This document shows, piece after piece, positions 1-64,000 of a DNA stretch of 64,000 nt; the stretch's first letter is position 1, and each line of letters begins with the position of its first letter. The stretch lies in the IMG/VR virus record IMGVR_UViG_3300035447_000008; one strand, given 5' to 3'. The position numbers were made by a program, and so were the translations under genes. The notes beneath the pieces are model-generated. The model did not search any database. It worked only from the letters and a program-made list of their open reading frames with translations, and was not told the DNA's origin. This DNA is from an uncultured virus (IMG/VR IMGVR_UViG_3300035447_000008). Lineage: Duplodnaviria > Heunggongvirae > Uroviricota > Caudoviricetes.

Positions 1-161
1 ACGCAATACTTCAAAAGCTTGGCTGCTGTATCAAAGTTTCCTTGGTTCTGAGGACTGCTCACCCGTGCTGCATAAGACAGAATGCCTTCGCTATCTGGAA
101 TAAAATCCAGAACTGGTTGGGTGACACCAACAACACGCACTTTAATAAAATCGTAACTCAA
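1..161 (-). CDS. thyX: Flavin-dependent thymidylate synthase, 5' part (runs off the window)
   Basis: Manual translation from TTG at 161 (GAGGAGG RBS): MSYDFIKVRVVGVTQPVLDFIPDSEGILSYAARVSSPQNQGNFDTAAKLLKYC. The AARVS..KLLKY pattern is typical of ThyX N-termini; dUTPase lies nearby. Confidence 0.8.
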   Translation of the reverse strand, partial: MSYDFIKVRVVGVTQPVLDFIPDSEGILSYAARVSSPQNQGNFDTAAKLLKYC

Positions 162-350
162 TTAAACCTCCTCCCCTAGCACAATATCGACCACACGCTT
201 GTAACAACCCCAATCGGACTCTACGACAACACAGTCTGTGGTCTGTATATTATTATCCCACAAAGTACACCAAAGATTGGCTACTTGATCCTCGTCTAAA
301 CCTTTCAGTTTAACCACAACGTAGCGCTCTTCCAGACGATCATCCATCAC
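162..350 (-). CDS. Hypothetical phage protein
   Basis: ORF with RBS, tightly packed in the minus-strand operon. Confidence 0.7.
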   Translation of the reverse strand: MMDDRLEERYVVVKLKGLDEDQVANLWCTLWDNNIQTTDCVVVESDWGCYKRVVDIVLGEEV

Positions 351-823
351 TTCTTCTCCTCATGCTGTTCCAAAATCTTATCGGCGTAATAACGAATCTT
401 ACCCGTCTCATACTTCATATCATTACCAGCCTTCCCGGCACCAATCTTAATTCCCCAAGCTCGGACAAGACTTTTCATGGCCGTCCCGAAGGAAAAATCA
501 TTGCCGAAGAAAGCACTAATCATCTCTTCTGTCTTAATGTAGCACTTCCCCTCTTTCTGACGTTCGTTGAGAGTGTACAGAAGCCACTCAGCTACGGGAA
601 GATCATAATATGAACTGCTACCACCATCTGATTTGATTGGACCTTTCTTTTCGTCCCCTACAACCACGCACTCTGCTCCAGACAAGCCCCACTCTCTACC
701 GTTGTTAGTGAAATAGTAATAAGCTTGTCCGTGGCCATTAATACACGTCTTCTCAACTTCGTGAGAAGACTCCTTAAACAATCCCATATATTCATAACGA
801 TTAGTCGTTACACGAATCTTCAT
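347..823 (-). CDS. DUF3310/T7 gp1.7-like protein with small N-terminal beta domain
   Basis: GGSSSYY...F.FGTAMKSL.R..GK..ND..YE..KI.YY motif; start placed at MKIRV after GAGGAGG. Confidence 0.5.
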   Translation of the reverse strand: MKIRVTTNRYEYMGLFKESSHEVEKTCINGHGQAYYYFTNNGREWGLSGAECVVVGDEKKGPIKSDGGSSSYYDLPVAEWLLYTLNERQKEGKCYIKTEEMISAFFGNDFSFGTAMKSLVRAWGIKIGAGKAGNDMKYETGKIRYYADKILEQHEEKK

Positions 824-886
824 CTCCATTCCTCCTCTGTTACGTCTGCACAACAATCTTACTTAGATGTGACGAATGTTAGACAT

Positions 887-1426
887 TCAACGTCCCGTCG
901 ATCCTAAGCCTTTGTCTCCACGCTTCGTAGACTTAAGCTCATCTACTTCTTCAAATTCCACTTGCTTTACAGGGATAACCATGCCCTGAGCAATACGTTC
1001 TCCAGCATTAACCTCCAAACCCCAACCCGGCTTATCACAGGCTAATTTAATCATCAATTCTCCACGAAAATCGCTGTCGATCACGGCAACGCAATTAGAA
1101 AGACGCACATCATTCTTAAAACCATGGCCACTACGACTGAAGACTAGCATAACATGATCTTCTGGGATTTCAAATGCAAGACCTGTAGAAAATACATGTG
1201 CTTCACCATGATCTACATCCCCATTAAGATATGTAGAGATGTCAAAACAAGCAGCCCCTTCGGTTGCATAAGTTGGGAGCTTAGCTTCTGGGTACAAACG
1301 TTTTACCTTCAGTTTCAATTCTTTCTCCTCTCTAATCTCTCTTTGGGAATCCTTTCCCTTCCTGTTTGCTTCTGCTAAGAAGTTATCCATGCTGCGTATT
1401 GTTTCATCTTTTCTTTTGTCTGTCAA
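887..1426 (-). CDS. dut: Trimeric dUTPase
   Basis: Motifs AACFDI, FSRSG, VIDSDFRGE, ERIAQG, RGDKGLGSTG. Confidence 0.95.
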   Translation of the reverse strand: MTDKRKDETIRSMDNFLAEANRKGKDSQREIREEKELKLKVKRLYPEAKLPTYATEGAACFDISTYLNGDVDHGEAHVFSTGLAFEIPEDHVMLVFSRSGHGFKNDVRLSNCVAVIDSDFRGELMIKLACDKPGWGLEVNAGERIAQGMVIPVKQVEFEEVDELKSTKRGDKGLGSTGR

Positions 1427-1549
1427 GCACTTACAGATATTTATCCAGAAGATACTTCATAGAGACAAAGCAAGGATCATATCGACCATTCTCTACTTGG
1501 TTCTTCATCACAATGCCTCGCCAGTGACTCTTATAAGTCATTTAATTAG

Positions 1550-2212
1550 TTAATTCTCCTTAATGTAACCTAAATATTTAAGCTCTAAAGCTTCCCTTGC
1601 AGCAACAGCACAATCAAAACTTGAGTGGTTCCCTCCACTATATTTAACTTTGTTCTGGTAAAGGTAAACTCTCCATTTACCGAGCTTGTTGTCAAAACTT
1701 ACGCCTGTTCTACCAGAGGTGTTGTTCTTAAATGTTGCCCTATTCTCAGACTGACGTTGCTCATCTGCCCATACACAATTCTTGGGAGAGTATCCTAGAG
1801 ATGAGTCAAGACGTTCAAGTTCATAGCCTTCAGGGCATTCTCCCATATCCTCTACAAACAATGCAACATCTGACCAACGATCACAAACAGTAATTCCTTT
1901 GTCATAGTAACATTGCTTATCTTTCGTAGAAGCTTTATCTGAGCAGCGGTTATGCATGTGCCAAAAGGCGTTATAAGCCCTCAACCCAGACAGCCCATGT
2001 GTAGAACTCTGTTCAACATTGTAGCAGCCACAGCTAATGCTTGTTCCATTTTTAAGGTGTGCTGCGTGAACCAATCCCTCGTTACCACAAACACAAAGAC
2101 AGTTCCACCTAGCAGCACTTTTACCTGTTGAGGGGTAAATGTAGTTCTCACCTCTGGAGACGATTGTCCACCTACCAAATACATTCCCAGTTAAATCATG
2201 CGTTCTTTGCAC
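1550..2212 (-). CDS. HNH homing endonuclease with AP2-like C-terminus
   Basis: DLTGNVFGRW..CLCVCG N-terminus; LERLDSSLGYSPKNCVWA HNH-like core; NTSGRTGV..W C-terminus. Confidence 0.85.
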   Translation of the reverse strand: MQRTHDLTGNVFGRWTIVSRGENYIYPSTGKSAARWNCLCVCGNEGLVHAAHLKNGTSISCGCYNVEQSSTHGLSGLRAYNAFWHMHNRCSDKASTKDKQCYYDKGITVCDRWSDVALFVEDMGECPEGYELERLDSSLGYSPKNCVWADEQRQSENRATFKNNTSGRTGVSFDNKLGKWRVYLYQNKVKYSGGNHSSFDCAVAAREALELKYLGYIKEN

Positions 2213-3104
2213 CTATCCACCTACCCTCTGAGTTCAAGATCATTGGCTCCAATATTGGTATAGAATCAATCACAACTCCAGTACCAATTATGGGGCGTTT
2301 AATATTCACATTGTTGTAATTGAATGCCAAGGCATCATCATCAATCAGACAACCACACTGCATAGCCCAGAACAAACCGTTTGGATTGCCCCAGTAGTCA
2401 ACCTTAAATGATTCATGGTAATGTCCTTGGATCGCACACATTCCCATCTGCTGGCTGAGTTTAATCACTTCACTCGACTTACCGTGGTGGATGTAACATT
2501 TCTGTCCGTTTGGGAGTGTAATAGTCAGATCAAAAGACCACTTCCAACCACCATCAACACCAAGTACATCGTTATAGCTTTTAATGTAATGCTTAGGGAT
2601 TCCAAAAGTCTTTGCCTTCCGCCACACCAAGCTTCCGTGGTTGGATTCAATAATGTCCATCGTCGGAAACATTTTAAACAGTTCTGCAATAACAGGCAGG
2701 CTTTTCCGCAATTCATCCCCAGCACTCGGCAAGTCAGGGTCACTGTCGTGATAGCTCAGTGCATGTTTATCTAGTTCGTCCCCCAAACAGATTATTCGTG
2801 TAGGGTTGTACTTAGCTTTCAGATGTTTAAGGAAAGCAATCAAATCTGGGTGGTGGTAAGGAATGTGCATATCACTAATAAACAGCACACGGCTGTTGTC
2901 CTCGCCCGCATCCTCCTTGCGGACAGAGAAGGTCTCAGAAGACTTCTTATTATCTACCAAACCCTGGGAGAAAATCTTTCGCAGATAATCACCTACTGTA
3001 CTACGGGGCTTACCTAAATGACGCGCGATCTGCCTCCATGAGATACCTTCCCGTGCAAGAGTCTCTGCCTGTTCCTGCCAACTACTCTCAATCTTCTTCT
3101 TCAA
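2196..3104 (-). CDS. Calcineurin-like metallophosphoesterase with N-terminal HTH
   Basis: SDMH, LGDELD, SNH, HHG, GHYH motifs; N-terminal SWRQIARHLGKPRSTV helix-turn-helix. Confidence 0.9.
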   Translation of the reverse strand: MKKKIESSWQEQAETLAREGISWRQIARHLGKPRSTVGDYLRKIFSQGLVDNKKSSETFSVRKEDAGEDNSRVLFISDMHIPYHHPDLIAFLKHLKAKYNPTRIICLGDELDKHALSYHDSDPDLPSAGDELRKSLPVIAELFKMFPTMDIIESNHGSLVWRKAKTFGIPKHYIKSYNDVLGVDGGWKWSFDLTITLPNGQKCYIHHGKSSEVIKLSQQMGMCAIQGHYHESFKVDYWGNPNGLFWAMQCGCLIDDDALAFNYNNVNIKRPIIGTGVVIDSIPILEPMILNSEGRWIGAKNA

Positions 3105-3551
3105 ACTACACCCCCTCTTTCAGCTTATCAAAATCCAAAAACCGACTAAAGTGCTCAGCTCCAACTTTCCTACTCCCTTCATAGCCAGCAGAACGAGAGA
3201 GAAGAATCTTTTCTTCAAGCTTCTCAAGCTTTAGCATTAGGTTTGTGTAATACGTATTCTGCGAATACCCGTCTTCTTTCATTCTTCATCCCCCATACTC
3301 TTAAGCTCATGTTTGAGCCAATCTCGAAGAGCTTTCAACCCTTGTTCTTCTCCAAGCTCATTGATTAGCTCTTTTGTGTTCACGAGGCACTGGATAAGAG
3401 CATCTTCATACCCAAGCTTATATTGGCATCCCATCACACCACACCAATCTGACTCATAAACACATTAGCAAACACACCAAACTGAACAATCTCTGCAAAG
3501 AACCAACAAGCAAAGAAATTCTCTTTGTCTAGCTCAAGCATCTCTTCATAT

Positions 3552-4103
3552 TTATTCATTTTCTTTCTCCTCCATTAATTTTTCCACAATCTGAACTCTT
3601 CGCTTAGCTGAGTTGCTGGCTGGAATTATGCCATTTTCTTTCAGCCATTGCACATCCTGTTTTTCCTTTTGCAACAATATCGCAGTCTTCTCAGCTCTTG
3701 CCTTTTCTAAAGAGATTCCTTGAGCGTCAGCATAGGATTTGCACTTGTGGCACGTCTTACACAGCAAAGCATAGTCATCAAGAGAGCACTCCCACAACAT
3801 AGCCTGAACAAACGCCCCAATTTCTTCTGAGCTTCGCATACTGTTATGCCCTGCTATGTGGTCACACTCTAAGTCTTTCTGACTAAACCACTCTTTACAT
3901 TCTTCACATTGTCCCATCTTTACTTTAGGGAATCTTTTCTTCGATTTAGGATTGGGATTATCTCTCAGTTCTAAACGAGATTTAAGAAACTCAAGCTTAG
4001 GTCCGTATCTGTTCCAAAGCCCCTTTCGTATTCCTCCACGAACGTAACTAAGCCAAGCAGATTCAGATTTCCATAACTGCGGCCACTGTTCCCAAGGAGT
4101 CAT
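3552..4103 (-). CDS. HNH-type endonuclease of the replication module
   Basis: CEEC..ECDHI..LLCKTCH. Confidence 0.8.
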   Translation of the reverse strand: MTPWEQWPQLWKSESAWLSYVRGGIRKGLWNRYGPKLEFLKSRLELRDNPNPKSKKRFPKVKMGQCEECKEWFSQKDLECDHIAGHNSMRSSEEIGAFVQAMLWECSLDDYALLCKTCHKCKSYADAQGISLEKARAEKTAILLQKEKQDVQWLKENGIIPASNSAKRRVQIVEKLMEEKENE

Positions 4104-5116
4104 ACTTCAATCCCCAGCTTGTCAAATACACTAGGAAGATAAATCCGATCACCGTCCCACCTAAGCATGTGACACATGTCTAGACACTCTTGCATCACAT
4201 ACAGCCAGTCAATTGTAATGTCATCTCCCCGCCAACCCTTCACCACTTTTGTCTCCGGGTACAGATGTTTAAAGACTCCAATAGCAGCTTCAAACAACTC
4301 TTTATCATTCTTGCAATCTACAAGAGCCTTGTAGGCAGACATCTCCCCCCATTTGGTATCTGACATACAATTAGCACGGTAGTTGTCAGAGTCGTCAAGA
4401 CCGCAACATTGCCACATCTTGAACATACGACCATAGCCTCGGACCTTCTTCCCGTTACCAGAGCTGTCTATCCACAGTTTGCCGAAACAATTGGTGCTGA
4501 CAATACCCTCTTCTGGAAGCGTGAAGTTGAAGAGATTACTTCCTGCCCCATAACCATCTTTATCGAGGAGAATACAGAACTCATCCTTCTTGCCATAAGC
4601 TTCCATGTTTATCCTGTCGTCAACTTCGTGGAATGTAACAATCTCCGGCTTAAACTTCTTTTCCATGTAGGCTACAACGTCATCAAACAGCAACGGCTTT
4701 GGCGTGTCTTTGCGAGTGCCCTTATATTCCAACAGAGTGCTCATTTCTACACGAAATGAATCCCCTTTACCGATATAGTAGTTTACTTTATCTGCACCTG
4801 AAGCCTTTACAGCAGAATCTACAGAGAGTTTAACCGAGTGTAAGATATTTGCAATAGGTTCATCTTTTACTTTCTGCTTATCAATAATCTCAAAATCTTC
4901 TGGTTTAAAAGGTTCCAGGTCTTTTTCTTTGCGTTTGGCATTAAGATCACCAAGCCAACCACCTTCTTTCTTTTTGTGGTGCCCCCATAGTTCGGTGCGT
5001 GTCTTGAACTCCTTCTCTCGTCCGCTCTTCTTATGAACTGCAACAATGCTGCGCTCTTCACCAACAGAAGCCAAGCTGTATTTAAATGCGTCCAAGTCGC
5101 AATGTGCTGTTGTCAT
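4100..5116 (-). CDS. 5'-3' exonuclease (T7 gp6/PIN-like)
   Basis: DLD, FR..YKGTR, EVDD, DKD, D.SDNY acidic motifs; replication context. Confidence 0.85.
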   Translation of the reverse strand: MTTAHCDLDAFKYSLASVGEERSIVAVHKKSGREKEFKTRTELWGHHKKKEGGWLGDLNAKRKEKDLEPFKPEDFEIIDKQKVKDEPIANILHSVKLSVDSAVKASGADKVNYYIGKGDSFRVEMSTLLEYKGTRKDTPKPLLFDDVVAYMEKKFKPEIVTFHEVDDRINMEAYGKKDEFCILLDKDGYGAGSNLFNFTLPEEGIVSTNCFGKLWIDSSGNGKKVRGYGRMFKMWQCCGLDDSDNYRANCMSDTKWGEMSAYKALVDCKNDKELFEAAIGVFKHLYPETKVVKGWRGDDITIDWLYVMQECLDMCHMLRWDGDRIYLPSVFDKLGIEV

Positions 5117-5379
5117 CCTCCCTCCTTAAAATATAACCCTTCTTTCTCTAGAAGACTTACTGTAAAACCGCCGTCAAGAAAAGCACCTATCAATTTACGA
5201 GCAACGTTGTGGCAATCTGACTCTCTCCCTCGGTAAAGCTCTTGTTCTCCATCACCTGCATATACAGCATATTTGTGATATCCACCGCTCTTTGTCAGCT
5301 TAACCTGATAACGCAAAGCAGCCAGCTCGTCCATAATCTCGTGTGGATAATCACTGGACATGGACACCTCCTCGGACAC
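5113..5379 (-). CDS. Hypothetical protein
   Basis: ORF in operon. Confidence 0.6.
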   Translation of the reverse strand: MSEEVSMSSDYPHEIMDELAALRYQVKLTKSGGYHKYAVYAGDGEQELYRGRESDCHNVARKLIGAFLDGGFTVSLLEKEGLYFKEGG

Positions 5380-5671
5380 GAGGTGTTACACCTGTTAAAA
5401 GCTCAAATTGATGTGCTGTCTCCTTGACTATCTCACACCAATCATCCGTAACTTCTTGGTAATTTGGAATCTTAAATCCGATAAACCAATCTTCACGATC
5501 TGAGTCATAATAGGGACTTGCGTACTCAAAGTAACACTCAATAACTTCTCCTGCATCATCAAGAGCTTCGTGTTCAGAAGTTTCACCCTGTTCAATAATC
5601 TTCTCAAAGAACTCTTCAAGCTCTCCGTAAGAGCATCCCACCATCAGTTTGCTATCAACATCGATCCCCAT
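5351..5671 (-). CDS. Hypothetical acidic protein
   Basis: ORF with GGAGGAGG RBS. Confidence 0.75.
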   Translation of the reverse strand: MGIDVDSKLMVGCSYGELEEFFEKIIEQGETSEHEALDDAGEVIECYFEYASPYYDSDREDWFIGFKIPNYQEVTDDWCEIVKETAHQFELLTGVTPRVRGGVHVQ

Positions 5672-5719
5672 ATAGCCCTCCTCCTAAAGAGAGGGGCATG
5701 TCTCAGCCCCTTGTGTTTC

Positions 5720-5980
5720 TTAGTTGTTGTACTGAGTCAACTCTTCATATTTGCGGAAGACAGCGGTGGTGGCTTCACGCTTCTCTTCGTAGTCGTTCTT
5801 CGCTTGAAGCTTCGCGGCTGCTGCAATCAGCTTAATATCTTCTTTGCTGATACCTTGAGGATTCTCTTCTTCCGAATACTTGGCATCATCTTTAATCTGC
5901 TTGATATCGTCAGCAATAGTGAGCTTCTGAGATTCAAGATCAACAAGACGATCAAACAATTCTCTCTGGGAAATACTCAT
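5720..5980 (-). CDS. GapR/DUF2312- or T4 DsbA-like dsDNA-binding protein
   Basis: LFDRLVDLESQKLTIADDIKQIKDDAK..GISKEDIK matches the GapR pattern IERIERLEEEK..I..DIK.V..EAK..G. Confidence 0.7.
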   Translation of the reverse strand: MSISQRELFDRLVDLESQKLTIADDIKQIKDDAKYSEEENPQGISKEDIKLIAAAAKLQAKNDYEEKREATTAVFRKYEELTQYNN

Positions 5981-5999
5981 ATCTTTATTTTCTCCTCAA

Positions 6000-6209
6000 T
6001 TAATTAAATACAATTTCTACGTTACCCACTTGACCCTTCTCAATGTCTATCTGAAAAGCTACGCGGTCGAAGTCATCACAGTTAAGCTCTTTCTCAACAA
6101 GAGCATCCATCTTTTCCAGAAGACTGTACACTTTGCTGTCTGGCTTCATATAGCCGATGATACAAGCAAGGATGTAGGCTTCTTCATCTGTAAGGCTAAT
6201 GGTTTTCAT
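6000..6209 (-). CDS. Hypothetical protein
   Basis: ORF with AGGAG RBS. Confidence 0.7.
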   Translation of the reverse strand: MKTISLTDEEAYILACIIGYMKPDSKVYSLLEKMDALVEKELNCDDFDRVAFQIDIEKGQVGNVEIVFN

Positions 6210-6280
6210 CTCATTTCTCCTAAGACAGCCCGCCGTATTTCAGACGGGCTTTGTTTTAAGCTAATTTCTTCGGAATTAGA

Positions 6281-6946
6281 TTAGAACGGAGCGTCTAGCT
6301 CATCTCCGAAAGGATCAACTTCTTCCTGCACAACCTCTTTCTTTGCTTTAGGCTTAGAAGTCTCTTTAGTTGCTTCTTCATAAGCTTTCTCTTGAGCTTC
6401 AGAAGGCTCACGCTCAGGGATGCCACCAAGATCAGCAAGACCACCTTTAACACCGCCAAGTTCATCAAAGCTTGAACTACCGCCAGTTGGCTTGTACTCG
6501 ATCAGTTCATCAACACGAATAGCTTTCAGCTTGGCAAAAGTACCAAAGTCATTACTAACTTCATCAAACTGGGCAACACCTTTAGAACCATTAGCAACTT
6601 TAGTGGTGGCGGTGATATCAACATTACCATCTTCAGTTGCAAGAAGAACACGAGGCTTTGCGTAGTCAGCAATCGGAGTACCATCCTTATACTGAGCCGG
6701 TTTCTTCAGCTTGATTACATACAGCTCATCACCTTCAAAGGGTGGTGCAAACTTGTAAGCACGTTCGAAATCATCACGATCCACCTCCTTAGCTTTCTGC
6801 TTCTGATATTTCTTGTTCCACTCTTTTGCTACAGCTTTCGGAACCACTACATCGACAGAGTATTCTTTCTCTGTTTTCGAGCCATATTTAAAATCGGCTT
6901 GGTCAACTTTGCAGTAGGCGAAAACGGCATCTTTAATAACTGGCAT
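6281..6946 (-). CDS. ssb: Single-stranded DNA-binding protein (T7 gp2.5-like)
   Basis: Beta-rich body, VANGS motif, acidic C-terminal tail ending DELDAPF; near DNA polymerase. Confidence 0.8.
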   Translation of the reverse strand: MPVIKDAVFAYCKVDQADFKYGSKTEKEYSVDVVVPKAVAKEWNKKYQKQKAKEVDRDDFERAYKFAPPFEGDELYVIKLKKPAQYKDGTPIADYAKPRVLLATEDGNVDITATTKVANGSKGVAQFDEVSNDFGTFAKLKAIRVDELIEYKPTGGSSSFDELGGVKGGLADLGGIPEREPSEAQEKAYEEATKETSKPKAKKEVVQEEVDPFGDELDAPF

Positions 6947-7238
6947 AACTATACATCTCCTCTTTGATTAAAATGATTTGTGACATTTTTGGAACGGAAG
7001 TCACACTCCGTTGAAGCTGTGTATTGTTTCAAACTTTTCTCTTTTAGTCAAGAGAATAATTAAATTATTTGCTCTTAAAATACATCGTAGAGCAGACGAA
7101 CAGAAGAACTACAATCACCGCTGGTGCCCACAAAGGAGCAGTGACAACAGCCCAGCTAATCGTAGCAATTCCTGCAAGCTTCAGTCCAAACATAATCAGG
7201 AACATCATTCCCAAAATGAACCACATACTCTGTTCTCC

Positions 7239-7457
7239 TTATTTCTGAATTTTACCAAACAATGACCAATTACCATCACGGAAGTCTCCACGAGGGTCAG
7301 ATTGGCGCTCCGTACCGAATCCGTCTCGTGATCCCACATCATCAAGAAGTCCCTCTAGTAGACCCGCTAAATCTTCAGCGAAGTATTCATCCTCTTTCAC
7401 CAAATCTACAATACGTGGTAGAACAACAATGAGGTTCTTTTGATGCTTCTCCATCAT
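7239..7457 (-). CDS. Hypothetical conserved phage protein
   Basis: ORF with RBS; DGFGTERQSDPRGDFR motif. Confidence 0.7.
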   Translation of the reverse strand: MMEKHQKNLIVVLPRIVDLVKEDEYFAEDLAGLLEGLLDDVGSRDGFGTERQSDPRGDFRDGNWSLFGKIQK

Positions 7458-7634
7458 CCACCCTCCTTATCGTTGAAAGCTATCAAATGAAAGCTTAACA
7501 ATCTTAAATTTAGTGTGTCCATGACGCTTTGCATAACGTAGCTGAGAGCGAGCCTCACGTCTAGTTTCACACAAAGCAATTACATTTCCTTTCTCATCTG
7601 TTGTAGCCCATGCTTTAATCTTTTCAATGTTCAT

Positions 7635-7961
7635 TTAGATTTCCTCCACTTCTTCTGGTTTAAGCCAACTACCATTACCAAGAGCATCTTCCACACGATA
7701 TGGAAGACGGTAGTCCTCTTCATCATATTCCGTGACCGTTACAATGTCTCCGATATCTTGATAGTGGTCTGAGATATCTTTTACAACCCGGTACTGCTTT
7801 CCTACTACAAGCTCTTTCAAAGTTGTCTGATTGTCTTGTTGACCTTTCTCATTAACAACACGCTCATATTCCATGAAATCTTCAAAGGAACCGAAATATA
7901 GAGATGTTGTGACGGAGAGATTTCCGTCTGTTTCAGTGATTGTTTTAGTTACAGATGCCAT
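7635..7961 (-). CDS. Hypothetical protein with C-terminal SH3-like barrel
   Basis: ORF with own TTGACA promoter near 8030 and AGGAG RBS. Confidence 0.75.
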   Translation of the reverse strand: MASVTKTITETDGNLSVTTSLYFGSFEDFMEYERVVNEKGQQDNQTTLKELVVGKQYRVVKDISDHYQDIGDIVTVTEYDEEDYRLPYRVEDALGNGSWLKPEEVEEI

Positions 7962-8050
7962 CTCTTCTCTCCTAAGCCCTCAAGGCTTTCTTGTTAATGT
8001 GTGTACATTGTGAAGCATGTTTTAGGGGTTGTCAAGGGAATTTTTAGAGA

Positions 8051-10135
8051 TTAGTGAATCTCAGCAGCATTTGCACCAACCTTGTACTCCCCGTCCAATT
8101 CTACCTGCATGTTCAACACTTCTCCAGCTTTTTTAATGTAATCAACGATGAGTTGTCCAACCTCTTCAGCAACTTCCGGCTCTGCCTCAAAATCTCCTTG
8201 GTCATGGAAGGCTGCCAACCGCTTAACGACATGTCCCTTGTAATTGTAGTAGGGGCGCCCCATTTCATCAATCTGTAGCCAGCCAAGCTTGTTATCCATA
8301 AAGCAGAGAGCATATGTAATCACTGTAGCACCAAGGCTCTGACCACAAAGATTTACAAGCAAATGCTTAGACCGTACAGATAAAACACGGCCATCTTTGC
8401 CAACAATGTACTTCTTCTGCCCAACACCTTCCCACTGTTTCTCCATCTCTTCTTTGAATTTCTTTAGACCTTCGTTGGCATTCCAGTAATTTTCGTATGC
8501 CACTTTACCGGCCTGCTCTGTCAAATCAAGAGATTTTGTAAACTTCTTAACCGAGGCACCATAGGCCAGCGAATAGGCTCCTGTCTTAGCCTTGTTCCGC
8601 CAAGGCTTGAACTTTGGATCGTCCTTATCAAAATCTGGTGACTTGATATCAAACATTGCTGTCTCTTTTGGAAAAAAGATTGTTGCATTGTATGAGTGAC
8701 TGTCTCCGTTCAGCACCAGATCAGCGAATTTACCATTATCATGCTTGAACGTGTAGTCAGCAACAGTTCTGTTCTCTAGCGCGGCGGCATCTGCTGATAC
8801 ATATTTCATACCTTTATCAACAATGAACAAACTCCTCATCTCATAACCCTTCACAACTTCTGGTGACGCCTTGGGCAAGTTCGTAATACAAGAATGCTTC
8901 ACTCGAAATGTTGGCGTGTACCCAGAAATTTCAGCAGACAACCTCCCGTCAAACTCAAGTCTCCAGTTGTTCAACCACCCAGTAACCACGCTCTTTCGGT
9001 TACGAAGAGAGAGAAAGCGCACAATTCTCTTCGGCAACTCTCCATCAAGCTTCAAGAGGTTAGGACAAATTTTGCCCCCTTCCTGAATCTTTGGACTTGT
9101 TATAATTACTTCTCCCTTGGCATCCCGCATTGGCTTACCGCGTTCGTCTCGCTTGAAGTTCCACATGCTTGGTTTCCATGAACGCTGCATAAACCATTCT
9201 TTAATATCATCGCCGTCCTTAATCTCCATAGGAAGCTGGATATCGAGAAGTTGACCGCCAATTATGTCGTATTCTTTTCCATAGAACTCCCATTTTCCGT
9301 TTTCTTTCTGAACTCCTTCGTGTTTCTCAATCCACTTTTCCATTATAGCCGATAGAGTACCATCCTTACGATACGGCTTTTGGGGCATAGTGTAAAGTTT
9401 CTTTTCACCTTCTTTTAATTTTCGTGGTGGGAGCTGAGGCAGCACTTCCCGTTCAAGCTCATCCATCTCCACATCAATTTCTGCAATAAGCTTCTCTGCC
9501 GCTAGCTTATCAAACAAAATACCTGTGTAGGCTTGCGCAGAATACAAATAGTAATCTTTGTGCAAAGCCTTCGAGGCAGAAGAAAACGAAGCTCCAGCCT
9601 TTGACATTTGGCCATACATGTGACCAGCAACTTTACGAAGATGGTTGTACACGTCAATTGTCAAAGCAACGTCTTGTTCGCAATAAATCCGCATTTCTTC
9701 AGAGTACTTTGAAAAGTCGTGGAAATCAATTTTACTGTTATGTAGCTCCTCTCCCCAAGAGGCCAAGCTGTGTCGGGGACGATCAGGCGATAGAAATTGA
9801 GACAAAACATACAAATCTACAATCTTGCATTTGTGCTTAAAATCTAGCCAATCGTTACCGCCTTTTCCAATATGAAAAGCAATATCCAAATGCTTCCACA
9901 ACATCCAATGGTCGTATCCAATACCGTTATAGGACACAACTGTTGGGCAGTCGCCAAACGAGTTGTGCCAATCCATAAACAAACGCTTGCACTCTTCTTT
10001 ACCTTGTCGAAACGGATAAAGACTCAGTTCTCGTTGTTTGTCTAGACTTTTGAAATGAATAATCCAAACTTTTTGTGACTGGAGGTAGAAATTATCTGCC
10101 TCCATGTCAAACGCATACCCACTAACTTCAGCCAT
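8051..10135 (-). CDS. polA: DNA polymerase, family A (T7-like) with 3'-5' exonuclease
   Basis: Exo I DME, Exo II YNGIGYD, Exo III YCEQD; motif A SADAAALE, B RNKAKTGAYSLAYG, C FHDQ. Confidence 0.95.
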   Translation of the reverse strand: MAEVSGYAFDMEADNFYLQSQKVWIIHFKSLDKQRELSLYPFRQGKEECKRLFMDWHNSFGDCPTVVSYNGIGYDHWMLWKHLDIAFHIGKGGNDWLDFKHKCKIVDLYVLSQFLSPDRPRHSLASWGEELHNSKIDFHDFSKYSEEMRIYCEQDVALTIDVYNHLRKVAGHMYGQMSKAGASFSSASKALHKDYYLYSAQAYTGILFDKLAAEKLIAEIDVEMDELEREVLPQLPPRKLKEGEKKLYTMPQKPYRKDGTLSAIMEKWIEKHEGVQKENGKWEFYGKEYDIIGGQLLDIQLPMEIKDGDDIKEWFMQRSWKPSMWNFKRDERGKPMRDAKGEVIITSPKIQEGGKICPNLLKLDGELPKRIVRFLSLRNRKSVVTGWLNNWRLEFDGRLSAEISGYTPTFRVKHSCITNLPKASPEVVKGYEMRSLFIVDKGMKYVSADAAALENRTVADYTFKHDNGKFADLVLNGDSHSYNATIFFPKETAMFDIKSPDFDKDDPKFKPWRNKAKTGAYSLAYGASVKKFTKSLDLTEQAGKVAYENYWNANEGLKKFKEEMEKQWEGVGQKKYIVGKDGRVLSVRSKHLLVNLCGQSLGATVITYALCFMDNKLGWLQIDEMGRPYYNYKGHVVKRLAAFHDQGDFEAEPEVAEEVGQLIVDYIKKAGEVLNMQVELDGEYKVGANAAEIH

Positions 10136-10195
10136 ACTTCCTCCTGTTTAAATCTTGTCCATTGTTTCAGAAAAAGCAGGAGGCGTCAAGCCCCC

Positions 10196-11875
10196 TTAAA
10201 AGTTCATAGCTTTTGATTCTGGATAGTAAATCCATCCTTCGTCATCAGGAACAACGTGCAGCCTTCCATCTTCAAGCTGAAGCATCGTGTCACAAACCCC
10301 TAGCTCTCCCCATTCTCTGTCCTTGAGGATTTTGGTTCGGACCCGGCCACGGGTTTCATCTGGTAGCACCTCATTCTCAAGAGCAACAATACAGCTGCTC
10401 ATTTGTTCAATACCAGATGAGCCACGAAGAAACTCCTTCCGAACTTGTCTCCAATAGGCTTTCGGCTCTTCGCCCTCTTTAAGCTTAGGCCCATTGTCCT
10501 CGACCCTCTTAAGGTGACAAACAGCGTGAATAGTCACTTCATTGTTTGTCATAAAAGCGGCCAGCTCTTCATAAAGCATGTCGATATCTTTGCGTTCGTT
10601 GTTGCTCTCCAAGCCCGCTACCACCATTGAAATGTGGTCAATAAAGATGTGTTCACACCCGCAAATAAAATGCAAATACTTAATCTGCTGCATAAGCTTG
10701 TCAACTTTCATAGAACCAAAGTGGTCTAAAAAGTAGGTCTTGCCGTTAGAGATAACCTTATCCTTAGCTTCAAGGATTTGTTCTCGTGTAGCAACAGACA
10801 AGGGATTCTTTCGGAAATCTGGTAGACGAACACCAAGCTCCAAAGCAACCAAAGACTGTTGTGTTTTCTTAGTTGGCTCTTCTAGAAAGATAAAACCCAC
10901 CTTGTATCCAGCCGCAACCAACTCCCATGCAATTTCACGATTCAGTGTAGACTTACCCACCCCACTAAATGCAGTGTAGGTAATTAGCTCGTTACCTGTT
11001 CGAATTCCGTGAAGCTTTTCCATAAGCTTAGGATATCGTTCAATGTAATGCCCTTCACGCAAAGGTTCAAGCAAAGAATCAATATCAACATCATCGCCAC
11101 AAATAATCTTCTCTGGGCTATATTTCTCCAGCCCGAAGGCCAGAATCTTGCCAAGTTCTGAAGCATAGCCTTGCAATACACAATCACGAGCATCCTTTAG
11201 GTTATGCGGGTGTGTGATTGTATAAATATTGTCGGACAACAGAAGACTTGCCACTTCTTCTTTTGCTTCCTTCCCCTTAAGAATATTCTTCTTAAGCTCC
11301 TTGGGTGTAGCAGAGTCGGAGTCGAACGCCAAAACAATATCAGAGAACGATTGAACAAACTCAAGATTATGCGCCACGGACTCTGCTGCATTTGCTGTGC
11401 CCATTGAAATAGACACAACGCTTGGTTCAATCTTTCCTTCATACTTGGTTCCACGAAGGCTTTCAAGGATCGCTCGGCGGGTTGCCGGAACCTCTTCCTC
11501 TCCTTCAACAATAATCAGCTTACGACCACCTTTCGGTGTCTGTGGCTGACCAAACATCTGGGCATTGATTTTAACTGTACCAACAACAGTAAAATGAAAA
11601 TCGTGGTCTTTTGGAACTGTCCAGTCTCGCTTTTTAAACCCAGTCAACTCTCCCGATTTGCTATAATATGGGAAGTATGTGGCTTCAATTGTCTTACCAT
11701 CCTTGGTACTGACACAAGATCGAATCTCATAAAACTCCGCATCTTCTTTAGTCAGTCCGCGTTCAGGGACTGGGAGACACTTGTACTTAAGAACATCTTC
11801 CAAGCTCTCTTTAGCAAAAACACTCTCACTTTCTCGCATCTTATCTCCTCGTTTATATTTTCGTTGGTATGTCAC
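10196..11875 (-). CDS. T7 gp4-like TOPRIM primase / DnaB-like helicase, no N-terminal Zn finger
   Basis: IVEGEEE, AFDSD, KDARD; Walker A AFSGVGKST, FLEE, IFIDH, CHLKR, LRGSSGIEQ, KDREWGELG. Confidence 0.95.
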   Translation of the reverse strand: MTYQRKYKRGDKMRESESVFAKESLEDVLKYKCLPVPERGLTKEDAEFYEIRSCVSTKDGKTIEATYFPYYSKSGELTGFKKRDWTVPKDHDFHFTVVGTVKINAQMFGQPQTPKGGRKLIIVEGEEEVPATRRAILESLRGTKYEGKIEPSVVSISMGTANAAESVAHNLEFVQSFSDIVLAFDSDSATPKELKKNILKGKEAKEEVASLLLSDNIYTITHPHNLKDARDCVLQGYASELGKILAFGLEKYSPEKIICGDDVDIDSLLEPLREGHYIERYPKLMEKLHGIRTGNELITYTAFSGVGKSTLNREIAWELVAAGYKVGFIFLEEPTKKTQQSLVALELGVRLPDFRKNPLSVATREQILEAKDKVISNGKTYFLDHFGSMKVDKLMQQIKYLHFICGCEHIFIDHISMVVAGLESNNERKDIDMLYEELAAFMTNNEVTIHAVCHLKRVEDNGPKLKEGEEPKAYWRQVRKEFLRGSSGIEQMSSCIVALENEVLPDETRGRVRTKILKDREWGELGVCDTMLQLEDGRLHVVPDDEGWIYYPESKAMNF

Positions 11876-11890
11876 AGCCCTGTCCCCATA

Positions 11891-12148
11891 TCAATATTCA
11901 ACTTCATCAACTTGCGCTTGATAATAACCCTCCCGATACCCCACATCATACCCTTCTTGATTAGCCTTCTCAGCAATCCTCTCAGCCTCAGCTTCAGAAA
12001 TCATCCCCTGAAAGATGTGTTCAAGGAAATCGCTCATATCATAGGAGCCGCACGTAATCAACCCCCTATAGGCATAGGAGCGAAGGTCTTCTGGAGAATA
12101 TTGACGGAAGCCCTTTAAAATATTAATTTCCATAATTATTCCTCCCAT
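11891..12148 (-). CDS. Hypothetical protein
   Basis: ORF in operon; true start probably MEIN after GGGAGG. Confidence 0.65.
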   Translation of the reverse strand: MGGIIMEINILKGFRQYSPEDLRSYAYRGLITCGSYDMSDFLEHIFQGMISEAEAERIAEKANQEGYDVGYREGYYQAQVDEVEY

Positions 12149-12408
12149 TGTCCACGTTGTACACAGAATTTAGCTGGTATCATTGTCTTCGTAGCAGCAT
12201 TGTACATTATTTGTGTTTGCCATTCATTGAATGGCCCTTTCTTAGATTCTTCCATTCCAGCATAAAGTAGGAAGAATACACCCATTGCACACCAGAATAC
12301 AAAGCCAACCATTGCAATTTTGTTGTCGTACAGTGATTGCGTCAGCAAGAAAAAGAACACCACAAAATACCCAACAACAATCAACGTAATCAAGAAGGCT
12401 TCAAACAT
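12136..12408 (-). CDS. Small membrane protein, two TM helices
   Basis: Two hydrophobic stretches; RBS. Confidence 0.7.
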   Translation of the reverse strand: MFEAFLITLIVVGYFVVFFFLLTQSLYDNKIAMVGFVFWCAMGVFFLLYAGMEESKKGPFNEWQTQIMYNAATKTMIPAKFCVQRGQWEE

Positions 12409-12418
12409 AAATCATTCC

Positions 12419-13393
12419 TCACCAAGAAGTGTCATAGTATTCTTTCAGGGTATTGTAGTCACTCATCAACTCAGCGTCAACCTTCCCGTAAAGAACCGAA
12501 TAATTGTGACATGTGTCCCGAAAGATTCGACCATCAATGTCATCATATTCATGGGCAAGCTCAAAGATTTCATCGTAGATTTCCTGATCTTCTGGGGTTT
12601 CTACAGTGAAGGAAGAAATGGCGTATTGTACACGACCATACCCATCGTTCCAGTCATTACGGGTGTCCTCCATTGCTCGTGCAAGCTTGAAATATTTACA
12701 CTTGCTGTCGAGGATGTCAAGCACATCAGACCAATCATTATCTTCTGTCAAACCATACTTAACCTGCAAGCGAGCTTTAGCCAGCACCTCTTTCTTAGCT
12801 TTTTCTGCTTTCACTTTCTCGGCCTCAGCGGAACGAATCTTTCCTTTCAAATCGTTTGCAATTCGCTTAAAGGTTTCTGGATAGCTGTTGAGGTCACGAA
12901 GCTTTTGCTCATAACCATCGGAAGTCTTAACATTTCGCTGCAAATCACCAATGTAGCCTGCCGTGTGACGTGTTTCTGTCTTGTTTCGACTACGACTCGA
13001 TTTGTATTCGTAAGTGCTGTAGCCGGACGGGATTTTGAGAGTGTCCCGCATCAACAATGACACTTTCTCATGAATCTTGAGGTTGTTCTCAATAGCTGGA
13101 ACGTTTACATTGTGGGCATCTGTAAGCTTCTGAATGTCCTCTGTGAGAACAGAAAGAGCCTTTTCGAGAAGCTTGTCCACTTCCTCAACAGTGTTCGGTT
13201 CACGTGTAGATGACCAATAACCGCCCTCAATCTTCCATCCATGAGCAACAGCCCAACATGCACTCCCAGCTCGTGGAAGGTCGTTAATTTTCATAGGTGG
13301 AGGGAAAGCATCATCAGCCTTTTTCTTAAGCACTTCCACTTGTGCCTTCAAAGCATCAAAGGCCTTGTCTACGCTGTCAACCCAAGTATTCAT
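12419..13393 (-). CDS. Hypothetical protein (helical)
   Basis: 324-aa ORF with GGAGG RBS in operon orientation. Confidence 0.85.
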   Translation of the reverse strand: MNTWVDSVDKAFDALKAQVEVLKKKADDAFPPPMKINDLPRAGSACWAVAHGWKIEGGYWSSTREPNTVEEVDKLLEKALSVLTEDIQKLTDAHNVNVPAIENNLKIHEKVSLLMRDTLKIPSGYSTYEYKSSRSRNKTETRHTAGYIGDLQRNVKTSDGYEQKLRDLNSYPETFKRIANDLKGKIRSAEAEKVKAEKAKKEVLAKARLQVKYGLTEDNDWSDVLDILDSKCKYFKLARAMEDTRNDWNDGYGRVQYAISSFTVETPEDQEIYDEIFELAHEYDDIDGRIFRDTCHNYSVLYGKVDAELMSDYNTLKEYYDTSW

Positions 13394-13395
13394 CT

Positions 13396-13578
13396 CTATT
13401 CCTCCATATATTCGATTTGTTCCACCATCTTAACAACAAATGGACGAGAAAACAAATAGACTGTGGCTCCTTTTTCATCCTCTGAAATACAGGCAGCAAT
13501 CTGTGTTCCTCCGTTCTTCAAATACATATCAATCTCACGAAGAAGAGAGGATTTTGATTTATGGAGTGTCTGTTGCAT
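13396..13578 (-). CDS. Hypothetical protein
   Basis: ORF with AAGGAG RBS. Confidence 0.65.
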   Translation of the reverse strand: MQQTLHKSKSSLLREIDMYLKNGGTQIAACISEDEKGATVYLFSRPFVVKMVEQIEYMEE

Positions 13579-13590
13579 TACTTGTTCTCC

Positions 13591-13989
13591 TTAATAGGAA
13601 CGATATACTTGTTTTAGCTCATCTACAAGACGTTGATTCTGCTCCTCAAGCTCTTTGATTCGTTCCTTAAGGATTGTCTCTCCCATGCTAGGAAGCAGAG
13701 CAACAGCCAGTTGCTTCATATCCATCCGCCAACCTTGTACACTAATCAGATGCTCTGCGCCATATGTATCACTTACAGTGAACGATTGCTCACTCACTTG
13801 TGTAATTTTCCCTTGCAAGATGTTTTCAATGCAACCAGCAACACGATAGGAAATATTGCATTCTGTGTCTGTCTCTACATATGGAAGATAATCAGTGTAA
13901 AGACGAGACATAATGTCTTCAAGCACATCACCAGCTTTTTGCTTAAGCTCCTCAAGAGCGTCTTGTAGAATCTTTTCTTTTGTGCTCAC
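13591..13989 (-). CDS. Hypothetical protein
   Basis: ORF with GGAGG RBS. Confidence 0.75.
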   Translation of the reverse strand: MSTKEKILQDALEELKQKAGDVLEDIMSRLYTDYLPYVETDTECNISYRVAGCIENILQGKITQVSEQSFTVSDTYGAEHLISVQGWRMDMKQLAVALLPSMGETILKERIKELEEQNQRLVDELKQVYRSY

Positions 13990-14161
13990 TTCACCACCTC
14001 CAATTTAACAGACTTCTTTTCCGTAGGCTCAGGCTCATTATAAAAGCTTTCCTGTCTCATAGAAATCTCAGCTTCAATAATATCTTTGAATGTATACAGG
14101 CCAGACAAAGAAATATTCTTTAGATGCTCTGCTACAGGAAGCCAGAGAGACATATCGTCAT

Positions 14162-15022
14162 TCACTTATCTTCCTCCACAAAACGAAGACCTGATTCATA
14201 AAGATGTGCAGCAACATCAGTATAACCAGACATACGTTCGGTTTCAATCAACACGTCCGAGATAGCGTCAATAACCTTCTTTCGCTCTTGTGCTGCAATT
14301 TCATCATCTGAATACGAAGGGCGGAACTCACCGGCCTCACCGTATAGTATTTCAGTGGATGTCTGCATAATGGCTAGCGTAGTTCCATAATCCTCCCCAA
14401 CGTATACGATCGTTCCTTTCAGCCACTGCATCAAGTCGTTCTGACACTCGCACACCGTCCCAACGGGAGGAAGCTCTCCGTTTTCATACCATGAATTGTC
14501 TTGAGCTTTTGGGGTATCTTTCATAAGCTTAAACTCTTGCAAATATGCGTTGAGCATTGAAACCTCGACACTGTTTTGATTGATCCAATAGGAACCAAGT
14601 GTACCATCTTTTACAACATTTAGGATAGAGCCTTTTGGGACTGATGGTTCGTAGCATCCTGCCACCAACTCCACCTTATCACCAACCTTAAATTCCATCT
14701 TCATTTCCTCTGTATTGTTTGGAGTAGATTCGCTTACACCATAAGACACAACGTCGTTTTCTGCACTGATTTTCTGCACTAAATAACCACTTTCGTTTGA
14801 CTTCTGAAGCTCTTCTGTGGCTTCGTGGTTGATTTCTGATTCTCCCACCCACCAAACCCTACCTTTACTGCCCAACGTGTAAATAGTATAGTGCTCTACA
14901 TCTGTTCCTGCATCACACAACCCTCCAATGCGTACTGCTACGCCGGGTGTGAAACCCTTGTGGGTATCTACAGTTTCACCAAGCACCACCACGTCATCAA
15001 GATTATATTTAAGACTCATCAC
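14162..15022 (-). CDS. Hypothetical multi-module protein (SH3-like repeats; WYENGELPPVG motif)
   Basis: 286-aa ORF; repeated small beta modules. Confidence 0.8.
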   Translation of the reverse strand: MMSLKYNLDDVVVLGETVDTHKGFTPGVAVRIGGLCDAGTDVEHYTIYTLGSKGRVWWVGESEINHEATEELQKSNESGYLVQKISAENDVVSYGVSESTPNNTEEMKMEFKVGDKVELVAGCYEPSVPKGSILNVVKDGTLGSYWINQNSVEVSMLNAYLQEFKLMKDTPKAQDNSWYENGELPPVGTVCECQNDLMQWLKGTIVYVGEDYGTTLAIMQTSTEILYGEAGEFRPSYSDDEIAAQERKKVIDAISDVLIETERMSGYTDVAAHLYESGLRFVEEDK

Positions 15023-15255
15023 TCAGCCTCCACAATCCAATGTTTAATTTTCTTTTCGTAAGCCTTACTCAAACGCTCGGTTATATTGCTGGTCACTCTA
15101 GACTTGCGATTCACTGCAACCTCCAGATCATTAAACTGAAACTTAACATAGGCAACCATCGGAAGCAAGCTAAGAAGCTCAATACTCTGCTCGACGGCAT
15201 CTGAGATGCTTGTCCCTGCCAAGAAATCTACCTGTAATTCCATAGAAGCTTTCAT
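15019..15255 (-). CDS. Hypothetical protein
   Basis: ORF with GGAGG RBS. Confidence 0.7.
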   Translation of the reverse strand: MKASMELQVDFLAGTSISDAVEQSIELLSLLPMVAYVKFQFNDLEVAVNRKSRVTSNITERLSKAYEKKIKHWIVEAE

Positions 15256-15418
15256 TCTTCTTCCTCCAACATCAGTTGATAGCGAGCCTCTTGCTTATCT
15301 GTGTAGGAGATGTCACATCCTGACATCATCCCATTCTTACGGCTTTCCTTCTTCTTGTCAAGCTCAATTTTAGGCTTGTTGAAGGAGAATGTGTGTTTCT
15401 TGACAATGTTACGTTGTT

Positions 15419-15708
15419 TCATTTTAGCTCAAAACCTGTCTGATTAAGGAATTCTACAAGCCGTTTCGCCAACCTGTAGCTCTGCTGATCTTCTACAAAA
15501 CGATTACCGTCTTCTGGCGTCCAACCGTGCAAGACCTCCCTTGTACTGGCGAAGGGGGTAGCAGAGTAATCTGGTTTAAAACCCTAAGCACATTCTCACC
15601 ATCATAACAAACCACCGTACCATAATACTTACCAACCAACGGGGCCAAGGCCCACAGTCGACCCGAGTCTGCTTTTTCTTCATGCTCAACCCGATTGATC
15701 GTTTCCAT
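15419..15708 (-). pseudogene. Frameshifted small gene (possible -1 programmed frameshift or 1-nt deletion)
   Basis: Zero frame stops at 15493. The -1 frame from T_TTA_AAC (15574-15580) reads FKPDYSATPF...TGFELK to TGA at 15419, overlapping the next ATG. Confidence 0.6.
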
Positions 15709-16075
15709 TTTCTCTCCTAGCCTCTTCGGCTTTCTGTTGTCGATGGGCATATTCTACATCAACATCTCAGAAAGCATAATTGTAAATTTCTATCGAAAGG
15801 GTAGAGGGTGATAGAGGAAATTGTAGGAGGTGGTGTGTTGACATTTAGGGGAGGATGGGTGGAGAATTGGTGGTGATTTTATAGGCAGTTTTATGAATTT
15901 GTGTTCTGGGTTTTTCTCTGAAACCCTTGCAGCACTAAGGCTGGAGAGCATTTTATTGTAGATTTTAACCCCATCCCGGTACTAAGGCTGGGTGGAAATT
16001 TGTAATACGCGGCCTGAATGTAAAGATTGTGTAAAGATGGTTGCACATACATTTTTCCGTGGTACTATTCACCCA

Positions 16076-16520
16076 TAGATTCAAAGAGGCGTTTCGGCAT
16101 GGTTCCCTCGGTTCAGCGACCAAAAGCAAAACCTGACACAAACCGATTTGTTTAGATTGCACGGAAGCAATTGTTGAGACAAATGACGGATACTGAAAAG
16201 TTAGTGCTGGCAATGACGACCTCTGTCAACCAGTGACCTGCATAATGGAATCTCGAAAGAGAAGGCCCGTAAGAAAAGAAAGAAATTTGTTTTCTGCCTG
16301 TTTGACGCGAATACCTGAGACAGTCGTAGCGTCTTATAGTGGTGAGGGTTAAGTCACCAAGGGAATGCCACCTACGGGCAAGGTGGTTAAGGCAATGCTG
16401 TGTGCCTTGAGAGATAGAATCTTGTTCTCCTTCTGCTTTACTGAGCAGATGTGATTATCCTTAGAATACTGAGTGTATTCAAGTGGGCGCATTGGTGCCT
16501 GCTGGGTAGTTGCAGGGAAT
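16076..16520 (+). ncRNA. Putative highly structured non-coding RNA or long leader
   Basis: Follows TTGCAC-N16-TACTAT (16041-16068); about 10 consecutive hairpins including TCTC-GAAA-GAGA; no plausible plus-strand ORF. Confidence 0.55.
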
Positions 16521-16558
16521 GAGAGAGGGTAGGTTTATCTAAAATTTAAGGAGATGGA

Positions 16559-17299
16559 GTGGATTATAGAAAGCACTATGCAAAGTTAATTTCTACAAGG
16601 ATTAACCTAAAAAGAGAAAAGTCAAAGGCAGATTATTACGAGTGTCACCACATAATTCCTAGGTGTCTTGGAGGGAGTGACGACAAAGATAACTTAATTC
16701 TCTTAACTGCAAGAGAACATTTTATTGCGCACCGACTTTTGAATAAGATGCACCCAAACGAGAAAGGGCTTTTGTGGGCTGTTTTGTTTTTGTGTGGTAA
16801 ATTCTCAAAATCTAATGACACCCGAATAACCAATAGGGTGTATGAAAAGTTGAGGCGCGAATCCTCCGAGCAGAGGATTAAACAAGCTGAACACGAAGAT
16901 TGTTTGCCGATTATGATGAATTTTAAGGTAAAGAGGGAAATTTGCAACACCCTCCGTCCCGTTCAGCGCATGGGAGAGAAAATAAGTAAGAGACAGCTTA
17001 CGTCCATAAACCTTTTATTGGGCAACCTGATAGGAGCAGCAATGTTAGATTGTAGCCTAACATACCCAAGGAGTAGAAGTCTCGTTTTTAGCAACAAAAA
17101 AGTCTCTGTTCACTCTATACTTCGCGCCGAGGAAATTTTGTTGCGTCTTGGGTATATAGAGTCCGTTCTAATAGACTCCACAAGCCCACTAGCTAAGAGG
17201 AAAAGGTGCAAGGTCACGCCATCGGGTAAGTTACTTCTCGATTTTGAAGCGTGTTCAGTGGCTTGTAAAGAGGAGATGGAAAGGTGCCTAGCTTCGTAG
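16559..17299 (+). CDS. HNH endonuclease (T4 Mob-like N-terminus) fused to a winged-helix-like domain
   Basis: YECHHIIPRCLGGSDDKDNLILLTAREHFIAH; C-terminal EILLRLGYIE..KVTPSGK. Confidence 0.9.
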   Translation: MDYRKHYAKLISTRINLKREKSKADYYECHHIIPRCLGGSDDKDNLILLTAREHFIAHRLLNKMHPNEKGLLWAVLFLCGKFSKSNDTRITNRVYEKLRRESSEQRIKQAEHEDCLPIMMNFKVKREICNTLRPVQRMGEKISKRQLTSINLLLGNLIGAAMLDCSLTYPRSRSLVFSNKKVSVHSILRAEEILLRLGYIESVLIDSTSPLAKRKRCKVTPSGKLLLDFEACSVACKEEMERCLAS

Positions 17300-17439
17300 T
17301 GGCAGAGCGACATGAAGAGCTTTTGATTCAGACAATGGGCGATTGCTTTCGTAAGCGTTTTGGGGTTGACACGTTGGTGCCAGTGACTGTAAGCTTCAAA
17401 CAAGACGGGACAGTGTATAAGAACCACATTTTGGCGTAG
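17284..17439 (+). CDS. Small hypothetical protein (below ORF-track cutoff)
   Basis: GAGGAG RBS, GTG start, MPSFVVAERHEELLIQ...NHILA. Confidence 0.5.
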   Translation: MPSFVVAERHEELLIQTMGDCFRKRFGVDTLVPVTVSFKQDGTVYKNHILA

Positions 17440-17521
17440 GAGAGAAGTCCTTACAATCGTAAGGAAAGCATGTAACATCCTTGAAAATTGACAATATCCG
17501 TACGAACGTGAGGATTTAAAG

Positions 17522-17857
17522 ATGAAAATTCTAGAAGACAAAGGATATAAATGCTGGAAAACTGACCAAAACGAATACAGCACCACAAAACATTATCAGC
17601 GACGTGTTGATAGGGACGCTTGGTTTGATGCTCCGCTGTGCCGTTGTAATGAGAAGTTGTGTATTAACATCGATGAGCATCAATTCTCAGTTGGTGAGAT
17701 TAGCGGACACTCGTTCACTGTAAGTATTTGTGCAGAGGGCGAGGATGGAGACTGGTGCGATATCAAGATTTACGGTATCAAACCTGATGAGATTGAGAAA
17801 AAGATTGACAGCTTTGAAGACAAGGTGTTGAATATGTGGAAAGCATTCAACGAGTAA
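17522..17857 (+). CDS. Hypothetical protein
   Basis: ORF with GAGGA RBS. Confidence 0.75.
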   Translation: MKILEDKGYKCWKTDQNEYSTTKHYQRRVDRDAWFDAPLCRCNEKLCINIDEHQFSVGEISGHSFTVSICAEGEDGDWCDIKIYGIKPDEIEKKIDSFEDKVLNMWKAFNE

Positions 17858-18120
17858 CGACTTTAAATGAACACATATTCATCTAAGCTATACAATATGC
17901 TTATTGAAGCAGGGTTTTCCATAGAAAAGATTGATAGGCTCTGGACAATCTTTAGCTTGACGGCTGATAAGAAACAGCCTATTCTGTGGTCAGCTTCATT
18001 GGGAAGCCTTCTAAAACAAGCTGAAATTGAATTAGGAATGTGAGAAATGAACACAGAACTTGAGTTCGTATTGGCAGGTCGAAGACCCATTTTAAAACTA
18101 AACAAACTGAGGTAAATACT

Positions 18121-18744
18121 GTGCGTAAGAAAAAGAAATTAGTGTGTGGTGTTGGTTGGAACGATGCTGACTACCAGATAACAGAACAACAGGTCACAAT
18201 TGATGAGTACGGTGGGAAGAAGAAGATTACGTGGATGTGCCCGTTCTACTGGAAATGGAAAAGCATGTTGCAACGGTGTTATTCCCCTAAACTACAAGAA
18301 AGAAGACCGACCTACGTTGGTTGTTGTGTTTGCGAAGAGTGGCTTACATTCTCTAATTTCAAAGCTTGGATGGAGGTACAAGATTGGGAGGGTAAGCAGC
18401 TTGATAAAGACTTGCTAACTCCGGGAAACAAAGTATATTCTCCAGAAACATGCGTATTTGTAGACAAACGGGTTAATCTATTTCTAATAGAGTGCTCCGC
18501 TACCCGAGGGGGGTGCATAATTGGTGTCTGCTGGCATAGAGGGGCTAATAAATTTCAGGCGCTGTGTGGCGATGGATCAGGAAAGCAGAAACATCTCGGT
18601 TGTTTTAACACAGAACTCGAAGCTCACAAAGCATGGCTTGCTTTTAAGCTTGAACAAGCTAAAATTCTTGCTGCCGAACAAACAGACACCAGAGTAGCAA
18701 AGGCTCTTGTTGATCGTTATGAGAACTACGATCTTCAAGAGTAA
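18121..18744 (+). CDS. HNH homing endonuclease (LDKD type, AP2-like C-terminus)
   Basis: WKSMLQRCY..VCEEWLTFSNFKAWM..LDKDLL..YSPETC; paralog of 52167-52754. Confidence 0.9.
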   Translation: MRKKKKLVCGVGWNDADYQITEQQVTIDEYGGKKKITWMCPFYWKWKSMLQRCYSPKLQERRPTYVGCCVCEEWLTFSNFKAWMEVQDWEGKQLDKDLLTPGNKVYSPETCVFVDKRVNLFLIECSATRGGCIIGVCWHRGANKFQALCGDGSGKQKHLGCFNTELEAHKAWLAFKLEQAKILAAEQTDTRVAKALVDRYENYDLQE

Positions 18745-18944
18745 AACTCCTCCTCGTCAGACAGCAATATTAGTGCTAGAATTGTTGAAGATTGTGAACA
18801 TGCTATTAAACTTGGGTATAGCGTTCTTGTGCAGCATTTGAAGCATTGGGAAAGCTATACAGCACAAGATGATGAGGATAAGGGGTATGTCCAAGCCCTT
18901 AAAGATTTTGAAGATAAATTGTTTACAATGGGGGGCGGATTGTT

Positions 18945-20552
18945 GTGAGTCGATTTGAGTGTGAAATTTTAGAAAGTGTTAGTGGTTCTCGAGCAGATAT
19001 TAGCCCGTTTTCGCGGGAAATCGTTGTTATTAGTTTATTTGATGGTATAAGTTGTGGTTTGCAAGCCCTTAAAAATCTAGGGTTTACTAATATAAAATAT
19101 TTTGCCTCGGAAATTGAACCAAACGCAATTAAAATCAGTGAGAAAAATCACCCCGAGATAATTAGACTTGGTGATGTGAGGACAGTTAAAATTAATGGTA
19201 ATTATATTGAGTCTGAAAATGGTAAATGGCGATTGGGGGACGAGAATTACTACCAGAAGGTTGACCTTATTTTGGCAGGTTCACCTTGCCAGGGCTTTAG
19301 CTTTGCTGGGAGTGAATTGAATTTCAATGACCCTCGATCTGCACTATTCTTTGAGTTCGTGAGGATTAAAAAAGAAATTGAGGATTACCAAGGAAGCGTT
19401 GATTTTCTACTCGAGAATGTAAAAATGCGTGCGGAATTTGAAGACGTAATAACACACCATCTTAAGACTTGGCCGGTAAAAATTAATTCAAGGGCTTTTA
19501 CGGCACAAAACCGAGAGCGATATTACTGGTCTTCCTTGCTACAAACAACAATTTATGGCGAAAAAGACATAAAAGATTTTGAACATTCGCCAAAGATTGT
19601 AGACATTTTGGAAGATAAAGATTATAAAGGGGTGTGGACTTGGCCGAGAGGTTATAACAAAGGCGGTACTCGATTAGTGGACAAAATGCCTTGTATTACT
19701 ACAAGCAGTTGGCAGCATAATTTCCTAGTGGAAAAGGAAAACGGAGAGCGCAGAAAGTTTACACCGATCGAGTGCGAAAGGGCACAGGGTTTTGGATTTA
19801 TTAAGAAAGAGGTAGAAATTTTTACATGTTTAGACCAAGCAAAGAACTTTGTAAGTGTGGTAAAGAAAAATCCCAAGTTGCTAAAACTTGTTTTGAATGT
19901 AGAAGAAACAGAACTACAAGAGTTTGTAAAGGCTGTGGGGTACAATACTCATCAAAAGTTTCTGCTAACAAAATATACTGCTCCAGAAAGTGTAGGTATG
20001 GGGATACCGCTACAAACAAAGCCTCGCAACCAACAAATAGAACAGTTTTTGAGTGCAGACAGTGCGGAACAGAAACAACCGTGCCTCTTTCAAAGAACAG
20101 GGGAGGTTTCTGTAGTTCAGGGTGTTTCTATTTGTATAATAGAGGGGAAAATAGCGCAAATTGGAAGGGGGGAGTTACCTCAGAAAGACAGTCTTTTTAC
20201 TCAACAGACACTTGGAAAGATGCAATTAAATTTGTTTGGAAACGAGACAATGCTACATGTCAACGATGCGGAATCCATTTTGAACATGATGATGGACAGC
20301 AGTTCCACATTCACCACATTGTCCCGTTTATCTATGAAGAGTACAGATCAGATTTTGAGAATTTGCTACTGGTTTGCAGAGAGTGTCATTACTGGATACA
20401 TTCCAATGCAAACGGGGAAAGCCTGTTTATCTCTGAGCCTGTATGATGGGTACACTGCGGGAATATCAGATAATCAGCGATATAAAGTATTGGGGAATGG
20501 TTGGACAGTTCCTGTCATTGAGAGAATCTTATCAGCTTTATGTGGCGATTAA
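18945..20552 (+). CDS. C5-cytosine DNA methyltransferase carrying a 217-codon in-frame insertion
   Basis: Motif I SLFDGISCG, IV GSPCQGFS, VI ENV, VIII QNRER, IX TPIECERAQGF, X LGNGW; insertion at 19794-20444. Confidence 0.9.
   Translation: MSRFECEILESVSGSRADISPFSREIVVISLFDGISCGLQALKNLGFTNIKYFASEIEPNAIKISEKNHPEIIRLGDVRTVKINGNYIESENGKWRLGDENYYQKVDLILAGSPCQGFSFAGSELNFNDPRSALFFEFVRIKKEIEDYQGSVDFLLENVKMRAEFEDVITHHLKTWPVKINSRAFTAQNRERYYWSSLLQTTIYGEKDIKDFEHSPKIVDILEDKDYKGVWTWPRGYNKGGTRLVDKMPCITTSSWQHNFLVEKENGERRKFTPIECERAQGFGFIKKEVEIFTCLDQAKNFVSVVKKNPKLLKLVLNVEETELQEFVKAVGYNTHQKFLLTKYTAPESVGMGIPLQTKPRNQQIEQFLSADSAEQKQPCLFQRTGEVSVVQGVSICIIEGKIAQIGRGELPQKDSLFTQQTLGKMQLNLFGNETMLHVNDAESILNMMMDSSSTFTTLSRLSMKSTDQILRICYWFAESVITGYIPMQTGKACLSLSLYDGYTAGISDNQRYKVLGNGWTVPVIERILSALCGD
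19826..20446 (+). CDS. HNH endonuclease with N-terminal Zn-ribbon repeats, nested out of frame in the methyltransferase
   Basis: Own RBS (AAAGAGGT); repeated CxxC..CSxxC; NWKGG; RDNATCQRC..HIHHIVP..NLLLVCRECH. Confidence 0.92.
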   Translation: MFRPSKELCKCGKEKSQVAKTCFECRRNRTTRVCKGCGVQYSSKVSANKIYCSRKCRYGDTATNKASQPTNRTVFECRQCGTETTVPLSKNRGGFCSSGCFYLYNRGENSANWKGGVTSERQSFYSTDTWKDAIKFVWKRDNATCQRCGIHFEHDDGQQFHIHHIVPFIYEEYRSDFENLLLVCRECHYWIHSNANGESLFISEPV

Positions 20553-20620
20553 AAATTCCAATTATACACGAGAAAATGTTAAGTCTATACTAATACCCAT
20601 AAACAGAGCGGAGTTGCGAA

Positions 20621-20878
20621 ATGAAAACCATGTCTCAGATTGAAAAAATTGACGCTGAGTGGCTGACCAACGAACAAAAGGGTATGTGCAATTACTGGCT
20701 AAAGAAGGGTGCGGGAGTTTATGTGGAAGGCCCGTATATGTGCAGTTTTCACAAGAAAGAATACGGCTACCTATGGGTAGATACAGGTAAAAAGTTGCTT
20801 AAACTTGATGGTCGTGGGTATGATGTTAAGATGCAGTGTGAGACACATCCCAAATTGTGTAATTTTTCAGGAGAATAG
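20621..20878 (+). CDS. Hypothetical protein
   Basis: ORF with upstream promoter and GGAG RBS. Confidence 0.7.
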   Translation: MKTMSQIEKIDAEWLTNEQKGMCNYWLKKGAGVYVEGPYMCSFHKKEYGYLWVDTGKKLLKLDGRGYDVKMQCETHPKLCNFSGE

Positions 20879-20880
20879 CT

Positions 20881-21132
20881 ATGTTAGGCTATAACCAACA
20901 CCTGTCAGCAGCTTGGAACGTATACAAAAATCTACAATACGTTTCAAAGGCTATCAACGCTTATGACTTGGGCTATTGGCGAGCATGGGCTACAGCTCAG
21001 ATTTCTTATGACGCCAGAGACATGTTCAAAGATGAAGAAAAAGCTAAGAAAGCTGTTGACAAAGGAATGCAGTTGATCCAAGATATCTCAACTGCCAGAG
21101 AAAAGCAGCTTAAGCAATCTAAAATGTATTGA
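20881..21132 (+). CDS. Hypothetical protein
   Basis: ORF with AGGAG RBS. Confidence 0.7.
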   Translation: MLGYNQHLSAAWNVYKNLQYVSKAINAYDLGYWRAWATAQISYDARDMFKDEEKAKKAVDKGMQLIQDISTAREKQLKQSKMY

Positions 21133-21373
21133 GGAGAGAGAAATGAAAATCCGTATGAATGCACAAGAGCAACACAACGAATACAGCAACAACAAGCAGA
21201 AAGAGCGCAAGGAGCATAAAAACTTCCGTGAGCTTCGCAAGAATCGTAATAACCGCTGGCAATCGGCTGACTAAGATTGATAGATTCTTTTCATAAGCTC
21301 CTTGGTTGACTCCTCGGAGCTTTTCTTTTATTCTTCTCTTAACAAAGCAATTTAGCTGCAAGAGGAAAAGAAA

Positions 21374-22114
21374 ATGATCAGCATTCCAAGAGGTTACGGG
21401 TTTAGGTCTGGTGTTGGTGCTACGGTTGAAGACGGGACACAGGATGACTGGAGCGGCGTATCGCCCAACGGGAGACAGTGGCGTAACCCGTTGACAAGAG
21501 AAGTGAGAAACCTTTCGGGGAGTGCGTATTGGGAACTCCGCAAAGCTCAGTCGGCTGATGAGATTATCAAGCCTGATGTCTGGACAGCAGATGGTAAAGC
21601 TAACATTAAAGCTTTCTCCGACGAAGCTTTGGGCCTTAATCAAAAGAAAGCCCCAGCTAAGAAAACTGTTCCAATTGCACATCAAATTGTTCCACAAGAG
21701 AAAACCCTTGATCGTTTGGACAAACAAGAGGCTGAGCTTTACAAAGCTTTTGAAAAGCAAGAGATTAGCGAGGAAGAATTTAAACAACTCATCTTCGCCT
21801 TGGAGCAAAAGAGGCATCGAGCATGGAAATCTCGTTGTAAAGCCCTCGGGATATCATCTGACGATGATCCTGATGAATCAACAGACGAAGAAATGCTGCC
21901 AGAATGGCAAGATAGGGCAGAGATAGTAGGGAAAAACAACGTAGAAAAACGCGATTGGTGGGAAGGTGGAAACGTTTTCATCCTTACACACAAGAAGCTA
22001 AAAGACGTAGTAAAATCAGCACTAAATAAGAAATTGTCTGTTGACAAAGAAAAGCTTAGTCCTTATATTGGAGGCGTTGTCTTAAGCTTTATAACGTTTG
22101 TAATTTTGTTTTGA
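21374..22114 (+). CDS. Hypothetical protein with C-terminal membrane anchor
   Basis: 246-aa ORF with GAGG RBS; hydrophobic C-terminus. Confidence 0.75.
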   Translation: MISIPRGYGFRSGVGATVEDGTQDDWSGVSPNGRQWRNPLTREVRNLSGSAYWELRKAQSADEIIKPDVWTADGKANIKAFSDEALGLNQKKAPAKKTVPIAHQIVPQEKTLDRLDKQEAELYKAFEKQEISEEEFKQLIFALEQKRHRAWKSRCKALGISSDDDPDESTDEEMLPEWQDRAEIVGKNNVEKRDWWEGGNVFILTHKKLKDVVKSALNKKLSVDKEKLSPYIGGVVLSFITFVILF

Positions 22115-22126
22115 GGAGCGTACACA

Positions 22127-22342
22127 ATGAAATCGACATGGCACATCCTGCATATCTTGATGATCTTCCTAACGGGCGGATTGTGGATCATCATCTACAT
22201 TTGGCGTCTATTGGCTAATGCTCACAGCAACAGGAAGCTTGAATATGCACAACAGCACCGCCAGCTAGAAGCCATGGAACGCTTAGTGGCACATACAGAG
22301 GCTGCTGATAAGCTTAAGCTATTGAAGAGCCAAGAGCAATAG
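22127..22342 (+). CDS. Small membrane protein
   Basis: HILHILMIFLTGGLWIIIYIW motif; GAGGAG RBS. Confidence 0.75.
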   Translation: MKSTWHILHILMIFLTGGLWIIIYIWRLLANAHSNRKLEYAQQHRQLEAMERLVAHTEAADKLKLLKSQEQ

Positions 22343-24047
22343 AATCTTTTGTGTGGGTTTTCCTTGAAAACCTCTTGACGACATAGGCGGATTGGGTCAG
22401 AATAGCCCCAACAGAAACGAAAACCATCAAGGTGAAGAAGATGATTAGCAGAAACGTCCACTATGTAGACAACAGCGGCACCAACGCCGTCGCTATGTTT
22501 TTCCCTCAGTTTGCTGAAGCATACAAAACCGGGAAGCTTTGCGAAGAGTTGTCTGATTTGTTTGAAATTGAGATTTTGGAAGGATATAATGAGGACGGCA
22601 GTGACCGCATGATCATCAACGCTGCCTAAACTAGACCAAGGCTGGCAAGGCCCCTTTAAAAAGAGCGCAAATGAAAAAGCCACTATCTTTCCGCCAACGT
22701 CTGATGCTTTCTGTGAACAAAGCCGCTACAATGGAGACACAGACAAGTTTTCCGTATGGGATGGTAGCATATGTAAAGGCTGCTGTTAGCACACAAAATA
22801 AACGTCTTTCTTACGACTGGCGTTAAGGAGAATTTAACATGGGTTTTTTAATGCTTGGGGCTGCTATCATGCATTCCCCTATTCTCATCCTGATTCCAGC
22901 TTTGCTAGCTGTCTTTAGCTTGGCTGTAATTGAGGCAAATAACGAAGAATACGGAGCTATTTAAAATGCGAATTGTAGATGTGATGGACAAAGATATCCG
23001 CGCCAGCGCTCAGTTTGAATACAAAGGCTGGATTGTTAGCATGTCAACCATCTTCAAGGGTGTTGGTGTTAGTGTCTATGTATTCAAAGATGGCTATGAG
23101 CTTGAGTGTAAGTCCGTAGAACAAGCAATTGAACTTATCGACAAGGAACCAATGCTGTGATCCTGTATGCTCTAGTGGTGAGTGTATGCCTGTCAAATGG
23201 AGAGTGTCACGAGGTTAGCCCTGAGCTTTACGAAGACATGACAGCTTGCATTATGGAAGCTTCACACCAACGAGCACAAGGAATGCACAGTTATTGCGAA
23301 GAAATCCAAGAGGACTCATTGGAAGAAGCTATCGCAAAGCATTGAAGCTATAGAAACAATTAATTTGTGATGGTCTCAGATTCCAGTATACTGAGCACAA
23401 CAGAAACAAACACGGAGCAACACGAAATGACCTATCAAGAAGCTTGCAAAGCCGCTAAGGCAAATAAAGGCATCTTCTATACATACGATGCAGGAAACGA
23501 TAAGATTGGTGGCGTCTATTGGTGCAAACAACGTGCTCGACTCATCAAACAGTGGTCTAATGATGGCAAGGTGTGGTACTGATATGGACAGGACGCTTTG
23601 CCACCATTGGAACCCCGCAGAATCTTGTGCTGAGTGTAGACAGGAGCCTACGATTTTTGAAGACTTGCTAGACCTTCTAGAGCAGTATGGATGGTCTAGT
23701 TTTGAACAGACACCAAAAGAGTTAATTGGTGATCTGGAGCAAAGAATCTTAGACAGAAACAAGAAACGAGGCGGTTAGTTATGAAAGACTCACGCTGGTA
23801 TAAGATTGAAAATGGGCAAGCCTTCATTTTTGATAATGGTTACGAAAACATAAGTGAAACGGTCAGCATTGTCCGCGTTAGTGATTTGTCATACTACAGA
23901 CAAAATTTTAAACTTTCCAAATCGTGGGGAATTTATCAGAAATAGTGAATCAATAGGAACAATCAATTAGCCATCAAAGCTGTATGTTTGTAGAATGAAC
24001 ACAACAGAGAAGACACAGTGTCTTCCAGCTAGAACAGGAATCGCAGA

Positions 24048-24264
24048 CATGACCACTCAAAAAGATATCATCATTGAACAGCTTTCCCTCAAGCATGGTA
24101 TTGACGTAAAAGCTGATGATTTCCACGCTCTGCGGTCTGAGCAAGTCGAGGGTCTTCTGCACTGGGCAAAAGCTTACGGTTATCGTGAACCAAAGAACGC
24201 CAACGGAAGCAAAGCCCGTTATTTCTTCGCCATGCTCCAGCGTCACGCTAACAAGGCGGGCTAA
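24048..24264 (+). CDS. Early hypothetical protein (YREPKNANGS.ARYF family)
   Basis: ATG after AGGA RBS; own promoter. Confidence 0.75.
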
Positions 24265-24762
24265 GCCATGACCAGACAAGAATGGCAGCCCAACAGCACA
24301 CAAATGGCAGCTATGGAAGCTTTCGCAAGCTGTCTAGGCTTCCTGATGGGGATAGCTGGTGGACTCACAGCTCTAACGATCCTCTGCCTCATCCTTGGAA
24401 AAATAAGTGAAATTCTTTTGAAATAGGGGTTGACGTAGCTTTTCAGGTTGGTAGAATGGGCACATCGAAAGCAAACAAGCCTCGGAGATACAAGCGATGG
24501 ATTACTACGAAAGCGCAGAAGGTATCATCATTAGCCCAGAGCGTGCTAAAAAGGAAGTAGAGAAGCACGGTTGCAGTTGGGAAGAGTTTGTGCAGGACAT
24601 GGGGCTGCGTAACAGCTACGAAGCTCAGGCCGTTCTTGTCTGGCTTGGCTACTGAAAGAAAAACAGAAAATAATCAAGAAAAGTAGTTGACGCATCCACC
24701 TAACAGCTATAAGATTACACACAACAGCAAACGAAAAGCCCCAAGGCTAAGGAAGACAGAAA

Positions 24763-25017
24763 ATGAACAGCATCCACGAAGTTATCGAATACGGTTATAT
24801 CGTTGCCAACAACGAAGATTCGGACATCCTAATTACTGTAAACGGGGCTTACTACAATATCTGGTGTGGCGACTATTCTGGCAAATACCAGAACACTGAC
24901 TGCCATGCTACAGACTTTGACAACGGTTTGTACGGTCAAGATATGGTGAAGGTTGTAGAGCGCGCAGAAGCTATCCTTGAGGAGCTGGTAAGCGGAGAGG
25001 AAGAAGACGAAGATTAA
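24763..25017 (+). CDS. Early acidic hypothetical protein
   Basis: Promoter at 24687, RBS, terminator at 25032. Confidence 0.75.
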   Translation: MNSIHEVIEYGYIVANNEDSDILITVNGAYYNIWCGDYSGKYQNTDCHATDFDNGLYGQDMVKVVERAEAILEELVSGEEEDED

Positions 25018-25031
25018 CCAATAAGCTACAC

Positions 25032-25061
25032 AAGCCCTGCTTTCTAGTGGGGCTTTCTTTT
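25032..25061 (+). terminator. Rho-independent terminator
   Basis: AAGCCCTGCT-TTCT-AGTGGGGCTT followed by TCTTTT. Confidence 0.75.
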
Positions 25062-25281
25062 GTCTGTAAAAAGATGAAATGAGCTGTTGACATGTTCATC
25101 GAAGGTCGCTAAGATGACCACAAGACGGCTAGAACGGGGAGACAAACGGGAAGATTGGGCGCTATTCAGCAATAGGGAATAGCTATCACCTTTTCAATTT
25201 ATTAAGAAAAGTTCAATTATACAAGGATGGCTCAGGCTGTATAATGAACCCATACAAAGCAAACACACAGGAAATAGAATC

Positions 25282-25515
25282 ATGAACACTCGCACAGTTT
25301 CGGAAGCAACCTTCAAAGCTTTTGAGAAATCTAATCACTGTAAACAAGCCATGCTTCAAGCAGAAAAAGATATCGAATCTTCTCATAACTTGGGTCAATT
25401 CAATAATGGTGACCCAAACCACCCAATGTACAACAACAATTATAATTATGCAACACAAGAATATAAGCTTTTTGGGTATGAGCAAGAAGATTTCATGTCT
25501 AAGCAGTATAAATAA
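25282..25515 (+). CDS. Early hypothetical protein
   Basis: Own promoter and RBS. Confidence 0.75.
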   Translation: MNTRTVSEATFKAFEKSNHCKQAMLQAEKDIESSHNLGQFNNGDPNHPMYNNNYNYATQEYKLFGYEQEDFMSKQYK

Positions 25516-25585
25516 AACTTGCAACGCCCTGAAATGGGCTATATAGTGGCCCCATCGAAAGGCAAACCAGACAGGAATCGAGAAA

Positions 25586-25813
25586 ATGAAACAAGGGCTA
25601 GTTCTAAAAGCAAAGCAAGAATTTACAATGAAGAAAGAAGGTAGCCGTGGTCGAGCTATGCACATTAAAGTCGGTGACGTTTTTATCATCACTAGCCCAG
25701 ATTATAACAATAAAGAAGCAAGCTTGATCGACCGTTACAAGTCTGCTAGTCTTAACCAAGGGTACAAACTGCTGAACTCGGACATTAATAACCTTTTCGA
25801 ATTGGTAGGGTAA
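25586..25813 (+). CDS. Early hypothetical protein
   Basis: Own promoter and RBS. Confidence 0.7.
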   Translation: MKQGLVLKAKQEFTMKKEGSRGRAMHIKVGDVFIITSPDYNNKEASLIDRYKSASLNQGYKLLNSDINNLFELVG

Positions 25814-25978
25814 AATATGGAAAACGCAACACATACCGATGAAGAAGGCAACATGTACAAAGTGCTGGGCGATAAACCACAAGAGTTTTGTGTTTACTTT
25901 TGGAACTGGTCAAGTAAACAGTGGTTTCAAGACTTAGGAAAAGATTTTAGTCATCTTATTAAAATTGCTTGACAAGAT

Positions 25979-26004
25979 GCCCGGCATAGTCCGGGCTTTC
26001 TTTT
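25979..26004 (+). terminator. Rho-independent terminator
   Basis: GCCCGG-CATAGT-CCGGGC followed by TTTCTTTT. Confidence 0.8.
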
Positions 26005-26552
26005 ACCCATCATAAATCTTTCCAATCGCCCACTTGAGAAGCGAAGCGACGAAAGGCTTGCAATTTATTGCGAGCACCCTCCCTCCTCGGACGTGTCTCC
26101 ATGTGGCTATATTCTCACAGCCCCACACACGATGCAAGCTTTTTCTTTCTAAAATTTCTCAATTTATTTTCACTTTCCCTATTGACACCCCGCCTCAGTC
26201 TAGTAGGATGAGCACATCCACAAACAGAACACCAGCGGAGTTACACAGAATGGACGAGAAAGAATTTAAACAACGGTTTGCAGAGACCTTTGATTTAAGG
26301 GTGACAGTGTTTGACCAATCCGGTTCTACTGTCTTAGAGGTGGCCATTGTAGACAAGGAGGGGGAGATTGTGATTCAGTCCACATCTTCCGCCATCTGTA
26401 CCACACAACCAGATTAAAATTTCACCCTCTCTTGCAAGCTTTTGGCACGTCCGTTGCTTGTAAAAATAATTCAAATTTTCTTCAATTTCTTGTTGACTGA
26501 CTACACACATCCCCTTATACTGAACCCAACAAAGCAGACAGGAATCAAAGCC

Positions 26553-26810
26553 ATGAAAACCACTAAAACCACCATCGCAAAAGCCACCATCCTCGATTGG
26601 AACCGCGAGCGTAACACTGTTTATGGAAACCCTGTTTACAGCTTCACTCTGACGGACGAGAACGGCAAGCTGTATCGTGGCAAAACCCGTCCTAATGCTG
26701 GCTTTGTTTACGGGCTGAGCTATGGTCCCTCTGAGCTGGCTAATGTGGTAATCGCCATCACTCCTAGCGGTCGTGTGTATATGGACAATGCCGAGAACGT
26801 AGGAGCATAA
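26553..26810 (+). CDS. Early hypothetical protein
   Basis: Start at MKTTK after AGGA RBS; promoter at 26493. Confidence 0.75.
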   Translation: MKTTKTTIAKATILDWNRERNTVYGNPVYSFTLTDENGKLYRGKTRPNAGFVYGLSYGPSELANVVIAITPSGRVYMDNAENVGA

Positions 26811-26814
26811 GCGA

Positions 26815-26973
26815 ATGACTGTCTACATCGTGTGGCATAAAAACTTTAATTACGAAGATGAATTTATCGGTGTGTTCAGCTCAGAGGAAAAGGCACAGGA
26901 ACGGATCGAAAGGTTTTCAAAATCAGATCGATGTGACTTCCACATCGAGACCGAAGAATTGGACGATTACTGA
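26815..26973 (+). CDS. Small early protein (VYIV..GVFSSEEKA family)
   Basis: AGGAG RBS; manual translation MTVYIVWHKNFNYEDEFIGVFSSEEKAQ... Confidence 0.7.
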   Translation: MTVYIVWHKNFNYEDEFIGVFSSEEKAQERIERFSKSDRCDFHIETEELDDY

Positions 26974-27054
26974 ATTCTTTTCAAAAGCCCTTGACACCAT
27001 ACGTTGAGGGCTTTATCCTTTGCACATCAGACAAGCAAACACGGAAGCAAGAAC

Positions 27055-27327
27055 ATGACCACACAATTCATCATTGCCAAGCAAAGCAAGAAAGCCCTAG
27101 AAGATTGCCTCGATATAGCAGATAAGGCTCTGAAAGCTTTTGATTCATATGGCAAGTCTGAAATGGGTATGACTCCAGATCACGTTAAGGCGATGCCAGA
27201 ATGGCAAGCTGCGAAGAAAGACTTCGATCAAGCATTTGCTCAGCTTCGGAATTTTAATGGATGGTATGTAAAGACATTCAAAAAAGAGATTGCACAAGAA
27301 CGAAAAGAAAAATACAAACAAGCTTGA
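27055..27327 (+). CDS. Early hypothetical protein (MGMTPDHVK family)
   Basis: Start at MTTQF; promoter at 26991. Confidence 0.75.
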   Translation: MTTQFIIAKQSKKALEDCLDIADKALKAFDSYGKSEMGMTPDHVKAMPEWQAAKKDFDQAFAQLRNFNGWYVKTFKKEIAQERKEKYKQA

Positions 27328-27398
27328 CCAAAGCCCCGCAAGGGGCTATCCTTTCTCTTACAAGCAGCAACCATCACCTAAGACAAAGGATTAAGAGA

Positions 27399-27713
27399 AT
27401 GAACGTTAAACAGCAGGCTAAATACGACAATCTGAAAGAGGCTCTGATGGTCATCAGCTTTGATTGGACTACAGCCATTTACAAGCGCAACGGGGATGTT
27501 GTTTTCGAAGGCGATCTTCTGTTTACACACGGCCTAGACGTATGGTGCCTATCTGGTAACAAACAGGGTCTTCTAGTGCTGAGTCACGGCGATAAAAGTA
27601 AGACAATAGGCTTTATTGAAGAATATAACACTTCCCAGGCTGCCACTATGGCACAAGCTGAGACAGTTGATCGGAAAGTACGTCAGTTTCTGTCTACGCT
27701 ATCGAGCATCTAG
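27399..27713 (+). CDS. Early hypothetical protein
   Basis: Start at MNVKQ after AAGGA RBS; promoter at 27324. Confidence 0.7.
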   Translation: MNVKQQAKYDNLKEALMVISFDWTTAIYKRNGDVVFEGDLLFTHGLDVWCLSGNKQGLLVLSHGDKSKTIGFIEEYNTSQAATMAQAETVDRKVRQFLSTLSSI

Positions 27714-27761
27714 ACGTGATAGAAACAATACATCACACACAAGAAAGGATAAGGAAACACA

Positions 27762-28076
27762 ATGACAATTGAAAAATGGTTAGAATCATGCCCATCGGCT
27801 GTTATCGCCAGGGTGATCACGGACGTTCAAGATATCCGCAGCCTTGCAATATCATCAGATTTATACCACGGTGACACCCTGGTAGTGGTATCGGTGGAGG
27901 CTCTTTCCTCCTTGCACAAGATGGCGAGTGACAAACTATCTTTCCGCGCTAAACTGCTATCGGATGCCTTAGACTTGACCGAAGAACAGCTTTTGCACAT
28001 TGAAGCGCCTTTACTGCCAGAAGGCGAAGCCCTGCTAGCGGCCATCAGAAAAGAAATCAACAAAAATGCAAAATAG
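27762..28076 (+). CDS. Early hypothetical protein
   Basis: TAAGGA RBS. Confidence 0.7.
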   Translation: MTIEKWLESCPSAVIARVITDVQDIRSLAISSDLYHGDTLVVVSVEALSSLHKMASDKLSFRAKLLSDALDLTEEQLLHIEAPLLPEGEALLAAIRKEINKNAK

Positions 28077-28705
28077 TGTTTGACACACGAGAAGCGGGGC
28101 TGTAAGATGGCACCAACTTAAAGAGAAAGCCGGAAGGCAAAAGGGGATCGAAAATGAAAAATCAAATGACCTACAAAACCTATTCTCTGATGGTTAGCTT
28201 TGACAATGGCGTATCTGGTAAAGACTTTCAGGTAGTGGCTGTTAGTGCTCAGGCTGCTTTTGAAGACATTAAAGAAGCTTATGGCGATTGCATTCTTCTC
28301 CAGCAAGATATGGGAGTATAATCATGCTTATCCAACGTGAATTTAAATTGATGGGTGGCCGCACCGATCTCCAATATGTCTCCTCTGTAGACTCTAAAGG
28401 AAGACCGAATGGTTATGATAAAAAGAAAGAATACGCTTTAGATCTTACAGATTGGCAAGCTGTTAGGACGATTGCCAGCTTTAACGTAATAGGCTGTAAA
28501 CATCACATCACCTATTGAGGATGCACAATGTCTATTGAATCCCTAGCAATGCAAGCCTTAGTCATCATCGCATGCATCCTCCTGGCTTGCTCAGTCATCG
28601 AAAATAAATTCAAAAAGAATGCAAAAAGGTGGTTGACGTGATGTTGGGATGGGCTTAGAATGAACCCATCAAGAGGCACAAAGCCTCTCTAATCGGAGAA
28701 GCAAG

Positions 28706-28918
28706 ATGGAAAAGCAAGTGGCTCAGAAACTGGCAGAGATTCTGAAATCCGCAGCGGATGCCTACGCTAAAGGTGGCTCGGGTTTTCTCTCTTACAACCA
28801 CGCTGTAGGGAAAAGCTTTTGGGAAGTCTCTGATAAAGATGGTCAGACTTGGGTTATGCAAGAAGTCTACCTCATGCTTTGCAGCATGGATATGACTCCC
28901 CTAGAATCTGATCGGTAA
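28706..28918 (+). CDS. Early hypothetical protein
   Basis: Promoter at 28633, GGAG RBS, terminator at 28937. Confidence 0.75.
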   Translation: MEKQVAQKLAEILKSAADAYAKGGSGFLSYNHAVGKSFWEVSDKDGQTWVMQEVYLMLCSMDMTPLESDR

Positions 28919-28936
28919 GTGTCAAAATGAGAAATT

Positions 28937-28962
28937 AAGCCCCTTAACAGGGGCTTTCTCTT
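28937..28962 (+). terminator. Rho-independent terminator ending the early plus-strand block
   Basis: AAGCCCCT-TAAC-AGGGGCTT followed by TCTCTT. Confidence 0.8.
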
Positions 28963-29426
28963 GTCAGAGAATCCTTTCTCTTGTCTATCATATAAACATC
29001 TAAAAACCTTCCTACACTACATTCTAAACCCCACTGCACACTATCTAATCCTTTCTCTGCCCTCTCCCCCTACACATTCGTCATCTGCCGATGACAGCCT
29101 ACACCCTCCCTTCTGTACGTCAGTACAGGAAAACACACAAGCCAGCGTAGACGCTATCTGCAAGCATCCATTTAATACCCTTCTCCCTTCAAATCACCCC
29201 TCTAAACAACCCCTCTAATACACTTGGAGTGAATGCGAGACATCGAATGATGTTAAGCATGAACGACTCCAAATAGCCACTTCTAGCACGTCAGTGCCCC
29301 TATATCCATCCTTAACGTTAGTTAAAGGTTGTCTACTACACTCTACCTTACAGGTAGCTCTAGCAATATCTGTTCCAATTGGAACAATTGAATTATTAGA
29401 TTTCTCTATAGTCCTTCTGGTATTCC

Positions 29427-29454
29427 ATTTTACATAATATAGATTTTGCGAAGT
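29427..29454 (-). other. XerC/XerD dif-like recombination site
   Basis: Minus strand ACTTCGCAAAA-TCTATA-TTATGTAAAAT versus proteobacterial consensus (G/A)nTnCGCATAA-TGTATA-TTATGTTAAAT; 11-6-11 architecture in non-coding DNA. Confidence 0.8.
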
Positions 29455-29792
29455 CAGTCTTACATACATCATTTTCAATAGTCCTAAGCTATGGCTCTTT
29501 CTGGTCGGTAGATGGCCTGACAGAGTGTTATAGTGTATCATAGAGAGAGTCTATGGATATTTTGATATTGATAGAGAGGGTCTATTGGGGGTGGGCTACA
29601 GTGTTTGACAATGCTGATATAGAGCTGGTAAATACTGGAAGTGTTAGCCCCATAAGGATATTTTCTACACAGATATTTTAGACACACAAAAGTATCCCCT
29701 ACACCGAAATATAGGGGATTTGAAAATATGGGTGTTGTAAGATTTTCTCTCTACGAGAGTGAGCTTTTAGTGCTTTTCTTATCCGACCGTAA

Positions 29793-30314
29793 TTAATTGC
29801 CTTTCTTTCTGAACCTCATCAAGGCTTCTCCATATTCAAAGAACTTTTTATCCCTGTAAAGCTGTAGTATTTCTCTTGGTGCTGGAACTGAGGGTGGGGC
29901 ATAAAGTCTACTGACAGTGCCGTTCTCGTAAGCAGCAACAAATGCTTTCTCCATTAACCAATTAGCTTTCATTACCTTTTGCTCCTCTTCGTTCTTCTTC
30001 ATTTCAAGATAGTGCTCAATACCACCCAAAGCAAAGCGAGCAGCTTGTGCAACACGTCTTGCAGTTCGTTCACTTATAGGGTCTAGGCTGTAGATATTTT
30101 GACACATGAGTGTTGATATTTGTGGCAGGAACACAGCAGCCCTCACAAGAGAGGGGCTGACATTCAACTTACCATTGTTATCTCCTACAGCGGTGTAGCA
30201 AGCCCCCATAATGATGTCATCCATCCAAGGAGGAATGCCGCTCACTCTAGAACTGGTCTGAAACCTTATGTATTCATATAGTGGATTCTCTGTTACCTTC
30301 GGTTTACGTGCCAT
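29793..30314 (-). CDS. Hypothetical protein, last gene of the minus-strand block
   Basis: 173-aa ORF with GAGGGAG RBS. Confidence 0.8.
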   Translation of the reverse strand: MARKPKVTENPLYEYIRFQTSSRVSGIPPWMDDIIMGACYTAVGDNNGKLNVSPSLVRAAVFLPQISTLMCQNIYSLDPISERTARRVAQAARFALGGIEHYLEMKKNEEEQKVMKANWLMEKAFVAAYENGTVSRLYAPPSVPAPREILQLYRDKKFFEYGEALMRFRKKGN

Positions 30315-30320
30315 ACTCCC

Positions 30321-32747
30321 TCACTCATAATAGTCTTCTCCTTTAGGCTCTACTCGGATTAAGATGCTGTTGTCGTAATACCAATTTTCTTGGTTGATGT
30401 TTTCACATTCGCAACTGTCGGGCCAATAAATCATGTACAAATTCTCTCCCACACGTATCTGTGTAATGTCCTTCCACTTCTTACACCTATTGACAAAGCT
30501 CTGGTGTGGATTTTCAACAGAAAGACAGAAGGTTTTAGCAACCTGCATTATCTGCATACCTTGCTCTGAGTAGGTGATATTTTGCACAACATCTCCGAAG
30601 TGCAGCACAGAGATAGAGCCTTTAGGTAAAAAGGCAGTCTCACAATTTTCAAACACAACCCACACATCTTCTTTAATCATTTACCCTCCAATTTATAAAC
30701 TTCAACATCCATTAATGTTTTCTTATGAAACAAATACCTAACCCCATCCACTGTGTATTGACATAGATATTCAAGGTGTCCAAATTGCTCACAATCGTGG
30801 AATATGTGGTCATTGATAATCCTCTCTTGTAGCAAGACCACTTCCTCATCATTCAGTTTTGTTTTCATTCTCTTCTCCAATAAAAGAAGCCCCTGTTAAG
30901 AGGCTTTGTTGTATTTACGTAATAGTGATTCCAACCAAAGTCGTTTAGTCTCCTCTGTCTCACCATTAACTTGCATCCACACAGCACAAATCTCAGAGGT
31001 TGTATGCTCCACAAAGTGTTTGTGTGGGCGAGCCAGTGTTTTCTTTGTTTTCCAATCTATAATGTCTTCCTCCTGCCAATAGATATTTTTGGAGTAATCG
31101 GCAAGGCCGTGACAAGAATATCCATCATAACTTAGGTATGTCAGAGTTGGGTATTTCTCTTTAAGGATAAGATAAGCAAGCCACTGCTCTTTGTCTCCCT
31201 CGGGTAATACCGATTGATAGATGAAGTGGTATATCAGTGTGCTCATTCCTCTACCCTCTCTATATTCAAAAGAATCCCTAACTCTCTGTGACACACCAAC
31301 TTCAGACAAAGATAGTACCCTCTTGAATGTACTAAAGTTGCCTTTTGTTTACAAATACAGCACAATTTATCCATTTTTTACCTCCAACCAACCTATGCCA
31401 CCATCAAGATCGGGTTCAATTTTAAGAAATGATTTTTCTCCGTATTTAACTATAAGAGCATCAATATAACAGCTAAGCTCAAACAAAGTCCCCTCAAAAT
31501 CCAAACCTACGTATTCAGAGTTATTTGTCTCATCGCTATTCATTTTCTTCCTCCTTTTGTGGTGTGCTGATGATAGGCTCCTTCAAACCCTGTGTCAACA
31601 ACTATTTCAACCAACCCTCCAAATCTTCTTTTGTGTGTATTCCTTCCTGCTCCATCCACAATGTAGCAAACTCACTCATCTGCTCAAAGCTGATACATTC
31701 ACTCCACTCATCCCCAATATCCACAAGAGGGCGTAATTGACGAATCCGTACAAGCTCGTTCTCTGTTTCTCGTAGACGCTTTCTCAGGATTTCAAGCCTT
31801 TCCTCTGTTGTGTATTTCATTCCCCCTCCTGCATCTGCGCAATCAAAAACTTGTTCTCCTGTTCAAGCATCCCTTTCTCTTGTGTAAGCGTTATCACTTC
31901 ACGTTGGAGATTGGATATTTGATTGTAATAATCTTTAATCAGCTCTGCAACCACTGGACCCTCTTTCGGATGTATTGGTTTACGCCCCATTGTCCCATAA
32001 AGGCGTAATAGCAGCTCTGCTGGATAAGGGTTAGTTTTTAAGTTCATTCTAACAACTCCTTCTCTGTGATATACATTCTCAATTCATCATAACTATTTGG
32101 TTGGACGTAACGGCATTGCTCCCAATTCCTGTATTGGCTGTCCATAATGTATTTCAAAGCCCCTCTACGTGTCAAATGATAACTGCTTTCCCAAGAATCA
32201 TAGCCATCACAAGACACTGTGTTTACAATGTACAGCTTAGCTGGGAAATTCAATCCCAATTCTCCCAATACACTTCGTGTTTAAAACCACAACAATCTTT
32301 TATCTTCTTACAAGTGTTCCCAACACTCCGTACACCAAGCGGTTTATACCTCCATATGGTATTGGCTATTTCTTTCTTCTTACCTCCTTGCAGTGTAAGT
32401 CTGAACGACATCGGAGGTAGACAACGTTCGTAGTCGTAGTCAAACGTGTTATTTTCTGCCACCCACAAGACAACTACGCCATCTAGTTCAGACAGATGTA
32501 CATAAAGCTCAGCTAGATAATTCATCCTCTACTCCTCATAAAGACTGTCTAAATTGTTCAAAAGTGTATTCTCATATTCATCACCAATGTCTCTTTGCTC
32601 AGCTTGAAGCTTCAAATAAGCTCTTCGTTGTTCTCGTGTAAGACCCGAAGGAATTCTCACTGTCCCACTCTCTAAAGAATGTTGCATTTGCTCTAAATCA
32701 TAGCTAACAGGAGCATCCCAATCGAATTCATTCAACACGTCCTCCAT
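30321..32747 (-). CDS. Run of about 8 small hypothetical genes (30321-30680, 30677-30880, 30896-31309, 31602-31820, 31817-32047, 32044-32268, 32250-32525, 32529-32747)
   Basis: Tightly packed ORFs with RBSs and ATGA overlaps. Confidence 0.7.
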
Positions 32748-32810
32748 ATTCTTCTGTATTCTTTCTATTGTGCAAGCAAGCCATTATCTCTTCAATAGAT
32801 TTTAGTTTTC

Positions 32811-34235
32811 TCATTTGATTCTCTTTCCTCCGTGTTTCTCATAAATAGAGATGATTTTATCTAAATTATATACCCACGTACTTTCGGTGAAACCATCCGG
32901 CATCTCTTCTTTTGTCAGCACACCACACTCAAGAGTTTGTTTACATTCTCTTTCTGCTGCAAGACAAGATTTCTTTGTTTCAAACTCCCATACGCCGAAA
33001 TTTTCTACATCGTAGATACAGCGACTGTTTTGATTCCTAATACGAATTTCACTCTTGTTTGCAATACCAAACTTCACTGCAACAGGAGCATCACACTCCT
33101 TGACAAAATTGATATATGCTTCTTTTTGGCGAGCGGTTCCACAGGAACAAGGACGCTTACCTTGTTGGAGGTTGTCAAGTGTGCTGATACCGAAAGTTTC
33201 ACAAGCCGGACAAAATACTTCCCAAACAGCTTTTTTATTTCTAGAACCAACCTTTACAAATTTCGTCCCCTCTTCAAATTGTCCAGAAGCCATGAATTTC
33301 TGAATCATTACATCCTCTGGGATTGTTTTTCCTTTTGCTCTTTTTTCAACTCCACACTGAAAGCACCCATATCCATCACAAACACTTTTGAGAGGAACTT
33401 CGTAATCTCCATGGACAGAGCAGTTCATAACAACAAGATCAAACACGTCCTTGTATTCCCCCACCGTCTTTACGAACTTCAGAGTTGTGCCTTTGCAGAC
33501 ATCTTCTACAATTTTTAGTCTCTCTTCAAGAGGTGTTCGTCTTCCATCGGCAGATTTTAATTTACCACACTCAGGACAACCCCTTTCTCTGTGCATAAAG
33601 TTATTAACAGAGCAACCCGACCACTCTCCGTGGATTTTACAAGATAACCTAATCTTACTACGGTCGTTCTTATAACCTTCAACAAAACCTAAAAATTTGT
33701 AGCCAAGTTTTTCAGCTTTTCGTCTGCACCGAATTAGCTGCTCTTCTTCCGTCCACTTTTTAAGTTTAGAGCAACCACAAGGTCTGCGACCTTTGATCAG
33801 CTCGTGGTATGGTACAGAGAAAACCCCCTTTCCAAAAAGCTCTGGGTCGTCCCCACACTTTAGGCACCTAATTTCAACTTTGTGCCTGTGTTCGGCAGAT
33901 GTAATGCTGAGAAATATGTAACCCATTGCCTCAGATGCACGATTTCCCAATACCGCCCACTGATTTTCGGAGTATTTGGGAATCTTTGAGCACCCACAGG
34001 GCATGTTGCCAATTAGATACTTTGCTTTTATTCTTGAAAAGCATCCACCACCCCACATCTCTCGGTCCTTAGAACAGACAGCACATCGAGAAATATAGAG
34101 CTTAGCGCCGTCATATTTACCACTCCACCCAATCACCTCAAGCTGCCCTTCATCCCCAAAACGAGGACGTGTAAGGCTCCATTCATCTTGTTGTAATCCA
34201 TACTCAGGATCAATCAGGTCTTCAAGATTTGCCAC
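32811..34235 (-). CDS. Homing-endonuclease-like protein: tandem Zn-ribbon (DUF723-like) repeats plus C-terminal GIY-YIG-like domain
   Basis: Repeated C..HG...GC..C and PCGC modules; C-terminal AYI..VKFGIA..RIR..E..GFTE; GTG start after GGAGG. Confidence 0.8.
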   Translation of the reverse strand: MANLEDLIDPEYGLQQDEWSLTRPRFGDEGQLEVIGWSGKYDGAKLYISRCAVCSKDREMWGGGCFSRIKAKYLIGNMPCGCSKIPKYSENQWAVLGNRASEAMGYIFLSITSAEHRHKVEIRCLKCGDDPELFGKGVFSVPYHELIKGRRPCGCSKLKKWTEEEQLIRCRRKAEKLGYKFLGFVEGYKNDRSKIRLSCKIHGEWSGCSVNNFMHRERGCPECGKLKSADGRRTPLEERLKIVEDVCKGTTLKFVKTVGEYKDVFDLVVMNCSVHGDYEVPLKSVCDGYGCFQCGVEKRAKGKTIPEDVMIQKFMASGQFEEGTKFVKVGSRNKKAVWEVFCPACETFGISTLDNLQQGKRPCSCGTARQKEAYINFVKECDAPVAVKFGIANKSEIRIRNQNSRCIYDVENFGVWEFETKKSCLAAERECKQTLECGVLTKEEMPDGFTESTWVYNLDKIISIYEKHGGKRIK

Positions 34236-34293
34236 AGATTTCCTCCAGTAGAAACAAAAATAGCCCAACATCGTTAAATGTCAGGCCATCATA

Positions 34294-36761
34294 TCAACTC
34301 TTTTTCTGTGGTGCAAGCTTTTTGAAGGCGTAATCAAGGATGCTTTCCAACACCCAAATTCCCCACCATACAGGGAATATAATGACTACAGCAATGTGGA
34401 AATACACATACACTTCCTTTACAGAAAGCGTTGTATTGCGATATTCCTCACGATAGAGCTGGTACACTCCTTGCTGTCCAAGAAACTTCCATGTTGCGAA
34501 CAGAAGTAGGGCAGAGAGGATAAGGCCGATAACGTAGTATGTAATTAGGAATGTCATTTATTTCTCCTCAATGAATCGTTGCTTTTGAATATGGAACATC
34601 AAAGAGCGAAGCTCTCTCCTCTTGGAACACTTCTTCCTCTTGTTCTTCCTGATACCCTACAGACATCATCTCCTCATAATACAAATCAACATAGGAAATA
34701 AGAACACCCAATTGTGTAAATGGATGGTTAATCTCTCCCCCTGTCAAGCGGGAATAAGCTGTCTGGACACTCTTGAATAGAATTGCGTAGTCATGTAGCT
34801 CACGCTTTATACTCTCCATATCCGGTGTACCATCAGGATTTTCTAGAATATCTTTCCAGATGCTATCCCACACGCTGTCAATCTTCTCTTTTGGAGTCAT
34901 CATTCCACCTCCACCGTATGAATAAATATTGTGTCCGTGTATTCTAGCAGATCATCCTCTTCCAAAGCAAGCTCTTGAAGCTTATCTTCTCGCCATTGTT
35001 CGTAAGAGGCCGAATCAGCCCATATATTCCCAAGATGCTCTTCCATCATCTCATCAAACATCTCTTTGTCTTGGGCATTAAATTGAGCTACACGCCCCAC
35101 TTTGTTGTTGTGTCGAGAGACGAAAGCAAGAGCCTTCTCAAATGTAGAGAAAACCCTTACATCGTTTCTTACATTCACTACATGTACATCCATCTTAGCT
35201 CACCAAATATACAGACAAGCCATAGCGGTTGATGGCTTGTTCTAGTGTGCAATAAACATTCTTTCCGTTGACAGGGGCTTGTGTGTAGAACGTCCCATCT
35301 CGTTTTACAACAGTGAAAGCTGGAGCATCATCAGCTACGCTGTATTTGACAAAACGAATGTTATCAAGGATTACGCCTGTGTCAAGGTAGAATATTTGTG
35401 TCCCGTTGGGAACACGTACACGAATTTTATTGCTCATCTTCTTTCTCCACTTCAATTTGTTCAATAAGCCATGCTTCAAGATAGTCTGTGTCTACATTGA
35501 AGCGTTCTTCACAATATTCCTTTGACGGATTGAATACAATCTCATCAAGCTCGTCGGTATTATCATCGAAAATATCGGCTCGTGCAACATTCCATTCAAT
35601 TTGTGTGTATCCGTAGAAATCATCAGGATTGTCAGCAGAGAAATCAGCCTCTTGTTTATGATAATACACCACATCAAGCACAAGCCCTGCATAAAGCTCT
35701 TTTGCATTCTCTTGAAATGCTACAACATAACAAAATTCTTTAGACATTATGTATGTTCCTCCTCATATCCACGATCTTGCATCTCAGCCCAAATATTAAA
35801 GCTCAGACGTTCCAGTGTATCATCTGTGCATTCCTCAAGATTCTCGATAATCAGGAATACAGCATCTTGAATTTCTTTCTGCGTAATCAACTCTATTCCT
35901 CCATTTGCCGAAGCATAATCTCCCCTTTCATTGAATACATAATGTCTACAAGCATTTGCTCTGTAAGCTCATCACTACGGAACATAATAACATCTGCTGC
36001 TGTCGTTGTGTCACACATATTCAAAAGATATTTGTAATTCTCTGTAATTTCTAAGCAGTCAGTCATGATTATTCCTCCCACACTGCTTCAAGTAATTTAT
36101 CTTTAGCAGAAACATCTAGGTAGTCTGCTGTCAGAATAATCCTGTTCATCCGACGATTGTTTGTAGCCCAAGCAGCATCAAGCCTTTGTTTAAGCTCTGC
36201 TATCTCATCCATCAAAGCTCTACGCTCTGAATTTAATAGAATGTCTTCTTGTTTTTGTTCTTGCATTTTCTACCCTCCTATTGCTCGTTGTGAATCCCAA
36301 GAGAAGCATTCCCCTCAAATAATGCTTCAACTTCTGCCTCCATCGTAGCAAGCTCTTCAGCCTGTTGCAACAGCTTTTTAGTGAGCTGGATGCTGATGAG
36401 AAGTTCTTTCTGACGTACATGCCTTACACACCCCTCAGATTCTTTAGCTGAAGATTCTACGAGAGTGTTAAGAACATAGCTCAGAGCTTCCACTTGAGAA
36501 GCTGCGTTGTAACGTGTGTTCATCTCTTTATCCTCGATTCTGTGTATGATAGACAATCTGCCACACAGCTTTACCATTCTCATCTACGCCAGATTGCACA
36601 GTGAAAGCAGCAGGACGTGCCCATTTAGCAAAGTCAAGCAGTGCATCTAGGTTGGTGAACAGTCGTTCAATTTGAGAAGGAGATTGTACTTGCCCTTCTA
36701 CAAAATTTTCTTGAATTTGTTCTGTCATCTTAATTGATTCTCTCCGTTTTGTGATTGCCAA
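34294..36761 (-). CDS. Run of about 9 small hypothetical genes (34294-34557 membrane, 34568-34903, 34900-35193, 35195-35437, 35427-35747, 35893-36067, 36069-36266, 36278-36523, 36528-36728)
   Basis: Tightly packed ORFs with RBSs. Confidence 0.7.
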
Positions 36762-37078
36762 ACCAAAAGATTTCTTACAAGCTCGTCTGTACTGATCCTG
36801 ACCCTCAGAGGGTAATCTTCCTCTTTTAGATAGTACCCTGACCCAGCTTTCAATCCGTCTTTGGTTACTAGGTGCTTGTTAATATGATCCAGTTTGTCAT
36901 AGTTGTCAAGCAAGTATTTGCTCATTTTATCAAAAACTGGATCACTGAGGATGCTTTCAAATTTGCAGTAATACGCTAGGCTAGCACTTAGCCACCAGCT
37001 AAATGCTGAAGCGGGGTTAATCTTGAAAGCTTTCCTCGCGGCTTCATCATAGTTCCCATCAACAATCTCAAGCTTCAT
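36725..37078 (-). CDS. Stand-alone NAD-ligase domain Ia-like protein
   Basis: ASLAYYCKFESILSDPVFDKM resembles H...YY..D.P.ISD..YD.L of NAD-dependent ligase subdomain Ia. Confidence 0.65.
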   Translation of the reverse strand: MKLEIVDGNYDEAARKAFKINPASAFSWWLSASLAYYCKFESILSDPVFDKMSKYLLDNYDKLDHINKHLVTKDGLKAGSGYYLKEEDYPLRVRISTDELVRNLLVWQSQNGENQLR

Positions 37079-37482
37079 AGCTCACCCTCCAAATACACAC
37101 GGCAAGCAAAGGTTACTTGCCTACTGGGACCATCTTTATAATCATGAACAACCCCATCTTTCACGCACAGGGCGTGACCCCTCACAAGAACATAATAACG
37201 ACCTTTTGAGTGCTGTTTAACAAATTTACTCAGTGCAATTTTATTCTTCTGTGTATAAGGACCAAACTTAACTTTAGCTTTTGTACAGGATTTTAGCGCA
37301 GCATGAATTTCATCAAGTTTCATTCCTTTACGATGTTGGCGACCATGCTTCTTCATCCAAGCGTGTGCTTTTTCATAGTCACAATCAAAGCAATGCGCCC
37401 AAGCCATCACAGTGCAATCTCCCCACTCATTAAAGCGCTTACTAGCCTCTACATGACTTTCTTTGTAGCTTTCAAATTCCAT
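37075..37482 (-). CDS. Putative papain-like Cys-His-Asp fold protein
   Basis: GDCTVMA ... GHALCVKDGVVHD. Confidence 0.5.
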   Translation of the reverse strand: MEFESYKESHVEASKRFNEWGDCTVMAWAHCFDCDYEKAHAWMKKHGRQHRKGMKLDEIHAALKSCTKAKVKFGPYTQKNKIALSKFVKQHSKGRYYVLVRGHALCVKDGVVHDYKDGPSRQVTFACRVYLEGEL

Positions 37483-37916
37483 TTCATTTACTCTCCTTCA
37501 TCTCCATTTGAACAGGAACCTGTTTTGTACTAGATACATTCTCGTCATAAAGCCTTGTCAGCCACACATCCAAGAAGAACAGGAGTCCTCCGAGGACGAT
37601 GGAGAGACAGATGAAGTCAATTGTTGATAGATTATTTTTCATTGTCGTCATTCCACACAACATCGTAGTTACCGATCACTTCGTGAAGAGGTCTAATGTT
37701 GGTGTAAAAGTCAAATTGCACCAGAAAGAACAAACCCTCACTGTTCATAACAATCATACCGCCTTTGGCTGGTTTGTATTTGCCTGCACTCGTGTAGATT
37801 TTGAATTTCTTTCTCATATTCCCATCCTCCATAAACAAGAAAAGGCGTCCTTCAGAATGAAGAAAAGCCACTAACCAATCTCTATGTAAAGAGAATAAGC
37901 TAGTGGCTTCTGTGTG

Positions 37917-38354
37917 TCAATCATTTTCTTCATTGAACTTTTCTATCAGAAGGTTTAACTTCTTAAGATTTTCTACACCATTAGTGAGTCTATAAGCGTT
38001 TTTGTAAACCACCCTTTTCACACCAGCAGCAGCAATCATCTCTGAACACCTCATACAGCACGACATTGTGACATAAAGTGTGGACCCAACAACAGAAACA
38101 CCCTCACGGGCTGCTTTAAGGATGCAGGACAACTCAGCATGGATTACTTCTTCTCTCGTTACCAGCATCCCGTCTTGGTTCTGATATTCAAGGTCGTTAT
38201 CTCCTCCTGGAGCAAGCCCGTTACATCCACCAAGCACAACTCCGTTTTGCGTAACAAGACACGCCCCAACTTTCGCTCGCTTACCTCGACTAAGAGCGGC
38301 ATGTGCTTCTGCTACAGCCATGTAACAAGTGTCTAGTTCCTTATGGGAAGCCAT
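37917..38354 (-). CDS. dCMP/deoxycytidylate deaminase
   Basis: KVGACL, GCNG, HAELSCI, TMSCCMRC Zn motifs. Confidence 0.9.
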   Translation of the reverse strand: MASHKELDTCYMAVAEAHAALSRGKRAKVGACLVTQNGVVLGGCNGLAPGGDNDLEYQNQDGMLVTREEVIHAELSCILKAAREGVSVVGSTLYVTMSCCMRCSEMIAAAGVKRVVYKNAYRLTNGVENLKKLNLLIEKFNEEND

Positions 38355-38800
38355 TAATCTTTCACCGAAATGCAGTTACTCACCCGGCAGTAAGAACCTC
38401 GACGCCCAACATCAATAAAAGCCTCCCCGAATTGGAAGAAGTCGCACTCCTTAACATCTTCTGGGATCGTAAAGATTTCTCCAGTCTTAGTGCATTTGTA
38501 CTTCTTACCTGCCCACTCTTGCTTGAACTCAAAATCTTCTACATCTTTGTGCATTTTCTTTTTTAGGGGAAAACCCCACAGCCATTGCAAAGCAAAGGCA
38601 ATTCCATGTAGAGCTTCTACAGCGTCCTCTGTGTTATTAAAGAACATATCTGGACGCGAAACAATCTGCTCACGCATCTTATGAAGCACGTCAATTGCAA
38701 TACAATCTTCTTCAGACAACCCTTGTTTCTTTGCTAATTCTTTATTGTGTGCCATTACTCCTCCCGGTCCATTGTGACAATGATGTATCGCTCTGAGCAA
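38354..38800 (-). CDS. Hypothetical protein
   Basis: ORF; true start probably MAHNK after GGAGGAG. Confidence 0.7.
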   Translation of the reverse strand: MLRAIHHCHNGPGGVMAHNKELAKKQGLSEEDCIAIDVLHKMREQIVSRPDMFFNNTEDAVEALHGIAFALQWLWGFPLKKKMHKDVEDFEFKQEWAGKKYKCTKTGEIFTIPEDVKECDFFQFGEAFIDVGRRGSYCRVSNCISVKD

Positions 38801-38970
38801 TCTTTACAAAGGCAAAGCCAATCGCCAAGATAATCCAATCTATATCCACGCTTCTTGTCAATCTCGTCAAAAGTGGTCCAATCGTCTTCTTCAAACTGGT
38901 AGTTCAGATTTGCATCGTAGAAAACTTTCTCACTGCACCGATCACATAGCCGGTAGTCTGCTGCTGCCAT
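38755..38970 (-). CDS. Small Zn-finger protein
   Basis: CDRC...CKDC. Confidence 0.7.
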   Translation of the reverse strand: MAAADYRLCDRCSEKVFYDANLNYQFEEDDWTTFDEIDKKRGYRLDYLGDWLCLCKDCSERYIIVTMDREE

Positions 38971-38981
38971 CTCATTCTCTC

Positions 38982-39263
38982 CTATTCAAAATCATCCTGT
39001 TGAATAACATCATTCTTCAACACATCCATAAGCTCATGGAATGTCATATAGCTTTCACTGTAATTCTTCTTAAGGCTCGAAGAGGGCCACCAAATTCCTC
39101 CTGTGTTGATAAGAGGCTTTCCTGTAACAGCTCCAACAAGAGAATAATAACGTGTCACGACGCCGGATGGAAGAGATTTTGTCTTACGAGAAGAAACAAT
39201 GTAAAGACCATCAATCCCATCTACACGAACAGTTTCTTGGTAGTCGTAAATGTAGTTGCTCAT
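38982..39263 (-). CDS. Hypothetical protein
   Basis: ORF coupled to the methyltransferase stop. Confidence 0.7.
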   Translation of the reverse strand: MSNYIYDYQETVRVDGIDGLYIVSSRKTKSLPSGVVTRYYSLVGAVTGKPLINTGGIWWPSSSLKKNYSESYMTFHELMDVLKNDVIQQDDFE

Positions 39264-40171
39264 TATTTAAGCCCTTTAAGGATGTGACAGATAACATCTA
39301 CCGTCCACCCGTTCCCAAGCACTGCACATGCCTGGTTGTAAGATAGACAATCTGTGTATCCCACCTGAACCGTCTGAGCAAGTTCAAGTTCTGTGCGGGT
39401 CAAGTATCGGCAGAAATCCTCGTATTCAATCAGTCCACTGTTAGGGCAACGATCTTGCTTTGTTGTTAGGCAGTAAACCTTACTTGCGTTGGTGACGTTT
39501 GCACAAGATTTAGAACTATTTCCACCCTTTCCTTCGTTCCACATGCGGAGCCTGGATGGCGTTTTGTTCAGCTTATAAGCTTGCAAGTCTCCCACCTCTT
39601 TGTAATCTTGGAAAGAAACACCCTTGTCCCGAGGAATATCAAAATCTAGGTTACTCCAATAGTATCGGGCACGCTTCTGAAAAGATAGTAGGTCTGAGTT
39701 TATATAAACTCCCTCAACACCCAAGAAGTTATCAAGCTCCTTTTTACTCTCTTTCTTCATTTTCACATTCTCAAGCAACCACTTGACACTAGGGTTTTCC
39801 GTCTTAACTTCCTTAAGGATTCTGAGATAGTGATAGAACAGTCCACTTTTCGTCCCCTCCAAGCCTAGAGGTGTTACTCCACTACTGCCGAAAGCACGAG
39901 CATAGCTAAAATCCTGGCAAGGTGATCCGCCGATAAGAAGATCGATCTTGCCCATCTCTAAATCTCCAAACTCTGTTGTAAGAACACCATTTTTGTAACT
40001 AACCTTAGTTACATCACCAATATGGGTAATTTTATCTCCCCAATTGTGTTTACTTACTTTAATTGCAGCTTTATCAATTTCGGAAGCAAAGTAGTTAGTG
40101 ACTTCAATTCCAAGACGGTCCAGGGCAATCATACCGCACGACATACCATCAAACAAACTCAATACGTTCAA
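39263..40171 (-). CDS. C5-cytosine DNA methyltransferase (uninterrupted)
   Basis: SLFDGMSCG, GGSPCQDFS, ENV, QKRAR, TELELAQTV, LGNGWTVDVI. Confidence 0.95.
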   Translation of the reverse strand: MNVLSLFDGMSCGMIALDRLGIEVTNYFASEIDKAAIKVSKHNWGDKITHIGDVTKVSYKNGVLTTEFGDLEMGKIDLLIGGSPCQDFSYARAFGSSGVTPLGLEGTKSGLFYHYLRILKEVKTENPSVKWLLENVKMKKESKKELDNFLGVEGVYINSDLLSFQKRARYYWSNLDFDIPRDKGVSFQDYKEVGDLQAYKLNKTPSRLRMWNEGKGGNSSKSCANVTNASKVYCLTTKQDRCPNSGLIEYEDFCRYLTRTELELAQTVQVGYTDCLSYNQACAVLGNGWTVDVICHILKGLK

Positions 40172-40187
40172 ATCTTTTCTCCTTTAA

Positions 40188-40481
40188 TTATTTCAAACCT
40201 TTCAATCGTGGGGAAAATCCTTTCCGTGTGTTACTCCCGTAGCACGTCAAATCCCCACTTTCTGTTTTACTTTTAGTTTTCACATTCTTGATTGCTCGGA
40301 TTGTATACTTACCTTTCTCTTCTGTCCACTCATCACAAAGCTGCTGGGCTTTAGCCCTATCCTTACATTTCACAAAAATTGCTTCACCTGAAGCTGGACG
40401 AAAATAAAAGGCTGATGGGGCAACGAAGTCATCTTCTTCGAGAGATTCAAAAGGCACAACAATATACACTTCTTTGGTCAT
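40188..40481 (-). CDS. Hypothetical protein
   Basis: AAGGAG RBS. Confidence 0.75.
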   Translation of the reverse strand: MTKEVYIVVPFESLEEDDFVAPSAFYFRPASGEAIFVKCKDRAKAQQLCDEWTEEKGKYTIRAIKNVKTKSKTESGDLTCYGSNTRKGFSPRLKGLK

Positions 40482-40495
40482 ACTTCGACTCCTTA

Positions 40496-40789
40496 TTACA
40501 GAACAGTGTTGTCTTCAACAAAGCAAGTGAAGAGATTGTCATAGCCTGTAGATCTATCTACACGAATACAAACAGTCTTAAGACGATTCTCTGGTTGTTT
40601 CTTACATTTAATCTTCATGTAAAGGAATGGACAGATGTAGAAAGCTTCAAGAGCAACTTCTGATTTATATTGGAACACTCCCTTGGGCGTGTAATAAGCT
40701 TGTCCAACTACAGCCTCTTCTCGTTCTTTAAGACGATTGAATTTGTGAGGGCTTAGGTTGCAGATAAGCCCTTTCTTAATGCTTGTCAT
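40496..40789 (-). CDS. Hypothetical protein
   Basis: AGGAG RBS. Confidence 0.7.
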   Translation of the reverse strand: MTSIKKGLICNLSPHKFNRLKEREEAVVGQAYYTPKGVFQYKSEVALEAFYICPFLYMKIKCKKQPENRLKTVCIRVDRSTGYDNLFTCFVEDNTVL

Positions 40790-40804
40790 TTCATTTCTCC
40801 TATG

Positions 40805-41452
40805 CTAATCCCACCAGCTTTGTGATTTTCGAGCCAGCATCTTACCGATCAATTCTAAGTCATTCTTCTTATTGGATGCAATAATTTTATAAAAGCTTTT
40901 ACTTTTGTAAGCCGGGAGCGTGTTTGGTTTTTGTTCAAACCCATATCCTCCAAACAATCCGCGTTCGCTAGTCTTCTTAAACTCGATCTTGTCATCAGTG
41001 TAACTGTCTTCATTGACACGATGCAAGAGTTCAGCAAAAACTTTAAGCTCTTTTGCAGTTTCTTCCGAACGCATTAGATGACCATGTTCCTTATGACAAC
41101 GCGACATATCCCTTGCACAAGTTTCCATAAACTGAAACATTCCGTGATAATCCCAAGAACGATATCCCCACAAAGCCTTTCGGAACAGCCACAGGTTACA
41201 TAGAAACTTCCAGATGGTGGCTGTTTTAAAAGACCACCACAGGTCACTCGGAAAGAGGATGATATTCTGAAGTTTATCAAATCCTGTATCCGTTAGCCAA
41301 TGAATGATTGGTGCTTTCTTCTTGCTCTCTGCTTTATGTTCGTCCCAACCTTCCCAAGTAAGTGCTAGTGGATTGGTCAATCCGAAATGTTCACGAATTT
41401 TTAGTGACAGCTTGCTGCTGCTCCAATAGTTTGCTCTGGTAGGACGGATCAT
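40805..41452 (-). CDS. Conserved hypothetical phage protein (Trp-rich, ends WWD)
   Basis: Own TTGACA promoter near 41510 and AAGGAG RBS. Confidence 0.8.
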   Translation of the reverse strand: MIRPTRANYWSSSKLSLKIREHFGLTNPLALTWEGWDEHKAESKKKAPIIHWLTDTGFDKLQNIILFPSDLWWSFKTATIWKFLCNLWLFRKALWGYRSWDYHGMFQFMETCARDMSRCHKEHGHLMRSEETAKELKVFAELLHRVNEDSYTDDKIEFKKTSERGLFGGYGFEQKPNTLPAYKSKSFYKIIASNKKNDLELIGKMLARKSQSWWD

Positions 41453-41653
41453 GATTTAATCTCCTTGTTTGTGTTGATGGGGCTAGAATAAATCAGGCTA
41501 GCCCCTGTGTCAACGGTTTATTTTACAACCCATTCAAGGCGTGCTTCGGATGCTTCCTTTTGAGATTTCCAAGGACCACTCAGAATCTCTTTTCGATGGG
41601 CCACCAACCACTGCTCCTTGCCTCGCCGAATAACGGAATAGACACGAATTGCT

Positions 41654-42445
41654 TTACTCATCTACGCTTTTCTCCAGTTCAGTGAATTTCTCTCGAATCT
41701 CTTTAGCTTGGTCCAAAGCTTTTTCCAATTTCGGGGATGGTTTACGTTCAGCAGCTTTCCGTGCCTTGGCTTCCTTTTTAGCTTTCTCTGCTTCGTGAGC
41801 AGCAAGGGCTTTCTTGGCAGCTTCGAACATCATGTCTTCAATGGATGGTGGTGGTTCATATCCTTCCATTTCTTCCATAGCACGAGCTTCACGAGCATCA
41901 AACATTTTCTCCAAACGAGAATTAATTTGATCGTAGTCAAGCCAAATCTCAACACCGCGTTTAAGGTCTTCAAACTCCTGAGCGGAGAGGAAGTCTCGAT
42001 ACACATCTTCCATCACAGCTTCAGCATGTCGTCCAGTGAAGTCTACATGATCCCTCACTTGTTGGACGATTCCCGAGGAACCGAAGGCAGCGCTATGGCA
42101 CATCAGGGTTGAATACGGCTTAATGTGAATGGTTGGACAACTCAGAAGGATGAGGCTACCAGCACTGAATGCCTCTCCCTCCAATACACCAACCACCTCG
42201 GCACGACATTCCTCAATCAAGTTTTTGAAGATAATGGCAGAAGTAAGCACACCCCCCGGAGTTGAGATAATCAGCTCTACTGTTTCGCCTTCACCGGCCT
42301 GACGCAAAGTTTGGTAGGCATTGCGGTAGTAGCTTGGAGATTTAATCTCTTCATCCAAAAGAATATAGAAGGTTCCGTCTTGGTAAGTGACAGGACATTC
42401 GTTTTGTGGGAGAAGAAATCCCATATCATTGTCATTAAAATTCAT
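41654..42445 (-). CDS. ClpP-like serine protease with helical C-terminal tail
   Basis: ISTPGG, EAFSAGS (Ser nucleophile), LMCHS (His), EIWL. Confidence 0.85.
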   Translation of the reverse strand: MNFNDNDMGFLLPQNECPVTYQDGTFYILLDEEIKSPSYYRNAYQTLRQAGEGETVELIISTPGGVLTSAIIFKNLIEECRAEVVGVLEGEAFSAGSLILLSCPTIHIKPYSTLMCHSAAFGSSGIVQQVRDHVDFTGRHAEAVMEDVYRDFLSAQEFEDLKRGVEIWLDYDQINSRLEKMFDAREARAMEEMEGYEPPPSIEDMMFEAAKKALAAHEAEKAKKEAKARKAAERKPSPKLEKALDQAKEIREKFTELEKSVDE

Positions 42446-42456
42446 TTACTTTCTCC

Positions 42457-43584
42457 TCAGTCGGTAATTTCTACGGTGTAGTTCATAAGTGCAGCATAAG
42501 CTCTTTTGTCTATCTGATCTTTCCATTTTTCAGCCAATTTCTTTGCTTGACTTTCTTTATGCGCCTTGTAAGCCATAAAAGCGTCCTCTACATTATAAAA
42601 GCGCCCAAGACAGATATTCTTTCCGTCTTCCCTTGCTTGGCTACGGAAGTAAGGAGTCCCGTCATAATTGTAAGCTATGTCCACACCAAGAGGTAGATTA
42701 TTAAGACGTTTTCTTTTAATGAACGAATTGATTTCCCTTGGGAGATAGCTACATGCGTCGGGTCCGTACACCAGATTACCCTTAACTATTAGGTCCTTAT
42801 CTAATTGAAACCCCTTATTAAATCCAATCTGTTTTGTTGCCCACTCAGCAAAGTTTTGGAAATTATGCCACTCTTCACAAACACTCTTGTCGTGATAACT
42901 AACCATGTGTTTCGACGAAGAATAACACCGCTTCATCATGCTGTTCCAATTTTCATACTCCTCTGTATGCCTATCCCCTCCAGATTTAGCCACATAAGGC
43001 CCAACTCCATAATATCCAACACCAGCCACAGTTCTGTGGTATGGATATCTAAAATTTCCGCGTTTAAGAAATCCATATCCGACCTCAAAGACACGTCCTA
43101 GATCATCTTCCAATGTTGCTACACGACCATCTACTTTCAATAGGGTGAACTCATACCCCTCAAAATTACTAATCTTATCTCCCCAATAATAGCTCCCCAT
43201 CGGCGTACCGCATTCACCACAATTACGGATGCGATTATCCCTTAATCGACGACCATCCACAAAAATGATATTACCGCAATCACAAACACATTTCCATTCC
43301 GCACAATTGTAGCTTGTACGCCTAAACTCATTTGTCACGGTAAGTCTGTATACCTTCATACCAGAGATATCTTTAACTTTTAGCTCTTTCTTACATAGTC
43401 CGCAAGACTTCTGACCTCCGTGCCTAACATCTGACAGTGATTTGACAACAACTTCACCACAATCACACTCAACTTCAACCCATCTTTTCATTTTCCCATT
43501 GGGGTGGTATGTATGTTCAACCTCCTTAATAACGGTAAGCTTTCCAAATTTCTCCCCAATGGGAGCCGGTACTGAGACTCCCAT
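42457..43584 (-). CDS. HNH homing endonuclease (LDKD type)
   Basis: GEKFGKLTV..CDCG repeats; WNSMMKRCY, VCEEWHNFQNF, LDKDL..YGPDAC. Confidence 0.9.
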   Translation of the reverse strand: MGVSVPAPIGEKFGKLTVIKEVEHTYHPNGKMKRWVEVECDCGEVVVKSLSDVRHGGQKSCGLCKKELKVKDISGMKVYRLTVTNEFRRTSYNCAEWKCVCDCGNIIFVDGRRLRDNRIRNCGECGTPMGSYYWGDKISNFEGYEFTLLKVDGRVATLEDDLGRVFEVGYGFLKRGNFRYPYHRTVAGVGYYGVGPYVAKSGGDRHTEEYENWNSMMKRCYSSSKHMVSYHDKSVCEEWHNFQNFAEWATKQIGFNKGFQLDKDLIVKGNLVYGPDACSYLPREINSFIKRKRLNNLPLGVDIAYNYDGTPYFRSQAREDGKNICLGRFYNVEDAFMAYKAHKESQAKKLAEKWKDQIDKRAYAALMNYTVEITD

Positions 43585-43596
43585 ATATAAATCTCC

Positions 43597-44382
43597 TTAA
43601 TCGTTCTCGTAAGCCATAATAACGTCTCGCACAACATCGGCCCGTTGGATTGCCTCCATTGGGAACTTGTAATATCCGATACGTTCGTACTTCTTTTCCA
43701 TTTCCGGCGTGAAGAAACGCTTTAGTGCGTCTTTCAACGCAGCCCGACCGTGATTGTTATCTGTATATAGCTGACCACTAGAACCAAGAACAATACACCG
43801 AGTGCCGTGCCCAATACGCTCAAGTAGCAACTTTAGGATCAGAGGCTCCATGAGCTGACATTCGTCCAGAACATAGATGCAATCCGAATATGTCTTACCC
43901 AGTGCAAAGTTTGGGATGGTAAAGAAGATACGCTTTCCTTCGTCCGCCTCCATTTTGTTTTTACCGATGAAATCTACAAGCAGAGCCTTGGTAGATTCAA
44001 AGTGTGGACCGAGCTTATCGTCCATACCCGTGGTAGCTGCACCCGGCAGGAATCCAATTCGATCTTTACCAACCTCAGCAGGTGTTCGGACAAATACAAT
44101 TTTCTTATTTACATCTGCCAGATACTGCTGGCAAGCGTAGTAAAGCGCCACAGAGGTCTTGCCCACACCAGCAACTGAGTCCACAAACGTAATATCATGC
44201 TCTTGAATCACTTCCAGAGCTTCTTTCTGCCACTTACTTGGAGCGAAAGTTTTCATCCCAATACACTCCACATCAGAACGGGCAGATTGTTTTGGTGCCT
44301 TATCCGCACGAGTTTTCTTTCGCGGGATGGCAATGGTTTCTCCGTCGATGTCCATCATAATTGTACGTTCTCGTGCACCCAT
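43597..44382 (-). CDS. phoH: PhoH-like ATPase
   Basis: AGVGKT, IGFLPG, LGKT, LDECQ, LLERIG, GSSGQ, IQRADVV. Confidence 0.92.
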   Translation of the reverse strand: MGARERTIMMDIDGETIAIPRKKTRADKAPKQSARSDVECIGMKTFAPSKWQKEALEVIQEHDITFVDSVAGVGKTSVALYYACQQYLADVNKKIVFVRTPAEVGKDRIGFLPGAATTGMDDKLGPHFESTKALLVDFIGKNKMEADEGKRIFFTIPNFALGKTYSDCIYVLDECQLMEPLILKLLLERIGHGTRCIVLGSSGQLYTDNNHGRAALKDALKRFFTPEMEKKYERIGYYKFPMEAIQRADVVRDVIMAYEND

Positions 44383-44383
44383 C

Positions 44384-45419
44384 TCAATTCTCCTTCTTCA
44401 CTTTATTAAGAACCTCTTCAGCAGCTTTCAAACTCTCCTTTGCCTTACGAACAGCTTCCTCAGCAGCTATTTCTTTTTGTGATTTACCATCTATAAATTT
44501 TAGATAAACTTCTACCAGACGAATTGCATACGGATTTTCTGTAAAAATATAGTCAAGCGGGATACGCAAGTTCTCGTAGTGGTTTGTTGAAATTTCAGCA
44601 TATTTATCAGTTAGTGTAATTTTATTACCCCTCTCTAGAAAGTGTCTGAATACATAATTCATTACATTTCCTCCAAATGATCCCCAAACACAATATCGAA
44701 ACACTCCAAAGTACTCAACTCCCCAAGAAAGCACAGCTCAATATCACCACGAAGGCGAACAACGTCAGAATGCCGAATCCCCTCCATATAAGTAATATTC
44801 TCAATCTCTTTAAAATAAGAAACAAAGTTATTGTCAGTGAGCACAGGCTTGCCGTTAACTTTGTTACTGCGCACTACTGTCATTTTAAATCTCCTCCAAT
44901 TCTTCGTATGCTGTGTCGATTGCCGAAACCATCCCTTCCCACACACCTCTTGAAAAGCCCATCTCCATCATTGCATTTGCAGCGTCAACCGCCAGATCAA
45001 TGGCATACTGCTTATCGCACACTTTATACTCTTCTGCGGACATATACCATTCGCCATTTTGCTCAGAGTAAAAACCTAGACACCCCTCGTCATCCTCAGC
45101 AAGATGTCGTCGCTCTACAATTTCACCAATATCAAACTCATGTCCTGCAATAGATGCTACCACTTTAACCTTAACCCCTTCTTTCATTTTATTTCTCCAA
45201 AATCAAATGATATAAATTCCTATCTTTGAGAATTTTACTAAGCTTCATATTCTCTTCGATTAGCATTTTACGCTCTCCAATCGTAGTCTGCAACAAGTGC
45301 TCCAAGGTTTTTGTGTAGTTGCACATGTTTAGATCGTTGCGGAGCATTATTGATGCCACGGTTCCGTTTAAGCCTTCAGGGTCAAGCTGTTTGATGAAGT
45401 CAATTTGCAAAGTATTCAC
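44384..45419 (-). CDS. Four small hypothetical genes (about 44384-44662, 44662-44883, 44885-45187, 45189-45419)
   Basis: Packed ORFs with GGAG RBSs. Confidence 0.7.
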
Positions 45420-45433
45420 AATAACACCACTCC

Positions 45434-46132
45434 TCAGTAACTTGTTGGTTTTCCTTGATTAATGTCTGATACTAGCTCGTTTCGTTTAATATGAAGTATT
45501 TCTATTAATTTTAAATGATCCTTAATTTTGCCCTTCTCCATAACATCCTCTATAGTCTTCAATCGGTAAATCTGCCAAGCCCTGTGGGCTTCTAATTCAG
45601 AGTCAAACATTCCTAGATGTACTTTCTTGTTATTACTTACCCCATATGCCTGAAATCTCCCGGAGGCTCTAAGTTTGTGGACACCTAAAAACTTTTCTCC
45701 GCCATTATTTGTCCTTTTAAATAGTAAGTTTACATACGCGGGGACGAAGATACAAGTCTCTTTACTATAAATCTTATCTTTTGATAAGATATCCTTGTCT
45801 ATACACCAAAATTTGCCGTTTTCCTCTGTCTCCATATACCCATACTCATTGTTGCACCACTCGGCAAATTCTTGGAAGCAGTCAAACTTGGACAAAGAGC
45901 CTTTATAACAAGGGCTTTTATCTTGCAACTTAGACCCGCAACTGGTCCTTGACTTTATATCGTGCCATAATGTGTATGCCCTCGTTTTATATTGAAAGTA
46001 CCCTTCCTCGCACTCCTCGGTCCAAGTTGATGCCCATGTATTGTCTGCCAATCTAATATCTTTTCTAAGATAAACGGATTGTTGTACTTTAGCTTTTCTG
46101 TTCACTCTTCTCATCCCCTCTCTTAATTTCAT
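45434..46132 (-). CDS. HNH homing endonuclease (IDKD type, AP2-like C-terminus)
   Basis: FQEFAEWC, IDKDIL..YSKETCIFVP..N, HLGMFDSELEAHRAW. Confidence 0.88.
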   Translation of the reverse strand: MKLREGMRRVNRKAKVQQSVYLRKDIRLADNTWASTWTEECEEGYFQYKTRAYTLWHDIKSRTSCGSKLQDKSPCYKGSLSKFDCFQEFAEWCNNEYGYMETEENGKFWCIDKDILSKDKIYSKETCIFVPAYVNLLFKRTNNGGEKFLGVHKLRASGRFQAYGVSNNKKVHLGMFDSELEAHRAWQIYRLKTIEDVMEKGKIKDHLKLIEILHIKRNELVSDINQGKPTSY

Positions 46133-46234
46133 AAAGAAGCTTTATAAGCTCATCATCACGCCTTGTTCGTATTTCAATATGTCCATATAGCTTCAACACA
46201 GCTTCAACTATAATTGCAAGCTTTTCCTCTTGTG

Positions 46235-46444
46235 TCATTTACACTCCTCCAACCACTTCAAACTATCCGTTTCTTGTTCGTCAAGAATATGCTCCGTGAT
46301 ATTGGCTTCATATTTACCACCACGCCAAGCTTTTTCAGCTTTACCACACAACTCTGCATCCTCCAGTGTCGTAAAAACTCCCTGAACATAGTTGTGTGTC
46401 TCGGTATCACCCCAACGTTGCATAGTCACCACATAGACTTTCAT
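46235..46444 (-). CDS. Small hypothetical protein (VYVV..GVF family)
   Basis: RBS and ATGA overlap. Confidence 0.7.
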   Translation of the reverse strand: MKVYVVTMQRWGDTETHNYVQGVFTTLEDAELCGKAEKAWRGGKYEANITEHILDEQETDSLKWLEECK

Positions 46445-46788
46445 TTCTTCTCCTTAATATACTCTAGATAGAGGCCAAGCTCACACACCATATTCATATC
46501 GGGATTCATCGCTACAAGCTGTTTCAACGTCTTGACACCACAATCCTCCAAATATTCCTTGATGTCAACCCCAAAATGCTTAGCTGCTCGCTTCAAATAC
46601 TTAACTTCTGTGCTACTAATATAACTGGCAGGCATACGCAGGCCGTATTCTTTTGCTAATGAGCGGTGGTAACTCTCATCTGCATAATTCTGACGAAGAG
46701 ATTCACCAGCTTTCTTCTTTTCTTCACGCTTAGCTTTAGCTTTCTCAAGCATTAAAGCCCGTTCTTCTTTAGTGATGTTTTTAAGCAT
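46441..46788 (-). CDS. Hypothetical protein
   Basis: AAGGAG RBS. Confidence 0.75.
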   Translation of the reverse strand: MLKNITKEERALMLEKAKAKREEKKKAGESLRQNYADESYHRSLAKEYGLRMPASYISSTEVKYLKRAAKHFGVDIKEYLEDCGVKTLKQLVAMNPDMNMVCELGLYLEYIKEKK

Positions 46789-46892
46789 TCATTTGTCTCC
46801 TTTTCTATTTAGACGCACAACTTAGAGAATTAAGAGGGATCGTTGATTTAACCCTTCATTTTTCCTACTAAAGATGCCACGTTGAGGTCTAA

Positions 46893-47321
46893 TTATGCCA
46901 AATCTACAGACGTAATTGTATCAGCTACAGCAGGAACAATATCTTTTGTCTGTACATCCCCAGAAACAGGGTCTGTTACAGTGACACGGAAGAAGTCTGC
47001 ACCGCCGTAGCTGGTTCCGTAAGCACTACCATCAATTCGTTCAAGCACAGCAGAGTATTTATCAAAGACAGCCTTAAGTTCATTCAGAAAAGCTTGCATT
47101 GCAGTGATAGTTGGTTCCTCCGTTCCGTCTGTAATTGCTTGATTCACCCAACTGAGGACGGTATTCAGATCAAGAAGAATTGCATCAAGGGCAGCATCTA
47201 CTTCTGCTGGCACCACTACACCTTCAGCTTCTACCAAGCTAACTTTATCCGCCATATCAAGCAAGCCGGTACGCAGTGCTGTAGCATCAGCTTTAATTCC
47301 ATTCAGTGTTTCAATTGTCAT
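46893..47321 (-). CDS. Ala/Thr/Asp-rich hypothetical protein
   Basis: 142-aa ORF with composition unlike its neighbours. Confidence 0.75.
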   Translation of the reverse strand: MTIETLNGIKADATALRTGLLDMADKVSLVEAEGVVVPAEVDAALDAILLDLNTVLSWVNQAITDGTEEPTITAMQAFLNELKAVFDKYSAVLERIDGSAYGTSYGGADFFRVTVTDPVSGDVQTKDIVPAVADTITSVDLA

Positions 47322-48315
47322 TCTTCGTAGCCTCCGAGAAGAAGATATAGTTTGTTATAGTGAGGGTCTGTTTCCTTTACAAACCTGTTATTACGATAAT
47401 CAGTGTAGTTCCAATGGTTAGCTACGCCATATTTATTTAAGGTAGGGTCAAACTCTATGACAGAAGCGGTGCCTCCCTGATCACAGTAGCCTGTTCCTCG
47501 CTCATGGTAAACAATTTCTACAATTGCGTCTTGGTCTTGCGTTTTAAGCCATTCCGTAAATTCATAGACTGTCATTTTAATTCCTCCAATGTCTTTTCAA
47601 CAGGTGTTCCAACGATGTAGAGCCTCATTATGTCTGAGTATTCCTTCTGCGTCAAGGGTCGTTCAAGCTTGTCTTTTAGCTGCCTCAGATACCACTCCCA
47701 TCCGCCCTGTGTAAGATGTTCTTTCATTCTATCCCATTCCTTTCCAGAAGAATAGCAATTATCTCTTTCGTAAATTCACTGTCTGATTGGTGCCCAAACC
47801 ATTCACAAGCGTTTACAACGCCGAACTCACGAATCATATTCTCAAACACATCTGCACCACACTTCACTTCCACGGGTGGGATTGCTTTTGGTTTTCCGTA
47901 ATCTTTCATTTGCAAATCCCCTTAGCTACCTTAAAATGCTTCTTGAATACCTTCCCGCTAATCCACACCTTGTTATTAGCATCGTCTATCACGGCTACAC
48001 TCCTCATATATTTCTCAACAACTTGGTATGGCTTTCCTTTAGTGATATTCATTAGAAGATGTGAACTGGGAAACCCTTCCCCTGGTACACGGTGCATCAC
48101 AACAAACGTCTCTTCCATCTCCTCTCTTCTCCTTATTTACACGAGCTACATTGTTCAGTGTGAAGGACGTAGTAGTCTCCTGTAGATTCATCAACACCCA
48201 TCACACAGGTAGACTTTACACCATCTACATCATCCTCACCAACTACGATTCTGAGCACAGCTCCTTGCAGGTCTTTCCAGTCAAACTTATGAACATTTTC
48301 AAACCAATTTTTCAT
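47318..48315 (-). CDS. Small hypothetical genes (47318-47575, 47724-47915, 47906-48118, 48133-48315)
   Basis: Packed ORFs with RBSs. Confidence 0.7.
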
Positions 48316-48326
48316 TCCGTCTTCTC

Positions 48327-49151
48327 CTATTTAATTATTTGCTCAAGGCGGTGGGAAGTGCTTTCTTCAAGCATAGCACGAAAGACCGGGAGCTGTTTGT
48401 TCATTTGCTCATACATACCAGCATCCCTTAGATTATCCCTCACCACCTCAACAGATTTGATAGCACCATCCACCATCCCATCCACCTCATCCTTACATAC
48501 CACCCCACACCGAATATCGCTGATAATTTTCTGCATCTCTTCCTCATCTACCAACAATGCTTCAGCGAAGTTTCCAAATGTCTGATACTTAGACACGGAG
48601 TATGCAATACGGAGGATATGGATCAAATTCTTGTTATCGTAGCCATACTTGTCGAAAAAGTTCTTGGTCCATTCTGTACACTTATACAAACCAGACTTCT
48701 TCTGATTTTGCATGCCGAGACAGGCACTAACAAGGCTTGGCCAGATCATTGCAACAATCTCCTCACGCTTTGCTTCGAGGATAGGTATAACCGACGAAAA
48801 GGTTTGTAGCTTGTACTCAGTGAACAGAATTTCAAGGTTGTTGAAATTCCCCTTGAAGAAGAGTGCTTCAAAATCCTTGAATGGTTTTACAGAACACTTC
48901 TCTACCGTATCGCCACACGGAATATCAAGATCAAACGCAAGCTTCGTTCCACGAATCAACGACCTCACTGTTGGCACCAAAACGAGCTTACTGTCAACAT
49001 CGCTGGTCGCTGTGTGGACATTGTAGTTTTGACTGCCTTGCAGATAAACCCCTTCTACAATATAGTCACGGCTGTGGACAAGCCCCCGATCACGCATCTG
49101 CTCAATAGCAGAGCGTTGGTGTTGATCTAGCCGTTCAATAAATTTACTCAT
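48327..49151 (-). CDS. Pol-beta superfamily nucleotidyltransferase (RlaP/Nuc-transf-like)
   Basis: LQGSQNYN..TSDVD, KGN.N.LEILF, YDNKNLIHILR. Confidence 0.85.
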   Translation of the reverse strand: MSKFIERLDQHQRSAIEQMRDRGLVHSRDYIVEGVYLQGSQNYNVHTATSDVDSKLVLVPTVRSLIRGTKLAFDLDIPCGDTVEKCSVKPFKDFEALFFKGNFNNLEILFTEYKLQTFSSVIPILEAKREEIVAMIWPSLVSACLGMQNQKKSGLYKCTEWTKNFFDKYGYDNKNLIHILRIAYSVSKYQTFGNFAEALLVDEEEMQKIISDIRCGVVCKDEVDGMVDGAIKSVEVVRDNLRDAGMYEQMNKQLPVFRAMLEESTSHRLEQIIK

Positions 49152-49397
49152 TTGGTTTCCCCTCGTGTGTTGTTAACGTAAGGGAATGATAGCTTGCCTT
49201 GCTCCTGCACGTCAAGCAAATCTTTCAGAGAAAGCTAAGAAAATTTATTTGTTTTGTGTGTTGACAGGAGGGGAGGGGTGGGATTACTATTGGTGGACCA
49301 GAGCAAAGAATAGCTCTTAACATTTGAGAATGAAAACGCTCCAGCCTTAGTGCCACGGGGCTTAGAGGGGTATTATGGTTGACTATCTTGTAACGAG

Positions 49398-50759
49398 GTG
49401 TGGATGAAGAGAGATTTATGGAGATTAGAGAAGAGAGAAAGAAGTGAAATACAATCCACTACCACTCACTTCAATATCCACTACAACCAGAGGTCTAAGT
49501 ATAAGCACATCCTTACCAAGCTAGAGGATGAGATAGGCTTTGGTTACAGAAAAGAGATTCTTGCTCTCATCACCAACACAGCCCGTGCTATCAAGTACAG
49601 AGCCATTGGGTTGTCTGTCCCCAGAGACTTTGCTCCATACAAGGGAAATCCTCAGAAGATTTCTCATAAGCGCATGGTGGCTTTGTTGGATATCCTTGAA
49701 ACTGGTGGGTACGTTGATCTACTCATAGGCGGGATTGCTGATTGGAAAGAAGGTGTAATGGTAGGCTCTCTTTGTATGTTCAAAGAATCTTGGTTATCTC
49801 TTTTCTTTGGTGTAGACGTGTCAGACGAGGTTGATCCTCTCCCGCTTGTGGAGATTAAAGATCGCTCATCGGGAGCGCTGAAGTCTACGAGAGGACACAC
49901 CGGGGTTAAGAAGATTGGCGCCTATATGGAAGCATTCAACACTATTTTGCAAAACACAACGATTACCAAAGGAAGCCTTGTCTATTCAGCACAGCAATAC
50001 AAGCGCGTGTTTTCAGATAAGATTGGTTTTGGTGGTCGGCATTACAACACTGTCGGAGGTGTGCAGGTTATGAACAGCGATGAGAGAAAGAAATTGGAAT
50101 TAGATGGCAGTCCTGTAGCAGAGCTTGACTTCAAAGCAATGCACGCATCTCTTTTGTATGAAGAGGAATATGAATTTAATGCGGATGTTATTGATTCTTG
50201 GATTGAAGATGAATGGGGTGGGGCATACAACCCCTATGGAGCCAAGATGCCGTTCCTTGAAGTAGATCAGAGTAAAGTGAATTATTTCAGGGAGAAGTAT
50301 AACAAGCCCACCTACGACCCAATTAGGAATCTATGTAAGCACTCATTGATGGTGTGCTTAAACGAAGATAGTTATCGCGGTGCATTCACTCAAGTGACGG
50401 GTGAGGTGGTTAGAGACAAAGAGATGTGGGGAACAGATCAAGAGAAAGATTCTAAATTCTTTGGTTTATATGTCTCGGATCGCTTTCCGGGGCACACAGT
50501 GTGCCAAGCCGTTGTAGCCCACAATAAACCAATAGCTCATCACTTCTTCAGTGACCGAGGTGTGCAACTTCAGTATCTCGATAGTGAGATTATTGCTGAT
50601 GTGATTAACCGACTGATTTGTGAGAAGGAACCATTGCTTCCAGAGCATGACAGTGTTATTGTAAAGCAGGAAGTCAAAGAGAGGGTTATGCAGTATATGA
50701 GAGAAGCCTACAAGGAAGTGATGGGCAATGATAAGTTCTGCTATATTGAGGAGAAATAA
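49398..50759 (+). CDS. Compact PolA/T7-RNAP-related polymerase (TV-Pol-like) with N-terminal winged-helix-like domain
   Basis: GGRHY; motif A ELDFKAMH; motif B RNLCK; LQYLDSEI; motif C EHDSVIV; no exonuclease domain. Confidence 0.8.
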   Translation: MWMKRDLWRLEKRERSEIQSTTTHFNIHYNQRSKYKHILTKLEDEIGFGYRKEILALITNTARAIKYRAIGLSVPRDFAPYKGNPQKISHKRMVALLDILETGGYVDLLIGGIADWKEGVMVGSLCMFKESWLSLFFGVDVSDEVDPLPLVEIKDRSSGALKSTRGHTGVKKIGAYMEAFNTILQNTTITKGSLVYSAQQYKRVFSDKIGFGGRHYNTVGGVQVMNSDERKKLELDGSPVAELDFKAMHASLLYEEEYEFNADVIDSWIEDEWGGAYNPYGAKMPFLEVDQSKVNYFREKYNKPTYDPIRNLCKHSLMVCLNEDSYRGAFTQVTGEVVRDKEMWGTDQEKDSKFFGLYVSDRFPGHTVCQAVVAHNKPIAHHFFSDRGVQLQYLDSEIIADVINRLICEKEPLLPEHDSVIVKQEVKERVMQYMREAYKEVMGNDKFCYIEEK

Positions 50760-50930
50760 ATGAAAATCTATATTGTTCTGGAACAAAGCCCAAGAGGGAC
50801 AAGAATCTCGAAGGTGTTTGCTAAAGCCACTGATGCGGTTGCTTGGAGGACTGAGCTTCAAGGGTCTGATGAGTATTTGGACTTCGATAGCGCTTATCAA
50901 TATTTTGTAGAAGAGTGGGAGGTCGAATGA
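50760..50930 (+). CDS. Small hypothetical protein (IYIV..KVF family)
   Basis: GAGGAG RBS; manual translation MKIYIVLEQSPRGTRISKVFAKA...EEWEVE. Confidence 0.7.
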   Translation: MKIYIVLEQSPRGTRISKVFAKATDAVAWRTELQGSDEYLDFDSAYQYFVEEWEVE

Positions 50931-51199
50931 TAAACATGCTGTGTTTCAAAAAGAAGTATAAACGGTCTGAGTGGATGGAGGGGCTTTTGTGGGCTGAGAA
51001 GTATCTACTAAGCGGTGGGACTGTTCGTGTCAATGTTAGTTTTAACGACTCTCTTGGAAATCAAATTGTCTCAACAGACAAAGACGGAATAAAAGTCTAT
51101 TTCTACTCCAGAACCCCTCACTTTGGTCTTGGGGTGTTTGACTATCTAAATTATTTTGAGGAAAATAAAGAAATTCTATTAAAGGCTCTTGACAAATAG
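50927..51199 (+). CDS. Hypothetical protein
   Basis: GGGAGG RBS, ATGA overlap. Confidence 0.65.
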   Translation: MINMLCFKKKYKRSEWMEGLLWAEKYLLSGGTVRVNVSFNDSLGNQIVSTDKDGIKVYFYSRTPHFGLGVFDYLNYFEENKEILLKALDK

Positions 51200-51299
51200 A
51201 TATGGTATGGCTTAAACTACACCCATAGCCTACAAATAAATTGCGAAGCACCTTTCTTGGTGCTTTTCGCGTTTCTACTTTAATCAAAGGAAAATAAAT

Positions 51300-51509
51300 A
51301 TGTCACGGTGCCGATCATGCGACACTCCGTTGGTCGGAGCTGTCCGATATAAAGATAATGAAGAACTGGCAGGACTCTATATTGAAGAGGATATGTGCAA
51401 CAAATGTATCCGAGATACAGAGATTCTTGAGTATATTGATGTGAAAACTTATCAATTTGAAGATATCACAGAGAACCTTCTAAGTATTGTTGCACATAAT
51501 TATACTTAA
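51300..51509 (+). CDS. Small Zn-finger protein
   Basis: CRSC...CNKC; AAGGA RBS. Confidence 0.75.
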   Translation: MSRCRSCDTPLVGAVRYKDNEELAGLYIEEDMCNKCIRDTEILEYIDVKTYQFEDITENLLSIVAHNYT

Positions 51510-51599
51510 ATGTATACAAAGTGTTGACAGAATTGTAAATACTTGTTAAAATAACCGCATCGAGGAGTGGGTGGTCCCTTCCTTAAAGGAATTTAAAAT

Positions 51600-51983
51600 A
51601 TGAGTAAACAAGAAATTGACTCTCGGGAGATTCCCGACAAGCTAGGTAGGACCGGAGCAGCGAAAGGTGGGAGAAAACCCGGAACCAAATCTAGCCGTAC
51701 ACCTCGTCAAAGAAAATTGGCCGAGGTGCTTAACAAACTTTCTCCTGTAGTAGCTAAAGCTCTTGCTAAAGCTGAAGCAATTCTGGATGCTGATCTTGAA
51801 AAGAGTGGTGTAAGTGCTACAGTGCAGTTGCAGGCAGCTAAGCTTGTTATTGATAAAGCTATCGAGCTTACAAACGAATGCTACAAACCTGACACAGTTT
51901 CAGGTGAAGCACCACAAGATGACGATGGTGAAGAAGAGACAGGAGCTGTCTTGAGCTTTACTGTTGTTGATGGAAAGAAATAA
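51600..51983 (+). CDS. terS: Probable terminase small subunit
   Basis: GGRKPG N-terminal motif, helical core with QAAKLVID, acidic tail; upstream of the tRNA-terL block. Confidence 0.6.
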   Translation: MSKQEIDSREIPDKLGRTGAAKGGRKPGTKSSRTPRQRKLAEVLNKLSPVVAKALAKAEAILDADLEKSGVSATVQLQAAKLVIDKAIELTNECYKPDTVSGEAPQDDDGEEETGAVLSFTVVDGKK

Positions 51984-52166
51984 AGTAATACGGATACTAC
52001 GTTCATACCCAATTCTAGTTGTATTGGGTATGAATTCTTGTTAAAATAACCGCTGCAACGGTTAAAACATTGTAACAGAAAGACCTCTATAGCAAGCTTC
52101 CTGATGAAGGGTTTGTTACAATGTCCCTGTTGCAGACATTAAGAAGCTTGACTATAGAGGTCTAAA

Positions 52167-52754
52167 ATGCAAAAAAGAAACAAACTATTTTGTGGTATTG
52201 GGTTAAACGATGCCGAGTATGTTGTTAGTAAAGTTGCACGAGATTTGCAAGGAAAGAGGCTCGTCCTTTGGACTTGTCCCTATTATATTAAATGGACAAG
52301 TATGATAAATAGGTGCTATTCCGAGTCAGAGTTAAAAAGAAGAACAAGCTATGTTGGGTGTTCAGTCTGTGAAGAGTGGTTAACCTTTAGTAATTTCAAA
52401 GCGTGGATGGAAAATCAGGATTGGGAGGGTAAAGAGTTAGATAAGGATTTGCTTGTTAAAGGAAATAAGATTTATTCTCCCGATACTTGCATATTTCTTT
52501 CTAAACGCCTAAATAGCTTTCTTACGGAAAGCACGAAAACAAGAGGCGACTTACCAATAGGTGTTCGAAAACACAGAGATAAATTTATTTCCAGTTGCAG
52601 AGCAGATGGAAAACTTGTTTATCTCGGTCTATTTGAAACTCCTGAAGAGGCGCATAAAGCTTGGCTTAAATTTAAAGCCAAGGAAGCAAAAAGGTTGTCA
52701 GAGCAAGAGACTGACGAGCGAGTTATAAATGCTCTAATTAGCCGGTACATTTAA
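52167..52754 (+). CDS. HNH homing endonuclease (LDKD type)
   Basis: WTSMINRCY, VCEEWLTFSNFKAWM, LDKDLL..YSPDTC. Confidence 0.9.
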   Translation: MQKRNKLFCGIGLNDAEYVVSKVARDLQGKRLVLWTCPYYIKWTSMINRCYSESELKRRTSYVGCSVCEEWLTFSNFKAWMENQDWEGKELDKDLLVKGNKIYSPDTCIFLSKRLNSFLTESTKTRGDLPIGVRKHRDKFISSCRADGKLVYLGLFETPEEAHKAWLKFKAKEAKRLSEQETDERVINALISRYI

Positions 52755-53109
52755 ATAGTACGTTGGCGAGATTCGGATCATAGGTTGGAAAAGTGCTTTC
52801 ATGCCAAGCAATCTATGACGTTGGCGAGTAGACCAGCCCGTCCAACCGGGATACTGTATTCAAGGGCCAACTACGAGAGTGGTACAAGTACAGTAGTTCT
52901 ACGAAATTTAGAGGTAATGCAACAGGAAGAAAGCATCCCGCCGCCTCTCACGAGGTTCCAACCTAGAGTGGAATACGAAGCTTAGCTTCTAAGAGAGTCC
53001 GATTTAAGCGCACATCTACCATGTCCGCTACGTTATGGTTGAGGGGCTGTAGTATGACGGCTCGGAATGTAGGCATAGGGTTGCTGGTGGCTATACATTC
53101 ACTTATTAT

Positions 53110-53197
53110 GGTTAGTTGTCCGAGAGGCTTATGGATGTGGTTTGCTAAACCATTGAGTGTAAAAGCTCCGTAGGTTCGAATCCTACACTAACCGCCA
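53110..53197 (+). tRNA. trnS: tRNA-Ser(GCT)
   Basis: Acceptor GGTTAGT/ACTAACC-G-CCA; anticodon arm GTGGT-TTGCTAA-ACCAT; long variable arm; GTTCGAATC T-loop. Confidence 0.92.
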
Positions 53198-53202
53198 ATC
53201 GA

Positions 53203-53279
53203 AGGGCGTTGGCGCAACTGGACAGCGTAAGGAGCTTCTACCTCCTTGGTTACAGGTTCGAATCCTGTACGCTCTGCCA
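53203..53279 (+). tRNA. trnR: tRNA-Arg(TCT)
   Basis: Acceptor AGGGCGT/ACGCTCT-G-CCA; anticodon arm AGGAG-CTTCTAC-CTCCT; GTTCGAATC T-loop. Confidence 0.92.
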
Positions 53280-53294
53280 AACAAAGAGGACTAA

Positions 53295-53936
53295 ATGAAA
53301 GACATTCTCCTAGCCACTATTACGTGGCTTTTCTTCTTTCTGATGCAGCTTGCAGGGATTGTCCTCGGATTGATTGTCGTCCCTCTGGGTTTGATATTCA
53401 GAAAGAAAGATTCTAGTACAGAAAAACCGTTCACCACTTTCAACACTCATAGAAATTGGGTGTACGAAGATTTACCTAAATGGCTAAAGCCTTGGCAGAA
53501 CATCGAAGATGGCCTTAGAGGCGATCATAGAGGTTGGTGGGATGCTAATAGTTTTGGTGCAGATAGCTCTAAGCCATTTAATATGTTTTGGTGGAGTGCA
53601 ATACGCAACCCATTCAACTACTTCAAACGCTTTGTAATTGGCTGTGATGTACGCGATTACACGTTCACTAAGCTTGCTGGTCAAGAGTATGTCCGTGATG
53701 ATTTAGGGAACACAGGGTGGCAGTTCTTGAAAGCTACTCCTACCAAGAAGTCTGGGAAGTGGCTTCCTCGCTATATGTTCTACCTTGTAAAGCAGTATGG
53801 AAACAACGAACGTGCTCTTGTTATCCAGATTGGTAATAAAATTAAGCTTGAGCACAACGGAGTGGTTGAAGCTGATGAGTATGACTACTGGAAAGGCTGG
53901 ACCTGCGAAATAAACCCGTACAAAGACATCTCCTAG
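53295..53936 (+). CDS. Membrane-anchored Trp-rich phage protein (WW.AIRNP family)
   Basis: N-terminal TM helix; DGLRGD, WWSAIRNP. Confidence 0.8.
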   Translation: MKDILLATITWLFFFLMQLAGIVLGLIVVPLGLIFRKKDSSTEKPFTTFNTHRNWVYEDLPKWLKPWQNIEDGLRGDHRGWWDANSFGADSSKPFNMFWWSAIRNPFNYFKRFVIGCDVRDYTFTKLAGQEYVRDDLGNTGWQFLKATPTKKSGKWLPRYMFYLVKQYGNNERALVIQIGNKIKLEHNGVVEADEYDYWKGWTCEINPYKDIS

Positions 53937-54105
53937 CAACCTTTCCCGCAAGGGAGTTCTCCTCATTTGGTTGCTTCTCCTCCCCATGAGTTGTTAGACC
54001 TTTTCCTGCTAACATATTTGTGGGTTCACATGAGCTTGGCATGGCATCGAAAGATGCTCTCCTCCAACGAGATTGCAGCCCTCGTTCCAAGCAGGCTGCT
54101 CTTTA
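53935..54105 (+). ncRNA. Putative structured small RNA with three CUCCUC motifs and a pseudoknot
   Basis: GNRA-capped hairpins (CCC-GCAA-GGG, GCATC-GAAA-GATGC), nested helices, loop GCAGCC pairing with downstream GGCTGC. Confidence 0.55.
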
Positions 54106-54181
54106 TTTAAAGCTTTCTAATACGTTTCTAAAGGAGGAGCGTATCACAAAGCCTTAATAACAGAATTAGGAGATACGAATT

Positions 54182-54664
54182 ATGACAAACATTGTAAATA
54201 AATATGAGATTCAACTTGGTCCTGTAGATGTGCTTGGCATTAAGTGGTTGGAAAACCTAATCCGCTTTATCAAGATGGGGGCTGAAGTGAAAGAGGGCCA
54301 CACCCCTAAAGCTAAATTCCCCCACCATGCTTGGCTCACCATTGAAACATCTGAGTTGCTTCGTAATGAGCCGGGTGTTCAAGTGTTCAAGATTGATGAA
54401 GTGTACACTCGTGAACAACTTGACGCTATGGATTTTCCAGAGCTACGGGAAGCAGTTAAGAGCCGAGGTGTAAAAGGACGCGACAGAACAATTATGACGC
54501 GACAGTATCTAAAAGCTACAGGGCAAGATGCAGAAGCTATTTCTAAAGACAAGCTTGTCCCTAAAGGTGGGTTGGTTGAAGAAGAGACTTCAGTAGAAGA
54601 CACTCCTTCGTCAGAAGAATCTGAAAGTAAAGTAGAAGAAAATAGTAAAGAAAAAGAAGAATAA
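54182..54664 (+). CDS. Hypothetical protein with HeH/Rho-N-like helix-loop-helix and acidic tail
   Basis: YTREQLDAMDFPELREAVKSRGVKGRDR. Confidence 0.75.
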   Translation: MTNIVNKYEIQLGPVDVLGIKWLENLIRFIKMGAEVKEGHTPKAKFPHHAWLTIETSELLRNEPGVQVFKIDEVYTREQLDAMDFPELREAVKSRGVKGRDRTIMTRQYLKATGQDAEAISKDKLVPKGGLVEEETSVEDTPSSEESESKVEENSKEKEE

Positions 54665-54975
54665 TAGTAAAAAGCTATTGACGGCAAACCAACTTGTCGC
54701 TTATACTATGCACATAGCTTGAAAGAAAGTTTTCGGGGCTTGTCGGGAGACATTCCCCATTTTATTTAAATATGCTCCGACAATACGTTGTTCTTTGAAC
54801 GGCCTCTGTTGTAATAATCTTGACGATCCGTAAGGCTGGCTATAGAGTTGTAGAAATACGGCTACGCCAGCAGGGCGTCATCTTTATTTTTGTACCCGAT
54901 AAGACATTGCAAGGTCTTCTCAGTACCTGTCTACTGAGATAGGGTACACCTTTTACAATCTGACAGGAGATTAAA

Positions 54976-56154
54976 ATGGGACGTAAGAAAGGTTCCTCCA
55001 TTGGTCCTAAAGTTGATCTAACGGGCAATGTTTACGGAAAACTAACAGTCACTGCATTTGCGGGAAAACAATACTACCCCTCAGGTGAATCGAAATACAC
55101 TTGGAAATGTCAATGCGAGTGTGGTAATGAAATTGTAACCACAGGGAACGCTCTTAGAACTGGTAATACGTCCAGTTGTAGGCAGTGTATTTATATTGAT
55201 ATTACAAATCAAAGGTTCGGAAAACTTGTTGCACTTGAACGACAAACTTACCGAGATGAAGCCGGCAAGGCTAAAGCCAAGTGGAAGTGCATATGTGATT
55301 GTGGTAATACGCACTATGTTAGCTATGGTAATCTTTTTCACAAGAATGTAGTCTCTTGCGGTTGCAGATTCTTTGAGATTCAAGAGCAAGATTTTGAGAG
55401 AAGAAAATCAGAACTCCTTGGACGGATTAGGGAGGCTCATGGAGATAGGTACCAATACAACCTTGACTCCTTTGTGAATGTTAGTAGCAAAATAAAAATC
55501 TTCTGCGAAGAGCATGGAGAGTTTAGTCAAAGAGTCGCAGACCATGTGTTTGGTGGTACTGGTTGTAGGGAGTGCTTCTTCGATAGTCGCAGATTAGGTG
55601 TGGATGGCTTTAAAGAAGCCTCTACGAAAGTACACGGCACCAAGTATGATTACTCCCTAATTACCGAGTATCATAGAAATAGTGATATTGTTGAAATAGT
55701 CTGCCCAGAGCACGGAAAGTTTTCACAATCAGCTCATAGTCATTTAGCTGGTTCGGGTTGCCCTTCTTGTAGTTCTGATCTTCGTCGTTGGGGCTATCGA
55801 AACTATTGCCTTAGCAATGAAGAGTTTGGACAGGCGCCGGGTAGCGTATATCTATTAGAGTTGACAAATAAAGAAGGGGATAGATTTCTTAAAGTTGGCG
55901 TTTCAAGATCAATAGGTAATAGGTTATCTGTTTATCGTAGGGATGGTCTTGAGCCAAAACTTCTGACGCTGATAGGGTCAATAACAGCCCTCAAAAGCGC
56001 AGAAATTGAAATTAAAATTCTCCGAGACATTAAGAAAAAACAACTCCGTCATATCCCTCGGATTAAGTTTGCTGGCTGGACAGAATGTGCAAAGATAGAG
56101 GCTAAGGAATATCTTATCTCTGTTTTCGAGGAGGTGAGAAGAAGTGTCAGTTAA
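54976..56154 (+). CDS. Homing-endonuclease-like protein (Zn-ribbon/DUF723 repeats plus GIY-YIG-like C-terminus) directly upstream of terL
   Basis: DLTG..GKL..CECG repeats, C.EHG.F.Q repeats, VYLL..LKVGVS..NRL..GWTEC. Confidence 0.85.
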   Translation: MGRKKGSSIGPKVDLTGNVYGKLTVTAFAGKQYYPSGESKYTWKCQCECGNEIVTTGNALRTGNTSSCRQCIYIDITNQRFGKLVALERQTYRDEAGKAKAKWKCICDCGNTHYVSYGNLFHKNVVSCGCRFFEIQEQDFERRKSELLGRIREAHGDRYQYNLDSFVNVSSKIKIFCEEHGEFSQRVADHVFGGTGCRECFFDSRRLGVDGFKEASTKVHGTKYDYSLITEYHRNSDIVEIVCPEHGKFSQSAHSHLAGSGCPSCSSDLRRWGYRNYCLSNEEFGQAPGSVYLLELTNKEGDRFLKVGVSRSIGNRLSVYRRDGLEPKLLTLIGSITALKSAEIEIKILRDIKKKQLRHIPRIKFAGWTECAKIEAKEYLISVFEEVRRSVS

Positions 56155-57664
56155 GAAAAAAGAAGTAATCGGACCTAGCAGTCCGAAGCAGCAGCTCATG
56201 TTGATGCAAACAGCGGACACGGCTATACTGGGTGGCGCGATGGGGTCAGGGAAGAGCTACATTTCATTGCTTTATCCTTTAAAGTTTGCTACTGATCCAC
56301 ACTTTCGGGGGATTATCTTCCGGCGTTCTATTGGTGAAATCACCGCTCAAGGTGGTCTTTGGGAGAACGCTTGTGAGATATATACCAAAGTTTACGGAAA
56401 TGCCGAAGAGCTTCGTAAACGTGGGAAAAGTGGTGGAATTAAAATTCACCAAAAAGATTTGCGGATAACTTTTCCGGCAGGTGGTTCTGTAAAGTTTTCT
56501 TATCTTGAGTCTAGTAAAGATTTGTTACGCCACCAAGGTGCTCAATATACTTTCGTATTATTTGATGAGGCGACTCACTTTACACAAGAGATGATTGAGT
56601 ACCTTCGCAAACGGATGCGCTCCGCTCGCGCAAAACATCAGCAACAGATGGTCCTAACAAGCAACCCCGACCCAGATTGGTTTGGAGTTGAATGGATTAA
56701 ACCTTATCTCACAGAAGATGGCACTCCCAACAATCAAATGGATGGTGTGCTTCGCTACTATGTAGTTGATAAAGGCGAGTATGTTTGGTCAGACTCAAAA
56801 GAAGAGTTAGAAAAGATTTACGGTGAGGGCGAAGATTCCGGTATCCGCAGTTTCACTTTTGTTAGTGCAAATTGTATGGATAATATTCCGCTCATGGAGT
56901 CCGATAAAGGCTATCTCAGCAACCTTAAAGCCCAGCCTTGGGTTGACGTTCAGAGATACTTATACGGGAATTGGTTCGTAAGACCTACAGGCGCCTCGAT
57001 GATTCGTCGAGAGTGGTTTGTTGAAGTAGACGAAGAGCCTGCTTGGACAGATATCGTAAAGACCGTCAGAGCGTATGACTTTGCTTTTAAGAAGAAAACA
57101 GACGCATACCCTAACCCAGATTATACAATCTCAGTAAAAATGAGCAAGTTGAAGGACGGTAACTACTTTATCCACGATATTCGTAGAACTCGTATCCTTC
57201 CCGGCGAATGGTTAGAGTTCATTCTAGAAGCTGCATATGAAGATGGTGCTAAAGTAGATATTGTTCTACCTCTCGACCCTCAAACAAGATACAGCAACTC
57301 TTTCTTATCTAAAGACCTCTCCGAACGTGGTTTCTACGTTCGACAGTTTAAAGCTACTGGTAAGAAAGAAGATCGTTTCAAACCGTTTGCCTCTATGGTT
57401 ATGAATGGTGGTTTCCAGATTCTTCGTAATTGTGGTTATGACTATGAGAACGGAATCCTCGGTGATCTGAACTTCTTCTATAAAGAACTAGAAGCTTATG
57501 ACGGAACAAGATCAAGCGGAAGTAGGCACGATGATATGTGTGATGGATGCTCGGACGCATTCCAAGCCGTTGCTACATCTAAAGTTATTCCAAACTTTGG
57601 TCCCGGACTCCTATCTACAAACCTCAAATCTAACAACCCATTTTCCAACATACAAGGAGGCTAA
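56144..57664 (+). CDS. terL: Terminase large subunit
   Basis: Walker A GGAMGSGKS, Walker B LFDEATHF, TSNP, nuclease AYDFA..PDYT..HDDMCD. Confidence 0.95.
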   Translation: MSVKKKEVIGPSSPKQQLMLMQTADTAILGGAMGSGKSYISLLYPLKFATDPHFRGIIFRRSIGEITAQGGLWENACEIYTKVYGNAEELRKRGKSGGIKIHQKDLRITFPAGGSVKFSYLESSKDLLRHQGAQYTFVLFDEATHFTQEMIEYLRKRMRSARAKHQQQMVLTSNPDPDWFGVEWIKPYLTEDGTPNNQMDGVLRYYVVDKGEYVWSDSKEELEKIYGEGEDSGIRSFTFVSANCMDNIPLMESDKGYLSNLKAQPWVDVQRYLYGNWFVRPTGASMIRREWFVEVDEEPAWTDIVKTVRAYDFAFKKKTDAYPNPDYTISVKMSKLKDGNYFIHDIRRTRILPGEWLEFILEAAYEDGAKVDIVLPLDPQTRYSNSFLSKDLSERGFYVRQFKATGKKEDRFKPFASMVMNGGFQILRNCGYDYENGILGDLNFFYKELEAYDGTRSSGSRHDDMCDGCSDAFQAVATSKVIPNFGPGLLSTNLKSNNPFSNIQGG

Positions 57665-57667
57665 TCA

Positions 57668-59194
57668 ATGGCTGACGAACAAGATGCCTCCGTTGCGGAG
57701 AGTGTTGAAGATGTGCAGCTTGAACAAGGCTCTAATGAGATTCCAACGATAGCATATCGTGAGCAGGGCTTCAACGGTCTAACCACTTTAGGTGGTCAAA
57801 TTTTTGAAGAATGCTCACATGAGCTGCGCTGGCCTCAAGCAATTGAAACGTACAAGAAGATGGCTAAGGATGCTGCTATCAGCCCAGCCCTTGAACTTGT
57901 TGAAACCATGATTGCACGTGTTCCTTGGGATGTCAAGATTCCTGAAGGGTATGAGGAGGAATTAGCTGACAAAGCCAATTATCTCAAGCAAGTGATGACT
58001 GATATGGATCATGACTGGCAGAGCATGATTAAGCAAGCTGCTACGTTCAACCGCTACGGTTTCTCAGTCCTAGAGATTGTTCTTCGGTATCGTCGTAAAG
58101 AGAATGGGTCTAAATTCAATGATGGACTTGTAGGAATCAAGAAGCTCCCAATCCGTGCTCAAGACACCATTGAAGGGTGGTACTGGAAGAACTCTGGTCG
58201 TGAGCTTGCTGGACTTGTTCAACGAGTAGTTGTTCCCGATAACGCTGGAGGGAATGGCTGGGATTTTGTAAACGCTACAGCATCCACATCCCAAACTAAA
58301 CCAGTACGGTTGCCACGCAAGAAGTTCCTCCTGTTCCGTAACAACCCACTCAAAGATTCACCGATTGGGGTGAGCAGTTTGAATGGAGCGTGGCAAGCCT
58401 GGAAGTATAAGACAGCATACGCCGAGGCTGAGGCCATAGGCTGTGCTCAAGATGCAAATGGCTTTAAAGTATTGTATCTACCTCCTCAGTATATGGCTAC
58501 TGATGCTTCTGATGAGAACAAGGCTGTGTTTCAAGCCTATCAGCAAGCAATGGCTAATATGCACGTTGCTAAGCAATCAGGTTTGATTCTTCCTCTGCTT
58601 CTTGATGAAACTGGTAAGCGGATGTTTGATTTTGAAGTGATGAGTGTTACCGGACAGAAATCCTATAACACGAATGACATCATTAACCGCTATACTCGAG
58701 AGATTCTGACTTGTTTGTTTGCCGACTTCTTGGCCCTTGGTCAACAAGGTGGTGGCTCATTCGCTCTTGGTGAAACAAAAGTAAGCATCATCGAGATGGG
58801 TATTCAGGCAAAGCTTGACGAAATCAAGAATCAGCTCAATCACCAACTTGTTCGTACCTTGTTTGAACAGAATGGTTGGGATACAACAATCATGCCAGAA
58901 TTCACTTACGGGAACGTTAGTAAAGAATCTCTGGATGAAGTGAGTAAGTTTATTCAACGTACTGCTGCTGTTTCTACATTCCCGCGTAATCGTGACACGA
59001 TCAACTGGGTGATGAAGCAAGCTGACATCCCTTATCGTGTTCCAGACACAATGACACAAGAAGAGCTTGATACTGCTCTTGGGAATATGACATCGAAGTC
59101 AGGAAGCGGAATGGCTGAAGGACTTAACTCTGGTACGGGTACGGTGGATGGCAGTTCCGGCGACAGTTCAATTTCTAATGCGGAGAATACTTAG
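57668..59194 (+). CDS. Portal protein
   Basis: Directly after terL; 508 aa; YGFS..E, GGSFALGE motifs. Confidence 0.9.
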   Translation: MADEQDASVAESVEDVQLEQGSNEIPTIAYREQGFNGLTTLGGQIFEECSHELRWPQAIETYKKMAKDAAISPALELVETMIARVPWDVKIPEGYEEELADKANYLKQVMTDMDHDWQSMIKQAATFNRYGFSVLEIVLRYRRKENGSKFNDGLVGIKKLPIRAQDTIEGWYWKNSGRELAGLVQRVVVPDNAGGNGWDFVNATASTSQTKPVRLPRKKFLLFRNNPLKDSPIGVSSLNGAWQAWKYKTAYAEAEAIGCAQDANGFKVLYLPPQYMATDASDENKAVFQAYQQAMANMHVAKQSGLILPLLLDETGKRMFDFEVMSVTGQKSYNTNDIINRYTREILTCLFADFLALGQQGGGSFALGETKVSIIEMGIQAKLDEIKNQLNHQLVRTLFEQNGWDTTIMPEFTYGNVSKESLDEVSKFIQRTAAVSTFPRNRDTINWVMKQADIPYRVPDTMTQEELDTALGNMTSKSGSGMAEGLNSGTGTVDGSSGDSSISNAENT

Positions 59195-60552
59195 TGGCAC
59201 ATGAAATCTATCGTCTGAGGGAGAAATTGTGCAACACTCCGCACCTTATTCATCCCTCCTCGTTTGAAACGATTATTGACTACGTTGAAAAGCGTTGTGA
59301 AGATGGGGAACCGGGAGAAGCTGTTCAAGCCACTTCTCGCTACTCTTACAACCAAGACCTTCAGGTAGCAGTATTGAATATTGATGGTCCTCTGACATAT
59401 AAGCCTGTCACTATGATGGGCTTTGATTGTGGTGGAACATCCTACCAACAACTTAAAGAAGACTTTAGCTATCTTGTAGAAAGCGGAGTTAAGACAGTTG
59501 CTATGAATATCTCTAGTGGTGGTGGTGAAGCTTATCAAGTGTTTGCTACTGCTCGGTATATGAAAGAGTTGGCTGTTAAGAATGAAGTCAAGCTTCTTTC
59601 GTTTGTGGATGGTATGGCAGCAAGTGCCGCATATGCTCTGGCCTCTATTGGTGATGAGATTATCCTGAACGAAGGCTCTGAAGTGGGTTCGATTGGAGTA
59701 GTTGTGAGGCTCCTTAATAACTCCAAACAGCTTGAGAAAGAAGGTGTGCAACGCATCTTCGTAACAGCAGGAGATAGCAAAGTTCCTTTCGATAAGGAAG
59801 GTAACTTCCGCGAAGGTTTTCTTGCTGACCTACAAGAGAAAGTAGATTTTCTTTATGACGAATTCACAGAGTTTGTGGCAACAAATCGTTCCCTCTCTGT
59901 CGATGCGGTGAGAGCCACAGAAGCAAAAACTTTCCTTCCTGAGAAGGCTTTGCAACTTGGTCTGGCCGATTCTGTAATGAACTCGGAAGAGTTTTATACT
60001 TATTTGGCTGACTCAGTACAGCGAAAGGAAAACACTATGCTTAAAACTAAACTGTTCGGCATGAACAATAAAGAGGAAACAATTGATATGTCTGTAAATA
60101 TGGCACAACTGGAAGAGCTGCAAACTCAGCTTTCCCAATATGAAGCACAACTCTCCACCCTGCAAGCATCTCTTGAAGAAATGGGCGGTGTTAAGGCTGC
60201 TCTTGAAGCTGCTCTGGGTGAAAAAGAAACCGCTCTGGCTGATGCTCAAGCTCTGGTTGCAAAACTGGAAGAAGAGAAAGTAGAGCAGAAATTGCAAGCT
60301 CGTAAAGACAAGCTGGCTGCTGTCACTTCCGCTGACCAAGTAGAAGCTCTGGCTGCTTCCCTGTCTTCTCTGGACGACGTTGCATTCTCCACTGTTGTGG
60401 GCGCTATGGCTGCTCAAGCTAAAGCTCTTGAAAACAGTGAGATGTTCACCGAGGTCGGTGACCAAGGCGTAGAGGCTTCTGTTGAAGAGACCGCTGCTCC
60501 GAAAACTTCCACTACTGATGCGCTGATTCAAGCCCGTCTTCAAAACCGTTAA
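59194..60552 (+). CDS. Head maturation protease (S49/SppA-like) fused to coiled-coil scaffold
   Basis: SSGGGE, AASAAYALAS, VGSIGVV; C-terminal heptad region. Confidence 0.92.
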   Translation: MAHEIYRLREKLCNTPHLIHPSSFETIIDYVEKRCEDGEPGEAVQATSRYSYNQDLQVAVLNIDGPLTYKPVTMMGFDCGGTSYQQLKEDFSYLVESGVKTVAMNISSGGGEAYQVFATARYMKELAVKNEVKLLSFVDGMAASAAYALASIGDEIILNEGSEVGSIGVVVRLLNNSKQLEKEGVQRIFVTAGDSKVPFDKEGNFREGFLADLQEKVDFLYDEFTEFVATNRSLSVDAVRATEAKTFLPEKALQLGLADSVMNSEEFYTYLADSVQRKENTMLKTKLFGMNNKEETIDMSVNMAQLEELQTQLSQYEAQLSTLQASLEEMGGVKAALEAALGEKETALADAQALVAKLEEEKVEQKLQARKDKLAAVTSADQVEALAASLSSLDDVAFSTVVGAMAAQAKALENSEMFTEVGDQGVEASVEETAAPKTSTTDALIQARLQNR

Positions 60553-60570
60553 TTTAAAGGAATTTAAAAT

Positions 60571-61029
60571 ATGCCTTTCGTAACTATGCCTTACTCCAAG
60601 CGCCTGTCTGACCTCGTTGTTCACGAAATTGATCCGAGCGTTGGTTATGGCCGTAAATGTGTAAACGTCACCCCTCCGGCTGGTGGCGCTGCTGTTGAAA
60701 TCGGCACCGTTGTTTACCGTGCTAAGGGTACTGACCCTGAAGGTGCTTACGCAGTTCTGAGTGCTGCTGCTCAAATCGCAGAGACCAACGAGTTTGCTGT
60801 TATTTACGGTGACCACTACAGCTTCAATCCTTCGTTTGTTCCGCGTGCTATTGCTGCTGGTCAGTACAACGCTGTTGGTTTTGTTGGTCATTCTGGTGGC
60901 CTGCAACTGAAAGAATACTACATTCGCCAGTTCGCTGACACCCTCGGAACCCCGCTTACCGATGCTCAGTTTGCTTCCCTGAAAGAAGTGCTGGAAAAGC
61001 AAGGTATCGTGGTTCTGGAAACCAAGTAA
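60571..61029 (+). CDS. Head decoration / capsid stabilising protein
   Basis: Between protease and major capsid gene; strong RBS and highly biased codons. Confidence 0.8.
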   Translation: MPFVTMPYSKRLSDLVVHEIDPSVGYGRKCVNVTPPAGGAAVEIGTVVYRAKGTDPEGAYAVLSAAAQIAETNEFAVIYGDHYSFNPSFVPRAIAAGQYNAVGFVGHSGGLQLKEYYIRQFADTLGTPLTDAQFASLKEVLEKQGIVVLETK

Positions 61030-61075
61030 TCGGCATATTTTGCCAAGTCTCTAATCAATAAAGGAAAGTTAAAAT

Positions 61076-62140
61076 ATGCCTCTCGTAATTAACCCGAATG
61101 ACCGCACTAAGGTAGTTGACCGTACCGACAGCCTGATTCAAATCCCGAACACTGTAGGTATCACCAACGCCCTTGGTCTGTTCACTCCGACCTTCTCCAG
61201 TCAGAAGACTGTTGAAATCACCCGCACCAAGCGTGGCTCCACTCTGTTGGAAGACCGTAACTGGGATGAGCGTAACCAAACTATCGCTGGTCGTCAACGC
61301 GACTCGCTGCTGCTGAAGATTCCGCACTTCCCAGCAGATGACGCTATCACCCCGAACGACATTGACGGTATTGTTTCTGCTAACTCTATGGCTGAAGCCG
61401 CTGAGCTGGAAAGCGTTGCTAACGTCCGTGCTGACAAGATGTTTGACCTGCGTGAAGCTCATGGTCTGACCCTTGAAGCCGCTCGTATGCAGCTTATCAC
61501 TGCCGGTACTGTCTATGCCCCGAACGGCACTGTATCGACCAACTACTACACTGAGTTTGGTATTACTCGTGAAGAGATTGGTGTTGATCTGGCAGCTTCG
61601 GTTGACCCGCGTACTGACTTCGCTGATGCCAAGAAAGCTGTTCGTGCTGGTCTGACTGGTGGCCAAGCTGGCACCATCCGCCGTTTCGTTGTTCTGGCTT
61701 CGGATAGCTTCTTTAACGCCCTGCTGCTGAACCCCTATGTTACCGATGCAATGAAGTCGGAGCGTAGCACTCAGTCTCTGGACGTTCTGCTTGGTGCTCC
61801 GCAAGCTCTGGCTCAGGATGCTCGCTTTGAGTATGTTGACCTGTTCGGTATCACCTTCATCAACGCTGGCGCTGCTGGCTACGAAGATGCCGATGGTGAC
61901 TTCGTTCCGTTCGTACCGGAAGGTGATGCGTACATGATGCCGGTTGGTGTTCGTGATATGTTTAAAACCTACTTCGCCCCTGCTAACCGTTTCGGCACCA
62001 TCAACCGCCGTGCTCAGGGTAGCTACTGGTTCGAGTACATGAACGAGAAAGATGACATCATCGAGATTATGACTGAGCAAAACTTCCTGAATGCTCTGCT
62101 GAATCCGGGTGCTATCGTTCGTCTGTTCCTTAGTGTATAA
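61076..62140 (+). CDS. Major capsid protein (lambda gpE-like HK97 fold)
   Basis: Position, 354 aa, IPHFP.DD.I.P.DI, highly biased codons, downstream hairpin. Confidence 0.92.
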   Translation: MPLVINPNDRTKVVDRTDSLIQIPNTVGITNALGLFTPTFSSQKTVEITRTKRGSTLLEDRNWDERNQTIAGRQRDSLLLKIPHFPADDAITPNDIDGIVSANSMAEAAELESVANVRADKMFDLREAHGLTLEAARMQLITAGTVYAPNGTVSTNYYTEFGITREEIGVDLAASVDPRTDFADAKKAVRAGLTGGQAGTIRRFVVLASDSFFNALLLNPYVTDAMKSERSTQSLDVLLGAPQALAQDARFEYVDLFGITFINAGAAGYEDADGDFVPFVPEGDAYMMPVGVRDMFKTYFAPANRFGTINRRAQGSYWFEYMNEKDDIIEIMTEQNFLNALLNPGAIVRLFLSV

Positions 62141-62151
62141 AACTGAGTGAA

Positions 62152-62182
62152 TAAGGGGGCTTGAAATATAGTCCCCCTATGT
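62152..62182 (+). terminator. Hairpin or terminator after the major capsid gene
   Basis: AGGGGGC ... GTCCCCCT inverted repeat. Confidence 0.55.
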
Positions 62183-62195
62183 CTAGGAGATTCCT

Positions 62196-62372
62196 ATGGA
62201 TGTTGAAACTAAAGCTGGTTGGATTTACACAGTTCGCCAGCTTGCTGCTGGTCTGGATGTATCCACTAAAGCAGAAGTAGTTGCTCTTGAGCCTATTGCT
62301 GATCCTGCTACGGCTACTGCCGGAGATGTTGCTACTCTTCTGAATGAAGTAGTTGCTGCTCTCAAGGCTTAA
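62196..62372 (+). CDS. Small head-fibre-like virion protein (below ORF-track cutoff)
   Basis: AGGAG RBS; MDVETKAGWIY...ATATAGDVATLLNEVVAALKA. Confidence 0.75.
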   Translation: MDVETKAGWIYTVRQLAAGLDVSTKAEVVALEPIADPATATAGDVATLLNEVVAALKA

Positions 62373-62426
62373 AGATTATAGGGCAAGCCATTTGGTTTTG
62401 CCCTCCTTAAATTAAAAGGAGAGGCT

Positions 62427-62840
62427 TTGCCCATGACTGACGAAGAGAAAATAGCTCTTATCAGGATTCTTATTGGCGATCTTCCTACGTCGCCTTTTTA
62501 TCAGTTGTTTACGGACGAAGAACTACAGAAGCTTCTTGACCTTAACAACGGTGATTTATACAAAGCAGCTCGGATGGCTGCAATCTCTGCCTCTATGCAA
62601 TTGGCTGGTTGGAGCACGAGAGAGCGGACCGGAGATATTGAAGTGTGGTCTTCGTTGTCTACCAACTATCTCAAAGCTCTTGACTACTTTATCAGAAACC
62701 CAGATGTATCAATTCCAAACGGTTTGATGCCTTGGTATGGCAGTAAAGATAGTTGTTCCAAGCTCTTGAATATTCAAGTTTGTGACCATGAAGATTCTTG
62801 TGGTTGCACGTCCTGTAAGGCTTTCGGTTCTAGATTTTAA
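62427..62840 (+). CDS. Head-tail adaptor
   Basis: IRILIGD..LFTDEEL motif; position. Confidence 0.8.
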   Translation: MPMTDEEKIALIRILIGDLPTSPFYQLFTDEELQKLLDLNNGDLYKAARMAAISASMQLAGWSTRERTGDIEVWSSLSTNYLKALDYFIRNPDVSIPNGLMPWYGSKDSCSKLLNIQVCDHEDSCGCTSCKAFGSRF

Positions 62841-62849
62841 GGAGAAGCT

Positions 62850-63218
62850 ATGCTACGTCCTCAGTTTCTTCTTACAAAGAAAATTCCTTTGACGATCTAC
62901 AGAAAAGAGGCTGGCTCTTACGTTCGTGGTGTTTGGGTTGATGGTGCGGAAGTCGAAGTTGTTGTTGAAGTAAATATTCAACCTGTCAAACCTTCTGAAG
63001 TTCAAATGATGCCTGAATCTGATCGCACTCGTGAGTGGTATAGGCTTTGGACAACTGACCTTGTAAGAACAAAGCAAGAGGGTGATTCGGGGTGGGATGC
63101 TGATGAATTTATTTGGCGCGGTTATCGTTACCAGATAATGAAAGTTCAGAGCTGGGATATGGGAGTTCTTGACCATTATTCGGCGTGGGCTGCTAGGATT
63201 TCTGTAACTCCAAATTGA
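62850..63218 (+). CDS. Head closure (stopper) protein
   Basis: G.YV.G.WV, NIQP, AD...W.G..Y; position. Confidence 0.8.
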   Translation: MLRPQFLLTKKIPLTIYRKEAGSYVRGVWVDGAEVEVVVEVNIQPVKPSEVQMMPESDRTREWYRLWTTDLVRTKQEGDSGWDADEFIWRGYRYQIMKVQSWDMGVLDHYSAWAARISVTPN

Positions 63219-63219
63219 G

Positions 63220-63732
63220 GTGTGTATGATTAGAACAGGTTATACAGCAGATACCTCGGAATGGAAACGAATCAAAAGGCAGCTTCTTGCTTCGAACAAA
63301 AAGAGTTTGCAGATTGGTTGGTTTAATGGAGATTTACATTCTCAGGCAACTGAAGCTGGCCCACCAATCCCACTAGCTCAACTTGCCAAATGGTTGCACG
63401 ATGGTACGGTGAATACTAATGGTTCAACAATCCCACCAAGACCATTCATATCCGAAGGCTTTATGGTGTATTTAAAGAATAGACCAATCTTTGAGAACGC
63501 TTTGAAAAGAAGACTTCCTCTGGTTATTGAAGGGAGGATGAGTTGGGAACAACTATATGCTTCTCTTGGTGATGACATGGTTGAGCTGCTTCAGATGGTG
63601 ATGGACTCTTGGTCTTATCCGGCTAATGCTCCTCTTACAATCGCACTGAAAGGACGAGACGATCCTCTGGATAAAACGGGAGAACTTATCTCCAAAGTTA
63701 AATGGCGTATCGGAGATAAGGAGTTTGTTTAA
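63220..63732 (+). CDS. Neck / tail completion protein
   Basis: HDGT..IPPRPF, NAPLTIALKG.D.PL..TG.L. Confidence 0.8.
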   Translation: MCMIRTGYTADTSEWKRIKRQLLASNKKSLQIGWFNGDLHSQATEAGPPIPLAQLAKWLHDGTVNTNGSTIPPRPFISEGFMVYLKNRPIFENALKRRLPLVIEGRMSWEQLYASLGDDMVELLQMVMDSWSYPANAPLTIALKGRDDPLDKTGELISKVKWRIGDKEFV

Positions 63733-64000
63733 TGTCTGTCTACAGTCAAATCAGAGACGCATTGTTCGATAGCTCTGATGCCCTAATAAAAAGAACAGAA
63801 TATACCCCACAGATTATCTTCAGTCACGGTAATGGCCTAGAACCAACTAATGACTACATCGTGATTAACATTCTTGGACTTGAACAAACGGGAAGAGTTT
63901 ACAACTCATCTTTGACAGATGGGATTGTTGGGCCGACAGGTCTTAAGTCACATTTCCAAAGCTTCCACGAAGCTCGTGTTCAGTTCAGTTTTTACGGTAG
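63732..64000 (+). CDS. Probable tail terminator, 5' part (runs off the window)
   Basis: TAATG coupling; MSVYSQIRDALF...EPTNDYIVINIL; position. Confidence 0.65.
   Translation, partial: MSVYSQIRDALFDSSDALIKRTEYTPQIIFSHGNGLEPTNDYIVINILGLEQTGRVYNSSLTDGIVGPTGLKSHFQSFHEARVQFSFYG

Follow-up and report, generated by a model that had tools for sequence, protein, structure and literature searches.

An HNH endonuclease gene nested out of frame in a phage C5 DNA methyltransferase gene: a probable splicing-free homing element

In a 64,000-nt stretch of DNA from an uncultured virus of the Caudoviricetes (hereafter, the window), the gene for a C5 DNA methyltransferase is interrupted by a mobile element that encodes an HNH endonuclease in a second reading frame, while the methyltransferase frame stays open from one end of the element to the other. 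The insertion bears signatures of mobility, lacks those of introns and inteins, and has a host frame under selection to stay open. We consider it probable (roughly 0.7) that this is a splicing-free homing element, across which ribosomes read on, producing a largely disordered loop on a short β stalk, with the HNH protein made from its own internal start. A sequence-only reading had proposed a homing endonuclease that keeps the frame open and so avoids killing the gene it occupies, with neither intron nor intein, and the core of that proposal is supported by the finding that none of 22 related insertions carries a stop in the methyltransferase frame.

The read-through methyltransferase ORF (positions 18,945–20,552, plus strand) encodes 535 residues, and both it and the ORF nested in it (19,826–20,446) were found as first described. 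Its upstream part (18,945–19,792, plus strand) comprises motifs I to IX and ends in ...TPIECERAQGF; its downstream part (20,451–20,552, plus strand, stop codon included) carries motif X (...YTAGISDNQRYKVLGNGWTVPV...). The C5 motif set, consisting of I (FxGxG), IV (PCQ), VI (ENV), VIII (QxRxR), IX, and X (GN), is kept in full, and no motif column that is invariant among 81 homologs is missing. In Pfam, the ORF matches PF00145 at 7.7e-28 over residues 28–225 only. The best Foldseek matches are the catalytic domains of DNMT3A/B (E 1e-17), the core of the AlphaFold2 (AF2) model has a pLDDT of about 90, and dN/dS in the host exons is 0.16–0.34. A DNA-level search of 50,697 phage records with the gene yielded no close named relative and nothing beyond short stretches of methyltransferase sequence matching at 75% identity. 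The window also holds a second C5 methyltransferase of 302 aa that has not been invaded (39,263–40,171; phrog_116 DNA methyltransferase, 1.6e-48). This copy, to which the interrupted gene had been compared as an uninterrupted paralog, exists and reads ...LELAQTVQVGYTDCLSYNQACAVLGNGW, but lies on the minus strand.

Alignment with two related loci, L008 and L001, places the inserted mobile element at 19,793–20,450 (plus strand), where 658 nt stand in place of 10 nt. The sequence shared with the insert-free allele of L008 stops at 19,792 and restarts at 20,451, which refines the bounds first proposed (19,794–20,444) and leaves intact the assignment of the insertion site to the interval between methyltransferase motifs IX and X. 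The element thus adds a net 648 nt (216 codons), a length divisible by three, and the host-frame residues at the two junctions (slashes) are F/GFIKK and SLSLY/DGY. The first 108 methyltransferase residues are missing from L008, and this empty allele may be a decaying gene.

The nested gene (19,826–20,446, plus strand) encodes a 206-aa protein with a Zn-ribbon, which its domain match identifies as an HNH endonuclease of the His-Me finger type, putatively a homing enzyme (PF01844, 3.7e-10; the match exceeds the family cut-off of 21.4 bits). Profile matches in the PDB are likewise to HNH domains (6me0, 4.4e-11; 5h0m, 3.6e-6), and H163, H164, N179, H188, H192, and the CxxC pairs do not vary across the 22 distinct intact members. 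Relative to the HNH frame, the host frame is offset by +1. The ribosome-binding site ascribed to the gene was located as a Shine-Dalgarno-like GAGGT (19,809–19,813, plus strand), 12 nt ahead of the ATG. No sigma-70-like promoter was predicted directly 5′ of the HNH start in a scan of 18,700–20,800, which yielded 5 sites against 4.8 expected, and an internal promoter for the gene in the window itself is accordingly unsupported. A frameshift fusion of methyltransferase and HNH was also rejected, since each member possesses an ATG for the HNH and in most members the HNH frame is closed a few codons upstream.

Between 19,794 and 20,444, the methyltransferase frame contains no stop in 217 codons, the third frame contains 23, and the HNH frame contains one, its own. 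The absence of stops from this AT-rich DNA, pointed out in the sequence-only reading, departs clearly from expectation, as shuffling of the HNH codons gave a mean of 4.9 host-frame stops and two estimates for the probability of none, 0.0007 and 0.0004. Among 90 related loci, the 25 with a full-length HNH match are all free of host-frame stops, each within an open frame of 344–892 aa; patterns for motifs IX and X were matched in 24 of the 25 (both patterns in 19), and the last locus shows both motifs on reading. The same methyltransferase site is occupied in 22 distinct intact members and in one member with a broken HNH, and stops in the methyltransferase frame are absent from the former (0/22) as from the latter (0/1). 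Across the 4481 codons of the 22 intact members, the host frame contains 0 stops, compared with 238 in 6790 codons (3.5 per 100 codons) in 59 free-standing HNH-domain relatives. Codon shuffles for each locus gave 2.2–7.7 expected stops and probabilities of none from 0 to 0.043, the members sharing ancestry and not amounting to 22 independent trials. The depletion of codon junctions that had been proposed as a test in the HNH frame is complete: NTA codons are followed by a purine in 0 of 96 cases in nested members and in 181 of 326 in the controls, and NTG codons by A in 0 of 92 and 57 of 269, respectively. Even L006 (= L028), which has an in-frame stop inside the HNH, keeps its host frame open over 854 aa. 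These counts indicate that stops are selected against in the methyltransferase frame.

The amino-acid sequence of the insert is, by comparison, constrained in the other frame. Pairwise nucleotide differences at HNH codon positions 1, 2, and 3 are 0.37, 0.32, and 0.49, and translations of the HNH, host, and third frames share amino-acid identities of 0.52, 0.35, and 0.33, respectively, which points to the HNH frame as the one under sequence constraint. The host-frame peptide is therefore no more conserved than its counterpart in the closed third frame, a result that fits a role as spacer and, beyond the insert ends, offers no positive indication of translation.

We conclude from sequence comparison that the insert is mobile and spreads independently of its host gene, since insert-free alleles exist, identical inserts occur between differing flanks, and the HNH genes are less diverged than their hosts. 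Intact orthologs without the insert (318–320 aa) are 84–94% identical, and the empty insertion site itself is seen in L008. The insert matches that of another locus (L007) at 658 of 658 positions, whereas the flanks match at 96–97%, decaying to 85–88%. Over 231 pairs, HNH divergence is lower than that of the host exons (r = 0.59); for the pair L015/L091, dS is 0.38 in the HNH gene and 1.38 in the exons, although constraint from the overlap may lower the HNH value somewhat.

The suggestion that the insert ends resemble β strands was borne out by AF2 and DSSP, which assign predicted strands to host residues 286–294 (IKKEVEIFT; 19,800–19,826, plus strand; pLDDT 70–78) and 493–501 (ACLSLSLYD; 20,421–20,447, plus strand), and by residue patterns across the family. 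Alternating hydrophobic residues (hydrophobic-x-hydrophobic-x-hydrophobic) are found in the 5′ segment of 15 of 22 relatives and at the 3′ end of 21 of 22 nested members, compared with 9 of 57 free-standing controls. The interior of the insert is modeled at a pLDDT of only 21–44, and the AF2 model of a second member (31% methyltransferase identity) again has 9-residue end strands around a low-confidence interior. We infer from their equal length and the DSSP assignment that the two terminal strands may pair. Three fates had been offered for the insert, namely looping out, removal after translation, and ribosomal bypass; the two AlphaFold models and the end-strand patterns favor the first, and the last is unsupported. 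An in-frame TGT TTA does occur near both ends (19,827 and 20,424), but the meaning attached to it did not hold up. The 5′ Cys is not meaningful because it is forced by an ATG followed by a pyrimidine, and a Cys is present among the last 17 host-frame insert residues of 2 of 22 relatives. We therefore rejected a zinc clasp or functional Cys-Leu ends for this family, and the Cys-Leu pair appears to be a by-product or chance.

If the long polypeptide is made, its loop could afterwards be cut out or clipped by non-canonical protein splicing or by proteolysis, leaving either a spliced enzyme or two chains joined by the β stalk. Such removal would likewise require an open host frame, and the interior, predicted to be disordered and hence accessible to proteases, lies between two strands. 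On the other hand, no Hint or intein Pfam match was found in the host-frame insert at E-values up to 1. The insert starts with G-F-I and ends with L-Y followed by D, where an intein would show Cys/Ser at its start and His-Asn plus Cys/Ser/Thr at its end, and a peptide conserved no better than a non-coding frame leaves no catalytic splicing domain encodable there. We regard post-translational removal as improbable.

HNH genes within phage genes are classically intron-borne, and one may ask whether an unrecognized RNA, self-splicing or host-spliced, has its core overlapping the HNH ORF, with the frame kept open for some other reason such as avoidance of termination or polarity before splicing. 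No intron family was found in an Rfam scan of 19,400–20,800 at E-values up to 10, and a scan of 20 related loci at gathering thresholds returned tRNAs only, with Rfam covering described intron families only. Together with the missing Hint match and intein junction residues, these searches agree with the earlier verdict that neither intron nor intein is present. Moreover, 33 nt of the insert precede the HNH ATG and 4 nt separate the HNH stop from the 3′ junction, so there is no free room for an intron core; known phage introns have host-frame stops, in contrast to the 0 in 4481 codons counted here; and the selected end-strand patterns in the host frame argue for translation. Two contigs of uncertain RNA or DNA origin cover this region. 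One (X2) spans 19,628–20,530 unbroken at about 91% identity. The other (X19) joins 19,792 to 20,466 through 25 other letters and was rejected as a spliced form, being an insert-free relative. RNA splicing was formally open for the authors who described a similar element in 2025 and who proposed RT-PCR (PMC11855218); in the present family we hold it to be about as improbable as removal from the protein.

It is very unlikely that the methyltransferase carrying the insert no longer functions or is not needed, its frame open by chance or recency. The phage does possess a second C5 methyltransferase, and the single-sequence probability of no stops (about 0.0005) is small yet above nil. However, members with HNH proteins 39–60% identical to that of the window all keep the host frame open, the catalytic motifs have all been kept, motif X 3′ of the insert among them, and the host exons show the dN/dS given above; family-wide, the shuffles and stop counts contradict this reading. 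Least credible of all is a ribosomal hop across the insert in the style of T4 gene 60, whose bypass element is linked to a homing endonuclease, as in gene 60 the take-off codon is followed by a stop and about 50 nt are skipped, compared with no host-frame stop and a distance of 651–658 nt here, and bypass would impose no selection for an open frame across the whole insert.

The preferred explanation, a splicing-free element that is translated through, would run as follows. A mobile HNH gene would have entered the IX–X hinge of a phage C5 DNA methyltransferase gene, from which neither RNA nor protein splicing would remove it. The net length of the element is a multiple of three, selection purges codon junctions that give host-frame stops, and ribosomes would presumably read the methyltransferase straight across the insert. 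The roughly 216 added residues would then be a by-product peptide, mostly disordered and not itself conserved in sequence, whose two end strands may draw the ends of the insert close to each other and thereby let motif X dock on the catalytic domain. Translation of the HNH protein would begin independently at the HNH ATG, in a frame shifted by one base relative to that of the host, and in the window would probably rely on the Shine-Dalgarno-like GAGGT within the methyltransferase mRNA. Roughly half of the members, L019, L021, L022, and L091 among them, carry an (extended) −10 box as Ile-Ile codons (TATAAT, 6 nt, ATG), and there the HNH protein would more probably come from this box, positioned as for leaderless transcription. 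The nuclease is presumed to cleave methyltransferase alleles that lack the insert, at the conserved DNA of motifs IX–X, whereupon repair would copy the element in (homing). On this explanation, the insert-long form would have methyltransferase activity and the HNH protein cleavage specificity.

The closest known system is the ShiLan domain of the mycobacteriophage of that name, whose gp65 DNA methylase hides an out-of-frame HNH (Arsenault, Gosselin and Gogarten 2025, PMC11855218; Gosselin et al. 2023, PMC9957025). As in the window, a phage DNA methylase carries an insert of about 200 codons at a conserved site, the host frame is free of stops, intron or intein signatures are lacking, the distribution is disjunct, and AlphaFold gives a looped-out insert (PMC11855218). 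In both, the out-of-frame HNH fills the insert, starting a few tens of nt in and stopping in the last bases, and on examination of the ShiLan record (JN020143) we found the host frame likewise offset by +1 to the HNH, with 0 stops. The host enzymes differ, as ShiLan has an N6/N4 methylase (PF01555) and the window a C5 enzyme (PF00145), and so do the HNH cores (HNH_3, PF13392, versus PF01844). BLASTP aligned the two HNH proteins over the Zn-ribbon/NWxGG part only (E 5e-5 over 69 aa), and the ShiLan HNH starts at a GTG without a ribosome-binding site, whereas that of the window has an ATG with GAGGT. Neither ‘cytosine’ nor ‘C-5’ occurs in the text of the ShiLan study (PMC11855218), and Mycobacterium is absent from the ten organism groups, each of up to 31 records, named among the matches listed in our search with the window HNH. 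An endonuclease-like ORF likewise lies out of frame within an open methylase frame in gp60 of Pacc40, at another site and in another host protein (helicase plus methylase); its annotation as a nuclease is less certain according to its own authors (PMC11855218).

In Escherichia phage BUCT618 (OM735461.1), we found a 201-aa HNH (PF01844/PF13391), also at an offset of +1, inside an N6/N4 methyltransferase CDS of 620 annotated residues, or 633 from an upstream TTG, with 0 stops against 3.0 expected. This HNH is 33.8% identical to residues 77–202 of the window HNH, but its host belongs to PF01555 and the insertion site is another. The record annotates the methyltransferase only. A tblastn search with the BUCT618 HNH returned no further nested case among phage records.

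Broader parallels are found in other mobile and overlapping genes. HNH endonucleases of group I introns, such as I-HmuI (PDB 1U3E), are also site-specific at a conserved motif of a conserved phage gene, with presence/absence polymorphism and co-conversion of flanks; those introns carry stops, whereas the window insert has an open host frame, no detected core, and no room for one. Inteins with a homing endonuclease are also in frame at a conserved site and translated with the host protein, in contrast to the window, where the host frame has neither a Hint domain nor splice-junction residues and the nuclease lies in the other frame. In lambda, the overprinted genes Rz and Rz1 draw two proteins from one stretch of DNA in different frames, as in the window; unlike there, one of the two readings here would be a by-product spacer and the nested gene a mobile invader. 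Separately, a Hint_2 domain is carried by a related database methyltransferase (P0050).

We entertain, at somewhat less than even odds, the further idea that the element is more than tolerated junk, being a dual-frame module shaped on both of its readings. Its ends would encode a conserved two-stranded β stalk that loops the by-product peptide out of the enzyme, and the (extended) −10 box in about half of the family would allow the nuclease to be made independently of the host gene; similar designs occur in the N6/N4 methylases of ShiLan and of the cultured E. coli phage BUCT618. If true, frame-preserving overprinting would be a general and widespread fourth lifestyle of homing endonucleases, in addition to those based on introns, inteins, and intergenic sites.

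To our knowledge, homing endonucleases have been thought to persist in essential or useful genes only by way of self-splicing introns or inteins. A third route, that of keeping the frame open and translating through, was proposed in a 2025 study of a few mycobacteriophage genes (PMC11855218) and is supported by the present family. The novelty that the sequence-only reading implied for this layout was thus overstated, as it had already been published for other phage methylases (PMC11855218), and the window element is a well-supported C5 case of the published kind and no new principle. What the C5 lineage provides is much stronger comparative evidence for the route, with 22 diverged members, a host frame devoid of stops, the forbidden junctions absent, and free-standing relatives in which neither restriction is seen. 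It also matters for annotation, given that gene callers report a single long methyltransferase and miss the nuclease; long forms make up 30 of the best 120 database homologs. The family also offers natural examples of large insertions tolerated at the IX–X hinge of C5 methyltransferases.

The C5 DNA methyltransferase ORF (18945-20552, plus strand) encodes 535 aa, of which residues 28-225 match PF00145 (7.7e-28), and a 206-aa ORF nested within it in another frame (19826-20446, plus strand) matches PF01844 (3.7e-10); the two products are predicted to be a C5 methyltransferase and an HNH endonuclease, respectively. Such a nested HNH gene in an open methyltransferase frame had been claimed in the sequence-only reading together with an uninterrupted paralog, and both are present, the second C5 methyltransferase of the phage (39263-40171, minus strand) being uninterrupted at the insert site. 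Across 19794-20444 the methyltransferase (host) frame contains no stop in 217 codons; the third frame contains 23, and the three minus-strand frames 8-10 each. Shuffling the HNH codons gave a mean of 4.9 host-frame stops versus the 0 observed, with a probability of no stop of 0.0007 (20,000 shuffles) or 0.0004 (5,000 shuffles).

The boundaries of the insert were located by DNA alignment of the window with an insert-free allele on a related viral contig (L008), which reads ...ECERAQGLPDNYTAGVSDNQRY...; the common sequence stops at 19792 and restarts at 20451, so 658 nt stand where the empty allele has 10, which makes the net gain 648 nt. In L008 (2184-3633) the methyltransferase lacks residues 1-108; immediately upstream of it is an unrelated ORF (phrog_28887, function unknown), so this copy could be truncated or interrupted in a different way. 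The protein database contains intact orthologs free of the insert (318-320 aa, 84-94% identity), one of which (P0006) reads ...ECERAQGLPDNYTAGISDNQRY....

The insert shows no signature of splicing. With E up to 10, an Rfam scan of 19400-20800 returned no intron family among its six hits, all weak and unrelated, and 20 related loci gave only tRNAs at the Rfam gathering threshold. The HNH ATG is preceded by just 33 nt of insert, and 4 nt separate the end of the HNH stop from the 3' junction. The junction residues differ from those of inteins, and a Pfam search with the insert translated in the host frame returned no family match and no Hint/intein domain.

Querying viral contigs and species-representative genomes, first with the HNH protein and later with an alignment of HNH sequences, yielded 90 related loci. 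In all 25 with full-length HNH matches, the frame offset by +1 from the HNH is free of stops, and the open frame around the HNH is 344-892 aa. Loose patterns for motifs IX and X, the conserved methyltransferase motifs flanking the insert, picked up 24 of the 25, with both motifs recognised in 19 and a single one in 5; the locus missed (L016) carries, on reading, ...IEWERLQGFPE... and ...SDTQRYKMIGNAV.... The insertion point is constant across the family, after ECE(R/K)LQ(G/T)x(P), with the HNH stop 0 to ~20 codons upstream of motif X, (S/T)xxQRYxxxGN, even though the methyltransferases are just 25-40% identical to that of the window. Including the window, there are 22 distinct intact HNH proteins, the others 39-60% identical to the window HNH. 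In one further locus (L006, equal to L028) the HNH has one in-frame stop, and the open host frame runs for 854 aa (L006 1700-4261). This frame links the C-terminal part of one C5 methyltransferase, comprising motif IX, the insert and motif X, straight to the beginning of a second methyltransferase module (motif I onward).

By the sequence-only reading's own standard, homologous insertions usually carrying stops in the methyltransferase frame would count against it. The 22 distinct members, which share ancestry and are not independent trials, contain 0 host-frame stops in 4481 codons, versus 238 in 6790 codons (3.5 per 100) across the HNH-matching stretches of 59 HNH-domain-only loci (free-standing relatives, duplicate rows removed). 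The depletion of codon junctions that it had proposed to look for in the HNH frame is complete: an NTA codon is followed by a purine in 0/96 cases in members versus 181/326 in controls, and an NTG codon by A in 0/92 versus 57/269, the NTA and NTG codons themselves being about half as frequent as in controls. Per-locus codon shuffles predicted 2.2-7.7 stops, with a probability of none between 0 and 0.043; six of the 59 controls likewise have no stop, but across just 75-174 codons. Without selection, stops would have accumulated at the divergence seen among members.

Mean pairwise nucleotide differences at HNH codon positions 1, 2 and 3 are 0.37, 0.32 and 0.49, and amino-acid identity, from 231 pairs over 160 gapless columns, falls from 0.52 when the HNH frame is translated to 0.35 for the host frame and 0.33 for the third, closed one. 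The HNH Cys pairs and His/Asn/His residues are invariant in 22/22, and dN/dS is 0.11-0.26 for the HNH (16 closest pairs) and 0.16-0.34 for the host exons, the methyltransferase parts on either side (pairs with estimable dS). The constraint on sequence is thus on the HNH frame, and apart from the insert ends the host-frame peptide would be a by-product maintained stop-free.

Prediction of the structure of the 535-aa product, also proposed in that reading, was run in AlphaFold2 with an 81-sequence alignment. The methyltransferase core is confident (pLDDT ~87-96; motif X region 83-96) and resembles DNMT3A/B catalytic domains (Foldseek E 1e-17). Each insert end forms one 9-residue strand (286-294 and 493-501; pLDDT ~60-78), and residues 319-460 fall below pLDDT 50 (block means 21-44). 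The model of L004, a locus with 31% methyltransferase identity, is similar, with strands at 345-353 and 556-564 and a low-confidence interior. Over the last 17 codons, the host frame shows a hydrophobic-x-hydrophobic-x-hydrophobic pattern in 21/22 members; the HNH frame shows it in 3/22, and the corresponding frame of free-standing controls in 9/57. From the models, the two terminal strands may pair with each other.

With the host frame stop-free across the family and no intron or intein signature, the interpretation in the sequence-only reading is supported, and we favor read-through of the insert with loop-out as the mechanism, at a probability of roughly 0.7.

Every member has its own ATG for the HNH. 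The window has GAGGT 12 nt before this ATG, with no promoter-like site predicted just upstream. In 11/22 members a hexamer matching TATAAT at 5/6 positions or better stands at a spacing of exactly 6 nt from the ATG (8 exact, several with TGn); allowing any spacing of 4-9 nt raises this to 14/22, versus 3.8 on average and 10 at most after shuffling of the upstream sequences. Loci L015, L017-L022, L029 and L091 have TATAAT, often after TGn, at exactly this 6-nt distance; in the host frame it is read as Ile-Ile with ATA ATA codons, even in L022 on a contig of 54% G+C. With this geometry, transcription would begin at the A of the ATG; the placement of the hexamer and the ATA ATA codons suggest a leaderless internal transcript in these loci.

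Close relatives include both occupied and empty alleles. The insert is identical at 658/658 positions to that of a near relative (L007), and the flanks are 96-97% identical where adjacent and 85-88% where more distant, as would be expected from co-conversion. The HNH is less diverged than the host exons in 16/16 pairs with the most similar HNHs (L015/L091: HNH identity 0.86, dS 0.38, versus exon identity 0.61, dS 1.38), and HNH and exon identities correlate with r = 0.59 (231 pairs). One sample, sequence run X19, contains an insert-free relative contig joining 19792 to 20466 with 25 other letters between, and a 203-nt contig identical to insert positions 20214-20414, so a single community may contain both occupied and empty alleles.

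Nine further ORFs of the window have PHROG HNH, homing endonuclease or endonuclease matches: 1553-2212, 3555-4103, 32814-34271, 42460-43584 and 45437-46132 on the minus strand, and 16559-17296, 18121-18741 (AP2-like), 52167-52751 and 54976-56151 on the plus strand. By these matches, the phage is heavily colonised by further HNH/homing-endonuclease-like genes. The AP2-like ORF immediately precedes the invaded methyltransferase, and the stretch that contains it is just 65% identical to L007. Among relatives of the invaded methyltransferase, a 657-aa protein (P0050) has a Hint_2 domain (PF13403), which suggests that inteins also invade this gene family, and several others carry PF23571. In Bacillus phage vB_BanS_Sophrita, 162693-163160 is a 'histone-lysine n-methyltransferase' in the GenBank record versus an 'HNH endonuclease' in RefSeq.

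A comparable element, the ShiLan domain, was described by Arsenault, Gosselin and Gogarten in 2025 (PMC11855218), with a precursor paper in 2023 (PMC9957025). It is a 202-aa insert without host-frame stops in mycobacteriophage methylase gp65, hiding a 195-aa HNH in a different frame; neither an intron nor an intein could be detected, AlphaFold models the insert as looped out, and the distribution is disjunct. The evidence is wholly computational, RT-PCR being proposed by its authors as future work (PMC11855218). In the ShiLan genome (JN020143, the accession appearing in passages of PMC3698066 and PMC10453261), gp65 is an N6/N4 methylase (PF01555) and the nested HNH is HNH_3 (PF13392), unlike the C5 methyltransferase (PF00145) and PF01844 HNH of the window. 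The host frame is likewise at offset +1; the two HNHs resemble each other in the Zn-ribbon part alone (69 aa, E 5e-5). The cultured E. coli phage BUCT618 (L099, OM735461.1) has a similar nested HNH, a 201-aa ORF (2252-2857) at offset +1, but inside an N6/N4 methyltransferase CDS (1839-3701) annotated as methyltransferase only. The words 'cytosine' and 'C-5' are absent from the text of PMC11855218, and a topical literature search found no paper on the C5-methyltransferase lineage, which is not proof that none exists. This kind of element has thus already been published; the family described here adds to it a new lineage, large and better supported, in another class of methyltransferase.

Follow-up and report, generated by a model that had tools for sequence, protein, structure and literature searches.

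At ColE1 and at the T7 primary origin, a family-A polymerase extends RNA that was started at a promoter close by, and the DNA polymerase of phage T4, gp43, has a translational operator on its own mRNA. The paper that described divPolA2 (representative AUR84708.1) in 2024 presents it as a divergent member of family A from barbaviruses and related phages, considers it unlikely to be the replicative enzyme and suggests an RNA polymerase role (PMC11348598). Among minimal family-A enzymes, priming has been proposed for TV-Pol (PMC2579912) and shown for CcPol-MP, the SCCmec primase (PMC10061031). The I-HmuI-type HNH homing and nicking endonucleases include the PLE protein NixI, which nicks ICP1 DNA (PMC9410903).

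We analysed a 64,000-nt stretch of an uncultured virus (the window), which comes from a 90-kb phage of the Felix-O1-like (Ounavirinae) kind. On its sequence, the plus-strand ORF at 49398-50759 (453 aa; phrog_4756, E 5.4e-69) is a member of the published divPolA2 family (PMC11348598). A profile of 42 homologs (A2) matches MG592441.1 at 25481-26317, inside the AUR84708.1 gene (E 3.6e-12 and 1.1e-11). Of 50,697 phage records, 118 matched the family, which occurs in groups of Vibrio, Aeromonas, Pseudoalteromonas, Shewanella and Pseudomonas phages. The closest relative, genome G001, carries a polymerase 99% identical to the window's.

In the AlphaFold2 model of the protein (pLDDT 92.9), residues from about 146 to 453 form a minimal polymerase core of family A that keeps palm and fingers motifs A, B and C. 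Six residues are invariant in 42 divPolA2 sequences (R214, D244, R310, K314, H417 and D418); R214 sits on a beta-hairpin (strands 200-206 and 212-219), and D244, the RxxxK motif R310-K314 and D418 are all present. The protein has no 3'-5' exonuclease domain, polymerase matches begin at about residue 145 of 453, and the canonical thumb is replaced by a separate winged-helix-like domain at about residues 37-145 (49506-49832, plus strand). Residues 145-453 match the structures of family-A DNA polymerases at Z 13.3 to 9 and of the RNA polymerases of yeast mitochondria (Z 11.8) and T7 (Z 10.6), with a further match to N4 RNA polymerase (Z 7.9); when solved structures were searched by sequence with the profile of the polymerase, nothing scored below E 1.4.

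These features agree with the published divPolA2 in motifs A, B and C of the palm, the missing exonuclease domain, the N-terminal globular domain and the structural matches to mitochondrial and N4 RNA polymerases (PMC11348598). As in that account, which gives 1-3 paralogs per genome, a regular DNA polymerase is encoded alongside (PMC11348598), here a PolA at 8051-10135 (PF00476) adjoined by a DnaB-like helicase at 10196-11875 in the region 8051-11875; a search of the window's genome for a second divPolA2 polymerase copy found none. Relative to the accessible part of that account, what is new is that the N-terminal domain matches winged helices and is assigned that fold, that a promoter and a conserved cis element accompany the gene and the element also occurs alone, and that the domain has been taken up by a family of nucleases, so that nature has run the experiment of keeping the winged helix alone (PMC11348598).

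The preliminary description had called the polymerase TV-Pol-like. The likeness is at most distant: the divPolA2 profile scores weakly against a 506-aa ORF located next to transposases in the genome of Microcystis phage LMM01 (E 0.012; by hhalign E 0.0084, with a probability of only 4.7%), which is likely the TV-Pol of PMC2579912, and the assignment is now refined to divPolA2 membership. The window's protein has several features in common with TV-Pol and CcPol-MP (PMC2579912, PMC10061031): a minimal core lacking a nuclease domain, carriage by viruses and mobile elements close to the principal replication genes, an arginine on a beta-hairpin, a pair of catalytic aspartates and, in the fingers, an RxxxK motif. 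Unlike TV-Pol, as far as its description is accessible, it has no D5-like helicase, resolvase or SSB-like partner next to it, and its mixed alpha/beta winged helix differs from the all-helical N-terminal domain of TV-Pol (PMC2579912). Among the scanned neighbours (the nucleotidyltransferase-like ORF and small ORFs), no D5-like helicase, resolvase, integrase or transposase was found.

The divPolA2 gene and a second gene at 16559-17299 are each the first plus-strand ORF past a gene-strand switch, and the ORF layout thus agrees with the divergence points described earlier. At 49.3 kb, the divergent neighbour is the nucleotidyltransferase-like gene (48327-49151, minus strand), served by a leftward sigma-70-like promoter, TTGACG-18-TATCAT (49186-49215, minus strand). 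The divPolA2 gene is preceded by a sigma-70-type early promoter with a G-rich spacer (49255-49296, plus strand), in which TTGACA-18-TACTAT occupies 49261-49290; phage M1 has TTGACA-16-TAGAAT at the same place. At the second locus, a sigma-70-type promoter (15832-15875, plus strand) carries TTGACA-18-GAGAAT at 15838-15867. Both plus-strand promoters score 10 of 12 against the sigma-70 consensus. The resemblance of the two promoter-like regions had been seen by eye, and it holds when counted: the longer block pattern fits, with 0 and 2 mismatches, only the 15.8- and 49.3-kb sites, and the 4 matches counted, where 0.27 are expected, were reached in 0 of 100 shuffles. Judged by this comparison, the two promoter blocks are paralogous.

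Between promoter and gene at 49.3 kb lies a quasi-palindromic element of about 35 nt (49335-49374, plus strand). The 15-mer GCACTAAGGCTGGAG forms its 5' half at 49339-49353 (minus strand) and recurs exactly at 15932-15946 (plus strand), both with the coordinates and strands that had been reported for a motif upstream of the two genes. The window holds 18 maximal exact repeats of at least 15 nt, compared to 4.25 on average (range 1-7) when a first-order Markov sequence was simulated 20 times. Therefore, an exact 15-mer repeat is not rare here, and its significance rests on a family model, R1, built from 23 ortholog upstream regions (aligned as 23 orthologous element sites in A4), with the 49.3-kb site among the training rows and the 15.8-kb locus (locus 1) left out. 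Applied to both strands of the whole window, R1 found three sites only: 49335-49374 (21.9 bits, E 1.2e-5), 15912-15953 (minus strand, 13.6 bits and E 0.0057; plus strand, 10.0 bits and E 0.08) and a weak, partial match at 16000-16017 (4.9 bits, E 3.7). The second site, backed also by an nhmmer result, holds the 15-mer at 15932-15946. A degenerate half-element with 3 mismatches follows as a direct repeat 47 bp from the second copy (15979-15993, plus strand); it was not reported by R1, and it includes ACTAAGGCTGG at 15981-15991, the partial copy that had been pointed out there. A 1-mismatch copy of the 15-mer at 38479-38493 lies inside a coding region and lacks the element's other half.

We found the element to be conserved in related phages, including upstream of paralogs, as the preliminary description proposed to check: it precedes 30 of 33 divPolA2 genes in 24 related genomes. 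In 26 of the 33 cases, it lies within about 300 nt upstream at a genome-wide E of at most 1 (21 of these are training rows and 5 are not); a targeted search of the remaining 7 upstream regions added 4 elements (E at most 0.022) and 1 weak match (E 0.33), leaving 2 regions without one. Each 90-kb genome has 1 to 3 copies. Nine copies (E at most 1), including window locus 1, do not adjoin any divPolA2 gene; of the 8 strongest second copies, 4 have no polymerase remnant nearby, and strong polymerase-free copies (21.9-28 bits) occur in G003, G007 and G020. A P-loop protein (phrog_2467) adjoins some of the lone elements; it is absent from the window's genome and obtained no Pfam, PDB or NCBIfam assignment. 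Relative to the gene, the element is reversed in G010-a, G003-b and window locus 1, and it has the sense orientation at the intact paralog of G001. R1 detected no element at the ICP1 locus or at the Vibrio phage 1.063.O locus.

A conserved box, TTGACTATCT (49379-49388, plus strand), separates the element from the ribosome-binding site and reads TT(G/C)ACTATCT or TCCACTATCT in relatives. As a repeated promoter it was dropped, since TT[GC]ACTATC has only 3 sites in the window. A structured RNA leader was likewise rejected: the polymerase leader folds with z -0.37, RNAalifold found 0 consensus pairs in the 23 element sequences, and a named hairpin, paired in 58% of cells, has a covariation score of 0.075 that 163 of 500 shuffles equal or exceed, its base pairs being without compensatory changes. 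The absence of RNA covariation, together with the flips in orientation, favours a double-stranded DNA site for a protein as the predicted nature of the element.

The second locus differs from the first by a replacement. Genome G001 has an intact 422-aa divPolA2 paralog (phrog_4756) behind the same promoter, which is kept in relatives with an intact paralog and is about 90% identical to G001 up to 15874; a metagenome contig also carries the intact 422-aa paralog at this locus. According to breakpoints from blastn against G001, a 1414-bp cassette (15875-17288, plus strand) has replaced the 5' leader and 373 codons of this b-type paralog. The cassette is absent from G001 and the metagenome contig, where 1226-1228 other bases lie between 15874 and 17289 (1228 in the contig). 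Directly past the cassette, tblastn identifies the last 49 codons of the paralog, starting just past polymerase motif C (codons at 17290-17436, remnant 17290-17439, plus strand), with 43 of 49 residues identical to residues 374-422 of the G001 paralog (E 4e-26). Based on this alignment, the 15.8-kb locus is a second copy of the polymerase module whose paralog has been overwritten by the cassette. This paralogy of the two modules had not been seen in the preliminary description; shared descent is by itself enough to account for the common promoter, motif and domain.

The cassette encodes a 246-aa protein (16559-17299, plus strand), here HNH-WH, with an I-HmuI-type HNH nuclease domain at residues 1 to about 110 (PF01844, E 1e-5, 26 bits against a cut-off of 21.4). 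The family phrog_655 matches residues 1-133 only (E 2e-37). The paralog remnant is out of frame with this ORF; the same paralog tail is fused in frame in P0077 and P0079 (E 7e-13), which makes tail fusions 2 of the nine proteins in the HNH-family alignment (the window's and eight relatives). A locus search with P0077 returned 13 loci, matching the HNH domain only, and a word-based homolog search with the C-terminal part of HNH-WH returned only itself. The protein resembles I-HmuI-type endonucleases, NixI included, in its N-terminal HNH motif and free-standing gene, in occupying a fixed site that is empty of it in some close relatives, and in the modular C-terminal DNA-binding part (PMC9410903). 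The cassette is associated with a homing endonuclease. Unlike the usual modules of these enzymes, its putative DNA-binding part is the winged helix of the polymerase gene that was replaced.

This winged helix (residues 125-231; 16931-17251, plus strand) derives from the paralog. The preliminary description had aligned the polymerase N-terminus with the HNH C-terminus by eye and called both winged-helix-like. Direct BLASTP of the window's two proteins is not significant (E 2.7), and comparing their profiles is weak (E 0.029), with exactly the register given earlier. The likeness becomes significant through an intermediate family, the b-type paralogs, which the HNH C-terminal profile matches by hhalign with 97.2% probability and E 2.9e-11 over 98 columns, and which match the window's polymerase family with 99.8% and E 1e-27. 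The G001 paralog matches the window's polymerase by BLASTP (E 9e-13), and its residues 36-126 match residues 142-231 of HNH-WH (E 3e-6). In fold comparisons with winged-helix chains, polymerase residues 37-145 score Z 4.9-5.5 and HNH-WH residues 123-245 score Z 5.0-6.2, which are modest values in a range (Z 5-6) that the tool itself calls common. Eight PDB entries are common to both top-50 lists (7qep, 7pwf, 1xmk, 3j7a, 8auv, 3cjn, 7wze and 9qe0), the order of secondary-structure elements is identical in the two domains, and the helix, strand, helix, beta-hairpin topology of both matches solved winged helices. The proposed profile and fold comparison thus finds the domains related, and the profile searches and predicted structures support the view that both are winged-helix-like and homologous. 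The earlier alternative, that the HNH fusion took over a targeting domain, is borne out as to its source: the intact paralog at the G001 locus supports a putative targeting domain taken from the polymerase.

The two loci thus carry paralogous modules, and we favour, with some reserve, the reading that the element is a DNA site recognised by the winged helix and that this domain aims both the polymerase and the nuclease. In the module, an early promoter of host (sigma-70) type, whose spacer is G-rich, is followed by the element and then by the divPolA2 gene; it is intact at 49.3 kb and was overwritten at 15.8 kb between 15874 and 17289. The shared domain, promoter block and motif are accordingly inherited. 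The element would act as a double-stranded DNA site for the winged helix, probably bound as a dimer, and the domain would set the polymerase at a fixed site beside its own gene, where it may start or extend a strand. Such an arrangement would resemble the ColE1 and T7 primary origins, with a strong promoter just 5' of a specific site and a family-A-type polymerase that could extend the transcript; unlike these, divPolA2 would bring its own site-recognition domain. In HNH-WH, the winged helix would aim the nuclease at such sites in rival genomes that keep the paralog. A nuclease aimed at element sites would explain the spread of the cassette and the position of its left breakpoint beside the element. 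Variants of the cassette lack element copies: 15875-16016 is exchanged for 28 unrelated-position letters in L118, L121 and one metagenome contig, and 15875-15944 for 79 in one contig that bears the HNH gene. The HNH gene, therefore, does not need these copies in cis. The module swap points to where a little-understood polymerase family acts, and winged helix and element together frame a concrete question, namely whether the domain binds the element and, if so, whether as an origin, an operator or a promoter.

The preliminary description proposed an origin module. In the form considered here, replication would originate or be initiated at the element, where the winged helix would bring divPolA2 to prime or to extend the promoter transcript; with one element on either side of the central early region there would be two starts, and HNH-WH would nick such sites. 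We consider this possible, though not the reading to be preferred. It would account for the element lying just 3' of a strong host-type promoter in nearly all modules, for the polymerase-free copies expected of sites of action and for an orientation that is not fixed, and it fits the priming proposed or shown for TV-Pol and CcPol relatives (PMC2579912, PMC10061031). The one hint of an origin from outside is that the divPolA2 homolog of ICP1_2006_E, at 59428-60612, lies near the early origin of ICP1, for which a coverage peak was placed 'near the 60 kb position' (PMC7145576), a coincidence that suggests a bearing on the replication start of a well-studied cholera phage. However, this coincidence is coarse and concerns one phage, with coordinates possibly shifted by the strain's engineered deletion, and the ICP1 locus has no such element by R1. 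The published judgement that divPolA2 is an unlikely replicative enzyme also counts against an origin (PMC11348598). GC skew switches sign at both loci, where gene strand switches too; it was set aside as origin evidence because it tracks gene strand here, and the flips add nothing. Still broader, and offered as speculation, is the idea that divPolA2 and the palindrome form a self-contained initiation module, in which a family-A polymerase with a winged-helix site reader of its own would begin DNA synthesis at a fixed place next to its gene and which would include the early theta origin of ICP1-like and Felix-O1-like phages, and that HNH-WH proteins are nucleases with a stolen site reader that attack and overwrite the modules of rivals.

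About as possible as the origin module is autoregulation, whereby divPolA2's own winged helix would repress its synthesis through the leader element and the 15.9-kb copy would be the leftover operator of the lost paralog. An operator would suit the leader position of the element, which follows the promoter and precedes the start codon in 30 of the 33 genes, with each paralog having its own; the conserved box adjoining the ribosome-binding site and the status of locus 1 as the leftover of a paralog module fit as well. The strong copies in G003, G007 and G020 with neither polymerase gene nor remnant argue against it, and the three reversed orientations weigh against an RNA operator, though not against a DNA operator. 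The T4 gp43 operator is similarly a conserved element in a polymerase-gene leader near the ribosome-binding site; the present element differs in showing no RNA-hairpin covariation, in its flipped orientations and in its copies apart from polymerase genes.

It is unlikely that divPolA2 is a phage RNA polymerase with the element and box as its promoter, even though the same idea is in print (PMC11348598), the structural matches to mitochondrial, T7 and N4 RNA polymerases (Z 11.8, 10.6 and 7.9) agree with it, and element and box stand at fixed spacing upstream of the gene. A transcription programme would call for more than one to three element copies per genome, the window has no more than three sites of the box, and the orientation is reversed in three cases.

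Between the loci, the inverted 15-mer is identical at 15/15 positions, a closer agreement than descent alone would lead one to expect; it may reflect gene conversion or a selected pairing of RNAs. In the latter case, the plus-strand transcript from the 15838 promoter would complement the divPolA2 leader and regulate its mRNA in trans. The two transcribed leaders are exactly complementary over 15 nt, a second site pairs at 14 of 15 positions when two G-U pairs are counted, with 2 of 3 differences keeping the pairing, and the inverted 15-mer is otherwise unexplained. We nevertheless think antisense regulation quite unlikely: close cassette variants are without element copies, and the sense-oriented element of the G001 paralog permits no such pairing there.

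That chance alone, each time independently, produced the 15-mer and the likenesses of promoter and domain is highly improbable, for although exact repeats of at least 15 nt are common in the window and direct BLASTP is not significant, R1 picks these two loci only in 64 kb (bar the 4.9-bit partial match), the locus is syntenic with an intact paralog, and the profile tests at E 2.9e-11 and 1e-27 contradict it.

The cassette contains, in addition, a portable noncoding module of about 530 nt (16017-16549, plus strand). An Rfam search of the window gave two tRNAs only at the gathering threshold, and nothing credible at E of at most 10 in 15600-17700. The module recurs with 95-96% identity in four other viral contigs, where different ORFs lie downstream, and contigs of two RNA libraries, which give no strand and are uninformative where cover is lacking, span only parts of 16021-16553.

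The polymerase encoded at 49398-50759 (+) had no match in Pfam and matched phrog_4756 in PHROGs. Of 69 homologs gathered, 42 were aligned; the invariant residues include R214, D244 (ELDFKAMH), R310 and K314 (RNLxK) and H417-D418 (HDSVIV). Its AlphaFold2 model is confident (pLDDT 92.9), and in Foldseek and VIA-align comparisons residues ~145-453 group with family-A DNA polymerases (best Z 13.3, rmsd 4.2, 243 aligned), while also matching mitochondrial RNA polymerase (Z 11.8), T7 RNA polymerase (Z 10.6) and N4 RNA polymerases. The profile of its family matched AUR84708.1, the divPolA2 representative of PMC11348598 (E 3.6e-12 and 1.1e-11), which identifies the protein, by its sequence, as a divPolA2. 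This family is already published as a palm-containing PolA variant without the exonuclease domain, present as one to three paralogs with a regular polymerase always alongside, and suggested to act in repair or as an RNA polymerase (PMC11348598); the winged-helix assignment, conserved element and nuclease capture described here are absent from that paper, the single one on the family that a full-text search brought up. The window also encodes, at 8051-11875, a DnaB-like helicase and a regular DNA polymerase of family A (PF00476). The preliminary description had called the protein TV-Pol-like; its likeness to TV-Pol proper, with the features described in PMC2579912, is only distant (E 0.012 and 0.0084 when compared with the probable TV-Pol of Microcystis phage LMM01).

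The polymerase and the HNH protein (16559-17299, +) had also been said to share a winged-helix-like domain. Direct BLASTP between the two was not significant, and hhalign of their family alignments recovered only the alignment originally proposed (E 0.029). An exhaustive HMMER search with the C-terminal 122 residues of the HNH protein brought up nine more proteins at E<=0.001, none of them a polymerase: seven of 228-276 aa that matched over their C-terminal part, one of 162 aa, and one of 1211 aa without a matched stretch. The HNH domain is present in seven of the eight aligned relatives from this search. The models place the same elements in the same order, with helix 144-162, strand 166-170, helix 184-197 and hairpin 200-221 in the HNH protein (pLDDT 77.6) and helix 51-66, strand 71-73, helix 90-102 and hairpin 106-115 in the polymerase. 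When compared with 48,161 chains, polymerase residues 37-145 and HNH residues 123-245 each matched winged-helix proteins (Z ~5-6), and their top-50 lists share eight entries.

Homology between the two domains is supported through a second polymerase paralog. The closest relative, G001, whose polymerase is 99% identical to the window's, matches the window over the promoter (15778-15874) and over 17289-17439; the 1226 bases that separate these two in G001 are different and encode a 422-aa phrog_4756 protein, a second, 'b-type' divPolA2. This protein matches the window's polymerase by BLASTP (E 9e-13), and profile-profile comparison extends the match across 350 columns, N-terminal domain included (99.8%, E 1e-27). 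On its other side, its residues 36-126 match HNH residues 142-231 (BLASTP E 3e-6), and the HNH-family profile trimmed to the C-terminal domain matches four b-type paralogs over 98 columns (97.2%, E 2.9e-11), compared to E 0.0019 against the a-type family, that of the window's polymerase. The shared domain is thus borne out by both fold comparisons and by descent through the b-type paralogs.

A remnant of the lost gene persists in the window: the small ORF 17284-17439 encodes the b-type paralog's last 49 residues (43/49 identical), beginning right after motif C, and in two HNH-family members the b-type tail is fused in frame. As read from these alignments, most of a b-type divPolA2 gene has been replaced by a 1414-bp cassette (15875-17288), and the HNH protein joins a nuclease to the winged helix of that gene, in support of the earlier proposal that it had hijacked a targeting domain. 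In a contig from a wastewater metagenome, 1228 other letters link 15874 to 17289; therefore, both forms coexist in nature, with identical breakpoints. The end of the conserved promoter, 15874/15875, is a recurrent breakpoint: beyond it, metagenome and viral contigs carry 28, 79 or 1228 other letters and then match the window again from 16017, 15945 or 17289. The observation as a whole is explained by common descent.

Upstream of the polymerase orthologs, a ~35-nt block is conserved, followed by a gap of ~10 nt, a box (TTGACTATCT in the window) and the ribosome-binding site. We built a sequence-only model of this element from 23 aligned sites, excluding locus 1 (the window's 15.8-kb region), and searched 24 genomes with 33 divPolA2 genes (27 a-like, 6 b-type). 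At E<=1 there were 37 matches: 26 within ~300 nt upstream of a divPolA2 gene, 2 opposite-strand echoes of such sites and 9 elsewhere, among them locus 1. Training sites account for 21 of the upstream matches, and the other five take in three b-type paralogs. A targeted search of the seven upstream regions lacking a genome-wide match gave four more at E<=0.022, a weak one (E 0.33) and nothing in two.

The block is quasi-palindromic, a conserved RNA hairpin was tested and is unsupported, and, relative to the gene, the element is inverted at the a-type gene of G010 and the b-type gene of G003 (both related genomes) and, by a small margin, at locus 1. Together, these properties lead us to favor a putative protein site on double-stranded DNA. 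The element may be a replication origin or initiation site: the ICP1_2006_E divPolA2 homolog lies at 59428-60612, and PMC7145576 places the 8-min coverage peak of ICP1 'near the 60 kb position', but this coincidence concerns one phage at coarse resolution, and the model search found no element match in ICP1. An autoregulatory DNA operator of divPolA2 would agree with the element's place in the gene leader, whereas lone copies do not fit. A promoter for an RNA polymerase would agree with the polymerase's fold matches and is at odds with a copy number of one to three per genome. In three related genomes, one of the stronger lone copies adjoins the gene of a P-loop (GSGKT) protein (phrog_2467, 413-435 aa; L085 1592-2833, L066 1603-2877 and L078 1569-2876), a gene absent from the window's genome.

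The putative protein site includes the 15-mer first noticed, which is indeed present exactly at 15932-15946 (+) and 49339-49353 (-); the partial copy claimed near 15981 is a 3-mismatch copy at 15979-15993. A 1-mismatch copy at 38479-38493 lies within a coding region without the rest of the element. The window holds 18 maximal exact repeats of at least 15 nt, compared to a mean of 4.25 in 20 first-order Markov simulations, and the exact 15-mer repeat, taken alone, is unremarkable there. Its inverted exact form exceeds what descent alone predicts; antisense pairing of the two leaders is one possible account, but copies of the 15-mer are missing from close cassette variants. The promoter-like blocks reported at both loci are present as TTGACA-18-GAGAAT and TTGACA-18-TACTAT, each with 10/12 consensus positions, and a longer G-rich block is common, within the window, to these two sites only.

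The cassette also carries a ~530-nt module with few ORFs (16017-16549) that recurs in four other viral contigs at 95-96% identity, with different ORFs behind it; one of these ORFs (202 aa) has an N-terminus that is GIY-YIG nuclease-like by eye and no family match. In two RNA libraries, contigs span the module only in part; its folding z is -2.26, and it has no match in Rfam. One possibility is that homing endonuclease genes carry it along as a portable noncoding leader or RNA.

The window corresponds to positions 11788-75787, minus strand, of a virus record that is 90,069 bp long and has direct terminal repeats. Genes point to the left from 15750 and to the right from ~15.8 to 29 kb; they are leftward again between 29 and 49.15 kb and turn rightward from 49.4 kb. 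GC skew tracks gene strand. Among named phages, the nearest is Pseudomonas phage vB_PsaM_M1 (Ounavirinae, 89 kb), whose polymerase ortholog shares 62% identity; it has other genes in place of 48327-49151 (-), the ORF divergent from the polymerase gene, which matches the phrog_388 'nucleotidyltransferase' (E 7.4e-15). A few genes downstream from each divergence point lies one of two paralogous ORFs (18121-18744 and 52167-52754; 207 and 195 aa) that match the C-terminal half of the phrog_953 'HNH endonuclease' (E ~1e-90). A 535-aa protein (18945-20552) has a C-5 cytosine DNA methylase domain confined to residues 28-225 (PF00145, E 7.7e-28), and adjacent Ser (gct) and Arg (tct) tRNA genes lie at 53110-53279. 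The window's longest exact repeats are a 20-nt direct repeat (51583-51602 and 60554-60573) and a 19-nt inverted repeat (34554-34572 and 50745-50763), the latter overlapping the polymerase gene's stop region.
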